Under the pieces are notes generated by a model. It was not told the DNA's origin. It did not search any database and saw only the letters and a list, made by a program, of their open reading frames with translations. A DNA stretch of 64,000 nt from Candidatus Thorarchaeota archaeon (GTDB lineage: Archaea > Asgardarchaeota > Thorarchaeia > Thorarchaeales > Thorarchaeaceae): positions 12,157-76,156 of the forward strand of contig JAGSHN010000023.1 of the NCBI GenBank assembly GCA_029855935.1. Direction: 5' to 3'. This document shows positions 1 through 64,000 of the stretch, piece by piece (positions within the stretch are counted from its first letter, which is position 1; every line of letters starts with the position of its first letter). Both the position numbers and the translations under genes were made by a program.

Positions 1-3000
1 ACCGCCAAGCGTGGTGTCGTTGGCGCTCTGGGTTGGGAAGTTCGAGGACCAGGTCGTTCCGACGACGTAGATGTTGCCGCTACCGTCCAACTCGACATCA
101 TTGGCCTCGTCCGAGTGCGCAAGGTCGGAAGACAGACCATTGCCGCCCAGATACGTCGAGAAGATCAGACCGTTGCCCGTGGAGTTGAATTTCGTCACAA
201 AGGCGTCACTGTAGCCGCCTGACGTGCTCTGGTAGGCGTTTACAACGGGAATCGTGTTCGTGACACCCACAATGACCGCCTGCCCTGAGGTGTCCACTGC
301 GATAGCGTGGCCCTCAGTAGTGTCGTTGCCAAAGTACGTGGAGTAGATCAGACCGTTGCCGTTGGAGTTCAGCTTCAGCACGAAGGCATCGGGCGTGCCG
401 CTTCCAGAGCCGGAGTAGGTCGAGTCATAGGCGTTCACGGTCGGAAAGTCACTTGAGTAGGTCAGTCCGGTGGCATAGACGTTGCCATCGCTGTCTACAA
501 AGATGCCACGTCCGATATCGTCCCCGCTACCACCCACATAGGTGCTCCACACCACTGATGATGTGCGCGGGTCCAACTTGGTCACGAATACATCGAGTCC
601 GCCATTGTGTGTAGTGTCGTACGCGTCCACAGGAAAGCCATTGCCCTGGGTGGAGCCGACGACGTAGGCATAACCGTACAGATCTACTGCAATGTCATAG
701 CCTGAGTCACTGCTACCACCCCCCAGATAGGTGCTGAAGAGGAGGCCAAAGTCGACACGCACTCCGAACGCAAACACAGAGGCGGTCTCATGACCTGCTG
801 CGTCGCTGGCATAGACGTAGAGATAGGCCCATCCCTCTGCGAATGGTATTCGCGTCTCATAGGGCGACGTCCAAGAACTGTTCGAACTCTGTGTGGACCA
901 CCGATAGTAGGCGCTCGTCAGATGTGCGTCAGAGACTGAGACTTGGACGAGAGTCCCGGAATACTGAACCGTTCCATTCGTGGGCGATGTCAGACTGACA
1001 GCGGGCGGCGTGTCATCGCAGGTGAATGTGTAGCTTGTTGACGCCCAGTTGCCGGCAGTGTCATTGGCATAGACATAGAGCGTGTGTGGGCCATCGCCCG
1101 ACATCATAAAGACGTTGTAGGGAGCGTATAGTGTGGAGTTTCCGTTGGAGTCCCAGTGATAGAGCGCCGTGTCAACGGCGACATTGTCCGTGATTGTGAG
1201 GTTGATCACAGTCCCGGATTTCAGAATGCTGCCGTCGGGTGGGGAGATCAGCTGAATGGTCGGCGCCTGTGTGTCGTTATAGAGATGCAGAACGTAGCCT
1301 TCCCAGCTACCGCCAGGTGTCGATTGGAAGCCGTCGACAATGGGCAGGTCGTCGGATGTTGTCTGGAACGTCGCAGTGATGTTGCCCGAACTGTCAACAT
1401 CCAGCCCGACGACGTAGTCGTCGTAACTCCCACCGTAGTATGTGCTGAACAGCAGTGACTGGCCGTCGGAGGAGAAGCGGGTGATGACACCATCAGGACT
1501 GCCCTGTAGACTCATCAGCTCCTCACTGAGGGGATAGTCAGACGATGAAGAGTATCCCACGACCACAGGCTCCGTGCCAAAGGCCAGATCAATGTCATAC
1601 ATAATCTCGTCGCCCGAGCCGCCGATATATGATGAGTAGGAGAGGGAGCCTCCACCAGAGGCGACCTTTGCTACAAATCCGTCCCGCGAACCCCCGAGCG
1701 AGGAGTCGTATGCATTGACAACGGGGAAGTCCGATGACTCAGTATATCCGGTGACGTAGGCTGCACCCGCGGAGTCTACCACGATGGCTTTGACGTGGTC
1801 ATCGTAGCCTCCTCCGACATACGATGAGTAGACGTATCCGGAGAAGTCAGACTTGATCTCAGTGACGAATCCCTCATCCCATGACGAACTCGTAGACGAG
1901 TCAAAGGCATTGAGGAGTGGAAAGTCGGTCGACAGAGTACGGCCTCCAACGTAGATGTTTCCACTGCTGTCAACATCCAGACAGTAGCCATTGTCCTCAT
2001 TTGATCCGCCAAGATAGGTGGAGAAGACAAGGCCATTGCCTGTGCTGTTGAATACCGTCACAAAGGCATCACGTGATCCGTTCAAGGTGCTATCAATAGC
2101 GTTCTTCAGGTCAAAGTCAGAAGAGGCCGTTTCGCCAGTGACGAACATTCGGCCAGTACTCCCAAGACGAATTCCCGTTGCCCAGTCGTCGCCGCTGCCG
2201 CCGAGATAGGTCGAGAACAGGATTGATGAGCCGTTGCTACTGAGCTTCACAACGACAACATCACTGCCGCCATCAAGACCTGCCTGATAGGGACTAGCTG
2301 TCGGAAAATCAGTGCTTGTTGACGAGCCGACCACGTAGACATTGCCACTGGAGTCGACAGTGATTGGTGAACCGACAGTAGCCACGTACTCGTTGCTGGA
2401 GCCTCCGATGGCCGTGCTGAACACGAGCTGGCCGTCGTATGTGAGCATTGTGACGACTATGTCCGACTGACTCACAGTCGAGTCATACGCGTTCTTGAAA
2501 GGAAAGTCGGTGGAGTACGTGTAGCCCACCGCGTATATCCCGTCACTGGTGACGACTACGTCATTGATGTAGTCATTGGCGCTACCGCCGAGGTACGTGC
2601 TCATAGTCACAACCAGCGGATCAATCACAAGAGGCTTGTGAGGGTCGTAGTCACCCACGGCAAATCCGTACGAGTCGGCCGCAAGCTGGACAAAGTGGCT
2701 CTCGATGACGGTGGAGCCCTGCTGAACGAGCAGGCCTGACTCGCCATATGTGGGGACACCATCGCTCTCAAAGAGTATCTCATCGCCCCTGATGAGCGGA
2801 TGCCCCTGACTTACCACGACCTCAATCTGAGTTGGGTCAGCACCAGGCCGGACATAGAACTCGCTCTTCAATCCGCGGTCCGTCATATAGTAGTAGAGAT
2901 CGATACCATCGTAGATATTCCGATACACTATCTGGTCGAACGTGGGGATATCGGTGTACTGACGACTGCCAATGAAATAGTTGACACGATGCATCTTCTG

Positions 3001-3378
3001 ACTCAGGCCCTCCGGCAGGGCTAGGTTGGCACCACGGAACGACAACATCGTTGAGAACCTTCGTCCACTGTCGTCCATCCATACCAGCCGCACTGCCGAC
3101 GGCAAGAATGCCACGCTGGCAGCCCGTCCCTCCAGATAATAGTAGATGTTGTCATCCGAGACCTGACCGATGTTCCTCACGAATCCACCGAATGGCAGAT
3201 TGCCACCCTTGACCGACCGGACCACATCGGTCCTGACGGTGGGGCGCATCGGCATTGAGTCGACCGAGGCCGACAGGTCAGGACTAGATTCCGCAGCCGC
3301 AACACTCGCGGCTGGTGCTATTGCCATACTCGCACATAGCACGATGACCATGAAGAGCAGAAAGAATCTGCGCAACAT
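1..3378 (-). CDS. Secreted SBBP beta-propeller repeat / Ig-like domain surface protein. It is partial: the ORF runs off the window at position 1.
   Basis: A continuous minus-strand frame has no stops from the ATG at 3376-3378 down to position 1; I checked triplets across 1-180 and 3301-3378. The N-terminus MLRRFFLLFMVIVLCASMAIAPAASVAAAES is signal-peptide-like. Repeated units of the form FSTYLGGSxxD...VDSSGNIYVTG...SSDFP match the SBBP beta-propeller repeat. There are many NxT/S sequons. Confidence 0.75.
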   Translation of the reverse strand, partial: MLRRFFLLFMVIVLCASMAIAPAASVAAAESSPDLSASVDSMPMRPTVRTDVVRSVKGGNLPFGGFVRNIGQVSDDNIYYYLEGRAASVAFLPSAVRLVWMDDSGRRFSTMLSFRGANLALPEGLSQKMHRVNYFIGSRQYTDIPTFDQIVYRNIYDGIDLYYYMTDRGLKSEFYVRPGADPTQIEVVVSQGHPLIRGDEILFESDGVPTYGESGLLVQQGSTVIESHFVQLAADSYGFAVGDYDPHKPLVIDPLVVTMSTYLGGSANDYINDVVVTSDGIYAVGYTYSTDFPFKNAYDSTVSQSDIVVTMLTYDGQLVFSTAIGGSSNEYVATVGSPITVDSSGNVYVVGSSTSTDFPTASPYQAGLDGGSDVVVVKLSSNGSSILFSTYLGGSGDDWATGIRLGSTGRMFVTGETASSDFDLKNAIDSTLNGSRDAFVTVFNSTGNGLVFSTYLGGSNEDNGYCLDVDSSGNIYVGGRTLSTDFPLLNAFDSSTSSSWDEGFVTEIKSDFSGYVYSSYVGGGYDDHVKAIVVDSAGAAYVTGYTESSDFPVVNAYDSSLGGSRDGFVAKVASGGGSLSYSSYIGGSGDEIMYDIDLAFGTEPVVVGYSSSSDYPLSEELMSLQGSPDGVITRFSSDGQSLLFSTYYGGSYDDYVVGLDVDSSGNITATFQTTSDDLPIVDGFQSTPGGSWEGYVLHLYNDTQAPTIQLISPPDGSILKSGTVINLTITDNVAVDTALYHWDSNGNSTLYAPYNVFMMSGDGPHTLYVYANDTAGNWASTSYTFTCDDTPPAVSLTSPTNGTVQYSGTLVQVSVSDAHLTSAYYRWSTQSSNSSWTSPYETRIPFAEGWAYLYVYASDAAGHETASVFAFGVRVDFGLLFSTYLGGGSSDSGYDIAVDLYGYAYVVGSTQGNGFPVDAYDTTHNGGLDVFVTKLDPRTSSVVWSTYVGGSGDDIGRGIFVDSDGNVYATGLTYSSDFPTVNAYDSTYSGSGSGTPDAFVLKLNSNGNGLIYSTYFGNDTTEGHAIAVDTSGQAVIVGVTNTIPVVNAYQSTSGGYSDAFVTKFNSTGNGLIFSTYLGGNGLSSDLAHSDEANDVELDGSGNIYVVGTTWSSNFPTQSANDTTLGG

Positions 3379-3563
3379 TTTCCAGCACTCTTCCTAGGTG
3401 GTGAAAAACTAGGAACGTGAGTGGTTTCGGCATCTAATAAGAGTTAGTTGTAGCAGCACTGGGACCGTTTGCGCGGTGCACTGGTCAAAGACAATCATCG
3501 CAATGCGTAGACATCGGAGAACGACTTATTGCGAAGAGGGTCGATTGCCGGGCTAGGGGTCTG

Positions 3564-4448
3564 TTGGTGTCTGAGGAGAAAAGGCTCGACTACTTCTGCG
3601 GCGAGTGGGGTCCGTGCTGGGGGTTGATTGCGGCCCTGCTCTTTCTGTACCTGGTGACACCGGGAGTGATGACCCTCATACTGGGACTCTCGGTGCTCCT
3701 CTCGATCGTCTACCAATTCTATGGGGCGCTCGGCCTGATGGATCTCACCTTGAGAATGACGGGCCTAGAGAGAGTGACAGCGCGCACAGTGCTTCTGATC
3801 TGGTCAGTAGTCTGCCTCCTACCCCTCCTCGCACCATTGCTCACGACTCCTGAAGGAACGACGGGGCAGTCGATACTTGCGGACCCAGTCATCGGACTGA
3901 TCATAGACGCGATGCGGCTGGTGCTTGCAGCTGTACGGGCGGCGGCATTCCTCTACGGCGTTGGCTGCGTTGTAGCAATCAGCGCGGGCCTCGCAATACA
4001 CAGGCTGGTGGTAGGCGTTCTGGGCGAAGACCTTGCTCAGGGAACCAAGGCGTTCCTGTTGACATGCGCCGGCTACTTCATCCTGATGGAATTCTTGGCG
4101 CTGCGGACCACCGCACTCCTTGTCGCAGGAGTACTCACACCCACCGTCGATGACATCATCGGCTCGGTCTGCGGCATCAGCCTGCTTCGAATCGTATGGG
4201 TCTGCTCCGCCGGACTCGCCCTAGGGCTCAGGGTGCGGATGGAGAACAGGCCGCTACCGGGCGAGGAGAGCATCAAGGCTATTCCATGGATTGTGCGTGC
4301 AGTGCTGGCAGCGGTTCTTGGTCTTCTGGTTGTTGTCAGCCTGAATATGGTGATGACGCTCCAACTCACAGCAGTCCTCATTCTCTTGTGGCTCCTAGTG
4401 ATATTCTACATCTACTTCCTGAATCCGGAGGATGACGAACAGGACTGA
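3564..4448 (+). CDS. Multi-pass integral membrane protein of unknown function.
   Basis: 294-aa ORF whose length is dominated by hydrophobic helices (LIAALLFLYLVTPGVMTLILGLSVLLSIV..., ...LILLWLLVIFYIYFL). The start is TTG/GTG at 3564/3567, so the true start is uncertain. Confidence 0.5.
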   Translation: MVSEEKRLDYFCGEWGPCWGLIAALLFLYLVTPGVMTLILGLSVLLSIVYQFYGALGLMDLTLRMTGLERVTARTVLLIWSVVCLLPLLAPLLTTPEGTTGQSILADPVIGLIIDAMRLVLAAVRAAAFLYGVGCVVAISAGLAIHRLVVGVLGEDLAQGTKAFLLTCAGYFILMEFLALRTTALLVAGVLTPTVDDIIGSVCGISLLRIVWVCSAGLALGLRVRMENRPLPGEESIKAIPWIVRAVLAAVLGLLVVVSLNMVMTLQLTAVLILLWLLVIFYIYFLNPEDDEQD

Positions 4449-4466
4449 CCGACAGTGTGCGGGCAC

Positions 4467-5378
4467 TCAGACTCTTCGCTCGGTGCGGGTCAGCTGGAAT
4501 CGGCAGGTCTTGTCCCCGCGCGCTCTGCATGCAGTCTCCTTGACCTCTACGCTGGGGTTCCCGATGGCACCCTCGATGAACCCGAGGAAGAAGTAACATA
4601 GCGGCTCGTCTGCGGTGATGCCCCGACACTCAGGACATATCGGGATGTCGAAGAATTCCCTGTCCCTGTCATACCTGCACACAGAGATCTCGTTCAGCAG
4701 TCTCAGCGTGTCCTCGGGGGTCACCACGAAATCACCAAGGCGGTCGACCGCCACGTGAGATCCAAGGTATCTACCAAGCGTCTGCGCCACAAGATGCTGG
4801 ACATCTGTCGCCTCTCCAAAGTAGAGAGGCAGTCTTCTGATGGCCGCGATGGTCCCCTCCGGGAAGCTCTTCGTCATATCTGTGCCGAGATTGGTTATCA
4901 TATAGATGTAGTGCAGTGGGACGAACTCGGGCAGAAAGTCCAGTACTCGCGGGAACTGCCTCTCGATCTGCTCCATCTGCTCGTACAGGTTTATGACGGT
5001 GAGGCGGAACGGACGGAAGAGGTCAGGGCGAACAAAGATGTCCTCATCGCGTATCACATCACCGAACTCCTGAAAGAACTCGTATTCCACCTGCCTGACA
5101 AGATAGTTGGCAAAGCGTTCGCTGTCGGTGTCGTTTGTGTAGGCGACAAAGATCACGGGGTCACGAAACGAGTACACAAGCAGTCCGTCCTCGACCGAGA
5201 TGGACCTGAGCTCTCTGTGGCCCAGTTGCTGAATCAGAGTGTTCACTGCGCTGATGAACCCGCCAAAGAGCTCATCAAATGACGGGATGCTCGACATGGA
5301 GCTGCCAGACAGCCCCACCGTCAGCAGCGGAATGCCGTCCCTGTGAATTATGTAGACCACTCCAATGTTCCGTTCCAT
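4467..5378 (-). CDS. V4R (4-vinyl reductase-like) domain protein, a putative small-molecule-binding or regulatory protein.
   Basis: The C-terminus CPECRG...CYFFLGFIEGAIGNPSVEVKETACRARGDKTCRFQL fits the V4R pattern (G-rich helix followed by V.E..C.A.G...C.F). The N-terminal half is unassigned, possibly roadblock-like. It is co-oriented with two small membrane-protein genes immediately upstream. Confidence 0.5.
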   Translation of the reverse strand: MERNIGVVYIIHRDGIPLLTVGLSGSSMSSIPSFDELFGGFISAVNTLIQQLGHRELRSISVEDGLLVYSFRDPVIFVAYTNDTDSERFANYLVRQVEYEFFQEFGDVIRDEDIFVRPDLFRPFRLTVINLYEQMEQIERQFPRVLDFLPEFVPLHYIYMITNLGTDMTKSFPEGTIAAIRRLPLYFGEATDVQHLVAQTLGRYLGSHVAVDRLGDFVVTPEDTLRLLNEISVCRYDRDREFFDIPICPECRGITADEPLCYFFLGFIEGAIGNPSVEVKETACRARGDKTCRFQLTRTERRV

Positions 5379-5765
5379 CTAATCTTCTCCAAAGAGCCGT
5401 TCTGAGAACCTGTAGAACCGCTCGAATGCGAACACCAAGATGAATATGGCGATGAGGAACAGCCCGAGTCTGAGAGGTTTCCACACCTCATTGTAGAAGC
5501 TGCTCGGTGTGAACCAGAACCACTCGTCATAGGCGTCCATTGCCGTGCTGATCATTCCGAGTATCGCAAAGAGTATCAGCGGATAGAATGTGCTTCTCCG
5601 CTCCAGCACTGGATAGCGCCGCGCCGCGTGAATGATCACAAGCAGGAGGATCACGAACATCACGGCCGTTCCCACATCGAGAAATGCCTTCAGAATCTGA
5701 AGAGGATCAGTCGGCGGTCGAAACTCCACGGTCACTCCCTGCATCATCGCCATCACACCCCCCAC
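5379..5765 (-). CDS. Small membrane protein (about 3 TM).
   Basis: 128 aa. Its stop abuts the start codon of the 4467-5378 gene (5378/5379). It has hydrophobic segments VGTAVMFVILLLVIIH, FYPLILFAILGMISTA and LGLFLIAIFILVFAF. Confidence 0.5.
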   Translation of the reverse strand: MGGVMAMMQGVTVEFRPPTDPLQILKAFLDVGTAVMFVILLLVIIHAARRYPVLERRSTFYPLILFAILGMISTAMDAYDEWFWFTPSSFYNEVWKPLRLGLFLIAIFILVFAFERFYRFSERLFGED

Positions 5766-6118
5766 TCCCCGGCACCCATCTCCGCTATCTGATAGATGCC
5801 TACCGCAAAGAGAAGCAGGCCCAACACGAAGGTCGTACCGTCGGCAAGATTCAGAAGATTCACCGTGAAGTCGTCAAGCTGCAACGTGTCAAGGACATCG
5901 AAGACACCGTGGGCAACCAAGAAGACAAGTCCCAGCACTATCAGCTGCCATCCTCCGTCCGCCAGACGCGCGTGCCTGCGGCCCACGAACACCGCAACAA
6001 TGGTGGCAAGGACCAGGCCCGCGACTATGACTATCTCTGACGATATCAAGGGGATGTCGTTGGGGTCGAGTAGCACAGTCTGCATTTCAACACCATCACA
6101 CGGGTGCGCATTCCACAC
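5753..6118 (-). CDS. Small membrane protein (about 3 TM).
   Basis: 121 aa. It overlaps the downstream gene by 13 nt. Hydrophobic helices are IVIVAGLVLATIVAVFVG, LIVLGLVFLVAHGVF and FVLGLLLFAVGIYQI. Confidence 0.45.
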   Translation of the reverse strand: MWNAHPCDGVEMQTVLLDPNDIPLISSEIVIVAGLVLATIVAVFVGRRHARLADGGWQLIVLGLVFLVAHGVFDVLDTLQLDDFTVNLLNLADGTTFVLGLLLFAVGIYQIAEMGAGEWGV

Positions 6119-6715
6119 AATAAACTACTCGGTAGTGAACAAAGGCCTCAGAGTGTAGGAATAAACGAACGGAGAAACACGCTCGAACCACATTGCACCT
6201 TGAGATCCACCCTGTCTGTAGGATCGTCCAGCCCTCCGGTCCATCAGCCGAATGGTATTCCAACGGGGTGCGCCGCCGTGACGAGCAGAGACAGGAGGAA
6301 GTTGTGCGATGTCGTCTAGCGTGTCCGGAACGTAGGTCCGGCAGGTGTATTCGACCCTGTCGTTCGTGATCGACAAGAGGTTTCCGTTCCGCACCTATGT
6401 CCAAACACCCGCGATGCGCCGCACATCGGCCACTGTCAATACGATGACCGCACCACGCGCCCTCGTTCCATGCGTCGTACCCAGCAGCACGTTCTCCACA
6501 GTCTTGATGAGGGCAGGCTGCAGCGACTGGATCTTCTCACGGCCGACTGATTGGTCCCCGGAGGTAGAACGTACAACTATGCACCACGCAGCAGGGTGGC
6601 ACTCTGTTCTTGGCGTAAAGTCCCGCACTCTCGTGCCAACAATCGATCTCGTGGAGTAACAGATAAATTGAGGCCACAAATGACCGCCTCAAGCAACATC
6701 AAGGAGACTAGTCCA

Positions 6716-9187
6716 ATGACCCACCACCACAGACTACATGTACGGAGACTCGTCATCTTGACGCTGCTTGTGACTATACTCTCCTCGTTCCTTGTGACAA
6801 CAAGACTCAGTACAGACCCGTCGCCATTGACGGTTGACCCGACCAATACCCCAACCCGGCGGGACGCCCGTGCGACTCAGGCGATTCCAGCCATCTCGTC
6901 GGCCTATGCCACACAAGACAGCATTCTTGAACCTCGTGAGGAATGGTCGATTGACAGTGCGAGGCAATGGTACTGGCCCGTTGTTCACGACCTGAATGGA
7001 GATGGCAACGTGGAGCTCGTCGTAGAGACTAGTGACGGCATTCTATGTGCCAATGCCAAGAGCGGGTCAACAATCTGGACATTTGACTTTGCGAGTAGCG
7101 GTGAGATCTTGAGCAGCGACATTGCAATGGCAGATGCCAACGGAGACGGCACCAGTGACGTGATTGTTGCAATCACGGATCAGCCGCAGGACAAGGACAG
7201 ACTGGTATGTATTAATGGCGGAACAGGTGAACTGCTCTGGCAGAAGCAGAACGGCGATCAAATCACATTGGTCGCGGCCTACGACATCATGGGCGATGCA
7301 GACTACGAACTCCTGGTAGGATCCGGGAACCTCTCGTGTCTTGACGTGTCAGACGGCTCAGTGCTATGGACGGCACTCAGCGGTGTGTGGTTGTACGGTA
7401 ATCCCGTGATCAGCGATTTCAACGGCGACGGTTGGACCGAGATATATGTCCCAACCGAGAACAATCTCTACTGTCTCGGATATGACGGCTCGGTGAAGTG
7501 GAGTGCTTCCGGTGGGGGCCATGTTCCGCAGGGTGTCTTTCTTGCCGACGGTGATGAGGATGGTGAACCTGAACTCTATATGTTGTCCGATGAGATTGAG
7601 GTCCGTAGACCCAGTAGCGGCGCACTGGTCTGGAGTATCGACTGTGAGGCCTCAGCAATTGTTCCCGGAGACGTGGATGGAGACGGCCATCTGGAGGTCA
7701 TCGCCTCGTCGAGCAAGACTGTCTATTGCTACAACCTCGACGACAGAGGTTCTCTTCTCTGGTCAAGAAGGCTAACGAACAAGGCCTCAGTACCCACAAT
7801 CGTGGATGTGGATGGCGATGGCGATCTGGATGTCGTGGTGGCCGAGTCTGATGGAAGCCACGTTCGTGCCCTTGATGGCAGGTCGGGTGAGGTGCTGTGG
7901 GACCTGAATGACTACTTTGGAATTCCACGCTCCGTTGTAGTTGCCCCCCGCGGTCCCAGTGAGAACGAGGACTACTTCTACCTTCTGGCCCCAACGTCGT
8001 CAGACGGACTCGTCTGTCTGAATCCTGCAACATATGGCAGGCGTGTCTTCTGGCAGAATCCGGGTGGTGTGTTTGATTGTCTTCCACTCAGAGACACGAG
8101 CGCTATTGATGCAGATGGCGACATGATGTCGGCACGTAGCGAGGTGACATATGGCACTGACCTTCTCGATGCCGACACAGACGATGACGGGCTGCCAGAT
8201 GGTTGGGAGGTCTCGAACCAACTTGACCCCCTGAATGCAAGCGATGCTGGGGACGACCCGGACGGGGACGGACTCGCCAACATCTTTGAGTACGGCAACT
8301 GCACGGACCCCACTGACCCCGACACAGACAACGACGGAATGCCGGATGGCTGGGAACTCAGCAACCGCCTTGATCCACTTAACGCAGAAGACGCGAACGA
8401 TGACAACGATGAGGACGAACTCACGAACCTTGAGGAGTACCAGCTAGGTACCAACCCCCACTCCTGGGACACAGACGGAGACCTCATGTCAGACAGCTGG
8501 GAGGTTGCAAACAATCTCAATCCTCTGGTCGACGACAGTACGGACGATCCCGACAATGATGGCGCGACCAACGGGGATGAGTACATTGCAGGTACGGACC
8601 CGCACGATAGCGACACGGATGACGATGGTCTCCTTGATGGCTGGGAGATGCAGTACGTCGGTCTGGACCCGCTTCAGCCCGGACAGGGTGATGAGGACTC
8701 GGACTCTGACGGCCTGACGAACCTACAGGAGCAAGACGCGGGAACGAATCCGAACAGACCAGACACCGACAACGACCACTGTCCGGATGGCTGGGAGATT
8801 GCCCACGACCTTGATCCACTCGACCCTGACGACGGCGCTGAGGACACGGACTCAGACGGCCTGATCAATTCGCTCGAATACGACTATGGCACTGACCCGA
8901 GGGACGCCGACACCGACGGCGACACAATGCCTGATGGTTGGGAGGTCCAGTTTGGCCTAGACCCCACTGACCCCACAGTCGGCGATGCGGATGGTGATAT
9001 GCTTGACGACAGTCAGGAGTTCGCTCTCGGCTCCTTGCCCAACTGTTCAGACACTGACGGCGATTTCGCTCCTGACGGTCTCGAGGCTATGATCTCTCTA
9101 TCGCCCACCAACCCCAATGACTTCAGAATCGTCATGGGCATACTCGTTGTCGTAATGATTGGAGTTGTGTGGAAGAGAAGGCGGTGA
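6716..9187 (+). CDS. Giant cell-surface protein with an N-terminal signal anchor, a PQQ/FG-GAP-like beta-propeller, tandem thrombospondin type-3-like Ca-binding repeats and a C-terminal TM anchor.
   Basis: The ORF is open from 6551, but the likely start is the ATG at 6716 (MTHHHRLHVRRLVILTLLVTILSSFLV). Propeller repeats include DLNGDGNVELVVETSDGILCANAKSGSTIW. D-x-D-x-DG repeats such as DTDDDGLPDGWE and DTDNDGMPDGWE span about 8.10-9.09 kb. The C-terminus is FRIVMGILVVVMIGVVWKRRR. Confidence 0.8.
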   Translation: MTHHHRLHVRRLVILTLLVTILSSFLVTTRLSTDPSPLTVDPTNTPTRRDARATQAIPAISSAYATQDSILEPREEWSIDSARQWYWPVVHDLNGDGNVELVVETSDGILCANAKSGSTIWTFDFASSGEILSSDIAMADANGDGTSDVIVAITDQPQDKDRLVCINGGTGELLWQKQNGDQITLVAAYDIMGDADYELLVGSGNLSCLDVSDGSVLWTALSGVWLYGNPVISDFNGDGWTEIYVPTENNLYCLGYDGSVKWSASGGGHVPQGVFLADGDEDGEPELYMLSDEIEVRRPSSGALVWSIDCEASAIVPGDVDGDGHLEVIASSSKTVYCYNLDDRGSLLWSRRLTNKASVPTIVDVDGDGDLDVVVAESDGSHVRALDGRSGEVLWDLNDYFGIPRSVVVAPRGPSENEDYFYLLAPTSSDGLVCLNPATYGRRVFWQNPGGVFDCLPLRDTSAIDADGDMMSARSEVTYGTDLLDADTDDDGLPDGWEVSNQLDPLNASDAGDDPDGDGLANIFEYGNCTDPTDPDTDNDGMPDGWELSNRLDPLNAEDANDDNDEDELTNLEEYQLGTNPHSWDTDGDLMSDSWEVANNLNPLVDDSTDDPDNDGATNGDEYIAGTDPHDSDTDDDGLLDGWEMQYVGLDPLQPGQGDEDSDSDGLTNLQEQDAGTNPNRPDTDNDHCPDGWEIAHDLDPLDPDDGAEDTDSDGLINSLEYDYGTDPRDADTDGDTMPDGWEVQFGLDPTDPTVGDADGDMLDDSQEFALGSLPNCSDTDGDFAPDGLEAMISLSPTNPNDFRIVMGILVVVMIGVVWKRRR
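8100..9090 (+). repeat. In-frame array of about 12 thrombospondin type-3-like DxDxDG calcium-binding repeats inside the surface-protein gene.
   Basis: Recurrent D(T/A/P)D(x)DG(L/M)PDGWE and DP(L/T)N motifs. The antisense ORFs 7698-8616 and 8517-8868 are low-complexity artefacts of this array. Confidence 0.65.
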
Positions 9188-9651
9188 CAGTACTCGGCAC
9201 TCGTGCAGTTCACTAGCCCCACGACGGGTAGACCGGCAACAAGGTCAGGTCGGAACACAACATACAGACCTCAGACCGGATCTCGGGTCGAAGTACGGAC
9301 TGCCGACAAGCATATGTCGCTCCAGATGGGTCGCTCGTGCCTCCGTTGGCTGAAGCAAGTGGGCCAGTGGCGCAGATGATGCAGCCACCGTAGGGAGGAG
9401 AGGTCTCCCCCGCCCAACCTAGTTCCGTTATGCCCCGTTCTCAGCGGACGACGCCAGCAGATGACACCTGCTCCAACGCGCCACTCGGGACACAGGAACA
9501 TGCTCCTGGGAGGCGTTATGAACGGCAGGCCGGGAGAGGGGCTATCCACCGGCGTCATCCGGCCGAACTACTCACGCAGCGTCGTCCCGGCTCTGTATAT
9601 AAGGGGAACATGGGACGACGCCGAGGGTTCCAGAGTTTACTTCCCGCGGAC

Positions 9652-11124
9652 TCAGGCACCAAGACTGAGGATATCATTGGTGAGGAAGCTGTCGCGCAGG
9701 GAGAGGAGTCTGTCAACGATGAGCCCATTCTCGGTGTTGACCCGGAAAGACAGCGCGGATGAGGTCCTACGACTCTGCAGATAGAGTATCAGTCTCAGAT
9801 TTCGGAGTGTCTCCAGAGTGGGTCCGGGGACGGGGTAGAGATCCGACCTCCTTACCCGCTCATATCGGCGCCGTGTACTCGCCACAAGATTCGAGGCCCC
9901 TCTCTCAATCTGGTTGGCCGTCCTAGCTCCCAGCAGCTCGTCGGCAATCCGATATCTCTGTGGGTCCATCTCCACAAGATAGTCATCACGAAGAAAGGCA
10001 AGCGCGAGGTAGTCGAGAACTGTGAGCATGGGGCCACCTATCTCAAGTTTGGCGGTATCAGAATGCCCCTGCCTGAAGTATGACGTTATCGCTCCCCGGA
10101 GATCTGGCGCCACATCAGCAAGGACAAGCACTTCTCTGACAGACAGCGACTGAACAAAATCACGCACCTCTCTCTTGAGCTTCTTGAATCTCTCCAGCAG
10201 GCGTAGCCGATTGGCCACCTCAGAGTAGACGTGTCTCTGGTACGATGAGGCAAGCGCATTCTCGTAGAAGTCTACCCGCACAGAATACTTGAGAGGATTG
10301 AGCGAATAATAGAGGGACTGAAGGAGATCACGGACCTTCACCATAGACGAGTCCCCACTGGTGCGGAGAAGATTCCAGATGGCAGGAATGGAGTTCCTGT
10401 GAGCAAAGGCTAGTAAGGCCGCGTCAGTGACCCGTCTCTCAAACTCTCGGGATATATGGGGTCGTATGACTATGCTCATAGTGTGCAGCCCCGGGAAGGA
10501 CACCTCAATCTTTGAGAACGGCTCAGCCCCGGCCGCCACCTTGGTTCGATGGGCAAACACTTCGACTCTCTCGGTGGGAGAGAACCTCCGGCCTACTCTC
10601 AGACGCCCGACGAACAACAGTTTCTCAATGGATCGCTTGACCAGTCGAAGACGGGAGTTGAACTCACTATGCAGAGTTCCCAGCCAAGACTCATCCACCA
10701 GATACGGACCATTCGGAGAGATCTGGAGTCGGTACTCTGCGAAGAGGGAAGGATAGAGACGAACAGACCACACCAGATCAAAGTGCTCTGCGCCGACGGT
10801 GTCGTGTTGGATCTTCTTGGCCACGAGCGGCATCGGCATTCTATATGAGACATAGTAGTCATCACATATGACTCGGTAGTGAAGAGATCTGCACAGGTTT
10901 CGCCCTCGGAGAGGCCACCTCAGCCTCCCGACGCCGTGTACGAATAGTCGCTCGTCGAGTCTGGCCGTGCCTCGAAGCACCCCTTCAAACTTCCTCCACA
11001 GTCGTTCCCGCCATCCGAGAAACGACAGCTCAGGCCGGAGACGTTCTCGCTCAAGGACCATCTCAGGCAATGCGATTGAGGCTGAGAGTACTACCCTCTG
11101 TCGATCCCTAGGGTCCAAAGTCAT
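9652..11124 (-). CDS. Hypothetical protein (490 aa), no recognisable domain.
   Basis: Long ORF with ordinary amino-acid composition. Its start overlaps the stop of the upstream 11108-12640 gene by 17 nt on the same strand, so the two are probably co-expressed. Confidence 0.55.
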   Translation of the reverse strand: MTLDPRDRQRVVLSASIALPEMVLERERLRPELSFLGWRERLWRKFEGVLRGTARLDERLFVHGVGRLRWPLRGRNLCRSLHYRVICDDYYVSYRMPMPLVAKKIQHDTVGAEHFDLVWSVRLYPSLFAEYRLQISPNGPYLVDESWLGTLHSEFNSRLRLVKRSIEKLLFVGRLRVGRRFSPTERVEVFAHRTKVAAGAEPFSKIEVSFPGLHTMSIVIRPHISREFERRVTDAALLAFAHRNSIPAIWNLLRTSGDSSMVKVRDLLQSLYYSLNPLKYSVRVDFYENALASSYQRHVYSEVANRLRLLERFKKLKREVRDFVQSLSVREVLVLADVAPDLRGAITSYFRQGHSDTAKLEIGGPMLTVLDYLALAFLRDDYLVEMDPQRYRIADELLGARTANQIERGASNLVASTRRRYERVRRSDLYPVPGPTLETLRNLRLILYLQSRRTSSALSFRVNTENGLIVDRLLSLRDSFLTNDILSLGA

Positions 11125-12640
11125 CTGTCATCACACGCCACTTTCCCTCGTCTGCATCCCAACGGGAAACGGGCAGCTTCCATCCGAAGAGATGATAGCT
11201 TCCGTGATAGCTGAGCAGGCAGTCTTCTTCCTGAAACTTCATTCGCACGTCCTCAAATATCCATCTGGCATATTGGGCCGGGACCTTGGCGATGACCGTG
11301 CTGAGGCCGTTCGTTGCTCTCTGACAGTAGAGCTCAGGCAGGAAGGAGAGAGCCCGACAGATGCGCCGATAGAGTGAGACGTCGCTGTTGTGAATGACGA
11401 GGAAGAGCGAACCGGGAGCGTAGACGGTGGTAGCAACCACCCTCTCCCACAGGATACCCCTTGAGCGTAGGTCGGCCACGATTCCCAACACGGTATTATA
11501 CTTCCGGCCGACCTTCCGCCTTATGTCCCTCACCGAGGTCAGACCTTTGTTCAGGATGGCATCGATGACGGCCAGATAGCTCTCGTCCAGCACGAAGCCC
11601 TCAAGGTCGAGCTGGCGTCCAGTCAACTGCACAGGCGGCGGGTTCTCGAACGCGTCCTGTAGTCTCCTATGGAATGTCTCAAAGACCGCCCACTGCGAAC
11701 CGTCAAACAGGTCATAGTCGATATTCGCCCAGCATAGGCTCTCGTCCCGCTCCCCCGCGGTGACTCTCACGACCCCCGGTGCGTCGGCAAGGCTCTCAAG
11801 CCACATCCTGCCCTCTCTGAACGGTGACCACCAGCGCGGTACAACTATGTTCACAAGGGCAAAGCTCTCCCCGGTTGATGTCCGAAGGACGTTGTAGAGC
11901 CAGGGATTCTGTTTCCCTAGATATGGAGGCAGGCGCGTCGAGTGATCCTCAAGCTCAAGAGCCATTATGACCGTCTTCAGCCCGATGCCCGCATACGAGA
12001 CAGTCGGTATCGTCCACAGGACTCCCCGCCGTCGGAGGTTGTTCAGTACTCTTGAGACATAGCCCTTGGAGGTCCCGAGCCGAGCCGCAAGCCTCTGCGG
12101 CGAGACTGTCTGGTACGCGAGTGCGGTGCGAAATACCAGAAGGGTGCTCTGGGATAGTGTCGGAACGCGCTCAGACCGGAACTCAAACAGGTCTTGAATG
12201 AACAGTTCCCTGAAGGCAGGCCCAGCCTCCTCAATTCGCCTCTGATACATCTCGCGCATCCTGTCGAACGCATCTCGAAATCCAAGGAGAGAACGATATA
12301 CGAATGGTGGGCGATAGACGCGGCCATCGCCGTAGTCGCGTTCGCGAGAGGTCGCGGCCCACAGCTCCTCCCACCGACCAAGATCGCACTCGGGAAGTGC
12401 AAGCAACTCGGACAGCATCTGCTCAGTCCGGAAGCACACAAGATCCCACGCAATGGTTCCCGGATACGCGCCCATCTCACGGGCGAGCTCACCTGCGGCC
12501 TCGGCGACCGCCTGAATCTCTAGCCGCTTCTCGGGCCAGATGTCGACAAGCGAGCTCACCATATCCTCAATGGCCATACGTTTGAACGGGGCCCCCGCAC
12601 GAATCGGAATTCCCGTCCTTGGTTCGTCGCCAGCGGGCAT
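11108..12640 (-). CDS. Protein with two winged-helix DNA-binding modules, a putative transcriptional regulator or DNA-binding factor.
   Basis: Two MarR/TrmB-like wHTH stretches: LSQSTLLVFRTALAYQTVSPQRLAARLGTSKGYVSRVLNNLRRRGVLW and YLAVIDAILNKGLTSVRDIRRKVGRKYNTVLGIVADLRSRGILW. Each is followed by an alpha/beta region. 510 aa. Confidence 0.6.
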   Translation of the reverse strand: MPAGDEPRTGIPIRAGAPFKRMAIEDMVSSLVDIWPEKRLEIQAVAEAAGELAREMGAYPGTIAWDLVCFRTEQMLSELLALPECDLGRWEELWAATSRERDYGDGRVYRPPFVYRSLLGFRDAFDRMREMYQRRIEEAGPAFRELFIQDLFEFRSERVPTLSQSTLLVFRTALAYQTVSPQRLAARLGTSKGYVSRVLNNLRRRGVLWTIPTVSYAGIGLKTVIMALELEDHSTRLPPYLGKQNPWLYNVLRTSTGESFALVNIVVPRWWSPFREGRMWLESLADAPGVVRVTAGERDESLCWANIDYDLFDGSQWAVFETFHRRLQDAFENPPPVQLTGRQLDLEGFVLDESYLAVIDAILNKGLTSVRDIRRKVGRKYNTVLGIVADLRSRGILWERVVATTVYAPGSLFLVIHNSDVSLYRRICRALSFLPELYCQRATNGLSTVIAKVPAQYARWIFEDVRMKFQEEDCLLSYHGSYHLFGWKLPVSRWDADEGKWRVMTDDFGP

Positions 12641-12877
12641 TTTCCTGTTCGTATTGTGGAAGGAGGGGCCTATTACATCTTCTGATTCTCGACGGACTAG
12701 CTAATCGAATTCCCGGGCCAGTGGTTGTCGGGCGACATTGGTCGTCCACAACAGAACGGAGGTGAATGGAGTGAATCCAGGAGATCCTTGGCCAATTCCT
12801 CCGTGGCGCCCGGCGTAAGAACCGGCGTTGGCGGAGCGTCGAGGGACAGCACCCCGGCTGGCCCCGACATCTCTCTC

Positions 12878-12890
12878 TTTTTTTTTTTTC
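12878..12890 (+). terminator. T12 tract, possibly an archaeal poly-T terminator. It lies in a GC-rich ORF-free island.
   Basis: ctctctctTTTTTTTTTTTTctgag sits in the 12.64-13.15 kb intergenic island. Archaeal RNA polymerase terminates on oligo-T. No annotated + strand gene lies upstream, so it would have to terminate an unannotated RNA. Confidence 0.25.
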
Positions 12891-13659
12891 TGAGTCTCGG
12901 CGCAGGCGGAGACCAAGGTGGTGCCGAGGAGGCCCAGTTGAACCAGGCCTCTGCCCCCAGACATCCGGCTGCCCGGCCGCGGGGTTGATGCCCGCAGGGT
13001 CGCCAGACATGACAGGGGCAACACCATCTACCTAGTCTCCGCGCGCGTATTTCAGTATTGCGAGAACACCGATCCGAGGCCCTCCCTGCACCTCTTGCAA
13101 GTATGAATTGAGAATCGCCCTCAGTACGGCGGACGGAGAGTCCTAGGTGACCGGACCACTATGTCCGATCAAGTATCATCATCCCATTCGTGACCGTTAC
13201 CAGATCAACACGTGGGATAGTTGGACTATTGCGACCGATGTAAGCAAGACCTTCGACAATCAAATTGGTACTGATGAAGCGACTCACATAGTCTCTGCAG
13301 GATGGGCAGCAGTTTTCGCAGCAATCGGAGCATCTATTGGAAACCTGATCGAGCCAGGCGGAGGAGCGGTATTTGGTGCCTTTTCTGGACGGCGTACTTT
13401 GTGGTCTACTTGGCTGTGCAACTCAAGCCCAGCTCTATGATGAGGAGGGATGCATTTGGTGGTGTTGGGGCAAGGCATTTAGTGATTGGTTTTCTGCAAC
13501 GCATGGTGGTTGGTACTTTGGCCACAGTATGGATTGCCAATTGCTGCTGCAGCATTTCTCGCGACGGACTACTTACAAATTGGTGACTGCACATCTATTG
13601 ACGCACCAAGGTCGGGAAATCCATAGTAAGATCAGAAGAAGAACTGGAGTCGGGATCAA

Positions 13660-14079
13660 ATGGGTGTCAAAGAAAAGACAAAGATCATCTACATTCTGAT
13701 GGGCAGGGTCTTCATGTTGATCGCTCTGGCATTGGAGATTGTCGTCTTTCTACTGCAGAGCACTCCGGACCATTCTACGGGATTCTGGGTGCCATATGTC
13801 ATTTCTGTGCTAATTGACACGGGATGCATCACTTTGGCAAGTGAATGCATATCTCGACATGGTCCTATCGACTCAAGAACTATTCTAGTTGTTCTAGCTG
13901 CATCCCTAACATTCGCGATTTTTGTGTTTCACTTTTCTAATGAGCTTCATGCGGTATTTTATCCCAGAACAATTCTTCCCGGTCTCCTGATGATTAATAG
14001 TGGAGGAGTCTTTCTGTTTGGAATAGGTTTGCTTATTTCTGGTAGAAGCTACGGAGAACGTATCTCAACAACCGCATAG
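13660..14079 (+). CDS. Small membrane protein (about 4 TM).
   Basis: 139 aa in a low-GC tract. Hydrophobic helices are VFMLIALALEIVVFLLQ, YVISVLIDTGCITLA, ILVVLAASLTFAIFVFHF and GGVFLFGIGLLISG. Confidence 0.4.
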   Translation: MGVKEKTKIIYILMGRVFMLIALALEIVVFLLQSTPDHSTGFWVPYVISVLIDTGCITLASECISRHGPIDSRTILVVLAASLTFAIFVFHFSNELHAVFYPRTILPGLLMINSGGVFLFGIGLLISGRSYGERISTTA

Positions 14080-14308
14080 AACCTAAAGCCGATGTTGCAC
14101 AAGGGGGAAGATCAGCCCAGATGGTAGTTGATGCTGTGGCCACAGCTTGGAATGGTGATTGATGTCTGCGGAACTACTAGCTATAGGTAGCCTGCGAATC
14201 GGCAACAACAGATTTGATGCCCTCGTGCTATGAATCCCTAAGCGAAATCGGAGCGCTAGATTGATGGTTATTGGAGCACGATTCTATCGATAGGATACTT
14301 TACAGCTG

Positions 14309-14794
14309 GTGCTCGTACTTCCTGCAGAGTTGGGACAGAGAACTCGTAGAGCAATGGTGGATGTGATGAACAAGAGAAGTATCAGTTTCTCCAGCAATGG
14401 TCGAAGGATTCTCTTGTGGACGGGACTGGTTTCTCTAGCACTTGTGGCAGCTGTGCATTGGTACATATCTACACTTCGGACCTCTGGTATTGGGTTTGGG
14501 ACCATCTGCATTGTCTTGATACTTTCACTAGGTTGGTCCGTCTTTCTTCCATTGGCACACGTCTCGAATAGGGAAGATGTTACCAGATTGGCACTGGCCC
14601 TTATCCTGATCGGAACAATCTTCATGGTGGGGGGACTCTGGTCTCATAGCGCTCTGGAGATCTATCTGGCGCCCTACGACCTGCTGGCGACTTTTCTTGT
14701 CCTTGACAGTATGTTTGTGGTCCTCTCTGGTGTTCTCTTGCTTGAATTCAGGCACGGGAGAGATCATCTACTAGATAAGGAACAATGCTGCTGA
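14309..14794 (+). CDS. Small membrane protein (about 4 TM), similar in architecture to the 13660-14079 gene.
   Basis: 161 aa. The start is uncertain (internal MVDVMNKR/MNKR). Helices are LLWTGLVSLALVAAVHWYI, FGTICIVLILSLGWSVFL, LALALILIGTIFMVGGL and LATFLVLDSMFVVLSGVLLL. Confidence 0.4.
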   Translation: MLVLPAELGQRTRRAMVDVMNKRSISFSSNGRRILLWTGLVSLALVAAVHWYISTLRTSGIGFGTICIVLILSLGWSVFLPLAHVSNREDVTRLALALILIGTIFMVGGLWSHSALEIYLAPYDLLATFLVLDSMFVVLSGVLLLEFRHGRDHLLDKEQCC

Positions 14795-15250
14795 GACAAA
14801 GGTTCCGAGGGATAGAGCCCATCGACCACTCCGAAGCGGCTGTCAGTGAGAGAGTCTACCCCGACTATGACGGCTACTTTGGCAAGATGGAGCAGTAGCA
14901 TTTTGCAGTGGAGATTCAGTCAAGCGGCACCGAGGAGGGAGACGTCCTGACAATCACCGTCTTCTTCGAGGACCACCGAGTGCTGAGCAGATCCTCTACG
15001 GACGTGATGCTAACAATCTGAGAGCACACTTGGATCTTCGAGAAACAGGCCTGCCGTGTCACAATCTACCCCAAGAGTTCAGTTAGTGTAGACTCCTCAT
15101 TGATTGGCGATGCAGGGCTATAGGTGTCAGTGTCGGGCGACATCGGTCGTTCATTATTGGCCACAGGCGAGCGGAGAGAATTCAGGCAGTTCTTAGCCTA
15201 GGCCTCTGGCGTCTGGTGTCGAATCTAGCATTGGCGAAACAAAGGACGGC

Positions 15251-15547
15251 GTGCCGGCCTCTGTGATGGCTGATGACCTTTGTTCAATCACAGGGACCTC
15301 GGGGCATAGTCTAGCTTGGGTTCTTCCCATCAGAATTGTTGTGGCGACCACGACTACAATCAAGAAGGACGCAAATGAAGTGCTCCGGACTCTGGAAGGT
15401 GACAAGGACTGGGATAGATTCCTCAAAGAACTTGCGGAGAGCTATTTGACAACAAGAAGAGAGAGAACGAGGGAGAAGTTGAAGGGGCCTTTGGCTGGGG
15501 AATTTGAAGACGTAAGGGTGAAGAGGTGGACGAAGGAGTATTGGTAG
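15251..15547 (+). CDS. Possible small hypothetical protein.
   Basis: The C-terminal 60 aa (KKDANEVLRTLEGDKDWDRFLKELAESYLTTRRERTREKLKGPLAGEFEDVRVKRWTKEYW) look like a genuine helical protein. The N-terminus and start are uncertain. It is convergent with the MNT-HEPN gene. Confidence 0.25.
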   Translation: MPASVMADDLCSITGTSGHSLAWVLPIRIVVATTTTIKKDANEVLRTLEGDKDWDRFLKELAESYLTTRRERTREKLKGPLAGEFEDVRVKRWTKEYW

Positions 15548-15583
15548 ATACTGATGTCTTGACAGACAACACGGCCGCGAGAC

Positions 15584-16447
15584 TCACCCTTCATTCATGT
15601 CTGCAAGATCAATGACTGCATTCACGAATCTCGATATGTCATCGAGTTCCTCATCGATGAGCTTGAACACAAGGGCATTGTCAATCCTCGAATACAGGTG
15701 CACAAGCCTGTGACGAAAGCGAACCATCGACATCATTCTTCGTGCCAAGTCCTCGTCAATCAGTCCTCTGTCGCGAAGAATCTGAAAGATATCAACATAG
15801 CTTGTTGGTCTGCCCAGCTTCCTTGCTGACACCAAGTGGCCCGCCATATCGATGCACGACTCTATTGCGAGATGAAGAGCTCGCTCTGCCATCAACCGGG
15901 TCTCCAGTGAGGCGAAGTACGCATTCAAACCCCCCTCCCTGACGCGCGTGAGTACGTCCAGTGCCTGCTCTGTGATGGAGATTCCTGAAACCAGCATATC
16001 TGGATCAATCATCCTTCGCAGCCGCCCAGCAAAGCGTCGGACCATATGCCTATCGTACATCATCCAGATGCGCTGCATCTCATCATACTCGTCCCACGTA
16101 CGACGCTCGAATTCTGCTCTCAACATAGGATCCCGGTCAAGAAAGAGGATGCCACGTCTCACGACGTTGTTTCTGAGCGCCACGTCGGCGTGGTTCAGAC
16201 ACACGACGTCAATCCGCGAAGAGCCGAGGGCCTCTGATATGCGGATTGTGAGTTCCCTTGTCATCTGCAGGCAGACATCTGGAGAAGAGTCGTTCAGGAG
16301 AATGGCGACGTCTATGTCACTCATCGGTGTTGCTTCGCCGGACGCAACCGACCCGAACAGATAGGCCGCCGTCACTCTCTCCTCGCGCCCAAGCACCCTC
16401 TTGATAACAGCGAGTATCCATTCTACCTCCGATAGCATCACTAGCAA
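15584..16447 (-). CDS. Fused nucleotidyltransferase (MNT)-HEPN (HepT-like) protein.
   Basis: The N-terminus LFGSVASGEATPMSDIDVAIL is a pol-beta-type NTase motif (GS...DxD). The C-terminus RFRHRLVHLY matches the HEPN Rx4-6H...Y motif. It is a single 287-aa ORF. Confidence 0.8.
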   Translation of the reverse strand: MLVMLSEVEWILAVIKRVLGREERVTAAYLFGSVASGEATPMSDIDVAILLNDSSPDVCLQMTRELTIRISEALGSSRIDVVCLNHADVALRNNVVRRGILFLDRDPMLRAEFERRTWDEYDEMQRIWMMYDRHMVRRFAGRLRRMIDPDMLVSGISITEQALDVLTRVREGGLNAYFASLETRLMAERALHLAIESCIDMAGHLVSARKLGRPTSYVDIFQILRDRGLIDEDLARRMMSMVRFRHRLVHLYSRIDNALVFKLIDEELDDISRFVNAVIDLADMNEG

Positions 16448-17069
16448 GCGATATCACGGGCGCATCCCCTTTTCGCCTTTGCGATGGACAGAGAACGGAC
16501 AGCTCCGGAAACAAGCGCCACAGGGCTCTAGTCTATCGTTCTAGTGTCGCACTACTTCCAAGAAACTAGGTCATAGTCTGACGCGTATCTCAGGGGGATG
16601 CAACCGTTGGATGGAAGCGGAGATCCTGCCCCCGAGGAGCCCCCGCGGAAAAGCACTTCACGCTGGATGGGAAACACGCCCGGCCCTAGAGAGTTCTCTG
16701 AAGAAGCGTACGAGAAAGGATACAAGCTTTCTGTTTACCCAGCTGACTCTACATGGGAGTACAAGAGGTACGTCCACCGTGTCGGAACCGACTATGTGGC
16801 GTTGCCCGACAGACCCGATGGAACAAAGTCGTCATTTCTTTTGGGATGACTTCGCATGTCAAGATATGCAGTGCTTTTCGCACGGGTACTTGCAGCAACC
16901 CGGCCCATATCCTAGAAGTCCCGAGTGTGTAGACTGCATTGCACGCTGTGCAATGCTTAACTTCCACGACCCCCGTCCGAAGATGATGTCGTGCGCAGCT
17001 GTCGTGGAGGTACGAACTACTGGTATCCCCCTCACATCTCTCGGGCCCGTCGAGGTGAACAAAGGGGAG

Positions 17070-18221
17070 TCACTCACTACGGTGTCGCAGCAGGGCGTTC
17101 ATCTGCTTCTGCGTCAGCTTCCCAAAGTATGTCAATCGGGTTCCTGTGAGGTGCCTGTACTCCTTCGGGGTGACAGGGTGCGAGAAGTGCCTCAGGTCCT
17201 CGATAAAGACTAGGGCCACCTCTACTGGTGTGCCCTCAGTAACCCGTTTCTTCCGACGGCCCTTCTTGCCCCCGAGCCCACGCACCCAGTCCGAAACAAG
17301 TTTGTACACCTCGTCCTGAGTCATCCCCTCAATCTGGAACAGAGTCTTTGCATGCTGCTTCCAGAGGCCCTCAAAGTCGCCGTTCTTGATACCGTCCACT
17401 TGGGCATAGGCAGCCACTCCCTCTCGGTGAGTCCAGAAGAACATGTGCCAGTCAGCGTAGGACGACGGAGTTTCGATAGGGCCCGGTGCAAACACTCCCT
17501 TGAGTCCTTGTTCATGGTATTCCAGTTGCCTGTTCGATACTTGGAGCACCAGTGCCCGGATCGTCTTCTGCAGCCTCTTATAGCGCTCCTCAAATAGACG
17601 CCCCATTCGGTCACGAATTCTTCCGTCCGGGCGTTGGTTCTGACATTCAGCTAGCACGTCTCTAACGAAGGGCACCAAGGCCCCCGCGGCGTGCATTTCT
17701 CTGACCTTTTGCTCCGTGATGGGGTCAACGTTCTCTTCCTCTGCGGCCATGTCAGCCTCTTCCATAGCAGACTCTTCGACCTCCCATACTACTTCTGCTA
17801 TGGCGACGGTGTCGATGGCCTGTTTCAATTGACGGGGCAGGTATAGCCGAAAGGGCTCTGTCCTTGCCACTGTAACACGTTTCGTCACCGACACGAGCGT
17901 GTCATGGCCGACGTCTCTGTTTCTGACCTCATCCTCGCTGACATAGTGTATCAGGCGCTTCGTGGAGTGCATTGGCCTCCCATCGCCTATCTTCGCACGA
18001 ACCGTGGGGGTATCGTCGAGGACATCAGGGTCGAAGACCTCTTCCAATTGGTGCCCAATACCCTCTATCAATGGATCCCAAGTTTCTCTTGCGAACCTAC
18101 GCATCCTCCACCGATGAACCGGATAGGATAAGACACGATGAGCATCGAACTCGAAACATCCCGCAACTATCGTGAGAATGACCAATACCGCTGCTATGAG
18201 AAGTCCTATCTCTCCCCCCAT
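17070..18221 (-). CDS. N-terminally membrane-anchored hypothetical protein.
   Basis: 383 aa. The N-terminus IGLLIAAVLVILTIVAGCF is one TM helix. The remainder is soluble with no recognised motif. Confidence 0.55.
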   Translation of the reverse strand: MGGEIGLLIAAVLVILTIVAGCFEFDAHRVLSYPVHRWRMRRFARETWDPLIEGIGHQLEEVFDPDVLDDTPTVRAKIGDGRPMHSTKRLIHYVSEDEVRNRDVGHDTLVSVTKRVTVARTEPFRLYLPRQLKQAIDTVAIAEVVWEVEESAMEEADMAAEEENVDPITEQKVREMHAAGALVPFVRDVLAECQNQRPDGRIRDRMGRLFEERYKRLQKTIRALVLQVSNRQLEYHEQGLKGVFAPGPIETPSSYADWHMFFWTHREGVAAYAQVDGIKNGDFEGLWKQHAKTLFQIEGMTQDEVYKLVSDWVRGLGGKKGRRKKRVTEGTPVEVALVFIEDLRHFSHPVTPKEYRHLTGTRLTYFGKLTQKQMNALLRHRSE

Positions 18222-18251
18222 CTGGTAGTCCTCCCGACGCGGCGACTACGA

Positions 18252-18629
18252 CTAGATGGGGTCTGCAGTCCTGTCTAGGGCCCGTTCCTCGACTTCGGCA
18301 ATATATCGGCTCAGGCACACGGGCTTCCGACAGATCAAATCGATGTCACCCGTTGACTCGTCCTCCGCAATCGTCCCTAGGTTCGCGAATGTCACTGGAC
18401 TGCGGCATATCACGCACTGAAGGCCTCCTGACCTAAAGAGCTCCCAGAGACCTCTCCTCTTGAGGAGGCCCTCCACATCATAGGAGTCTGCAGGGTGTAT
18501 CCCGTATCTCTCTCGGAGGTACATGGCCCCACGTACCGCGCCCGTTGCTGTCACAATTGAGCCAACGATAATCAGGAGTGCGCTCCACAATGTCCGACAA
18601 CCCCGTTCTTCTCTCTTTCTCTGGCGCAT
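18252..18629 (-). CDS. Small membrane-anchored hypothetical protein.
   Basis: 125 aa with a TM helix at LWSALLIIVGSIVTATGAV. It lies directly upstream of, and co-oriented with, the 17070-18221 gene. Confidence 0.4.
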   Translation of the reverse strand: MRQRKREERGCRTLWSALLIIVGSIVTATGAVRGAMYLRERYGIHPADSYDVEGLLKRRGLWELFRSGGLQCVICRSPVTFANLGTIAEDESTGDIDLICRKPVCLSRYIAEVEERALDRTADPI

Positions 18630-19389
18630 GACTGGATCTTGTGCGGCTGATTACTTCGACTATCCGGCATTCTGGGATTTAAGTCGTTCTGGTGCGGCAT
18701 CATCTTCAATGCAGACGCCTCTTGCACCAGTGCTGGGTACCTCCGCAATGCCACACTTGAGAATCGTGATGCATAGCCAGTAGTCTTGGAGCCCGCTGAC
18801 TATATGACATATCAATCACGACTCTCCCGGGGGCGTTGTTGTCGGACGTCTACCCAGTGCGTAAGGTAGCGGCCTCGGCCCGGCAGACGACACAGGTCTC
18901 GCCCTGTTCTTTCAACTTGTGGCGAGCTGCCCATCTTCTTTGCGGCCATTCGTCTTGACGAGTGAGGACCACTTCTTGAACACTATGATTGGAGCCCTCC
19001 TGACTCAGCTAGTCGGTGCGCTATGGCTCAGTCTACTTGGAGACTCATTGTCCCGCGATGCGACTATTTTCACAGTGGCTAGTGGGCCTGTTCTGCCTGC
19101 CAGATTGGCCTACATAGCAAACTGTGCCTCAAAGATGAGTGAACGGTACGAACTATCGGCATACATCTAAGCCAGGGATAGCAGAAACTAATGTGATGTA
19201 GGCACTCCCTCTTCACCTTTGCGCTGAACTGAGAACCCTGCCAGAAACAGACGGTTCAGTGTTCGATTCGAACATTGCGGTGTCGTGCTGCTACGAGTTT
19301 CGCGAGAGATTGCAAAAACGGTAGTGTGACTATTGCCCTTGAGCTCTCTTAGAACATCTTCTTATCCGAATTCTGTTTCCTGCAGAGCT

Positions 19390-20661
19390 ATGGGGAAACG
19401 GGATATCAAGAGAGCGACCACAGAATGGCGCAACAAGAGGTTCGAGGGCATCAGACGCGACATTCCCTATCATCTCATAGAGGAGATCACGACCTTGGTC
19501 GGACCGCGGCGGGCCGGGAAGACGTACTTCATGCTCCAGATCTCAAATGACCTCTTGCGTAAGTTCGGAAAGGAAGATATGGTGTATGTGGACTTTGAGG
19601 ACCCTCTGTGTCGAGTGAGCTATCCTGAGTTTCTTGACGTACTCGATGATCTCATTCCCCATCGTGGTGTCCTGTTCCTTGATGAGATACAGTCAATCGA
19701 TGACTGGCCCTCCTGGTTGCGGGGACTACACAATATGCGTCGCTTTCACATCTTCGTGTCCGGTTCGAGTTCAAGACTATTGAGCCGTGAGATCGCTACC
19801 AGTCTGCGGGGACGTAGCATCACAAGGGTGGTCTTCCCGTTCAGCCCCGGTGAGATACTCCATCACGAGGGGGCGACCGGACGACGTGCACTCGCAGCCC
19901 TTCACCGGTACCTTGAGTGGGGAGGCTTCCCACGTGTCTATCTCTCCTCGGACTCTCCGAACAGGAAAGATCTGCTGGAGTCGTATGTGGATGCCATCTT
20001 CTTCCGGGATGTGGTTGAGCGCCACCGAGTTCGTGACATCGAAGGGGCGCGCATATTCCGAAACCTGGTAATGAAGAATCTTGCCCAGATATTCTCGGTC
20101 ACAAAGGCAGCAAGATTTCTCAAGAGCATAGGTATCAGCAAGAGCAAGAAGACACTCATGGAACTGCTTGAGCTGTTCCAAGAGGCCTTCCTCATCTTCG
20201 CCCTGCCGCGCTACTCAAGATCCGCTAGGGGGATTCTCCAGATGCCCAAGAAGGTCTATCCCGTCGATGTTGGTCTGTTTCAGCCCTTCACCAGTTTTGG
20301 GGAATCCATGACTCGAAGACTGGAGTCCGTCGTTGCGATACATCTCTACAAGCAACACCTCCGCACCGGACGCCGAATATACTACTGGCAAGACCACCGG
20401 CAGAACGAGGTGGACTTCGTTGTTGAGAGCCGCAAGGGCATCGAGGAACTCATCCAGGTCTCCTATGACGTGAGTGATGAGAGGACCAGAGAGCGAGAAG
20501 AACGCTCGCTGATCAAGGCCTCAAGGGAACTCGGCTGCAAGAACCTCACGGTTGTCACTTGGGACCACACGGACACATCCGAGAGGGACGGTAGAACAAT
20601 ACAGTTCATCAGGCTTCTCGACTGGATAGTTGCGACGAAAGGCCCCAATCCGGATGCCTGA
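19390..20661 (+). CDS. AAA+ ATPase of the DUF4143 family (COG1373-like).
   Basis: Walker A is GPRRAGKTY. Walker B is in the VLFLDEIQ region. The C-terminal module YYWQDHRQNEVDFVVE is restriction-endonuclease-like and typical of DUF4143. The ORF is open from 19333, and the ATG at 19390 (MGKRDIKR) is the likely start. Confidence 0.85.
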   Translation: MGKRDIKRATTEWRNKRFEGIRRDIPYHLIEEITTLVGPRRAGKTYFMLQISNDLLRKFGKEDMVYVDFEDPLCRVSYPEFLDVLDDLIPHRGVLFLDEIQSIDDWPSWLRGLHNMRRFHIFVSGSSSRLLSREIATSLRGRSITRVVFPFSPGEILHHEGATGRRALAALHRYLEWGGFPRVYLSSDSPNRKDLLESYVDAIFFRDVVERHRVRDIEGARIFRNLVMKNLAQIFSVTKAARFLKSIGISKSKKTLMELLELFQEAFLIFALPRYSRSARGILQMPKKVYPVDVGLFQPFTSFGESMTRRLESVVAIHLYKQHLRTGRRIYYWQDHRQNEVDFVVESRKGIEELIQVSYDVSDERTREREERSLIKASRELGCKNLTVVTWDHTDTSERDGRTIQFIRLLDWIVATKGPNPDA

Positions 20662-22426
20662 GGAGTCCGTCATATTTGCCAGATCGCACTCACCCAGGCG
20701 TTCGCCTTCTCAACCCGTCCGCCCTGTAGCAAAAGCGATCCGGACAGCACTATCACAGGCGCCACACCTTGCCTACCGACCTACCACCACCGAGTTGACG
20801 ATTTTTCGAAAAGCCGATGTCCCGAGGGTCTTTGATTTTCAATCATTCTATTTTTTCTTCATTTCATTTCCTAAAGTGAATCTACTACAAATCTTCCGCT
20901 GCTCGGTCCTCTGCCTACCATTCCACGGCCCTCTCTTATTGTCCCTCTTTTCACAAACGTCTATTCCAGTTATGGCTCCCTAAGTGCCCCTTGGTGAGAT
21001 GCACCATGCGATCAGCTGACCTCTGTCACCAGCGAGAGAGTCAAATCTGCGGCATACCCACATACCGTGTTATAGGGTCTGCGAGATCAGAAAGTGGTGA
21101 AATAAGGGGGATTGACCTCGCCCGAAGCTAGCAGTACACACATCGCGAGTATGGAAGAGCGCGTGTCCCCCAGACTCGCCCCCCATCCATATTCAAGAAC
21201 CGAATACAGACAAATGGATTCCATCTACTCAGAACAGGAAAAATCTAATGCGACCGTAATATGATAGATTCGGGCCACGCTATGTGACGTATGACGCAAA
21301 TACAAGTTCCTCGAATGCCGCAACTGTATGGGGACCATGAGGCAAGTCTATCAATCTACGGTTTCATAAAATACTGTATTAAGGAAGGTGTGCGGGAAAA
21401 CTGTTGTCGAAAAATCGAAAGGATGTGAGTGATAGAATGATCATCAAGTAGCAAGGAATGGACCATAGACAAGTGAATAGCAACCGTAACGTGTGAGAGT
21501 ACACTTTCTCACTAGTGATAATCGAACGCCTGAAATACGCATTGAGAAGATGCGTATAGCCACGGGCTCGGTGAAATTTCCGAGGCCTAGGGAGGAACGG
21601 GAAATAGACTATGACTAGACGTGGCACACGACTTAGCATCGGCGATCAGAAACCAAAGAAATCCATATGGAAGTCTATTGTGACGAAATCATAGGAAGTA
21701 AGGACAAAGGAACTTGGGGCGAATGGATATATCCAGGAGCGCTACTTGTACCGGTTGACATAAGAAAAACGCTGTTACAAGAATTGCTGAATCGGCGATG
21801 TATGTGATTCAAATCGTGGAATCGTACCGAGGAATCATGTCCTCACAAATGTGGATATTCTCCCTGACCATTCATCAGTTGTCATAGATACAATCTATCA
21901 CGACAGGGGTAGTCAACAATCACACAAACACTTTCCATGGCATACTCCACAAAAGTTGGATAATTTCGAAATTGGAATATTGGTTACAACAAAGAAGATA
22001 TAGTACTTGTTGACTCGGATCATTGAAAATACAACGTCGGTGACATAGAAGATTTGCATGAACAATCTCAATTCATCCAATTTGTTGATTTAGTCCTTGG
22101 TTCCGGTGATACCTGTTTGCTTGCCTTATCTACTCGACGAGAAAAACCGAACTCGCTCAGATAATTTTGCCGTTGCTACAGGAAATGATGAGAGCCCCTA
22201 GAGATAAACACAGCAGATTTCACTATTATGGCCGACAACAAATACAATTCATCCCAAAAGGACAATATCAAGCAACTGAAAATGAGTGGGTTCAGACAAC
22301 AATTGATGGGAACATTAGTGAAAAACAACCTTCCCAAAGTCAATTCTACTCAAATCGGCCAATTCTACTGAAAGCAGACGTGAAACAACATCCTCCCGAC
22401 TTCTTGAGTAAAGAATAGTCACATAC

Positions 22427-23110
22427 TCATCGTGGTGTAATTACGCAGAATATACTCGACCTGTCAACTTCTACAATGCTGACATCGGCGTCAAGATCAC
22501 GAGTCAGCGAGCGAAACATTGCAGGCGTCACGGTTGTAGCAACAAAACCATCTCTACACACAATCGTACCATTAGAGGTCCGCGTGTGGTCGATCTCCCC
22601 CAGCAGTCCCTCTTCTGACTGTCGCTCAAACCATTCGAGTCGATGTTCCCAGAACTCGTCGGAATAGCTTGAGAACAAGACGGTCCCGCCGGATCGCGTG
22701 ACTCGCACAGCCTCCTTGATGAGTCGTTGCCGACAGACTCCAAAGGCAGAGATCCCGTTCTGGATACAGGCAGTAATGTCAAAACATCCGTCTGGAAACG
22801 CAAGAGAGAGCGCGTCCATTGCGGCAACATCACAAGCGGGGGTGTGAATCGTTGGAACGTACCGTCTTGCAAGTTCGAGGCTCGGCAGAGAAATGTCGAT
22901 ACCTACGACTCTTGCATGGGATTGAACAAGTTCTGCAAGCACACGACCATAGCCGCAGCCAAGTTCGAGGATCGTGTCACCAGAACGTACGTACGACTTG
23001 ACGTGGTTAATCTCACTCTGAAGGTATCGTTGCACCCGTGGAGAGGCGATCTCATAGCAACGCCTGAGTCTTGCTCCCGACAGATTATCGACATAGTATT
23101 CTCCGCTCAA
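22427..23110 (-). CDS. Class I SAM-dependent methyltransferase.
   Basis: Motif I is ILELGCGYGRV and motif II is VVGIDIS. The size (227 aa) fits a small-molecule or RNA methyltransferase. No DPPY/NPPW DNA-methyltransferase motif is present. Confidence 0.85.
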   Translation of the reverse strand: MSGEYYVDNLSGARLRRCYEIASPRVQRYLQSEINHVKSYVRSGDTILELGCGYGRVLAELVQSHARVVGIDISLPSLELARRYVPTIHTPACDVAAMDALSLAFPDGCFDITACIQNGISAFGVCRQRLIKEAVRVTRSGGTVLFSSYSDEFWEHRLEWFERQSEEGLLGEIDHTRTSNGTIVCRDGFVATTVTPAMFRSLTRDLDADVSIVEVDRSSIFCVITPR

Positions 23111-23738
23111 TAGGCCTGCACCTCATTGATCATAATCTTATGTCATCAACTAAAAACTATGTGAAGCCATATTTGCGTCGCCAAGACACATCAGGAGCGA
23201 ATCGAGTTGTCCTGCAGGGCTTGAATGAAAGTCCATATCAGATCAATACCGGAAGCAGTCTGTGCTCTTTCAGCGTCACTCGCCATCACGTGTGTGTTAG
23301 AAACGATCCTGCAGATTGGTGGATGTATTTGGTAGAAAAGGCAGGAGTTCGTGTCTGTAAGTCGCAGGATAGAGCACCAGGTACCTCAAATGTCGCGTAC
23401 TCGTTTCAACACTCTTCGAGTCAGTAGGTAGAGCAAGCCCAATGAGCACATACACTCGGAAATCTGCATAGAGGTCAATCTTCGCAACTCTGCCAACTTG
23501 AAGAAAGCCGTTGAAACGACAGTCTCAAACACCCACATAACAATGTCAATCAAAACAGAATGGGGGATGTCTATGGTAGACACTGGATAACATAGGATGA
23601 TGTAGCTAACTTAATCCCTTCGGCCCTCCTTTGAAAGACGTGCAATACTACAGCCGTGGTGCTCCTGACCTGGTCACTTCGACGTATGTATGGCTTTAGA
23701 CCAATGGGCCTAAGGGAATTCCTACCTGCCAAGTAACA

Positions 23739-24854
23739 CTATCCTCCAACACCTACGCGTCTGCGCCCGAGATATTCATCGCAGTTTCCTTGTTCGCATT
23801 CAGAGTGTTGTTGACAACTGAGCAATTGATTCTGCTGCTCTTGCGACCTGTACTCAATTTGCCAACGATCCTGCTCGAACTTGAGAAATGTCAGCACATC
23901 TATGACTTCTGGTCTGTCGGAAGGTTCTTCAAACAAGCCCACAACAACATAGCCTATAACCTTCCTGAGCACGCATTCTACTCTGTGTATGCTAACTCCT
24001 TCTAGTTTGACCGCCTTGATTATGCGTATTGCGAATTCAGCAAGCAACCGAACCAACCTTCTTGAGGAGCCTTCTTGGCGACCACGGTCAAACGACATTC
24101 TGCCGTCAGAAATACACTCTACTGCCATTCTGTGTGAACGGTTGTCCGAACCGATCTCTGTGGAATGGTGCAACATTCTTTCATCGACTGAAGAACATAG
24201 GTCGTGCTGCCAGCCACATTCAACAATCGAGGATTTGCTGGGCACGGTCAGCTGTCTGATATCACTTTCGGAAGAGTGTCTAGACTTGTTCCCAATGGAA
24301 ACGCCTACCATCGCAGCGCTTCTACAGTCATCAGCTGGAGGAGGAATCTCGCCAGCATCGTCTATCCACTGGGCAAGAAAGACCAGCAACAAGACAAGAG
24401 CTACTGCAACCCTCAGAGCCGTTTCGCCGCCTTCTTGTTGCATTCGCCATAGAAACTCATTGGTCAAGGCGACTATCTCGTCCTTCGACGGAATATGCCC
24501 GATCTGACATGCCTCCACCGCGTCCGCAGCCAATCGAGCTAGCGAGCTTTGATTCATTGAACGAAGAAATTCCACTACGTCTTGGGGGGTGCGGAGGGTC
24601 GGCACCGTGTCAACGGTGTCCGGGGAGAAAAAGAAATGTTGAATAAGACCACTGTCAGGTTGGCAACCTTCATCCAGCAGATGCAATATGTGTGTAGCAA
24701 TGCGACGCACTTGTTCCGGACGCATACCCTTGAGCGGGATGGGAAAGTTCTGTGGATGCACCTCTCTCAGGAGTTGCTCGGCTATTTCAAAGACAGCCAT
24801 CGCCTCAGAAGAAATCTCTGGTAGAGAGCTTGTTTCGTCCTTGAATATACTCAC
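23739..24854 (-). CDS. Hypothetical protein (371 aa).
   Basis: It is the longest ORF in the region, with helical segments and protein-like composition (e.g. LVRLLAEFAIRIIKAVKLEGVSIHRVECVLRKVIGYVVVGLFEEPSD). No domain recognised. The opposite-strand ORFs look less protein-like. Confidence 0.45.
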   Translation of the reverse strand: MSIFKDETSSLPEISSEAMAVFEIAEQLLREVHPQNFPIPLKGMRPEQVRRIATHILHLLDEGCQPDSGLIQHFFFSPDTVDTVPTLRTPQDVVEFLRSMNQSSLARLAADAVEACQIGHIPSKDEIVALTNEFLWRMQQEGGETALRVAVALVLLLVFLAQWIDDAGEIPPPADDCRSAAMVGVSIGNKSRHSSESDIRQLTVPSKSSIVECGWQHDLCSSVDERMLHHSTEIGSDNRSHRMAVECISDGRMSFDRGRQEGSSRRLVRLLAEFAIRIIKAVKLEGVSIHRVECVLRKVIGYVVVGLFEEPSDRPEVIDVLTFLKFEQDRWQIEYRSQEQQNQLLSCQQHSECEQGNCDEYLGRRRVGVGG

Positions 24855-25661
24855 TAGGAACTACTCCTCTGTCTTTTACTACTATCCTCATAATGGCTGA
24901 ACTATATATACCCCGTCAGGAGCAGAGCAGAAGATCTATGCTCATTCATCTGGGGCCTCGGGGGGAGATTGCTACTGTATTTGGCTGTTCATCTCTTCAT
25001 ATCACGCTCGGGGCAATGACTTGATTTGTGCGCGTATTCATTATCGGCTCTGGCAATTGAGAGTTCGTACTGTCTGCGCATACGCCTCTGCAATGCCCTA
25101 CGATGAGAACATAGCGACAATTTTCATCTCAAGTCGACGGATGAATCTCTTATAGAAAGGAGGCTAATTCCCCCAGATTGGGGCAACTCGAGCCTTGACT
25201 CCTTGATAGCTAGCTACTAGATAGCCCAACAAGAGTCCGGAGGCGTGGGACTATATCCCTCATCCTATGTTCATCTCCGCTGACCGAATGTATGACACCG
25301 TGGACCTCAAATCGCCATCCGCGCTCGCCCAGCGGGATGGCCCAGCACAGCTCTTCAGAATATGAGATCGACAAGCCAGAGACGAATGACTATCTCAAGT
25401 TGAGCCTCCAAGGGCTATGCTCTTCTGATGCTGACCGAACAGAATCGTGACCATATCCACAAGAGGACAAGAGCTAATGAGCCTTGCAGTCCAATCTCTC
25501 AGCCTTGATAGTCACAATGGTAGTAGTGGCTCTTGAAGGCGCGTGAATGTTACCAGTTCGTCGAGAGGAGTAGGCCAAATATCTTGTTCGGACGTGTCTT
25601 CGAACGAGTACCCGTGAGGAAAGAAGAGAGAATACGCAAAGAGGAACAATCCATTGCGGCC

Positions 25662-26258
25662 CTAGGAGTTGCGGGAAGATCTCAACAGACTCACTGACTC
25701 AAGCACCTTTCTAATCCATTGCTTCGAGTACTTTTGTTTGAGTGCTGCTACTATGTCAACAATCGTGTCAAAGTCGCGTTCGTTGAACACTCTCTTCACA
25801 AACAGCGCTGTGGCAATCACTGACAGCTGTGTTGCGGTATATGATCCAAACTCCTCGACTAGCGTATCAATCACCTTCATTTCATTTTCGGCTAGGAAAC
25901 TAGCGAGCTCGGCTTCTCTCTTAGGAGAAATGAAATACCCCTTGTCAGAGTCCCACAAGATCCTAAGCCATCCCATTGCCTGAGCCAAGTTGGTAAAACT
26001 TGTCACCTTCGGAGAGTATGGTCCGTAGTGATACAGCGAATACCCAAGGTCCGTGCCGCCCTTCGCATCAAACAAGTACATTAGTTTCTGGATTTTTGTT
26101 CTCCCTATTTGCTTGTCAGGATGTCTTGCATATAATTTCCTTACGAGATAGTAGACCAGAGCAGGACCCTTTAGCAGACTCTTCATCTCTTCACAGACCT
26201 CCAGTATCCCTTGCTCGTTCCAGATCAGACGCATTGACATAGATTCTCGTCTTTGCAT
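25662..26258 (-). CDS. Panacea-domain (DUF4065/SocA-like) protein.
   Basis: TKIQKLMYLFDAKGGTDLGYSLYHYGPYSPKV matches the Panacea core (KLQKLLY...GPYSP). The start is uncertain (M at 26258 or 26240). It overlaps the 3' end of the upstream HD gene by 50-68 nt. Confidence 0.65.
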   Translation of the reverse strand: MQRRESMSMRLIWNEQGILEVCEEMKSLLKGPALVYYLVRKLYARHPDKQIGRTKIQKLMYLFDAKGGTDLGYSLYHYGPYSPKVTSFTNLAQAMGWLRILWDSDKGYFISPKREAELASFLAENEMKVIDTLVEEFGSYTATQLSVIATALFVKRVFNERDFDTIVDIVAALKQKYSKQWIRKVLESVSLLRSSRNS

Positions 26259-27447
26259 ATTTGCCTTGTAGTGCTTCCACTATGGGGGAATACGTTGAGA
26301 GAGGATAAATACGCCCCTCTTCTTTCTGAATGACCTGAATCTCTTCATTCTCAAGCCCATACCAAGTATTCATCTCTCTAAGACTATCCTCCCAGTACCA
26401 TATTCCGTTTGCGGAGAGCTTTGACTTCAGCCTGCTCAGCCTATCCTGTTCTTCTGATTGTATGCAAAGACCCCTTGTTTCATATAGAACTCGGGGGTGG
26501 TCTCTATTAATGATTCTTGTTAGTTCATCTTGCGCCTCTTGTCTCATGAGCTCCCACGCTGAGTAGTCATCAATCATCAGGAAGTCTTGGATGTCCTTTG
26601 GCGATGGAAGTTGGACTATTGCTTGTTTCAGTGCCTGTTGAAGAAGGTAGTCATATGCTCGTCGAGTTTTGTGACAATACACTTGGGTGAACATATGGTA
26701 CCTAGAAATAAGCAATGACTCCGCAATGTGCCATCCACCCTTCCTTACGCCAAGAACAACATCGCCGGTCTCAGGATCGACACCAAGTCCAAGAGTAACA
26801 ACTAGTCGCTCCAAGTCATAGATGCCATACTTGACTCCTGCGTGCAGAGAGTCTCTCAGGAGGTAGTCACATCGGTCGGCATCAAGCTGACTTGATATCA
26901 GAACCTTCCAAAATAGTCTTCCCTTGAGCCTCTTGGGGTTCCCGATTATCAAGTCTGCTATTTCTTCAGATTGGATTCCGTAGTTCTGGTTCAAGGGATG
27001 GTCTTCGATGACTTGCTTCAGTGGTCCATTGATGATTGAGACAGTATAGTCTTCGTGCTTATACTGCCTTCCAGTGGTCGGATTCGTTTGCATCAGTTCC
27101 TCGGACGCGTGAGAGAATGGCGGATGCCCCAGATCGTGAAGAAGCCCAGCAAGACGAACAATCTGGCGGTCCCTCTTGAAGCCAGCCTCCTCGTAGTCTA
27201 GATTGTCCCGAAGTATTCTCCTATTTTCTTCGTTTCCTATAATCGAGTCATACATTCGCGTTATCAGACGCATGACCCCGAGTGAATGTTCAAACCTAGT
27301 ATGAGTTGCACCAGGATACACCATGTCCGTCAGACCAAGCTGGCGTATTCTCCTAAGTCGCTGAATAGATGGGTGTGCTATGATCTCCTTTTCCCACTCA
27401 TTGAACTTCACGAAGCCGTATACTGGGTCTCGAACCTCGAACTTCAT
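26191..27447 (-). CDS. HD-domain phosphohydrolase, dGTPase/SAMHD1-like dNTP triphosphohydrolase family (COG1078).
   Basis: HTRFEHSLGV...LLHDLGHPPFSH...DADRCDYLLRDS are the canonical HD motifs of this family. The ORF is open to 27507, but the family consensus begins at MKFEVRDPVYGFV (27447). Confidence 0.85.
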   Translation of the reverse strand: MKFEVRDPVYGFVKFNEWEKEIIAHPSIQRLRRIRQLGLTDMVYPGATHTRFEHSLGVMRLITRMYDSIIGNEENRRILRDNLDYEEAGFKRDRQIVRLAGLLHDLGHPPFSHASEELMQTNPTTGRQYKHEDYTVSIINGPLKQVIEDHPLNQNYGIQSEEIADLIIGNPKRLKGRLFWKVLISSQLDADRCDYLLRDSLHAGVKYGIYDLERLVVTLGLGVDPETGDVVLGVRKGGWHIAESLLISRYHMFTQVYCHKTRRAYDYLLQQALKQAIVQLPSPKDIQDFLMIDDYSAWELMRQEAQDELTRIINRDHPRVLYETRGLCIQSEEQDRLSRLKSKLSANGIWYWEDSLREMNTWYGLENEEIQVIQKEEGRIYPLSTYSPIVEALQGKYAKTRIYVNASDLERARDTGGL

Positions 27448-28669
27448 CACGATATCCACACCCCAGCGCCACACTTCTTCACGTTGCGATATGTGCCCCG
27501 ATTGCAATACGGAATAAATGAGGATGAAATTCCAGACAAACAGAGAACAAGATCAGAATCACTTCTTGAGCCCTGACGTTCGCAAGATGGTCGTATTCCA
27601 ATCCAATTCCAAAACGTGAAACTCACAGGTGATGTATGGCCCTCTCTTTTGGCAGCCCGTTCGGCTACGCCAGTTCGTACGAGCACCGTATTCTTCGTGA
27701 TTGACGTCATGGTCACTGTTCGCATACTCCCCAAGATTCGTTGTCAGCCCACTTTCCCGCTCGAATGAGCAGAATACAGGGTACGAACACCATATGAATA
27801 CTTGTGCGATCCTGGCAGCCAGTTGAGGGAATCCGCAACTCTTCTATTTCAATCCACTGTCAAGAAAACGGCTGGGGCTACAATGACACGGTCCCGACCA
27901 CGAACCGCAGTCAAGCCCTCCATTGCCTGAGGGCCTAATAGTGACTCCGAAATTGATGCTGCGCACAACAAGATGACTGACCAAACAATCTCCCAGAGGG
28001 GGTATCGTTGCCTGTGGTCCGAGGAGCAAAGTTGCTATCACAACGAAAGCTCAGTGTGGCTGTAGCTGAGCTACTCAACCCGATCTACCTTACGAATCGT
28101 ATGCACACGGGCATTGCCATATCCTTCCTAGACCGAGCGTTCCGCCTAGCAGATTTCGGTAGCGGGTCGAAGTACCTCTCGGCTACTCCAAGCGTATCGG
28201 GGAGCAAACGTGCATAACCACCGGACTTCGTTCATTCCTGTTCAAGCGCAGCAATGGTGTCATCGTCAAACTCTTTGACATCATCGGAGAACCCAAGAAG
28301 GCTGCAAGCCTAGCGCTCCCAGCTTCCACAACGTGTTTCTTCCTGCTTGAGCCAACCGTTCACGTAGGCAGTTCAATTATTGACGAGAGTAAGCAACAGC
28401 ACCGCCTGCCCACAGGTCAACAGAGTTGAAAAGTAGCTGGATAGCAAAGACATCCGAGCGCTTTGATAGGCTCAGCCCACATAGGGGCTTGAGAAGAATG
28501 CCCGTATTGCCAGAAATCACCAAGCCCCTGGGAATTGGATAGACACAGACGCTCGACTGCTAGCCAAGTCACATCAACTGCAAGACAGCCAAGGAATGGG
28601 TGAAGGCGCAGGTAGAACTATGGGAGTTTTGTCACCATAGGCGAGACATCAGAAACAAACGTTGATTGT

Positions 28670-29149
28670 CTAGCCAATCAACGTGAATCCGTCAAAGATA
28701 CTGCAGCCGCAAGGTACTATCCGCAAAGGGAAACTAGGCGTTCCCAGAATCCTCTTTACCAGAGACAAGTTATTCGCAACAAAATCGCATATGTTCTGTG
28801 GGAGAACCAATATGTGACGGTAGTTGGGATTTCTCACGCCCATGCAGTCCAGCAACCCACCAAGAAATCCTTCAGTTTCCTTGAACTTGCTATCAAGACT
28901 GCGGATGGCTTCAGAAAAGGTTGATTCCTCAGCAATGTTCTTGAGTTCCACCAGGAATGCGGTGCATTTGTCATCCTCGAACATAACGTAGACTACATCG
29001 CAATGGGCCAAGTGCATTCTCCCAAGTTCCGCGTACTTCTCGAAGTTGAGAACCAGAAAGGGCAGACCGCCCTTGAGGATGATTTTGCAGTCATTCTCTT
29101 CATACTCGGCTTCCATTCTCGGCCCATTCGTCGTCCCCGGCACGTTCAT
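28670..29149 (-). CDS. Small protein with a PD-(D/E)xK-like nuclease motif, the putative partner of the upstream ATPase.
   Basis: HCDVVYVMFEDDKCTAFLVELKN contains D-hydrophobic-strand ... E-L-K. It is 159 aa, and its start overlaps the stop of the 29100-30833 ATPase. Confidence 0.4.
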   Translation of the reverse strand: MNVPGTTNGPRMEAEYEENDCKIILKGGLPFLVLNFEKYAELGRMHLAHCDVVYVMFEDDKCTAFLVELKNIAEESTFSEAIRSLDSKFKETEGFLGGLLDCMGVRNPNYRHILVLPQNICDFVANNLSLVKRILGTPSFPLRIVPCGCSIFDGFTLIG

Positions 29150-30833
29150 CGTCTCCTAAGCCTAGCGCCCACTCCAGCAGAATATCTATGACATCCGTCA
29201 GACTGGGAATGTGCTTTGTTAGCTCATCTGCGGGAACTTCTGATACTTCAACTCCTTCCTTCTCAGGCTTGTAGTAGTAGAACCGGATGTCAAGATCCCC
29301 TGCTCGCGCAGCGTATTCTGACAGAAGCTCAAGAGGACCGCCCTCAACAGGCACCCTCTGCATCTCCAGGAGCCTCTCTATCAGCTCACGGATCTTCTCG
29401 CTGCTGGGTCGGTGTATCTTTATGTATGCTAGGATAAGAACGATGAGGTCACTGTGGGTACTGAAAACCACTTGGTGCTCGTACTTGCTTGCAAGCGCCG
29501 CCAGAGTCAACCCCATCAGCAATTGAGCGGCATAGTGTAGTTGAGCCTCGGGCTCCTCTATGATGATCCTTGATCTTGGACGCGTCGAGAGAACTGGCAA
29601 CAGAATTCCCGCAACTTCTCCGGCCAGGGCCGAGGCCGAGTTCATTGGCACGGCGCACGCACCCGTGGAATAGAATAGACCCTTCGCCCTTTCGTAGGTA
29701 AGTCTGCCTTGAAGAACCGGAAGAAATAGCTCAATTGCTTCCTTGTCGTAGGAACCGTCGGCAATCTTGGATCTGCCCAGGCTCAGCCACGATATGTAGG
29801 AATGCAGAACGACATCTGACTCATACAGTGTGCTGTAGCCACGTCTGTCTCTTCGAATCGGTTCTTGCGAGAGGAGTTCTAGCTGGTTGATGACGAGGCT
29901 TCGTCCGAATGGAATGAAACGTACTTCCTCTAGACCGTATGACTCAGCATACGCAGCCCTGAGCGGTTGACATATTGACTCGTCTACGAATTCCAGAAGC
30001 ACGTCATCCAGCCACAATTGGATACGGTGGGGAAGGAAGGAACCTAGGACATAGCCAGGCCTGCTGGCCCTCTGGAGAATCTGACTGACTGTGGCCTCCG
30101 GACTCTTTGCCGACGAAGCAATCTTCTTCAGTTCGTCCAGCACGTTCTTCGAGAAGACCCTCTCAACCGCCCTACTGCTGGCCCTCATCGAGAATCTGAG
30201 CTCCAAAGCAATTGCAACTACTCCTTCGGGTTTCAGGTCAAATGAAACGTTCGCTTGACAGATCGTATTCCTCCTCAGGTCACCAAATTTCTCAGCATAA
30301 CTACGTGGCTCCGTAGAACTCTCAGCAATCAAGTCAAGGAACTCCGGCATTGATACCGAACTATCCAGTTTCGAGTCATCTCTCACCAAGACGATATCCC
30401 GATAGAAGTCTAGATTGGGCCGCAGCAAACTATCGACAGGAATGACGCCAGAGGCCTCTATGGTAAAGTTGAGAGTGCCATCTTCGGAGCGCCAGCGAAC
30501 GTTTTCCGCACCAGTCTGTTCTCTGAAAACCTCAGCGAGATTCGGTACTTGACTCTCTAAGCCTTCAAGGCCCAACGCGTACAACGCTACCAGCGCGTAC
30601 AAAGCCCTCAGCGAGTTTCGCAGATTCAGAGGCGGATAGTCCACATCATACGTACTTAGTAGGTTACGGAACTCAAACTCGCGTGCGTGCTCATCGAGCA
30701 TTAGAGTCGAAGCATACAAGGCTCTGAGGGTATACGACTTCCCCGTATTAGGCGGCCCGAACACGACAGTTATGTCGCCAATCTCTATATCCGCCGATCG
30801 TATCGGGCCCAAGTTCTCTATGTGGAATCCCAC
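29100..30833 (-). CDS. AAA_21/ABC-type (OLD/RecF-like) ATPase.
   Basis: Walker A is VFGPPNTGKSY. The C-terminal RIIIEEPEAQLHYAAQ...VVFSTHS carries the Walker B/D-loop and H-loop typical of AAA_21 ATPases of defence systems. Confidence 0.8.
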   Translation of the reverse strand: MGFHIENLGPIRSADIEIGDITVVFGPPNTGKSYTLRALYASTLMLDEHAREFEFRNLLSTYDVDYPPLNLRNSLRALYALVALYALGLEGLESQVPNLAEVFREQTGAENVRWRSEDGTLNFTIEASGVIPVDSLLRPNLDFYRDIVLVRDDSKLDSSVSMPEFLDLIAESSTEPRSYAEKFGDLRRNTICQANVSFDLKPEGVVAIALELRFSMRASSRAVERVFSKNVLDELKKIASSAKSPEATVSQILQRASRPGYVLGSFLPHRIQLWLDDVLLEFVDESICQPLRAAYAESYGLEEVRFIPFGRSLVINQLELLSQEPIRRDRRGYSTLYESDVVLHSYISWLSLGRSKIADGSYDKEAIELFLPVLQGRLTYERAKGLFYSTGACAVPMNSASALAGEVAGILLPVLSTRPRSRIIIEEPEAQLHYAAQLLMGLTLAALASKYEHQVVFSTHSDLIVLILAYIKIHRPSSEKIRELIERLLEMQRVPVEGGPLELLSEYAARAGDLDIRFYYYKPEKEGVEVSEVPADELTKHIPSLTDVIDILLEWALGLGDDERAGDDEWAENGSRV

Positions 30834-31646
30834 GGGGAGCTCCCTCGGTGGGGACGTGCTCGTTCTCCGAACAATAAGGCTTTCGATAGAGGGCTGCAGG
30901 AGACTATGTCACGAGCGGACTGGGCGGCACGTAAGAAACCGGTTTTCTCATTAGAACGGCATTCCCGAAGACCAAGGCATCGCACGCCCCTGAGCCGCCC
31001 CTTTGCTTAGCTACATTGTCACGAAAATGCAAACTCTGTGCACAGATGTGCAACGAGAGAGCAAGCGTCGACACATCAGGTACAGCAGTATGAGGGCCAG
31101 ACAGTTGACCAACGCCAGTGCGGGCCACGTCCTCAAGAGAAAAGATACTCAAACTCATTGAACGGACACACTTGACGGTCTACATCTAGAACGTGAAAGT
31201 GCCCGCGGCTGCCACCGGGTACACGCGGTAGAAGTGGAAGAGTAGTCAAACTCCGGGACCAATTCCAAATGTGACAGTTCAACAGCAAGCGCGCCTGCAA
31301 ACACAAGGTGAAAGACATAGTCATCGCTCGGAGAAGATCTCTCCCCGTACGATGTGCAGCTCCAGAATCTGCCCTATTCTACGACTCTTCAGGCATTCGT
31401 TCCGTCTTCTCGTGGCGGGGATAGACGCAGGACCTGATTGTACCAACAAGCACGGGCGGAGACCCCGACTCGACCCGGTCACGAGTACAGCGTTAGAAAC
31501 AGCCTTGGTCGAAGAATCGACTATGGCATTGGAACTCCATCATCAAATCAGCCCGCTAAATTCAGGTTTCCGCTGTCCCTGGAGTGCTCTTCTCCAAAGA
31601 AACGACTCGCTGTTGGCCAGCCATCGGGTTTCGCAGACGCCTGTCA

Positions 31647-32312
31647 CTAACCCAGAGATCTCCGAAGAAGGACCCTATTCAGACCTCTTTTTCCTCTCTT
31701 TTTCCTGATTGAGGAGCGCTTGACTACCTTCCACTTGCCTAGGTCGAAAAACAACACGTCTATCCGGTGTCCATCCTTTTGTCGGTCGTCTAGTTGTTGC
31801 ACGTCATCTATCGCTTTCTCCAAGGGATTCTGATCTCGTCCCCCTCTAGAAGTTGGGACCAAAAGAATGACCTCTATCAGGTGACGGTAGCTCAACTTGT
31901 TCTTGAATTCCACCAGCTTCTCAAAGTCCTCTCCATAGCCTCTCGGGTTTGTTGTTAACTTGAACTCCACCACTGCAAGATTCAGTTGATCTTTTCCCTT
32001 GACGTGGATGATGAAGTCCGGTATTCGTCCAGTATCGAAAATGTGTTGGTAACCTTTGTTCACTTCTCCCTGCACAATAGCACCGCCAAAATCCACAACT
32101 CGCTGTTCAATCAGACACCGGAGCTGATGGTAGAACTCGTATGCGATAGGGCGTTCAAGGAATTTCAACTCTGCAGCACTATTCTGCCCTTTAGTAGACG
32201 ATATCTGCTGATAGTCATAGTGAGATAGTTGACAATACTCTTGGTCCATTCTTTCAAGCGCACAGCAAACAGCATCAAGAACACCCGAACACTTGGCTTC
32301 AACTTTGTCCAT
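31647..32312 (-). CDS. Standalone PD-(D/E)xK-family nuclease-like protein.
   Basis: RIPDFIIHVKGKDQLNLAVVEFKL contains (P)D-hydrophobic strand ... E-x-K. The tail RKKRGKRGLNRVLLRR is basic. 221 aa. Confidence 0.5.
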   Translation of the reverse strand: MDKVEAKCSGVLDAVCCALERMDQEYCQLSHYDYQQISSTKGQNSAAELKFLERPIAYEFYHQLRCLIEQRVVDFGGAIVQGEVNKGYQHIFDTGRIPDFIIHVKGKDQLNLAVVEFKLTTNPRGYGEDFEKLVEFKNKLSYRHLIEVILLVPTSRGGRDQNPLEKAIDDVQQLDDRQKDGHRIDVLFFDLGKWKVVKRSSIRKKRGKRGLNRVLLRRSLG

Positions 32313-32858
32313 TCATGTCCACCTACCTGTCCCGTTTCAAACCCGTAGCAATCAGATTGCTAATTGCGGGGTTTGCTCGCTCAAATATGAAACCTAGCTA
32401 GTCTGATATTATGACCAGAAAGACGGCCGCCGCCCGTATTTCAATCTGTCGGCTACACAGCAGTTGCCGAGGTGGTTCTCAGGGGAACATCGTGCAAGTT
32501 CAAACAAGCTCGCAGAATGCTTCCCAAGATGCGGTTTCAGAAAGAGCATCACAAGACGGACGGACGACAAGATACCAGCTGAAACATTGTGTCATTTCGG
32601 ACTTGCTGGCCAACCGACATAGGCCGAAGCAAAAGGGGCCCGAAAGAACGACTCATCGTTCCGATGGAAGGCGACGAAGTGAATTCGGAGCAACCGTTGG
32701 GAAACTATGTTCAATGCGCGACAAGCTGTGCCCCTTGAAGCAGTTTGAAACCTATTGACCGCCTACAGGCACCACTCCGGAAGAGCCTACCATCGAAGGA
32801 CAAATAATATCAGGCAGAGCAACGTCACAATGCTTGCTCAGTAGGAGGGCTGCATGCA

Positions 32859-34778
32859 GTGAAACTCAAATCAGTCCACGTGAAGCACTTTCGATGCATC
32901 CGGGACCAGACCCTGAATTGCGAGGACCTCACAATACTCGTTGGTCCGAACGGCTCTGGAAAGTCTTCCTTTCTCAGGGCCCTCGACCTGTTCTATTCCA
33001 CTTCGCCAAGTTATGCACAGGATGACTTCTACGGCCGAGACACGGACACACCCATAACGATCACGGTCACATTCTCGGAGCTGGACGATGACGAGCTAGA
33101 GCTATACAAGAGATACGTGCACAACAACGAGCTATCCATAACTCGAAAACTGGAATGGCCTCCCAGGAGAGGCTCGGCGAAATACCACGGGCTTCACAAA
33201 TGCAATCCCGACTTTGATGGATTTCGTAGGGCAAGTGGGTCGGATCTGCGCCGCGAGTACAATGCGCTACGTCAGGGCAAATATAGAGAACTCCCTCCGT
33301 ACTCCAACAAGGATGCTGCTGAAGGAGCGCTCAAGGATTGGGAGGATAGGAATCCGGACAGATGTGAGATTAGGGAGGACGATGGCCAGTTCTTCGGATA
33401 TACCGCAGTAGGCAAGTGGGTCCTGGAGAAAGGAACACGATTCTTTCTTGTGCCGGCCGTGAGGGACGCAGCCCTTGACGCTAGAGAAGGCAAAGGAAGT
33501 CCGTTCTCGGAGATAATGGACATAGTCGTGAGAAGTACTCTGAAAGATGCCCCCAGCTGGCAAGATCTTCAGAATCTCGTAAGAGAAGAGTATCGCAAGG
33601 TAATTGGTCCCATCCGGGAGGAGAAGCTGGAACAGATAAAATCCGAACTGATGGAGATTCTGCAGACATACGTGCCAAGCGGGAGCGTAGAGATAGACTG
33701 GGACGTTGAAACAGATCCGGAGATTCCAGCACCAAGAGCTACCGTAAGGCTTGCAGAAGACGAGTTCTATTCTCCTGCGGAGCTTTGCGGTCACGGCCTA
33801 CAGAGGGCACTGACCCTGGCGATGCTCCAGCTCCTTGCCAGAATTCGTACTCGGCTCGGATCAGACGAAACGCCGAACGAACCAACCTTCATCATCGCAA
33901 TTGAAGAGCCTGAGGCATATCAGCATCCCAACAGGCAGCGCCATCTGGCAAGAGTCCTCGTCGATCTTGCAGAAAATGGGCTTCCTGGTGCTGCTGAGAG
34001 AATCCAGATTATCTGTACAACACACTCGCCTCTATTCGTAGATATGGCAAACTGCCACAGAGTTCGCAAGCTGAGAAAGATCAAGACACAGACCAACGCA
34101 CCTCCCGAAACAGTGGTTGTTTCGACCAATCTTGACACTCTGGCCCGTGAGTTAGAGCAGATTGACGGCAAGGCTCAGGGAACGTATAGTGAGAAATCAG
34201 TATTGTCGCGGCTGAGAGCAGTGATGACCCCTCAATTGAACGAGGGATTCTTTGCTGATGTAGTGGTCCTCGTGGAGGGAGAAACTGATCGGGCGGCTAT
34301 CCTTGCAGTGGCAAGGATGCTGGGTCACGATCTTGAGGCATTGGGCATATCTGTGCTCCCGTGCTCAGGGAAAGGGAGCCTAGTCGGTCCTGCCGTTGTC
34401 TTCAGGAGTCTCGACATACCAATATACCTTGTCTGGGATGCCGACACGCAGTCCGGGGGCTCCGGACAGGACGATCCTCACAACAGAAAGCTCTTCCGCC
34501 TGATGACTGGCACAGCCAATGGCTCCCCGGGCACAATTGCTTCGACGTATGCCTGTCTGCAAACCAACCTTGAGGAAACCATTAGGACGGAGATTGGTGG
34601 TGACGTATTCGATCCCATAGTGGAGCGGTGGCGCAAGGAGCACGGAATGAAGAGAAACGCCGCAGTCAAGCGAGCTGCTGCAATTGAGGAGATTCTCAAT
34701 CAGGCCGCACAACAGGGAAGAAGATGCCAGACAATCGAGGAGATTGTCACACAGATAGTCAAGCTTGTTGAACAATAG
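32859..34778 (+). CDS. OLD-family ATP-dependent endonuclease (AAA_21 ATPase + Toprim).
   Basis: GTG start. Walker A is VGPNGSGKSSFLRALD. IIAIEEPEAYQHP is the Walker B/D-loop, followed by TTHSP. The C-terminal Toprim is DVVVLVEGETDRAAILAVAR ... YLVWDADTQSGG (E + DxD). Confidence 0.85.
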   Translation: MKLKSVHVKHFRCIRDQTLNCEDLTILVGPNGSGKSSFLRALDLFYSTSPSYAQDDFYGRDTDTPITITVTFSELDDDELELYKRYVHNNELSITRKLEWPPRRGSAKYHGLHKCNPDFDGFRRASGSDLRREYNALRQGKYRELPPYSNKDAAEGALKDWEDRNPDRCEIREDDGQFFGYTAVGKWVLEKGTRFFLVPAVRDAALDAREGKGSPFSEIMDIVVRSTLKDAPSWQDLQNLVREEYRKVIGPIREEKLEQIKSELMEILQTYVPSGSVEIDWDVETDPEIPAPRATVRLAEDEFYSPAELCGHGLQRALTLAMLQLLARIRTRLGSDETPNEPTFIIAIEEPEAYQHPNRQRHLARVLVDLAENGLPGAAERIQIICTTHSPLFVDMANCHRVRKLRKIKTQTNAPPETVVVSTNLDTLARELEQIDGKAQGTYSEKSVLSRLRAVMTPQLNEGFFADVVVLVEGETDRAAILAVARMLGHDLEALGISVLPCSGKGSLVGPAVVFRSLDIPIYLVWDADTQSGGSGQDDPHNRKLFRLMTGTANGSPGTIASTYACLQTNLEETIRTEIGGDVFDPIVERWRKEHGMKRNAAVKRAAAIEEILNQAAQQGRRCQTIEEIVTQIVKLVEQ

Positions 34779-34976
34779 GTTCGTCTAGTCACGCCAAGAT
34801 GCGAAGTCCTTTCGACTACGACTCTCAGAAACCTCAGAGTATGTCCGGATAGACAGTACCTCTCTCGTATGCCGAGAGGTTCCCAGCGGTGACAATCCGC
34901 CGACGATGGACGCGACACGGGCAATAGCCCCGAGATTCCCATAGACGTAGGACAGGCTATGTGCCAAAACCTCTAA

Positions 34977-36065
34977 ATGCCCCTTGGGCACACAATCGTT
35001 GAGGGGTCATCTCTGAGGGTACTCCACACGTCGGATCTCCATCTCAGTGCGGGCAACCCGCGCACACTCGAAGCCCTCGAACACATTCTAGATGTGGCAA
35101 GGCAAGAGAACGCAGATATCGTCACCATTGCTGGTGATATGTTTGACTCTGCCAGAGATGCAAACGAACTGCGGCCACAGCTAAGAGATCTGCTATCCGA
35201 AAACGGCTTTGAGATCCTTGTCCTCCCCGGGAACCACGACGCCACGGCCTTTACCCAGAATACATTCTACGGCAATGATGTGTTCCCGCTGATCGATAAG
35301 CCTGTTACTGTCAGAGAATATGAAGACCTCCTCATCGCGGGCGTGCCATTCCGCGAGAGGCTGGACGATGATGTAGCACTCCGAATTCGAGAAGTTTCGG
35401 ACTTCACAGGCACGAAGATCCTCTTGCTGCACTGCACCCTCGATATCGGCCTCGGGAGCGGTGGCTTCGGCGAAGAAGAGGCGATTCGCTACATGCCTGT
35501 GTCTTCAGCCAAGCTGGCCGGGCTCGGTTTCGACTACATCCTGGCTGGCCATTTTCACTCTTCGCTGCACGAACAGAAGCTTGCAAGCGGAGGACTGTTC
35601 GTCTACCCGGGGTCACCAGTCTCTCTGACAAGGAAGGAGCGAGGGCGGCGATCCGCCTATCTCATTGACACTGAGAGCAAGAAGACGCAGGCCATAGAGC
35701 TCTCTACGTTCTACTGTGATGAGCTCGAGGTCACAATCTCGCCGGGTACAGAGAAGGCGTGGGTCGAACAAATCGAACAATGGGCCAAGCATCACAAAGG
35801 AAAGAACTGTGACGTCAGGGTCATCGCGAAGGGGTTCACCGAGATGCCAGAGGCTGAGCTGAAACAACAGATTGAGGCTGCAGCCGGGGGAATTCACGTT
35901 GACTTTCGCGTCCGTGGCATTGAGAACATCCTCCGATACCCCATATATCAGAGATTCAAGCAGCGACTTCTTAATGATGATGGGATCGACGACAAGGAGA
36001 GGGTAGATATGATGATGCTCACGGTCGTGTCTCGACTGGCGGAAGAGGGGGAGCTTGACCTATGA
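34977..36065 (+). CDS. Calcineurin-like metallophosphoesterase, SbcD/Mre11-like nuclease.
   Basis: The phosphoesterase motifs are present in order: LHTSDLHL, AGDMFD, GNHD, LLLHCTL, GHFH. 362 aa. Confidence 0.85.
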   Translation: MPLGHTIVEGSSLRVLHTSDLHLSAGNPRTLEALEHILDVARQENADIVTIAGDMFDSARDANELRPQLRDLLSENGFEILVLPGNHDATAFTQNTFYGNDVFPLIDKPVTVREYEDLLIAGVPFRERLDDDVALRIREVSDFTGTKILLLHCTLDIGLGSGGFGEEEAIRYMPVSSAKLAGLGFDYILAGHFHSSLHEQKLASGGLFVYPGSPVSLTRKERGRRSAYLIDTESKKTQAIELSTFYCDELEVTISPGTEKAWVEQIEQWAKHHKGKNCDVRVIAKGFTEMPEAELKQQIEAAAGGIHVDFRVRGIENILRYPIYQRFKQRLLNDDGIDDKERVDMMMLTVVSRLAEEGELDL

Positions 36066-38065
36066 GGTTGAAAGAGCTCAACATCATCCGATATGGACCC
36101 GTGAGGGACCGCAGGCTCACGTTTGAGGAGAGCGTCAATCTCATCTACGGCCCGAACGAGTCCGGCAAGACACTCTCAATAGATGCCCTGATCAAGCTCC
36201 TCCTTGGACGGGAGAGAATCCAGAGATGGGACATCGACCGTGTCGAGTCAAAGCCCAACGGGTACGCAATCATAGAGATTGGGGGCGAAGAAATAGAGCT
36301 CACCGGCTCCAAGTCATTGATTGACGTAATCGAGATGGATGACACCGAACTTGCAGTAGACGACCTGAGAAACGTGTTCATCATTCGAGACTCGGACCTT
36401 CGAACTCACGATTCCCCCAGGTATTTCGAAACGCTTGTGGATCGGGTATCGGGAGCACGACTTGCGGAGATCGAGAAGATAATAGAAGAACTCGAGAGAG
36501 AGGGACGCATAACACCGAAAGGTCAACTCACGGATCGTCAAGACACGGGAAAGCTCGCAACTCGTGTCCGAGATGCCCGCAAACTGTTGAACGCGATTGA
36601 GGAGTTTTTCCAAAGACCGGAAACGCATGAATATGAGGAATTGGAATGGGAGTTTGTCAGGAAAAAGACCCGACTAGAAATCTTGAAACAACACTGGGAG
36701 CGACTTGAGCAAGCCAAAGAGCTGTACGAAGCTGTTGAGATTCGAAACAGTATCAGTGTCATTGAGGGACTCTTGAAGGAACGACAGCGATACGACAGGA
36801 GCCAAATCAGCAATCTAAGGACAAAGGCAGAACAGGCTAGGGCTGAGTGTGAGTTCATTGAGGCGAGCAAAGAAAAGATTGAATTCTTGTCCAGAACGGT
36901 ACTCGTCTTTGCATTTCTGTCGATGATTGCCCTGGTTCTGGCAGTGCTTGTGAATCCGTTGGCTCTAGCAGGTCTAGTTGTGTTCGCAGTCCTGACAACG
37001 CTTCACGTGGGAAGAATTCTGTCAATCAAGGACGACGAAGCCAAGTTTAGGTCCAAGGCTCACACTCTTCTGATGGAGGCTAGGGCTGTTGGTATCAAAT
37101 GCGATGACGTGGATGCACTATGCGAGAAACTCCGAAGCGTCTTGGACCGCGCGGACGAGGTCCATAACAAACTGATAGGACATTGGTCGGTCTTGGCAGA
37201 CAAGTTCAACTTGCCAATGGATGCAAACCCCGAGGACCATCTCCCTTCGATAAGAAACGATATCGAAATGAGACTCATGGCACACAAAGGTATTGATGCT
37301 GACAACTTCGATTCAGAAGAGTACGAGAGAGTTAGGCAAGAAATGCGCGAACTCGGCGAAGAGATTGAGGGATATGAGAAGAAACTTGAGTACTACCGGG
37401 ATAAGCTTCAGGAATTTGAGCGCACAACGAACCATGTACTAAGAGCTGATTTTTCCGGCAGTGATGGGGGCTTGGAAATAGGCTCTCTTGAAGCACTGAG
37501 GGCAGCTCGGTCGAAACTAGAAGAGTTCATAGATCGGGTCGAGACCCGTGCCGATACCGCTAGAGAGGCAATCAAGATACTCAAGGAGGTGCGCAATGAA
37601 GAGAGAAGCTCAATAGGCAATCTCTTCAAACCCGATGGACCTGCAACCCGCACCTTCGCAAGAATCACGAAGGGGGCGTATTCGGAGGTGCTGGTGAACA
37701 GGGACGGGTCAGCAATCCACGTCCGTCGGGCCGGAGGAGAGCTCATTCCCCTTGAGAAGCTGAGCAGGGGAGCAACCGACCAGCTCTATCTGTCAGTACG
37801 GATTACGCTTGCGAAAGAGATTCTGGGAGAAGAGCCGGGGTTCTTCGTCATGGATGATCCCTTCTTGGCCTCAGATATGGGTAGGCTACGTGAGCAGGTA
37901 AGCATATTGAAGGAGCTGGCCCAAGAGGGATGGCAGATCATCTACTTCACCTCCAAGGAGGAAGTGGTGACCGCGTTCAGGGAGATGGTGGGCGTTAAAG
38001 CGAAGTCATTGAATACGCTTCAGGGCCTGATACCGCCAGAGGAAGTTTCCCAAGCGGAGCCGTGA
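36062..38065 (+). CDS. SbcC/Rad50/SMC-like ATPase with a central hydrophobic hairpin.
   Basis: The start overlaps the upstream stop by 4 nt (ATGA). Walker A is YGPNESGKT. A long charged coiled-coil follows. The C-terminal LSRGATDQLYLSVRITLA is signature-motif-like, and FFVMDDPF is Walker B. Residues around 275-320 (LVFAFLSMIALVLAVLVNPLALAGLVVFAVLTTLHV) form two predicted TM helices where a Rad50 zinc hook would normally sit. Confidence 0.8.
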   Translation: MRLKELNIIRYGPVRDRRLTFEESVNLIYGPNESGKTLSIDALIKLLLGRERIQRWDIDRVESKPNGYAIIEIGGEEIELTGSKSLIDVIEMDDTELAVDDLRNVFIIRDSDLRTHDSPRYFETLVDRVSGARLAEIEKIIEELEREGRITPKGQLTDRQDTGKLATRVRDARKLLNAIEEFFQRPETHEYEELEWEFVRKKTRLEILKQHWERLEQAKELYEAVEIRNSISVIEGLLKERQRYDRSQISNLRTKAEQARAECEFIEASKEKIEFLSRTVLVFAFLSMIALVLAVLVNPLALAGLVVFAVLTTLHVGRILSIKDDEAKFRSKAHTLLMEARAVGIKCDDVDALCEKLRSVLDRADEVHNKLIGHWSVLADKFNLPMDANPEDHLPSIRNDIEMRLMAHKGIDADNFDSEEYERVRQEMRELGEEIEGYEKKLEYYRDKLQEFERTTNHVLRADFSGSDGGLEIGSLEALRAARSKLEEFIDRVETRADTAREAIKILKEVRNEERSSIGNLFKPDGPATRTFARITKGAYSEVLVNRDGSAIHVRRAGGELIPLEKLSRGATDQLYLSVRITLAKEILGEEPGFFVMDDPFLASDMGRLREQVSILKELAQEGWQIIYFTSKEEVVTAFREMVGVKAKSLNTLQGLIPPEEVSQAEP

Positions 38066-38249
38066 CATCTCGGCAATGCGATGCGAAGCGAAGGGGCTGT
38101 GCCGAACAAGGCTGCAGAGCGTTCAGCCAGTAGGCGAATGAAAGCAGTCCAATACCTGGGCCTGCCCGAATGCGTGTCCGGTAAGGCGGAACAGGGGCTA
38201 GCACAAGTTCCAGTCAGCGCTGACGCGTCGCCTGAACCAAACGCTCCCA

Positions 38250-39008
38250 CTACTCGTATATCTCCGAGATACTCGCAATCTCTCTCATCAGAAGCGTGAT
38301 CTCGTCTAATAGCTCTTCACCCTCGTCGGGGTCCTGGGTCCGTATGAGCTTGTCCTCATACATCCGGATAAGTCGCACCAGCTTCCTGTATCGCGGTAGA
38401 GGGAACTGTTCGGGGATCTCACCGAAGATGTAGCCCCGTTGTGGGGACAGATGTTCCTCGGCCGCTATATTTGCAATTTGAGTGATGGGAACCCAGATCT
38501 CCGCCAGAGTCCCGTCGTCATCTTCACTCGCCTTAAAGTAGGCCCCAATCTCGACGTCGTACTCGCCAAGGGTGCCTCGCAGTATGCTATCTGCGCGGAC
38601 GTATCTCCATCCTCTTGCCCGTTTCTTCTTTCGGAGGGCAACAACTATCTCAACCTCACCGTCCTCACGGTTTTCGCGAATGTACTCGCGGTCATCCTCA
38701 CTGAGGCGGCAGGTCGGCGGTATTCCCCCAAAGTCGGTGTGAGAATGAAACTCGCCGACTATGAAGTCCCAAGACAGAAACGCCAAGACCTCCTCAATAC
38801 GGGCATATCTGCGGAAATTCGGCTCCACTGATGTGTATCGTCGCTCGGAGGACTGGAGAGCCACAACTGAGTTGACCACAACTTTGCCCGCCGAACCGAA
38901 GATGTCGCCCATCAATACACCTGTACATTCGCGCTTGTAGACCTCAATCGCATACCCGAGCATCTGTGCAAAGGCAGGTGCCCGGACGAAGACTGTTTCA
39001 ATCTCCAA
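38250..39008 (-). CDS. JAB/MPN (JAMM) domain metalloprotease-like protein with a C-terminal extension.
   Basis: EVYKRECTGVLMG followed by GEFHSHTDFGGIPPTCRLSEDD matches the E...HxH...S..D JAMM pattern with slightly longer spacing. 252 aa. Confidence 0.55.
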   Translation of the reverse strand: MEIETVFVRAPAFAQMLGYAIEVYKRECTGVLMGDIFGSAGKVVVNSVVALQSSERRYTSVEPNFRRYARIEEVLAFLSWDFIVGEFHSHTDFGGIPPTCRLSEDDREYIRENREDGEVEIVVALRKKKRARGWRYVRADSILRGTLGEYDVEIGAYFKASEDDDGTLAEIWVPITQIANIAAEEHLSPQRGYIFGEIPEQFPLPRYRKLVRLIRMYEDKLIRTQDPDEGEELLDEITLLMREIASISEIYE

Positions 39009-39531
39009 TAGGTACTTTCACCCTGTTCCCTTTCCACGGAGTTCTTGTTTCCCCGCACTAAAGACTTGCGCTGGGTATTTGACAAGCTGCTCCAAGGTCC
39101 CTAAGCAATGTGGCCCAATCTCAAACGCCAAACCAGACTCTCGGAGGGTGCTCGGTCATTTGTTTCAGTGATCGACCCCAAGAGTGTGAACAGGCCGGCA
39201 CTGAGGATGACTGGAGAACTGCGTGATGTATACTCAGTGAGGCAGGTTAGGCGCCAAGCCTCTCTCGATAGGCCAAGAGTGGCGACAAGCTTGGCGGGTC
39301 AGATGTGATTTCGGGCAGGCTGAATCTGCCAGTACACTAGCCTGGGCAGGAAGAAACTGAGCATCGGGGCAATGAAGGCGCTGGTACACCCGGAGCTTAC
39401 ACAGTCCCTTGGCGGCGTCCCCTCTGAACAGGCATTCATCGGGCTTTCAGCGGCATATGAGCACAGCATCCGCGTGACGACTCGTCGAACTGCGCTGAGA
39501 GAGAACTGGCATCGCCCCTTGAGGAGAATCA

Positions 39532-40059
39532 TCACAAGAATTTTCTCACGAAGTACCTGAAAGATTCACTTCTACGTTGTGCAAGCGAGGGGTCGAATCT
39601 CTCGATGATTCTATTCATAAATACCGAACGCGGTATCGACTGCGGTATTATGATATTGAACCACTGTTTTGTGACACGTGGCGGAATCGCGAGCCTCCTG
39701 ACACCAGCAATCTGCCGAAGAATTTCTCTCTCAATTCCCGCGACATACCACGCCTCTATCTCGGGTATGACAACTACTATGCGCTGCTCGTCCCCAATCC
39801 CATATCGTCCGGCTATTTGGTTTCTCAGTGCCGTCACACAGGGATAGCGATCCAGATCCCGAACAAGGACATACTCAGTACTCTTCCGTTCCAAGGTATG
39901 AATGAATTTCCGAATTTTCCTTTTCTCCATCTGAGCGTACTTGACGATTTGAACACGATCATAGTGTTTCTCAAGACGTGAACAAAGGATTCTCCTGAAG
40001 AAGCGTTCGTCGTCATCCCCTTCGACGAAGACATAGAAAGACGACATTTCTTTCGACAC
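39532..40059 (-). CDS. Small Toprim-like (DUF4276/RloB-like) protein, partner of the upstream AAA_21 ATPase.
   Basis: The N-terminus FYVFVEGDDDERFFRRIL resembles the hhhVEGxTE start of DUF4276/RloB-type Toprim proteins. Its start is 2 nt after the ATPase stop. 175 aa. Confidence 0.5.
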   Translation of the reverse strand: MSKEMSSFYVFVEGDDDERFFRRILCSRLEKHYDRVQIVKYAQMEKRKIRKFIHTLERKSTEYVLVRDLDRYPCVTALRNQIAGRYGIGDEQRIVVVIPEIEAWYVAGIEREILRQIAGVRRLAIPPRVTKQWFNIIIPQSIPRSVFMNRIIERFDPSLAQRRSESFRYFVRKFL

Positions 40060-40061
40060 CG

Positions 40062-41360
40062 CTACTGCAGAATGCCCTGCACGAATAGGTCATCCACACC
40101 GAGATCGTTCTCCAGAAACGCCATTACCTCCTCGTCATTTCTTGGACGCGTGACCTGCGAATATCCATCCTCGTCCCGCGTAACAAGGAGAAGGTTATCA
40201 ATACCAGCGTGCTTGACCACTTCGGGGTTGTGCGTTGTAATTATCACCTGTTTGTTCATTCGGCTCGAGACCTCTTTCATCATATTCACAATCTTCGAGA
40301 TGAGTAGAGGGTGAATGTTTCGCTCGGGCTCCTCTATGATAACGAGAGGGTTCTTTTCGAAATACAATGCGATTACCAACGTTGTGACATTCACCGTACC
40401 ATCTGAGATCAGAAAGGCTGGCAGGAACCGTTTCTGTGAATAGATCTCTCTGATGCTGGCGAGAAGCGATTTGTCCGGAAGTCTCTCTACCGTGAAGTCC
40501 TCTACGAGTGGCAGGACATCCTTCACTAATGACGAGATCAGGTCCCGGTCTCGCTTATTATCCAAGATGCGCTTCAGAATCAGGGGCAGATTGCTACCGT
40601 CTGGCTCAAGCTCGGTCTTGCCAGTGACGGGAGTTGCACGTTTCATAAGTCGCGGATCAAAATCGTAGATAGAGATGTTACGCAGATAGTGTGCCAAGCT
40701 CGAATAGAACGGTGAAAGAAGGACTGGATCTTCAATGGAGAGTCTTCGTGGGCGCGGACGGGCAGCATATCTCATATCTCGCGCTAGAGACAGGTAGAAG
40801 AAGCGTTCTATGCGTGTGTCCGAGAGGGAATCAGACATTTCCATCGTCACTCTGCGACCATCATTGATAGTAGTGATAGTGCCTTTGCGAACTTCTCCAC
40901 GGAGCGCATCACCACCGTTCGGCCGGCGAGTCCCGTATTCACACACTGCCGTGAGTTTGTCCGACACTCCCGAGTAGTCCAGTTTGCGTTTGTAGAACCT
41001 GATTGAGAGTTCGTAATCGTACCGACTGACGGAGAGATAGGCATCTCGAGATATCCGCAAGATGTCTCTTGCTTCGAGTGAGAGTTGGATGGACAGGTCA
41101 CGCAAAGAACCTATGGCAAGATTGCGTAAGTAGGCCACTCCACCTTGCATCGAAATAGCGTTCTCCAACCCCATCGTGGTGATATCCTTGAGGAACCGGA
41201 ACAGGGCGATAAGATTGGATTTTCCTGAGGCGTTCGGTCCGACTATCACGTTGAAGTCGCCCAACTCAATCTCCGTTTCATTGAAGGTCCTGAAATTGCT
41301 CACCCTTATTCTTCGGATCCTCGTTGTGTCCTTCGGTCGCATAGGTTGGGAACCTCCCAA
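40062..41360 (-). CDS. AAA_21/ABC-type ATPase.
   Basis: Walker A is VGPNASGKSNLIALF. The C-terminus LVIIEEPERNIHPLLISKIV...VIITTHNPEVV carries Walker B, Q/H-loop features. Confidence 0.8.
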   Translation of the reverse strand: MGGSQPMRPKDTTRIRRIRVSNFRTFNETEIELGDFNVIVGPNASGKSNLIALFRFLKDITTMGLENAISMQGGVAYLRNLAIGSLRDLSIQLSLEARDILRISRDAYLSVSRYDYELSIRFYKRKLDYSGVSDKLTAVCEYGTRRPNGGDALRGEVRKGTITTINDGRRVTMEMSDSLSDTRIERFFYLSLARDMRYAARPRPRRLSIEDPVLLSPFYSSLAHYLRNISIYDFDPRLMKRATPVTGKTELEPDGSNLPLILKRILDNKRDRDLISSLVKDVLPLVEDFTVERLPDKSLLASIREIYSQKRFLPAFLISDGTVNVTTLVIALYFEKNPLVIIEEPERNIHPLLISKIVNMMKEVSSRMNKQVIITTHNPEVVKHAGIDNLLLVTRDEDGYSQVTRPRNDEEVMAFLENDLGVDDLFVQGILQ

Positions 41361-41811
41361 CTTGTTTCGGAGAATTTGGCGCGTGTTGAGGTACTATCTC
41401 GGGAACGTATAAGGATTTGGAATGAACTGCTGGCTGAACTGCGGAGCTGGTTCGCCAGTCCTATGGATGCTTCGAACTGGCCTGTGCTTGCGCCAGCGAA
41501 TCGGGGAAACGCCCTCCAAGACAACGCCCACCCTGTAGCGTGCTGTCGTTTCTCAGTTTCTGAGAGTTGGCTCCTTCGAATTCTTGTCCTCTACTACCTC
41601 CAGCAATGTGATGTGCTACTGTCTATGGTGTCGACTCCGCTGGCATGCGCCAACACTCGCGGGAGAGGGCTTGTCCGGCGGAAACAGAGGATGCCCCAGG
41701 GGATTGTCCTGTTGGAACAGCAGCTGCGCTGGGCTCAGCTCTCAAATGATTCTAGAGTCGGCAGCCGATAGGCATATGCTGCCCGTTGGTGGAAGATAGC
41801 ACTCGAGGAGC

Positions 41812-42825
41812 TTGAAGTATACAGCCGAAGACGAGGAGAGGAATCGCACCTACTATGTCGCGTTGAACAAATCGCGCAATGATCTATTCCACCCGTACAA
41901 CAACAAGGGCGGAGGCACACTGGAGTGGGACAACGATTTCAGGGACAGGGTTCGCGAGGCCAAGGCCTTGCGGAGGACCAATGGATTGATTGAAGAGTTG
42001 GATTCGCCACCCAAGGCCCGGAAGTCGCTACCCACAAGGTCATTGAGGGTGATATACCGTCGGGACCCTGTCTTGGAGTCGATCGCGAGCAGATTCCTGC
42101 CCCGAGTCATCGATGCCACTCATATCTACGGTCTTCTGTTGTGTCCGCGCCGACACCAGTACGGTACACTGATGGGCGCAGCCGGGATGAAGTGCGACGA
42201 GGTTGAACGCAGCGAGTTCTCGCCGGCCTTCGGCTCTGTCCTACACAGTATGATCGCAGAGTTTGACTATGCCACGGGCTCCACTGAGAGCGCTCTCACC
42301 GTGCTCCATCAGGCTGAGTTCCTCACCGGCCCCGACAAGAAGAGGCTCCAGAATGCGATCACCTCGTACTCGGAGTTCACAGAAGAGATAGGTCTGAGGT
42401 CATCAGAGGGAGATCGAGTGTTGTCAGAGAGGGAGATCTACGGAACCATAGATGTGGACGGGCAAGTCATCGAGCTCCGCGGGGTCATCGACATAGCAGT
42501 TGTCCGATCCGACGGTAAGATCGACGTCTACGACGTCAAGACCAACTATCTGCCCCCTAGTGGCACTTCTGAAGAGAGGCTCAAGCGTGAGTTCCTGCGG
42601 AAACACCACGAACGTCAGCTCCTGACATACAAGTCAATGCTCGAACAACAGGGACACACTGTTGAAGGTGTCTACGTTGTGGCTGTATCAAAGAAGAGTG
42701 CAACCCAAGTCAAGTGGAACCTAGTTCAAGTTGACGATGCAGACTGGTCATTGCAAGAACTTTGTGAGATGCTGCCGATAACGGTCGAAGAAGAGGGACT
42801 CAGAAAGACTGAGAACAAGTACTGA
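41812..42825 (+). CDS. RecB-family PD-(D/E)xK nuclease-like protein.
   Basis: GVIDIAVVRSDGKIDVYDVKTNY contains D...D-x-K. The downstream QLLTYKSML resembles the RecB-family QxxxY motif. The N-terminal 200 aa are unassigned. Confidence 0.5.
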   Translation: MKYTAEDEERNRTYYVALNKSRNDLFHPYNNKGGGTLEWDNDFRDRVREAKALRRTNGLIEELDSPPKARKSLPTRSLRVIYRRDPVLESIASRFLPRVIDATHIYGLLLCPRRHQYGTLMGAAGMKCDEVERSEFSPAFGSVLHSMIAEFDYATGSTESALTVLHQAEFLTGPDKKRLQNAITSYSEFTEEIGLRSSEGDRVLSEREIYGTIDVDGQVIELRGVIDIAVVRSDGKIDVYDVKTNYLPPSGTSEERLKREFLRKHHERQLLTYKSMLEQQGHTVEGVYVVAVSKKSATQVKWNLVQVDDADWSLQELCEMLPITVEEEGLRKTENKY

Positions 42826-43318
42826 AGGATCTGTGAGTTCAGAGGAATGTGCAACTAGGCGGAACAACGTCACCAAGACTGACGCTCTCGCTGACTCTCT
42901 CGACGACCATAGTATCTGCAACATTTCGCCAGCCTGGCCTCTCTACGAGCAGGCCGCCTTTCCCAGTGGGGTGCGGTTTTGAAGAGTCGAAACGGCGTGT
43001 TCCTCCCCAGAATAGGAGGAGGTTCCACGGAGAGACCAATGGGACGCGCAGTAGATATGTGGCCATAGTCACGCGGCCTCGTTTGATGCTCCAACGGAGG
43101 CAGAAGGCTGCACAGCCCCCTCGCAGGCTTGCATCTGGCTGCACCAGTATCGCGTTATGTCGACATCGGGTACAGATTGGCTTGCTATGCCACATCGCCC
43201 GGTAGAGTTACGGTAACGGTTCTCCCTGACAGCTAGCTCGAATCGGCCGAGCGAGGCCCTAAAATAGCATGATGTTTCAGTATCGTCATGTCGGCAAAGT
43301 ACAGAGGGGTTTGAGATT

Positions 43319-43762
43319 ATGGAACACTACACGGTACTGTGGAGAGGGCCCTTCACGTATGATGAGGTCATTGAGGAGGAGGGCTACGACGACGATGAGG
43401 ACCTCTATGCCATCGCACACATACCACCAAGACGTGGTCCAAGAACGCTCTACGTGGGACATTCGTTCCGCCAGTATGTTGCGGACAGGTTGAAACAGCA
43501 GCCAGCGATCGATGCCATCTACGAGAAATATGGTGAGAGATCGGTTCGGTACTATCTTGGAAGAATCAAACTGAAACCTGGACAGCGCAGATCTGAGAAG
43601 CGTGTTGCAGATATCGAGGCTGCAATAATCTGCAACCACGGCGACGAATTGGAGTTCAACTATGTGAATACTGTAACGTACTCGGGTCGGGACCTCTCAG
43701 TATCTCACAGGGGGTCGGTACCACCGCGCCTTAGGGACTTCAAGACCAGCGACTGGGACTGA
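43319..43762 (+). CDS. Possible GIY-YIG-like small nuclease (weak).
   Basis: DLYAIAH-x12-LYVGHS has GIY...YIG-like spacing, followed by a conserved-looking R (RQYVADR), E and N (ICNHGDELEFNY). 147 aa. The call rests on pattern only. Confidence 0.3.
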   Translation: MEHYTVLWRGPFTYDEVIEEEGYDDDEDLYAIAHIPPRRGPRTLYVGHSFRQYVADRLKQQPAIDAIYEKYGERSVRYYLGRIKLKPGQRRSEKRVADIEAAIICNHGDELEFNYVNTVTYSGRDLSVSHRGSVPPRLRDFKTSDWD

Positions 43763-43832
43763 GGTGTGCAGTGGTGGCAATGCCGACGCCATCTCCATCC
43801 ACGCCAAGGCCAGAACAAGAGATTAATACGGA

Positions 43833-45233
43833 GTGAAAGAACCTGCGAAACGAATGAGATCTTCTATGCGCAGGGCTGCCTGTATCTCATTGGTCCTGGT
43901 TGTAGTCGTGGCATGGTACGGCGTCGTGATTCTTGGGGAGTACGATTCCAACATCACAGAGACGACTTCTGACCTCAAGTTGCCCGCCCCAGTGATTACA
44001 ATGTTCAAGAACGACAAGAGGTACGCACTGTTAGTGTCGTGGGATGATGGTGTGAATGATATGGACTTCTCGTTCCTCGAAGACGAACTGGGCATCAAAC
44101 ACACCTCTTTCGTCGTGACTAGCAGAATAGCCGACAAGAAGTTCTGGGGCCTGGACATAATGTTCAGGGGCCACGATATCCAGTCTCACACAAGAGAGCA
44201 CAAGGCAACCGGTCTCGCCAACCTCTCCTACTGTGAATATCTGATCTCCCGGAGCATAGTCGACATCGAACGCACTTATGGATTCACGCCGATAGTCCTA
44301 GCATATCCGTACGGTTCAACAAATGCCATTACCAGTGAGATCGCACTGAGATATGTCGACGTGGCGCGTGGTACGATACCGGAGGGGATTCTCAGACTGG
44401 GAACGTGGCCCATAAAGCACAGGGGCAACGCAAGACATTCCACCTTCGACCTCAACGGCCTCAGTTCGGAGAATATGGACAGACTAGCGGAGAGGTTCTA
44501 CGAGATGACCAAGCTTGAGGGCAATCGCGCATTCAAGATCTACGGCCATACCGACCTAGCCACATTCAACCTGACCGAACGCGCTATGCTGTTTGATGAG
44601 CTGAAGAAGATCGCATTCCGAAACGACACGTGGTACGCCTCGTGGGGCGAGGCAATCGCATACGACATCCTGAGGACGAACACCACGATAGAGGATTTCT
44701 CATACGATGATAGCGAAGTGATGTTCAGAACGGTGACGAGCGCGAACGTCACCAGATACCCAGTTCAACTGACATACAGGGTGGAGATTCCAAAAGAGTG
44801 GGATTCGATAGTAGTCTACGATGACGGCAGAATCAGCAGCGACTTCACCCTGACCAATGGAACCCTGCTAATCAATTCAAAGCCAAGAAACCAGACAATA
44901 AGAATAGTGAGAACTCAAGACACTATGATTGACACCGAAGGGCCTGTGATAGGGGGAGTGACCATAGCAACGGGCACTGAGGGCCTGTTGATCACATTCG
45001 AGGTCACCGACGTCCTGGGCTTCGTCACCGACGTGAACATGACTGTCTCGGTTGGAAACAATACTTTCTTCTTCAATAGGATCGTGAACCCGATCTTCTG
45101 GGACAATAGCACGTACGGCCGGGCAATCTTCGCAGACGATATTCAGTCATCCGACGGGATTGACATAACGATCTGCGCCCAGGACAGCAGTGGAAATCTG
45201 TCTTCTCTCTCCTATCAATACCAAGGATGCTAA
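43833..45233 (+). CDS. Membrane-anchored polysaccharide deacetylase (NodB/CE4 family) with a C-terminal beta-rich extension.
   Basis: N-terminal TM CISLVLVVVVAWYGVVILG. The CE4 motifs are LLVSWDDGVND and GHDIQSHTREH. There are many NxT/S sequons. Confidence 0.75.
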   Translation: MKEPAKRMRSSMRRAACISLVLVVVVAWYGVVILGEYDSNITETTSDLKLPAPVITMFKNDKRYALLVSWDDGVNDMDFSFLEDELGIKHTSFVVTSRIADKKFWGLDIMFRGHDIQSHTREHKATGLANLSYCEYLISRSIVDIERTYGFTPIVLAYPYGSTNAITSEIALRYVDVARGTIPEGILRLGTWPIKHRGNARHSTFDLNGLSSENMDRLAERFYEMTKLEGNRAFKIYGHTDLATFNLTERAMLFDELKKIAFRNDTWYASWGEAIAYDILRTNTTIEDFSYDDSEVMFRTVTSANVTRYPVQLTYRVEIPKEWDSIVVYDDGRISSDFTLTNGTLLINSKPRNQTIRIVRTQDTMIDTEGPVIGGVTIATGTEGLLITFEVTDVLGFVTDVNMTVSVGNNTFFFNRIVNPIFWDNSTYGRAIFADDIQSSDGIDITICAQDSSGNLSSLSYQYQGC

Positions 45234-45911
45234 TTGACCAAAGAAACCGCCTAAGAGGTCACGTCCGTCATCCCAGACGTAACGGACTCTCCACGACCAT
45301 AATGGACAAACGTGACCTAGGTCACCGTGTGGATGTGACAGGAAGGCCGACGGGCTGCCGACAAGAAGCGCAACGCAGATACCGTGTTGGTTCTTTCTAT
45401 AGACAGGCTGGCCTCAATGTGGAGTCATCCCTGGGAAAATCCACTACTGTGAGCTATCGAAAGGATTCCGTCGGAGAAAGATCCCATTCTCACAATCAGT
45501 TTCTATGTCTCCCCTATGGCTTGAACACACCGCATAGATTTAGGGAACAGGCAAGACCAAAGTGGATCCCGCGTTTGACCTCAAAGGAAAACGTATCGTC
45601 CCAGGTTGAACTTCATCCCAATTCACCAGATTGCAGAGACCAAGAGTTCTCTCTGATCGCACGTCGTTCTTCCCAGTTTTCCTGGCTCGACCACCTGCCC
45701 ACGTCAGATCCTCACAACCCACCTTCAGGAGCAGCCCTATTTCTGTTCCAATTGGACAGGCTACGTTGACGTTGCGGGGTACCCGAGCATATTTCACCAT
45801 TCCACCGAGGTTTATTTTTATGCACGAGTCAACGTGTTGCAGGCGGGAATCGGCTAGTCTGCTTGGTCTGTAGCAATCCCAAAGAACAACTCGCGTATTG
45901 AGGCGATCACC

Positions 45912-47690
45912 ATGAGCGAGTCACTAAACTCACGTTTCCTGCGCATCCAGCACATCCTAGAACGGGTTCACGAAGGCGACTACGTCCTTCCGGAGTTCCA
46001 GAGGAGCTTCGTATGGTCGAACTCCGACATCAAGGATCTTCTCGTTTCATGTCTGAACGGGTATTTCATTGGGACGTTCCTCCTTCTTAGGGGTGATGCG
46101 GCAAAGAGCTTTAAGACACGGTATTTCGAGGGAGTTCCCGAGGCCAATCCGCAAATCCCACGAGAGCCAGATGACAGGACTGTCGATCGAATTGTCTTGG
46201 ACGGGCAACAAAGGATAACTGCGGCATACTATGCCCTCTATGCGCCACCTGGTATCACACCCAAAGGGGCGTCATATCCCAGACGCTATCTCCTGAGGAT
46301 TGAGAACTGTCACGTCGGCGACATCGACTGGGAGGATCTCATAGAAGACTGGTCCGAGAACGAGAGCAGTCGAAAAGTCCCTCACTCGTCAGGTGCAGCT
46401 AGACTTAGAGAACTCATTCAGAAACATGATTTTGTCAACCTTCTGAACGATTCAGAGTTCCGCAAATACCTCTTCGAGAATCATCTTCTGCCGTTCGCGG
46501 TTCTGAAATCAGACTCAGATTTCTCAAGGTGGTTGGACGATTACGCGGACTACCTTGAGGAGAAGGGCATAGAAAAGGCTCAGGTGAGAGAACGGAAACA
46601 AGCCCTCCGAGAAAGACTGAAAAACGTGCTGAATTTCCAAGTTGCGGTTCTAGAGTTGGAGGAGAGGGACCTCGTCAAAGTCGTCGACCTCTTTGAGCGA
46701 ATCAACCGAACAGGTGTTGCTCTCTCTGTGTTTGCACTAGCTACCGCAGTCTACATGAAGGGAGGAGTAAACCTCCGCAGACTGTGGAGGGAGTTCTATG
46801 CAGCATCTCCTACAATTCAGCAGTTCTGTCAAGAGGATGATGAAACATATCCCAAATACGTTCTCCAAGTGATGGCTCTTCTCCAAGGCAAGGAGGTCAA
46901 GAAGAAAGTCCTGATTGACTCCAGACAGTTGAGTGTTACATCTGACCGATGGTCACAAGCCACGGAACTGCTCGAAAAGGCGCTCGACCGTGCAACAAGC
47001 ACGAGAAACGGTTATGGAGCAATCAAGTCAAATCTCCTACCTTATCGGTCGGCAATTGTCACTCTCGCTGCTCTTCTGGCCAAGTGCGGAACTGCTAGTG
47101 ACTTTGACAAGCTGGACGCTTGGTACTGGAGTTCCGTCTTCACAGCAAGGTATGCTGGGGCCAGCGAAACAGCGATCAAGCAAGACTATGACCAAGTATG
47201 TCGATGGCTGAAGGATGGTACCCAAGAACCAAGTGTTGTCACTGAAGCGGCGAATCGTGTTTCGAGTCACAAGCTCGAGAACATCAGAACTGGCGGTACC
47301 TACAAAGCCATACTTTGCCTCATCTCATTGGCTGGTGCAAAGGACTTCCTAACCGGACAGAGTCCCGAGCTAGGCTTGCTCAATGACCATCATATCTTTC
47401 CGAAATCATTGTATCGAGATAGACGCTCAGTTGATTCAATACTCAACCGGACACTCATTACCGACACGACAAATAGAGATATCTCGAATAAACGCCCGTC
47501 CGAGTATGTTCGGGAGATCATAAAGGCTCTTGGCGGGGAGGAGGACGATGCGAGAGATATGCTGAAGAGTCATCTGATAGACGATGAATGTTTCGAGGCA
47601 ATGAAACAAGATGACTATTCGCGCTTTATGGCCCGCCGGGCTGAGCTGATTCGTAGTGAGATGATTCGTCGAATCCGGTACGGGTCTTGA
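45912..47690 (+). CDS. GmrSD-family type IV (modification-dependent) restriction endonuclease, DUF262 + DUF1524.
   Basis: The N-terminal DUF262/ParB-like motifs are YVLPEFQRSFVW and DGQQRITA. The C-terminal DUF1524 His-Me finger is LNDHHIFPKS...NRTLITDTTNRDISNK. Confidence 0.85.
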   Translation: MSESLNSRFLRIQHILERVHEGDYVLPEFQRSFVWSNSDIKDLLVSCLNGYFIGTFLLLRGDAAKSFKTRYFEGVPEANPQIPREPDDRTVDRIVLDGQQRITAAYYALYAPPGITPKGASYPRRYLLRIENCHVGDIDWEDLIEDWSENESSRKVPHSSGAARLRELIQKHDFVNLLNDSEFRKYLFENHLLPFAVLKSDSDFSRWLDDYADYLEEKGIEKAQVRERKQALRERLKNVLNFQVAVLELEERDLVKVVDLFERINRTGVALSVFALATAVYMKGGVNLRRLWREFYAASPTIQQFCQEDDETYPKYVLQVMALLQGKEVKKKVLIDSRQLSVTSDRWSQATELLEKALDRATSTRNGYGAIKSNLLPYRSAIVTLAALLAKCGTASDFDKLDAWYWSSVFTARYAGASETAIKQDYDQVCRWLKDGTQEPSVVTEAANRVSSHKLENIRTGGTYKAILCLISLAGAKDFLTGQSPELGLLNDHHIFPKSLYRDRRSVDSILNRTLITDTTNRDISNKRPSEYVREIIKALGGEEDDARDMLKSHLIDDECFEAMKQDDYSRFMARRAELIRSEMIRRIRYGS

Positions 47691-48222
47691 CATTGCGGTT
47701 CTCGTGGTTGGTCGGTGGCACGATGGTCGTTCTAGGCAGTTCGCTGCCCAATCCACTTCGCTGACAGATAGCTCGGGCCGTGGTCTTCGTGTGCAAGTCG
47801 AGGTTGCAGACTGCCTTCGTCGGCGCCGATGACTTCGACCGTACAGTAGAGATGCTGTCGCAGATTGTAATCTCAGACGGTGGGGGGAGATCCAAGGTCC
47901 CCTACGATGAAACGCCGCCTAGGCGGTCTCTTCATCTCCGGCTGGTGGGCTATCACACGTGATTCTCGGCGAAGGATGCTCACAGGGTTTGGTCGGTCGA
48001 GGTCTCAATGGCCGATCACGAGAGTATGACCAGGCTGGCGTTGATGAAGCGGGTCGAGAGAACTGTGTGATATGCACTCAGTGGGGCAAGTTGAGAGCCA
48101 GACCTCTCTGGACAACTCACCGTTTCGCCGGGCGTCACCCTGAACGTCGTCACGGCCGGTTCCCTGAGAACGGTGTCGACAGATGCAGTGACCTCGATGG
48201 CATTGCTCTCTTCCGGGCCGAT

Positions 48223-49506
48223 TCATAGAGACGGGTTGGGCCGTCTATAACGATTCGTGATCTCTGGAACAAGGACTTGCCATCCGACTAGATGACCTGA
48301 ACTCTCAGACTCCAGCAGATCATCAAGTGCAAGATGCAGCGCACTGGTCGACGGAAGATTCGCCTCGTTCTCCGGATGGAGCCTCGAGCGGATGAAGTAC
48401 TTCACTGCGGAGTCTGAGAAGGTTGTTGGGTACGTCTCGTTGCTGAACTCTATCCGGAGATGAGGACGAGAGTCCGAGGTATAGACCTCATATATCCCGT
48501 AGATTGTCTGTGGGAAGTTGGGATCGAATCTCGTGAAGCGGAGCCGGATCCTGTGAGGGGTGACAGAGGTGTCTATGTCATACTCAGCCTCCCACGTCTC
48601 GGATCCACCACTAGCCGTTCGCTGGTAGTAGACGGCGTGTTGAACTCTCCCAAAGTATTGTGTGTCTGCGTGGATGAAGGTGAGAATCTCAGGAGGACCG
48701 CCGGCGTCCCACAGGCCGCTGTAGACCCACACTCCTGCAATGTCGTCCTCACCCTCCCGCACAGGAAAGACCGGGTTGACAAGTCGGTGTTCCGCCTTGC
48801 TCATACGGGGGACATCTATTCCGTCCAGGAAAGGTTGTAGCATACTGTCGTTGAAGATCTGTTCGACCTGCAACCTCTCTGACTCGCTGAGATAGGAGAA
48901 GGGCGGAACGAAGCTACCCTCGGTCTCAGGGTCTGTTGAGAACCAGGGGAACATAGGCCCAGTCTTGTTGTTGAAGTCGACAAGCCCCCAGTCGACCATC
49001 GAATACGATGCGTACGACCTCGAATACCCGATGACCTGCCCCTTTGTCACATAGTCGTCCTTCGCGACGAGCAACTGGCCAAGGTGGTCAAACCAGCTTG
49101 CCATTGTGTAGTTGTGGAATATCACGATCCTGATATCGTCGCTCCCCACGTATTCGACGCTCTCAACCACACCGTCATCGGGAGCATAGACGGGACTCGT
49201 GTCATGAAACTTGAACGCAGTGTGGTCGAATCCCTCTGGGTGACCGCCACCATGATAGCCCCACGTACCAATTGGACCCAATTCAGGAGAGTCCGTGGCC
49301 AGACTGTCGAGATCCACGGGGAGCGATATGCTGGCAGTCCTATTGAGTCGGGGGTCGCTGAGGAGTCCGTGTTCAGACCCATCCTCGTCCTCCGAGGGGG
49401 ACTCGTTCTCAAGATGGCCAATCATGAACGCGACCGATCCCAGGGCAATCGCGAGAACTACGATCAAAGCCAGAATCTTGGCCCTTGTGGAGTGCATAGG
49501 GAACAC
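48223..49506 (-). CDS. Secreted or membrane-anchored M23 (LytM)-like peptidase domain protein.
   Basis: Signal anchor KILALIVVLAIALGSVAFMIG. Then YHGGGHPEGFDH ... PDDGVVESVEY ... FDHLGQLLVAKDDYVTKGQVIGYS has M23-like organisation. The HxH is not canonical, so the domain may be degenerate. Confidence 0.5.
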   Translation of the reverse strand: MFPMHSTRAKILALIVVLAIALGSVAFMIGHLENESPSEDEDGSEHGLLSDPRLNRTASISLPVDLDSLATDSPELGPIGTWGYHGGGHPEGFDHTAFKFHDTSPVYAPDDGVVESVEYVGSDDIRIVIFHNYTMASWFDHLGQLLVAKDDYVTKGQVIGYSRSYASYSMVDWGLVDFNNKTGPMFPWFSTDPETEGSFVPPFSYLSESERLQVEQIFNDSMLQPFLDGIDVPRMSKAEHRLVNPVFPVREGEDDIAGVWVYSGLWDAGGPPEILTFIHADTQYFGRVQHAVYYQRTASGGSETWEAEYDIDTSVTPHRIRLRFTRFDPNFPQTIYGIYEVYTSDSRPHLRIEFSNETYPTTFSDSAVKYFIRSRLHPENEANLPSTSALHLALDDLLESESSGHLVGWQVLVPEITNRYRRPNPSL

Positions 49507-50195
49507 CTCGACGAATGGACTTGTCAGGTCAGTCCTCCAATTCCGGAGCGATTCTCGAGCTTCAATCGTGAGGCGAAACGCCTGCGCGGCGAGTACTAGT
49601 CCAGCCAGGGAATTTATGCATTACTTGATTCAATTCATCCCTCGGGTCAAGTCTCTGGAATCTCGAGTCTCCAGTCGACGGGACACTGAATGGTGTGAGA
49701 TCTGGCCGGCTTGAGAGGGACGATGAGGAACTTGAGAGAGCACAGGGGCTCTGTTCAAGACTTGGCCACTGGGTCAAGAAGCTCGAGCAGGACCACTCAC
49801 AAGACATCGCCCCTTCTCCCGTTTCGAGACACCTCAGTACCTTGCCACAGCGAGCCTTCAACAAGAAACAAAAGAACAGGAGACAAATCAACAACTCGGA
49901 TAGGTACGGGCTCAATACGAGAGTGCGTGAGTACCAGCGTCATCATTGAAGGGTGTAGCGGCTATTGCGGGAAAGTGAAACGGGGGTCCTGATGGACAAG
50001 CATGGCCCTCGGGCCGATGCCAGCGGATCAGAAGGACACGATGCTAGGCGACAGCTCCTCCGTTCCTCCGGACACAGCCAGGTGCCACGACGACGCTCCC
50101 CAACCGTGAAGAGCGCCGTGGGATGGGAGCCAGAGGAATACTCCGATTCTTCCGCACCTGGGGCGCGTCAAATTGCCACCCGGTCCCCTATACTC

Positions 50196-52439
50196 GTGAC
50201 AGCCGTCTCGAGGTCCTCGGTGACGCCTCTGTTCGTGCTTCTGCTCCTGCTTGGAGGCACGCTCAGACTTCCCGTCTCGTCGGTTCCCCTATCCCTGTCT
50301 CATCCATCATCCGTCCCGTCCCCGCCCTTTCCTGTCCCGTCGTCAGATGTGAGCGGCCACTATCTTGATGGACCTGTGCAGGCGGTACGTGACAGGACGC
50401 GCCTTGCAGTTCCTGTCACCACGTCTCTGAGGTTGTACCCCTCATCACAGACTCAACTCGACATTGCAGAGCCGCTCGTCTGGTCCACACTCTTGGGCAC
50501 TCCCGAACACGAGTGGTGCGGTGACATTGCACTATTCTCCAACGGGTCAATAGTGGTATCGGGATCGACTATGGGCGTTGACTTTCCGGACCCTGAGGCA
50601 CCAGACATATATCGGGACCCAATTGGCTTCGTTGTGTCGTTCTCGCGCCCGTGCGAGCCACCGATGCGCTCGTGGCTCATCGGCAACGAAGATTCGTACA
50701 GCTATAATGACTGCATGGCCGTCGACGAGCACGGACGGATCTTCGTCGCTGGGTACGTCTGGGGTCAGAATTTTCCGCGGGTGAATGCCAACGAGACATG
50801 GCTGCCGGGCACAAATGACAACGTATACGTCGTGGTCTACTCGCCCGATGGACAGATGTTATTCTCGACGCTCATTGGTGGTTCGGGCTACGACTACCCC
50901 TACTCAATCGTGCTGGGTCCTGATGGCATTCTGTACGTGGTGGGTAGCACCAGCTCAGTGGACTTCCCCGTGACGAGTACTCACTGGGGCTATCGCGCTG
51001 GCCCCTCTGACGTCTTTGTCATGGCCATCGACTGTCTGAACGACCGACTGGTCTTCTCACGATGTCTTGGTGGTGAGGGGCGCGACTCCGGCAAGGCGGT
51101 GACGATGGACGCAGATGGGGCAATATGGGTGACAGGCTGGACCGATTCCGAGTTCTTCGAGAGCACGCTCGACGGATGGGGGTCGTGCGGCGGCACAGAC
51201 GTCTTCGTTGCCCGGCTGGACAGATCAGGAGTGCTTGATGGCCTTCTCGTGCTGGGCGGTGGCGGAGAGGAGAACGCCCTCGGCATCGCAGTCACCGATG
51301 ACAATAGTGTGATCATTGCCGGATGGAGCAACTCGACAGACCTGCCTGCCCCGGTTGATGATGCCGAAGAGGAGCCGCCCATCAATCAGGGCGGCCACGA
51401 TGTACTCTTACTCAGGATGGGCATGTCAGAAGAGGATGCTGAAACCACCCTCGACAGGGCTGTGGAGGTAAGGCAGGTGGTCCTGATTGGTGGTTCTGAT
51501 GACGACTATGCGTCAGCCATTGCTCTTGGCCAGGACGGGAGTGTGTACATTGCTGGCTGGTCCGACTCTGAGGACTTTCCAGTGGCCGGGACCTTCACCC
51601 TTCCTCATACACATTCGAGTCACAGCGACTGTCTGGTGATGAAGATGTCTCCGGACCTGAGTCGGGTGCTCTACGCGTCCTGTCTTGGAGGTCCCTACCC
51701 CGATGAGGCGTACTCGCTGGTGGTGAACGGCACCGGGACGGTCTTTGTTGCAGGCACTGGACTTGATGGGATGCCGTTACGCGGTGCCTTTGACAACACG
51801 ACTGGTTTCCGGGATGATGTCGTAGTGTTTGCACTTCTTGATCACGCAGATGGTGACGCGGACGACCTCATCGATCACTTCGAGTACTTGTACGGTACCA
51901 GCCCTTCTCTGAACGACACGGACGGCGATGGTCTGACCGACAGATACGAGTTGGAGATGGGACTCGACCCACTAAATCCAGACTGTGACAATGACGGCCT
52001 TGACGACGGGACGGAGGTTCGTGCAGGACTGAATCCACTGGATGGACGCGATGCGGGACTGGACCTCGACGGCGACGGACTGACCACGGCAGAGGAGATT
52101 GCGCTTGGTCTGAATCCCCTGAACTGGGACACAGACGGTGACGGGTTTGGCGATGGCTGGGAGGTGGCACGCGGATACGACCCGCGCGATCGGAACGTGC
52201 CGCTCGCAGAGGCGATTGAGGGATGGGCCGAATCGGCGGTGGCAATGAGTGGTGGACCCATTGTGCTGGCGGTCCTGTCGACCGTGTTGCCACTGGTCAT
52301 TGCGGTGGTGGTACTGCGTCGCAGAGAGATGATGCAACGAAGGGCACTGGAGAAGGCGAAAAAGAGAGAACGAGAGGTCTTGCACGAACTCGTATCCGGA
52401 GAGATAGACGATGAAGGCAGCACGCAGCCATGGGACTGA
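50196..52439 (+). CDS. Giant cell-surface protein with SBBP beta-propeller repeats, TSP3-like Ca-binding repeats and a C-terminal TM anchor plus basic/charged tail.
   Basis: The ORF is open from 49965, but the upstream 77 codons are R/S-rich and non-protein-like. The GTG at 50196 gives MTAVSRSSVTPLFVLLLLLGGTL, a signal peptide. SBBP-like units include LFSTLIGGSGYDYPYSIVLGPDGILYVVGSTSSVDFP. TSP3 repeats span 51.84-52.19 kb. The C-terminus is IVLAVLSTVLPLVIAVVVLRRRE followed by a charged tail. Confidence 0.75.
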   Translation: MTAVSRSSVTPLFVLLLLLGGTLRLPVSSVPLSLSHPSSVPSPPFPVPSSDVSGHYLDGPVQAVRDRTRLAVPVTTSLRLYPSSQTQLDIAEPLVWSTLLGTPEHEWCGDIALFSNGSIVVSGSTMGVDFPDPEAPDIYRDPIGFVVSFSRPCEPPMRSWLIGNEDSYSYNDCMAVDEHGRIFVAGYVWGQNFPRVNANETWLPGTNDNVYVVVYSPDGQMLFSTLIGGSGYDYPYSIVLGPDGILYVVGSTSSVDFPVTSTHWGYRAGPSDVFVMAIDCLNDRLVFSRCLGGEGRDSGKAVTMDADGAIWVTGWTDSEFFESTLDGWGSCGGTDVFVARLDRSGVLDGLLVLGGGGEENALGIAVTDDNSVIIAGWSNSTDLPAPVDDAEEEPPINQGGHDVLLLRMGMSEEDAETTLDRAVEVRQVVLIGGSDDDYASAIALGQDGSVYIAGWSDSEDFPVAGTFTLPHTHSSHSDCLVMKMSPDLSRVLYASCLGGPYPDEAYSLVVNGTGTVFVAGTGLDGMPLRGAFDNTTGFRDDVVVFALLDHADGDADDLIDHFEYLYGTSPSLNDTDGDGLTDRYELEMGLDPLNPDCDNDGLDDGTEVRAGLNPLDGRDAGLDLDGDGLTTAEEIALGLNPLNWDTDGDGFGDGWEVARGYDPRDRNVPLAEAIEGWAESAVAMSGGPIVLAVLSTVLPLVIAVVVLRRREMMQRRALEKAKKREREVLHELVSGEIDDEGSTQPWD
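51840..52190 (+). repeat. TSP3-like DxDxDG repeat array inside the 50196-52439 gene.
   Basis: DTDGDGLTDRYE, DCDNDGLDDGTE, DLDGDGLTTAEE and DTDGDGFGDGWE. Confidence 0.6.
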
Positions 52440-52502
52440 CGCGCAGTCAGCCGTGGGACAGACGCGTATGTGACTGTCGACTCCGAATCTGCCACGACAG
52501 TC

Positions 52503-54809
52503 TCAAGAGTCCAGTAGAGTCTGGTCCTCACTCTTTGGGTCTTGTGGAGATTCTGTCTGAGGATGGTGTGATGACGGAGGTAGTGACCGCGTCCTCGCTC
52601 GTGGGCGCACTCTGTCACGGAACCCGTAAGTCAGTGCTATTATTGCGATACTGGTCACACCCAGACTGACAAGTATTGGGGAGACGTAGAGCACGCTCTC
52701 TATGAGGGGGAGTGTGGAGTTCACAGGGTCGAAACCGTTGGCAACCTCCCAACCATCAGGAATACCATCACCATCGCTGTCGAGTGCACGCGGTGAGGTC
52801 CCCGTCAGGTATTCTCCGAGATTCGACAACGCGTCACCATCTGGGTCAGCCTCTGCGTCATCGACAAATGGACTGAGATTGAACTGAATCTCCCAGGCAT
52901 CGGGGAGCCCGTCATTGTCCGTGTCTCTGCTGGTTGGACTGGTCCCGTAGACTTCGACTTCCTCATAGTCACTGAGGCCATCCTCATCGGTGTCGTTGCT
53001 TGTCGGACTGGTCCCGTAGACCTCAACTTCGTCATAGTCGCTGAGACCGTCGTGGTCCGTATCATTGCAGATTGGACTGGTCCCGTATACCTCCACCTCA
53101 TCATAGTCGCGGAGCCCATCGTCATCAGAGTCCCTGCTCCACGGGTCTGAGCCTATTGCATACTCCTCTGTATTTGACAGGCCGTCAGCATCACTGTCCT
53201 GAGCCGCATCTGCCGGGTCCAGAGGATTCAGGGCGTTGGAGATCTCCCATCCGTCCGGAAGACCGTCGCCATCCGTGTCCGGCTCTCGGGGATTCGTCGA
53301 GCTGACAAACTCCTGGTAGTCTGAGGCACCATCGTTGTCGGTGTCTCTGACTCGCGGGTCACTTCCCGCCGTCAGTTCATACGTATCGGTCAGACCGTCA
53401 CCATCGTGATCTGTCCAGTTGCCCACCGTCCCAGAACCTCCTCTCTCTCCTATCCACGGCCATACGTACGCATACTGATTGACACGGCTGACACCGAGAC
53501 AGAGAACATCGTTCCCCGAGCCGACCACAATCTCCTGATTACCATCATCATCAAGGTCTGTGACCAGCGGTGACGAGAAGGCCGTGCAATTGATGGGGAT
53601 GGACCATTTCTCAGCGCCATTTCGAGCCTCACATGCGTAGAGTATGTCTTCTCCGAGGCCTCTGCTGGTTCCCACGACAACATCAAGTCGGCCGTCAAGG
53701 TCTATGTCCGCAACCGCCGGAGCGGCCTGGAGATTGCGGTCAAGATCACGGCCCCATCTCAGGGTCCCATCAAGTGCGTCCATGCAATAGAGTGTGCCGT
53801 AATATTCCGGGACAAGGACCTCATATGCTCCATTCCCGTCAACATCCACAACGACCGGCGACCCCTCTGTGTAGGGAAAGGTCCCGAGCAGGGTCTTCTC
53901 CCCCGTGTCCCCCTCCAGTCGATACAACTGTCCCGCAAGCGTTATGACGAAGATCTCAGTTATTCCATCTCCGTCGATGTCGACAAGGCTCGGATTCGTC
54001 CAGATGACAGAGTTCCCCCCTCTCAGCTCGGTTGCCCATTCGACCCGCCCCGACCGCAGGTCAAAGCTACGTATCAGGTCTTCATTCGACCCGATGACCC
54101 CCTCCAGCTCACCGTCCCCGTCAATATCGGCCACTCCCGCCGAGCTGCAGATGGGGTACGGCGTGCTGTAGTTCCACCGTAATGTTCCAGTTGCCCCGTT
54201 GAGACAGATGATCCCCTCCTCTGCACCAAAGAGGACTACCTTCTTGCGAGAGGTACCAAGCTGTGCAACTGCAGGAGAGGCATAGATACCTGGGAACAGC
54301 CCATTGCCACTCAGTGTCTGATATCTCCAAACCAGTTCTCCCGTCTGACCATCCAGACAATAGAGCGCTCCGACTCGGGCTCCAATCAATACTTCGACCC
54401 TCCCGTCACCTGTGACATCCGCTACCGTCGGCATCGTGCTCACCCCTCCGGAGTACACGGGCCTCTCGGTTGTGAAGTTCCACAGGAGTGAGCCGTTGGC
54501 GGACAGCACGTACAGATTTCGGTCCCCGCTTCCTATCAGTACCTCAAGGTGGCCATCTCCATTGACATCCGCAGCCATTGGGGGATGCCAGAAATGGCCT
54601 CTCGAAGAGAATCGCCATCTCTCAATCGGCGGAGGGCCGCTCCCGGTTCCTGCGACCCTATGTATCGCATAGGTAGATGATGGTATTGAGACCGAGTCGT
54701 GATGGTATGTCCGGACGGCAAGGCCTGCTCCCGTAGGCACCACTAGGATAGAACACACTATGAGTACGAGGCCCCCTCTGGTCAGCATATCGTGACAGCC
54801 TTTCCTCAT
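52503..54809 (-). CDS. Giant cell-surface protein with a PQQ/FG-GAP-like beta-propeller, TSP3-like repeats and a C-terminal TM anchor. It is a paralogue of the 6716-9187 gene.
   Basis: Signal peptide MRKGCHDMLTRGGLVLIVCSILVVP. Propeller units include ADVNGDGHLEVLIGSGDRNLYVLSANGSLLW and LYCLDGQTGELVW. TSP3 repeats (DHDGDGLTDTYE ... DSDGDGIPDGWE) lie at about 52.72-53.44 kb. The C-terminal TM is ILVSLGVTSIAIIALTYGF followed by an R-rich tail. Confidence 0.8.
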   Translation of the reverse strand: MRKGCHDMLTRGGLVLIVCSILVVPTGAGLAVRTYHHDSVSIPSSTYAIHRVAGTGSGPPPIERWRFSSRGHFWHPPMAADVNGDGHLEVLIGSGDRNLYVLSANGSLLWNFTTERPVYSGGVSTMPTVADVTGDGRVEVLIGARVGALYCLDGQTGELVWRYQTLSGNGLFPGIYASPAVAQLGTSRKKVVLFGAEEGIICLNGATGTLRWNYSTPYPICSSAGVADIDGDGELEGVIGSNEDLIRSFDLRSGRVEWATELRGGNSVIWTNPSLVDIDGDGITEIFVITLAGQLYRLEGDTGEKTLLGTFPYTEGSPVVVDVDGNGAYEVLVPEYYGTLYCMDALDGTLRWGRDLDRNLQAAPAVADIDLDGRLDVVVGTSRGLGEDILYACEARNGAEKWSIPINCTAFSSPLVTDLDDDGNQEIVVGSGNDVLCLGVSRVNQYAYVWPWIGERGGSGTVGNWTDHDGDGLTDTYELTAGSDPRVRDTDNDGASDYQEFVSSTNPREPDTDGDGLPDGWEISNALNPLDPADAAQDSDADGLSNTEEYAIGSDPWSRDSDDDGLRDYDEVEVYGTSPICNDTDHDGLSDYDEVEVYGTSPTSNDTDEDGLSDYEEVEVYGTSPTSRDTDNDGLPDAWEIQFNLSPFVDDAEADPDGDALSNLGEYLTGTSPRALDSDGDGIPDGWEVANGFDPVNSTLPLIESVLYVSPILVSLGVTSIAIIALTYGFRDRVRPRARTRSLPPSSHHPQTESPQDPKSEDQTLLDS
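52720..53440 (-). repeat. TSP3-like DxDxDG repeat array inside the 52503-54809 gene.
   Basis: At least 9 D-x-D-x-DG-x-(P)D units, with near-identical copies DTDxDGLSDYDEVEVYGTSP repeated three times. Confidence 0.6.
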
Positions 54810-54944
54810 CTCCAGACCCCAGCACCTTCATATTGTGTCATTCTGACCATATCCAGATTCCAGTCCCACTCTCAATAAACAAGCGCTTTTCCTTAAGTCT
54901 TTCCTGCGAAATATTGTTGTTGCAGTCTTTGAACCGAAAAAAAA

Positions 54945-54958
54945 AATATGCGTGCAGT
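54945..54958 (+). promoter_or_regulatory. A-rich/TATA-like element upstream of the S8 protease gene, a possible archaeal promoter.
   Basis: aaaaaaaaaatatg lies 32-45 nt upstream of the GTG start at 54990, in the divergent intergenic region shared with the 52503-54809 gene. The call is by position and AT content only. Confidence 0.25.
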
Positions 54959-54989
54959 GACGAGTAACTACCCGTAGGGGTGTGTCATA

Positions 54990-56528
54990 GTGAGCCGTAC
55001 GACCACCATTGACGGGAGCGAGAAACTCGGGAGAAAGCGAATAGCCACGCTAGTGATACTGTTCGTCATTGTTTCCCTGATCGGCATTCCTGCCGCAGCC
55101 AACACGGGACCCCTGTCCGTGAATACTACCAATCTGAGCTGTGACAACTCATTCCTTGTCGCACCTCCGGGTGAATCAGGTGGTGGTTCCGATTGGCAAC
55201 CATTCCTAGAGGACACTCAGACAAAGAGTTGGATGGAGATTGACAGACTTCATAGTCTTGGATGGGATGGAGATGGCATCACCATTGCCATCATTGACAG
55301 CGGGCTCTATCCGCATAGCTACTTCACAAACGATCTGCACACTCAGTTGGTACAATACGTTTGCGTCAATGATGACTATAGTCTATCAAAGACAACCAGC
55401 TGGTCCAGTCCGCTTCTGCAAGATCACGTCGGTCACGGAACAGAGATGGCTGGTGTTGCATTGCAGTTTGCCCCCAAGGCAAGACTTGTATTCTATGCCA
55501 CGGTGAGGTATCAAGAGGGCAAGGGCTGGAGGCTTGATTGGGACAAAGTGAATAGGTCACTTGCAGACCTTGACGCGAACTATGCCACATATGGAGTCAA
55601 TGTGCTCTCTATGAGTATTGGCAATTCTAAAGTTCCCCAGAGAAACTACGAACTAGCTATGTCAATACAAACGTATCTCAGCTCACTTGCCTCTAAGGGG
55701 GTCACAATCTTCATCTCAAGTGGCAACGACTATGATAAGCCTGTGTCCTGGCCTGCAAGAATTGCCCCCGATTTCGATGGGATATTCAGTGTTGGAGCTG
55801 TCTTCGATCAGGAATATCAGAACTACGGTAAGGACTTCGATAAACCGGGAAGGCCAAGACACGCAGGTCAGATATGGTTTGAAGAAAAGAAGAAGGGATC
55901 TACGAAATGGAAAGGGACTTCTCACCGCGATGGTCTTGAGATCATGGCGTCCGGAGTCGACATTATGACGACCACAAATGAGAACGGGGGCAACTACCAC
56001 TGTACTGGGACCAGTCCGGCCGCGCCTATGGCTGCGGGTTGCCTTGCCTGTCTTCTCGAACTCTGGCACAGCATAGAGGGCTTTGCAACAATCCCTGAGG
56101 ACTTCATAGAGGGTATAATTGAGAACACGGCGGAATATCGTTTTGCCAGCGACCCTCATCTCTATGGCTATGGAATAGTCTCCCCCTACGACTGCAGAAT
56201 CTATCCGCTCTCAGTCGCTGCCTCTTCCGTACATACCGGGTACCTGCTCACCAGCTATGATGCCGAATTCTATGGCCACGGTTTTTCAGTCTATCTGGAA
56301 TGGTGGGAGAGAAACGGCCGGACCTGGGTCAAGCACAGCGATCTGGTCTATATGACTAGCTATGGCGATTGGGACCCAGTTCATGCGCAAAACAGTATCC
56401 ATCCGGCCTTCTATGAAGGATACTATGCGACTATCAAATGGAGATACAAGATGAGTGTGTTTGGCCTATCGATGACTCTCTACACATCGTGGCACACAGA
56501 TACGGTTCCCGGTGGATACCCCGAGTAG
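54990..56528 (+). CDS. Subtilisin-like serine protease (peptidase S8) with an N-terminal signal anchor.
   Basis: GTG start. Signal anchor IATLVILFVIVSLIGIPAAA. The catalytic triad contexts are GITIAIIDSG (Asp), HGTEMAG (His) and GTSPAAPMAAG (Ser). Confidence 0.85.
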   Translation: MSRTTTIDGSEKLGRKRIATLVILFVIVSLIGIPAAANTGPLSVNTTNLSCDNSFLVAPPGESGGGSDWQPFLEDTQTKSWMEIDRLHSLGWDGDGITIAIIDSGLYPHSYFTNDLHTQLVQYVCVNDDYSLSKTTSWSSPLLQDHVGHGTEMAGVALQFAPKARLVFYATVRYQEGKGWRLDWDKVNRSLADLDANYATYGVNVLSMSIGNSKVPQRNYELAMSIQTYLSSLASKGVTIFISSGNDYDKPVSWPARIAPDFDGIFSVGAVFDQEYQNYGKDFDKPGRPRHAGQIWFEEKKKGSTKWKGTSHRDGLEIMASGVDIMTTTNENGGNYHCTGTSPAAPMAAGCLACLLELWHSIEGFATIPEDFIEGIIENTAEYRFASDPHLYGYGIVSPYDCRIYPLSVAASSVHTGYLLTSYDAEFYGHGFSVYLEWWERNGRTWVKHSDLVYMTSYGDWDPVHAQNSIHPAFYEGYYATIKWRYKMSVFGLSMTLYTSWHTDTVPGGYPE

Positions 56529-57147
56529 ACAGACTCCACTATTCGCGTTTACATCTCTTGGAGATCTCGCCCATCAACCAGTCCCCTGCCCTTCTGGGCA
56601 ACCTGCACCAAGATACCCGATGGCTGCTGCACTCAAGGGTTCTAAGCGGCAGGGAGAGATTCAGGCTACTTGGGCTGCATCTCCCTCCAGGCCAGCAGCG
56701 ACTATCTAGGGTCTGGAAGTCAATCCCTGCTTCCTGTGACGCGTTGGAGCAACAGGAGGAAGATATGTTCCTCGGCGGGTATGAGATGGCCTGTGCCCAC
56801 TCGGGAGACGAATTGACCTTCTTCAGTGTAGACTTGGATGGCCTTTGATCAGCGACCAGTGGGACCCCTCCGACGCAGATCGTAGGACTCGGACCAATCA
56901 CAATCTCAAGGCCCTTGGTCAAAATGGGCGGCAAGAAGGCCCAGCCCGAGTTCCCAAGGGACTTGGACATCCTTATGTGGACCTACACTGAGGATGACCT
57001 GATAGCGGTTGTTGATCGGACAGGTGTGAACGACACGGCGTCTTTCAACATACAATCACACAATCTAGACATACAGACAAGTGGGTCGTTCACGGACCCC
57101 CGACTACTCGGTCACATCTTGGGGCGACTAGTCCCAATTCGAAAGGT

Positions 57148-57540
57148 CTACTCAAGGTCTCCAACACGTGCCGTGAACTCGTCAATACTTGTCTGAACAG
57201 GAAGTATCAATATACCAAATTCGTCTGAAACACTAGATAGCCGCTTGAAATGAAAGTCATCCGCCAAGAATACTCCACAATTGCAATCTATGGCAGTGGC
57301 AAGATGTAGTGCATCAGATGCATACAGATTATACTGTGTGATGAACAGACGAGTCGAACCAATCAATCTATTGCCTATTTCATGCACAACGAGGTGCCTC
57401 CTGATCATAAGCCGATTCCATTGTATCTCGATGAACTCGAGAAGTGAGGCCCCTTCATCTTGCGTCAGTTCGCGCTGATTCACTCGTTTTTGAACTGCAC
57501 GTGTCAGTTCCAGTATGCTCCACGAAGATGTCTGACACAA
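57148..57540 (-). CDS. PIN-domain (VapC-like) protein with a possibly non-canonical or degraded N-terminus.
   Basis: The C-terminal YNLYASDALHLATAIDCNCGVFLADD is a classic PIN (VapC) motif. The frame stays open back to the stop of the upstream RHH gene, but TTG at 57540 is the only usable start. No clear N-terminal hhLDT acidic motif is present. Confidence 0.5.
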   Translation of the reverse strand: MCQTSSWSILELTRAVQKRVNQRELTQDEGASLLEFIEIQWNRLMIRRHLVVHEIGNRLIGSTRLFITQYNLYASDALHLATAIDCNCGVFLADDFHFKRLSSVSDEFGILILPVQTSIDEFTARVGDLE

Positions 57541-57618
57541 TAGACTGTCAGTGGTCAGACAGAATTCGACAAGGTTCTCACTAGGCTCGCCATTACGAGA
57601 TCCCAGAGGGCTGAGGCT

Positions 57619-57867
57619 TCAAGGCATACTGGAGTCCTCTTCATCATAAATCTCCTCAAGACCTCTCGTGCGCTCCTTTTTCTGGGAGAAGTAGGCACGG
57701 ACTTCGTCAAAGCTCTTCCACGGCAAAGACTTGACCCTGTCTTCCAACATCAGTTCACGAATTCCTGCCTTTAGTGCCTCACTTATCGATGAGAACCGCC
57801 CCTCTGCAATCAGTCGTTCCAAGAATTCACGTTCTTCTCTCGTGAGGCGTACAGACGCAACCGTCAT
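57619..57867 (-). CDS. Ribbon-helix-helix (CopG/ParD-like) antitoxin.
   Basis: SVRLTREEREFLERLIAEGRFSSISEALKAGIREL is an RHH fold signature. It is 82 aa and lies directly upstream of the PIN gene in the same frame. Confidence 0.6.
   Translation of the reverse strand: MTVASVRLTREEREFLERLIAEGRFSSISEALKAGIRELMLEDRVKSLPWKSFDEVRAYFSQKKERTRGLEEIYDEEDSSMP

Positions 57868-64000: not shown

Follow-up and report, generated by a model that had tools for sequence, protein, structure and literature searches.

An ABC-type ATPase gene and, directly after it on the same strand, a gene for a small predicted Toprim nuclease are present in the stretch of 64,000 nucleotides that was analysed (the window; Table 1). 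A previous reading, made from the sequence only, had described a 432 aa ATPase followed, 2 nt past its stop, by a 175 aa ORF; both are found with this spacing, in different frames. The motifs quoted in that reading are also present in the translations, these being Walker A VGPNASGKSN, the Walker B/D-loop VIIEEPERNIHP, and FYVFVEGDDDERFF. The most likely start of the ATPase gene, as judged from the DNA, is ATG 41342, which has a GGAGG 10 nt 5' of it and is also the start in public gene calls. There is a TTATA-like element about 60–70 nt 5' of this ATG, and the intergenic region is presumed to be the promoter region of a two-gene operon. The small gene may begin at GTG 40059 or at ATG 40047, 12 nt further downstream. 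GTG 40059 fits because the commonest junction in the family is the stop, 2 nt, and the start. The layout of the junction implies that the two genes are co-transcribed, and they are probably translationally coupled.

Table 1. Features of the locus and related genes elsewhere in the window.
Feature	Position	Strand	Remarks
ABC-type (AAA_15/AAA_21) ATPase, longest ORF	40062..41360	-	432 aa, from TTG 41360
ABC-type ATPase, likeliest start	40062..41342	-	426 aa, from ATG 41342
Small predicted Toprim nuclease, stand-alone, DUF4276-like / HEC-01B-like	39532..40059	-	175 aa, from GTG 40059
Small Toprim gene, alternative start	39532..40047	-	171 aa, from ATG 40047; public gene call
Gene junction	40048..40064	-	ATPase stop TAG (40064-40062), CG, GTG 40059; read from the sequence
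Intergenic region, ATPase gene to divergent PD-(D/E)XK gene	41343..41811	.	presumed promoter region
Other ATPase, AAA_15 match	29100..30833		probable ATPase of the previously proposed first pair
Small partner of the other ATPase	28670..29149		159 aa; no family match
OLD nuclease, fused ATPase-Toprim	32859..34778		single protein

The ATPase carries all of the motifs of an ABC ATPase with an SMC/Rad50/RecF-like head, and its model has the ABC head fold. In the numbering of the 426 aa protein, these are Walker A (G35-N37-G40-K41-S42), the Q-loop (Q66), the signature (S313-D314-G315), Walker B (E337-E338), and the H-loop (H371), all of them invariant or close to it across 75 independent loci (K41 and E338 in 75/75, H371 in 74/75). 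The Pfam matches are to AAA_21 (4.7e-29), AAA_15 (8.5e-20), and SMC_N (4e-14). The AF2 monomer model, with a pLDDT of 84.9, has a beta-rich insert at about residues 83–169 and is without long helical arms. The top Foldseek matches of this model are PtuA, Rad50/SMC heads, Ts OLD, and GajA (E 1e-13 to 4e-11, probability 1.00), and a phmmer search of the ATPase against the PDB returned just short alignments, confined to the P-loop and Walker B of OLD, PtuA, and GajA.

Homologues of the small ORF number 75 at E values of 1e-19 to 1e-106, and a whole-library search with the protein returned 1402 cluster representatives, the 150 best of which are stand-alone proteins of 166–228 aa. For neither the ATPase nor the small protein are such matches attributable to chance. 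The predicted structure has a Toprim core at about residues 1–105 and a C-terminal helical domain at about residues 107–170. The hallmarks of the Toprim superfamily are all there: a three-layer alpha/beta fold whose parallel sheet has four strands, with a conserved Glu following strand 1 and a DxD following strand 3. In the 171 aa numbering the predicted active site is E9, D13, D64-x-D66, E96-x-E98, and K127. D13, D64, E96, E98, and K127 are present at all 75 of the independent loci and E9 at 74, the remaining row having a gap, and position 66 is either D or N. The hhhVEGxxE signature that had been picked out from the sequence corresponds to the conserved Toprim Glu and the acidic residue four positions on. 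The best structural match of the model is the DNA-cleaving catalytic region of OLD, not AriB; RNase M5 is also a structural relative, and PH0156 of Pyrococcus horikoshii (PDB 2P62) is among the nearest known proteins.

Pfam matches of the small protein are limited to DUF3226 (1.5e-3), DUF4276 (4.6e-3), and OLD-like_TOPRIM (6.7e-3), each under its cut-off. In the case of DUF4276 (PF14103) the match covers residues 12–110 on profile positions 1–112 of 192 and scores 17.7 bits, which misses the gathering threshold of 30.2 bits. The three families that had been suggested for the small protein fare differently, with DUF4276 matched, under cut-off, and neither RloB nor DUF4435 matched. Among 43 relatives there are matches to DUF4276 in 11 (the best at E 2.4e-6), OLD-like_TOPRIM in 11, DUF3226 in 7, DUF4435 in 2, and RloB in 1, and UniRef names one relative as a DUF4276 family protein. 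The profile matches, though weak, agree in being of Toprim type. When all PDB chains were searched with a sequence profile of the small-protein family, zero Toprim proteins were found. With hhalign, the family profile gave a probability of 0.2% when compared with the window's OLD protein as a lone sequence, and of 13.5% (E 0.002) against an alignment of the catalytic region of that OLD, where the E, D+4, and DxD motifs are in register, a consistency check. Since the PDB profile search and hhalign gave little, the Toprim assignment comes mainly from the predicted structure and the motifs. The idea that the small ORF is Toprim-like has survived the search for a Toprim fold by profile and by structure, and its prediction as a Toprim nuclease is supported.

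The two genes form a near-obligate unit. Searches with the small protein led to 80 genome loci, and in 77 of them the ATPase gene is directly upstream of the small gene on the same strand. Of the three that differ, one is truncated, another carries an insertion in the ATPase, and only the third is a genuine exception. In two loci retrieved by way of the ATPase, the small gene is the next one downstream. The gap at the junction is mostly -7 to +18 nt across loci, and there is often a GGAG-like motif within the 3' end of the ATPase gene. The proteins are co-inherited, their pairwise identities being correlated with an r of 0.84, which was reached in 0 of 2000 Mantel permutations. No third conserved gene was found in the neighbourhoods, the two further large clusters there being antisense shadow ORFs inside the pair.

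All of the recovered loci are in metagenome-assembled genomes, many of them archaeal. The distribution of the family is sporadic, with 468 relatives among 185,579 species, represented by one genome each and scanned with two peptide patterns; these relatives are spread over many archaeal and bacterial phyla. The closest relative beyond the Promethearchaeota MAGs is from a Dehalococcoidia bacterium and is 42% identical, which indicates horizontal transfer. There are no tblastn matches to the small protein in the GenBank phages or the PLSDB plasmids, and in IMG/VR the family is on 2 contigs only, each with the pair. The genomic position of the family is not fixed, and many homologous pairs are found amid housekeeping genes, not in defence islands.

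Within the window, the pair is flanked on both sides by defence genes, those of the window being an OLD nuclease, PDC-S01, a GmrSD/HEC-05-like protein, HD plus Panacea, and a HepT-MNT fusion. These confirm the defence-island setting that the sequence-only reading had proposed. It had also placed a first ATPase-nuclease pair 10 kb away; this is probably the pair at 29100..30833 and 28670..29149, of which the ATPase is genuine and the small partner matches neither a nuclease family nor any other. Comparison shows that this partner is unrelated to the small Toprim family. Flanking repeats and mobile-element ends were sought at 38–43 kb, with short chance-level matches the only result, and the window gave no matches when scanned for tRNAs and Rfam families.

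The nearest named relative is HEC-01 (PADLOC "Hma-embedded candidate 01"; Payne et al.), which likewise has an ABC ATPase gene and then a small TOPRIM gene, the TOPRIM protein having the OLD metal site (10.1101/2024.01.29.577857). In PADLOC, HEC-01A is the best match of the ATPase (4.3e-50), followed by PDC-M07A (2e-33) and mad3 (3e-32). Model PDLC04178 gives 168.9 bits and is nearly full length, with residues 7–406 on profile positions 1–356 of 399, and eight other HEC-01A models match at 7e-46 to 8e-35. The beta-sheet Insert 1 of HEC-01A is also present in the ATPase model. HEC-01B is the best match of the small protein, where model PDLC04194 (E 3.2e-8, 3e-8 when rounded) is matched by the N-terminal 100 or so residues only (profile positions 5–104 of 204), and 35 of the 43 relatives match the HEC-01B model, the best at 5e-11. 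As in HEC-01, the ATPase and TOPRIM genes are neighbours on one strand, here with 2 nt between them. No Hma system surrounds the pair here. The weak and partial match to HEC-01B would suggest a divergent subfamily that is poorly captured by the 2023 models; current tools would most probably label the locus HEC-01. Experimental results for HEC-01 itself are mixed: the first-tested representative protected against none of the phages (10.1101/2024.01.29.577857), and one representative shielded E. coli B from at least one of T4, T5, and T7 (PMC12881386).

Similarity to MAD3 and MAD4 of the MADS system (Maestri et al.) is also seen. The ATPase aligns along the full NCBIfam MAD3 model (4e-40), although with 138 bits against an equivalog cut-off of 420 bits, and the small protein matches the PADLOC mad4 model (3e-6), as do 17 of the 43 relatives. 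MAD4 is described as a DUF4276 Toprim protein (PMC12065111), and deletions of mad3 and mad4 weaken MADS defence (10.1101/2023.03.30.534895). Among the matches listed for 26 window ORFs (the best 25 PADLOC families per protein), none is to mad6 or mad7, and those to mad8 are weak and partial and come from unrelated ATPases. With the MAD3 score under 420 and the mandatory MAD6, MAD7, and MAD8 unsupported nearby, the pair is alone and is not MADS in the strict sense. Two other named partners were rejected. The small protein is unmatched by RloB (PF13707), the one match among the relatives being at 2e-3, and in the case of AbiL the AbiLii model is absent among the small-protein PADLOC matches listed, with a partial match of the ATPase to AbiLi (1.4e-27, profile positions 46–259 of 326). 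The pair is probably a divergent member of the HEC-01 / MAD3-MAD4 class and, as a candidate antiviral module, fairly ordinary.

The catalytic residues of Bp OLD are E400/E404/D455/D457/T506/E508 and K562 (PMC6755086), a pattern that E9/D13/D64/D66/E98 of the small protein mirrors. The OLD catalytic region consists of a Toprim and a helical domain with metal-B ligands and a catalytic Lys, and the same arrangement is present in the small protein. In the OLD family (class 2 Bp OLD, 6NK8; Ts OLD, 6P74) and in GajA of Gabija, the ATPase and the Toprim are in a single polypeptide, whereas here they are the products of two genes. The UvrD/GajB-type helicase partner of Gabija has no counterpart here, and at the sequence level the likeness of OLD and GajA to the pair is marginal.

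The locus is probably a two-gene operon for an ABC ATPase and a separate Toprim nuclease, effectively a split OLD-family nuclease, that would serve as an ATP-controlled antiviral effector. The two proteins would be co-produced and would assemble as a complex, with the ATPase dimerising around ATP, as ABC/SMC-head ATPases do. The ATPase may be the sensor or regulator, responding to a virus-derived cue or aberrant nucleic acid, and would then license the Toprim subunit to cut nucleic acid by two-metal catalysis. E9 and D64/D66 would coordinate metal A, and D13 and E96/E98 metal B, with K127 of the helical domain directed at the scissile phosphate. Infection would be halted through the cleavage of viral or cellular nucleic acid. 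DNA is slightly favoured as the substrate, both because the catalytic region of OLD, to which the small protein is structurally most similar, cleaves DNA and because, in MADS, the lethality of mad5 deletion is lifted by the co-deletion of mad3.

It had been proposed from the sequence that this is a PARIS/Rlo-like abortive infection module. The pairing of ATPase and Toprim holds; the nearest named relatives are, however, HEC-01 and MAD3-MAD4, not PARIS (AriB/DUF4435) or RloB, and "abortive infection" as a label for the pair would be by analogy. A strictly PARIS-type mechanism, in which an ATPase oligomer restrains the Toprim until the binding of a viral anti-restriction protein frees it, so that a Toprim dimer cuts host tRNA and thereby arrests translation and aborts the infection, is unlikely here. 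In PARIS (AriA/AriB; PDB 8UX9 / 8V46), the effector AriB has about 300 aa, belongs to DUF4435, and cleaves tRNA-Lys after dimerising, whereas the small protein is 171 aa, leaving most of the extra AriB sequence without a counterpart. It has no DUF4435 match, those of the 2 relatives are at E 4.5e-3 or weaker, and the PADLOC AriB model matches it at 1.6e-3 over 39 residues only (10–48). The acidic residues of AriB are E26, D30, D88, E90, and E122 (PMC11464382), with a spacing of 4/58/2/32, nearly that of E9, D13, D64, D66, and E98 (4/51/2/32), so that these five acidic residues are shared with AriB, as mapped by motif and spacing. [quoted passage not shown] That OLD, not AriB, gives the best structural match of the small protein also argues against this mechanism.

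A toxin-antitoxin (TA)-like addiction module, with the Toprim as the toxin and the ATPase as its antidote in a selfish cassette that persists irrespective of viruses, is considerably less probable again. Pfam does call AAA_21 a "putative AbiEii toxin, type IV TA system" domain, pairs of ABC ATPase and TOPRIM are also known as bona fide TA modules (PMC11464382), and the cassette is spread over unrelated neighbourhoods without a third gene, with TA genes close by in some loci. The full conservation of the ATPase catalytic motifs, however, suits an active sensor or motor more than a passive antitoxin, and at one locus an apparently degraded ATPase gene accompanies an intact small gene, which is unexpected for a free toxin, although this may be an assembly error. 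TA behaviour and defence can, in any case, coexist. The pair could instead have a housekeeping role in nucleic-acid processing or repair and be in the island by coincidence, for example as a maturase like RNase M5 or as a repair ATPase of the RecF/Rad50 kind that has a dedicated nuclease. This reading would agree with the several pairs between gatD/E, gyrA, truA, and def/fmt and with RNase M5 and Rad50/SMC heads as structural relatives, but is scarcely credible given the sporadic distribution, the unfixed genomic position, the horizontal transfer indicated by the Dehalococcoidia relative, the defence genes on either side here, and the fact that the sole characterised relatives act in defence.

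The split OLD-family nuclease proposed here does not open a new category. The combination of ABC ATPase and Toprim is among the most reused designs of prokaryotic immunity, being found in OLD, Gabija, PARIS, retron effectors, AbiL, and MADS, but to our knowledge few of its versions are mechanistically understood. The locus is a minimal split example, with a very confident structural model and a fully conserved predicted two-metal site. Proteins of 170–180 aa like this one make up about 1400 clusters at 50% identity, with Pfam thresholds unreached in the scans made, and the 75 paired sequences together with these clusters are material for studying the control of a stand-alone nuclease by an ABC ATPase. 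It is conceivable, though doubtful, that such proteins are a compact family of their own and form, together with their dedicated ATPases, a distinct "split OLD" class. It would be common among archaea of anaerobic sediments, Asgard lineages among them, and its trigger and target may differ from those of PARIS (tRNA) and of OLD/Gabija. If so, this class would merit its own name and mechanism, apart from HEC-01. The presence of the pair in an Asgard-related archaeal defence island extends the catalogue of archaeal immunity.

The two ORFs described by the sequence-only reading, of 432 and 175 aa and 2 nt apart, are present as claimed, head to tail on the minus strand, and the strings quoted from them ('VGPNASGKSN', VIIEEPERNIHP and FYVFVEGDDDERFF) are all found in the translations. 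Between the ATPase stop codon (TAG, 40064-40062) and the GTG stand just the two letters CG, and the ORFs are in different frames. Counted from TTG the ATPase has 432 aa, yet its start is probably the ATG at 41342 (426 aa), which has GGAGG 10 nt 5' of it and is the start shared by the public gene calls. The small gene could begin at GTG 40059 or at ATG 40047 (171 aa), the latter being the public call and the origin of the residue numbering used here; the GTG fits the most frequent junction in the family, which is stop, 2 nt, start.

The two genes are near-obligate partners. Exact protein look-ups gave seven genomic contexts, two of them reached from the ATPase as query; in each the ATPase is directly upstream of the small gene and the other neighbours are unrelated. 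A scan of 185,579 species, with one genome for each and by two peptide patterns, found 468 relatives of the small protein; 80 loci were retained, and in 77 of these an ATPase homologue immediately precedes the small gene on the same strand, the spacing usually being -7 to +18 nt. One of the three non-standard loci is on a contig with just 125 nt of upstream sequence. The ATPase gene of locus L084 is split by an insertion of ~1.4 kb, and at locus L087 the gene preceding the small one is unrelated (436 aa), which makes this locus the sole real exception to the pairing. In the case of locus L003, the ATPase gene is seemingly in fragments, which may reflect decay or misassembly; the near-identical L004 has an intact copy, both being Dehalococcoidia contigs. 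No third conserved gene was found when all of the neighbouring ORFs were clustered. Pairwise identities of the ATPase and the small protein are correlated over 75 loci (r 0.84, reached by 0 of 2000 permutations), so the two genes are inherited together.

Profile evidence from the small protein as a single sequence, although weak, points in one direction throughout, towards Toprim. Its only Pfam matches are to three Toprim-type families, each below threshold (DUF3226 1.5e-3, DUF4276 4.6e-3, OLD-like_TOPRIM 6.7e-3), and the PADLOC matches are HEC-01B (3.2e-8, N-terminal half only), mad4 (3e-6) and AriB (1.6e-3). When 43 relatives were scanned singly, PADLOC matched HEC-01B in 35, mad4 in 17 and AriB in 6, and Pfam matched OLD-like_TOPRIM in 11 and DUF3226 in 7. 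The Toprim-like fold claimed for this ORF is settled by the predicted structure (pLDDT 96.6, pTM 0.90), in which a beta-alpha-beta-alpha-beta-alpha-beta core (residues 3-93) is followed by a helical domain, and for which Foldseek gives E ≤ 0.011 only for OLD catalytic regions (6nk8, 6p74, 6njv), followed by Topo VI-A, DnaG primase and RNase M5. On the model, therefore, the small protein is an OLD catalytic region in free-standing form, Toprim plus helical domain.

The larger protein matches AAA_21 (4.7e-29), AAA_15 (8.5e-20) and SMC_N (4e-14) in Pfam, which, with its conserved ABC motifs, bears out the AAA_21-type assignment. K41 (Walker A), Q66 (Q-loop), S313-D-G315 (signature), E337-E338 (Walker B) and H371 (H-loop) are invariant or nearly so over 75 independent loci, and by these motifs it is an active ATPase of the ABC type and no classical AAA+ protein. 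The AlphaFold model, made with 43 homologues as input (mean pLDDT 84.9), consists of an ABC head that carries a beta-rich insert, spanning roughly residues 83-169, and lacks a long coiled coil. Its Foldseek matches in the PDB are PtuA, Rad50 and SMC heads, Thermus OLD and GajA (E 1e-13 to 4e-11, TM 0.4-0.5), with AriA missing among the top 50; PtuA is an effector of Septu and of retrons. The best PADLOC matches are HEC-01A models (4.3e-50, residues 7-406 against profile positions 1-356 of 399), ranking above PDC-M07A, mad3, AriA and AbiLi. The authors of HEC likewise describe an ABC-type rather than a classical AAA+ protein (10.1101/2024.01.29.577857).

The active site of the small protein is also intact. 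Residues E9, D13, Y59, D64, I97, E98, W100, Y101, G104 and S162 are invariant in the 43-sequence alignment; over 75 genome loci, D13, D64, E96, E98 and K127 are present in all and E9 in 74, the last row being a gap, and position 66 has D (38 loci) or N (37 loci). E9/D13/D64-x-D66/E98 is spaced almost like AriB E26/D30/D88/E90/E122 (PMC11464382) and resembles the acidic pattern of Bp OLD (metal A E400, D455, D457; metal B E404, T506, E508); judged by motifs and spacing these residues would correspond one to one, with the invariant K127 of the helical domain a candidate counterpart of the catalytic K562 (PMC6755086). Compared by hhalign with an alignment of the catalytic region of the OLD nuclease in the window, at a probability of just 13.5%, the family places E9, D13, D64 and D66 in the same register on the invariant E34, D38, D88 and D90 of the OLD family.

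Among named systems the pair stands closest to HEC-01 and MAD3-MAD4, not to PARIS or Rlo as had been proposed, and it is a divergent version of an already known class. Abortive infection, brought in by the sequence-only reading, would be an analogy here. HEC-01 fits in its ATPase and gene order and partially in its B component. The NCBIfam MAD3 model aligns to the full length of the ATPase (4e-40), scoring 138 bits where the equivalog cut-off is 420, and no MAD6 or MAD7 is among the PADLOC matches listed for the 26 window ORFs, so that MADS itself was rejected. The proposed DUF4276-like partner is retained as a sub-threshold likeness, seen in 11 of the 43 relatives, but not as Pfam-defined DUF4276, the score being 17.7 bits against a cut-off of 30.2. 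PARIS was rejected since the small protein has no DUF4435 match (2 of 43 relatives do) and is about half the length of AriB. RloB (matched by 1 of 43 relatives) and AbiL were rejected since it matches neither, and OLD proper since the ATPase and Toprim halves are not one polypeptide.

The defence-island setting suggested earlier is borne out by the gene content from ~15.5 to 47.7 kb, within which the pair sits.

Features of the window in and around the defence island
Feature	Position	Strand	Details
Large repeat protein	6551..9187		beta-propeller / FG-GAP / PQQ-like + bacterial TSP3 repeats
Fused nucleotidyltransferase-HepT (HepT-MNT)	15584..16447	-	Polbeta + HepT-like
PDC-S01 protein	19333..20661	+	AAA_14 + DUF4143, 1.6e-91
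Methyltransferase			island member
HD protein + Panacea-domain protein	25662..27507	-	HD + HD_assoc_2, weak dGTPase match; SocA/Panacea
159-aa ORF	28670..29149	-	50-nt overlap with AAA_15 ATPase gene
AAA_15 ATPase, 577 aa	29100..30833	-	PDC-M56A 2.5e-16, PD-T4-4_A 7.5e-16
OLD nuclease, full-length single polypeptide	32859..34778	+	Old 1.3e-54, AAA_15 2e-40, OLD-like_TOPRIM 1.2e-16
Metallophos phosphoesterase, 362 aa	34977..36065	+	4-nt overlap with AAA_27-type ATPase gene
AAA_27/AAA_23/SMC-type ATPase, 667 aa	36062..38065	+	PADLOC only weak: LmuB, mad3, mad8
JAB/MPN-domain protein, 252 aa	38250..39008	-	Prok-JAB 1.2e-5; PADLOC JAB 1e-4
Small Toprim ORF	39532..40059	-	175 aa from GTG
ATPase ORF	40062..41360	-	432 aa from TTG
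PD-(D/E)XK / Cas4-like nuclease, 337 aa	41812..42825	+	PDDEXK_1 7e-13
GmrSD-like protein	45912..47690	+	GmrSD_N 8e-26; PDC-M55C 1e-30, HEC-05 3e-29
Large repeat protein	49965..52439		repeats as in first row
Large repeat protein	52503..54809		repeats as in first row

G+C is 0.45-0.50 at ~21-29 kb, against 0.55-0.60 outside the island, and the three large repeat proteins that flank it are probably secreted or surface proteins. The HD-domain gene overlaps the downstream SocA/Panacea gene, which matches the PADLOC DarG C-terminal region (1.2e-10), and the two may be a toxin-antitoxin-like or defence pair. The "first pair" of the sequence-only reading is probably the AAA_15 ATPase, whose profile matches are confined to both ends with a long unmatched middle, and the 159-aa ORF; the ATPase stands, but the supposed nuclease partner is matched by nothing in Pfam, PADLOC or NCBIfam and is unrelated to the Toprim family. 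The OLD nuclease is 5 kb from the split pair, so that the island contains this design in both fused and split form. Among the public homologues of the OLD catalytic region, many are short (145-280 aa, Toprim domain only); these may be gene fragments, some on short contigs, rather than more split forms. The AAA_27-type ATPase has in its middle a ~40-residue hydrophobic stretch (VLVFAFLSMIALVLAVLVNPLALAGLVVFAVLTTLHV) in place of the SbcC/Rad50 coiled coil, which with the Metallophos gene makes a predicted membrane-anchored SbcCD-like pair. The JAB/MPN gene has the same orientation as the Toprim gene and lies 523 nt downstream of it; it has no obvious partner gene, and neither it nor the PD-(D/E)XK gene, transcribed opposite to the ATPase gene, is conserved beside the pair in the other loci.

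When 1.84 billion cluster representatives were searched, 1402 proved to be family members at E ≤ 1e-3 (727 at E ≤ 1e-30); the best 150 of the 1402 all stand alone and are 166-228 aa long. Each of the 80 genome loci comes from a metagenome-assembled genome, about a third of them archaeal (Promethearchaeota, Hodarchaeota, methanogens, ANME, Archaeoglobaceae and Thermococci) and the remainder scattered through many bacterial phyla. The window corresponds to contig JALVPO010000016.1 of GCA_027031745.1. The nearest relative is from a Promethearchaeota MAG of adjacent accession number (62% identity) and the second from a Dehalococcoidia bacterium (42%), which makes an Asgard archaeon the probable host and points to horizontal movement of the cassette. 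The small-protein family was not found in the GenBank phage or PLSDB plasmid collections, and in IMG/VR it is on 2 of 2.9 million contigs, as the pair in both.

Direct evidence on this class is scant and mixed. The original representative of HEC-01 did not protect against any of the phages tried (10.1101/2024.01.29.577857); another, of cold-seep metagenomic origin, gave E. coli B protection from one or more of T4, T5 and T7 (PMC12881386). Deletions of mad3 and mad4 reduce MADS defence, and the apparent lethality of mad5 deletion is lifted by additional deletion of mad2 or mad3 (10.1101/2023.03.30.534895), which we read as a hint that the target of the MAD3 module is cellular DNA. Since the closest structural match is to the OLD catalytic region, DNA is slightly favoured over tRNA as the substrate here, a weak indication from the model. 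By analogy with PARIS, OLD, Gabija and MADS, the ATPase and the small Toprim protein would form a complex in which the ATPase may act as the sensor, and the window pair would defend against viruses. The pair is most likely an ATP-controlled nuclease module for antiviral defence.
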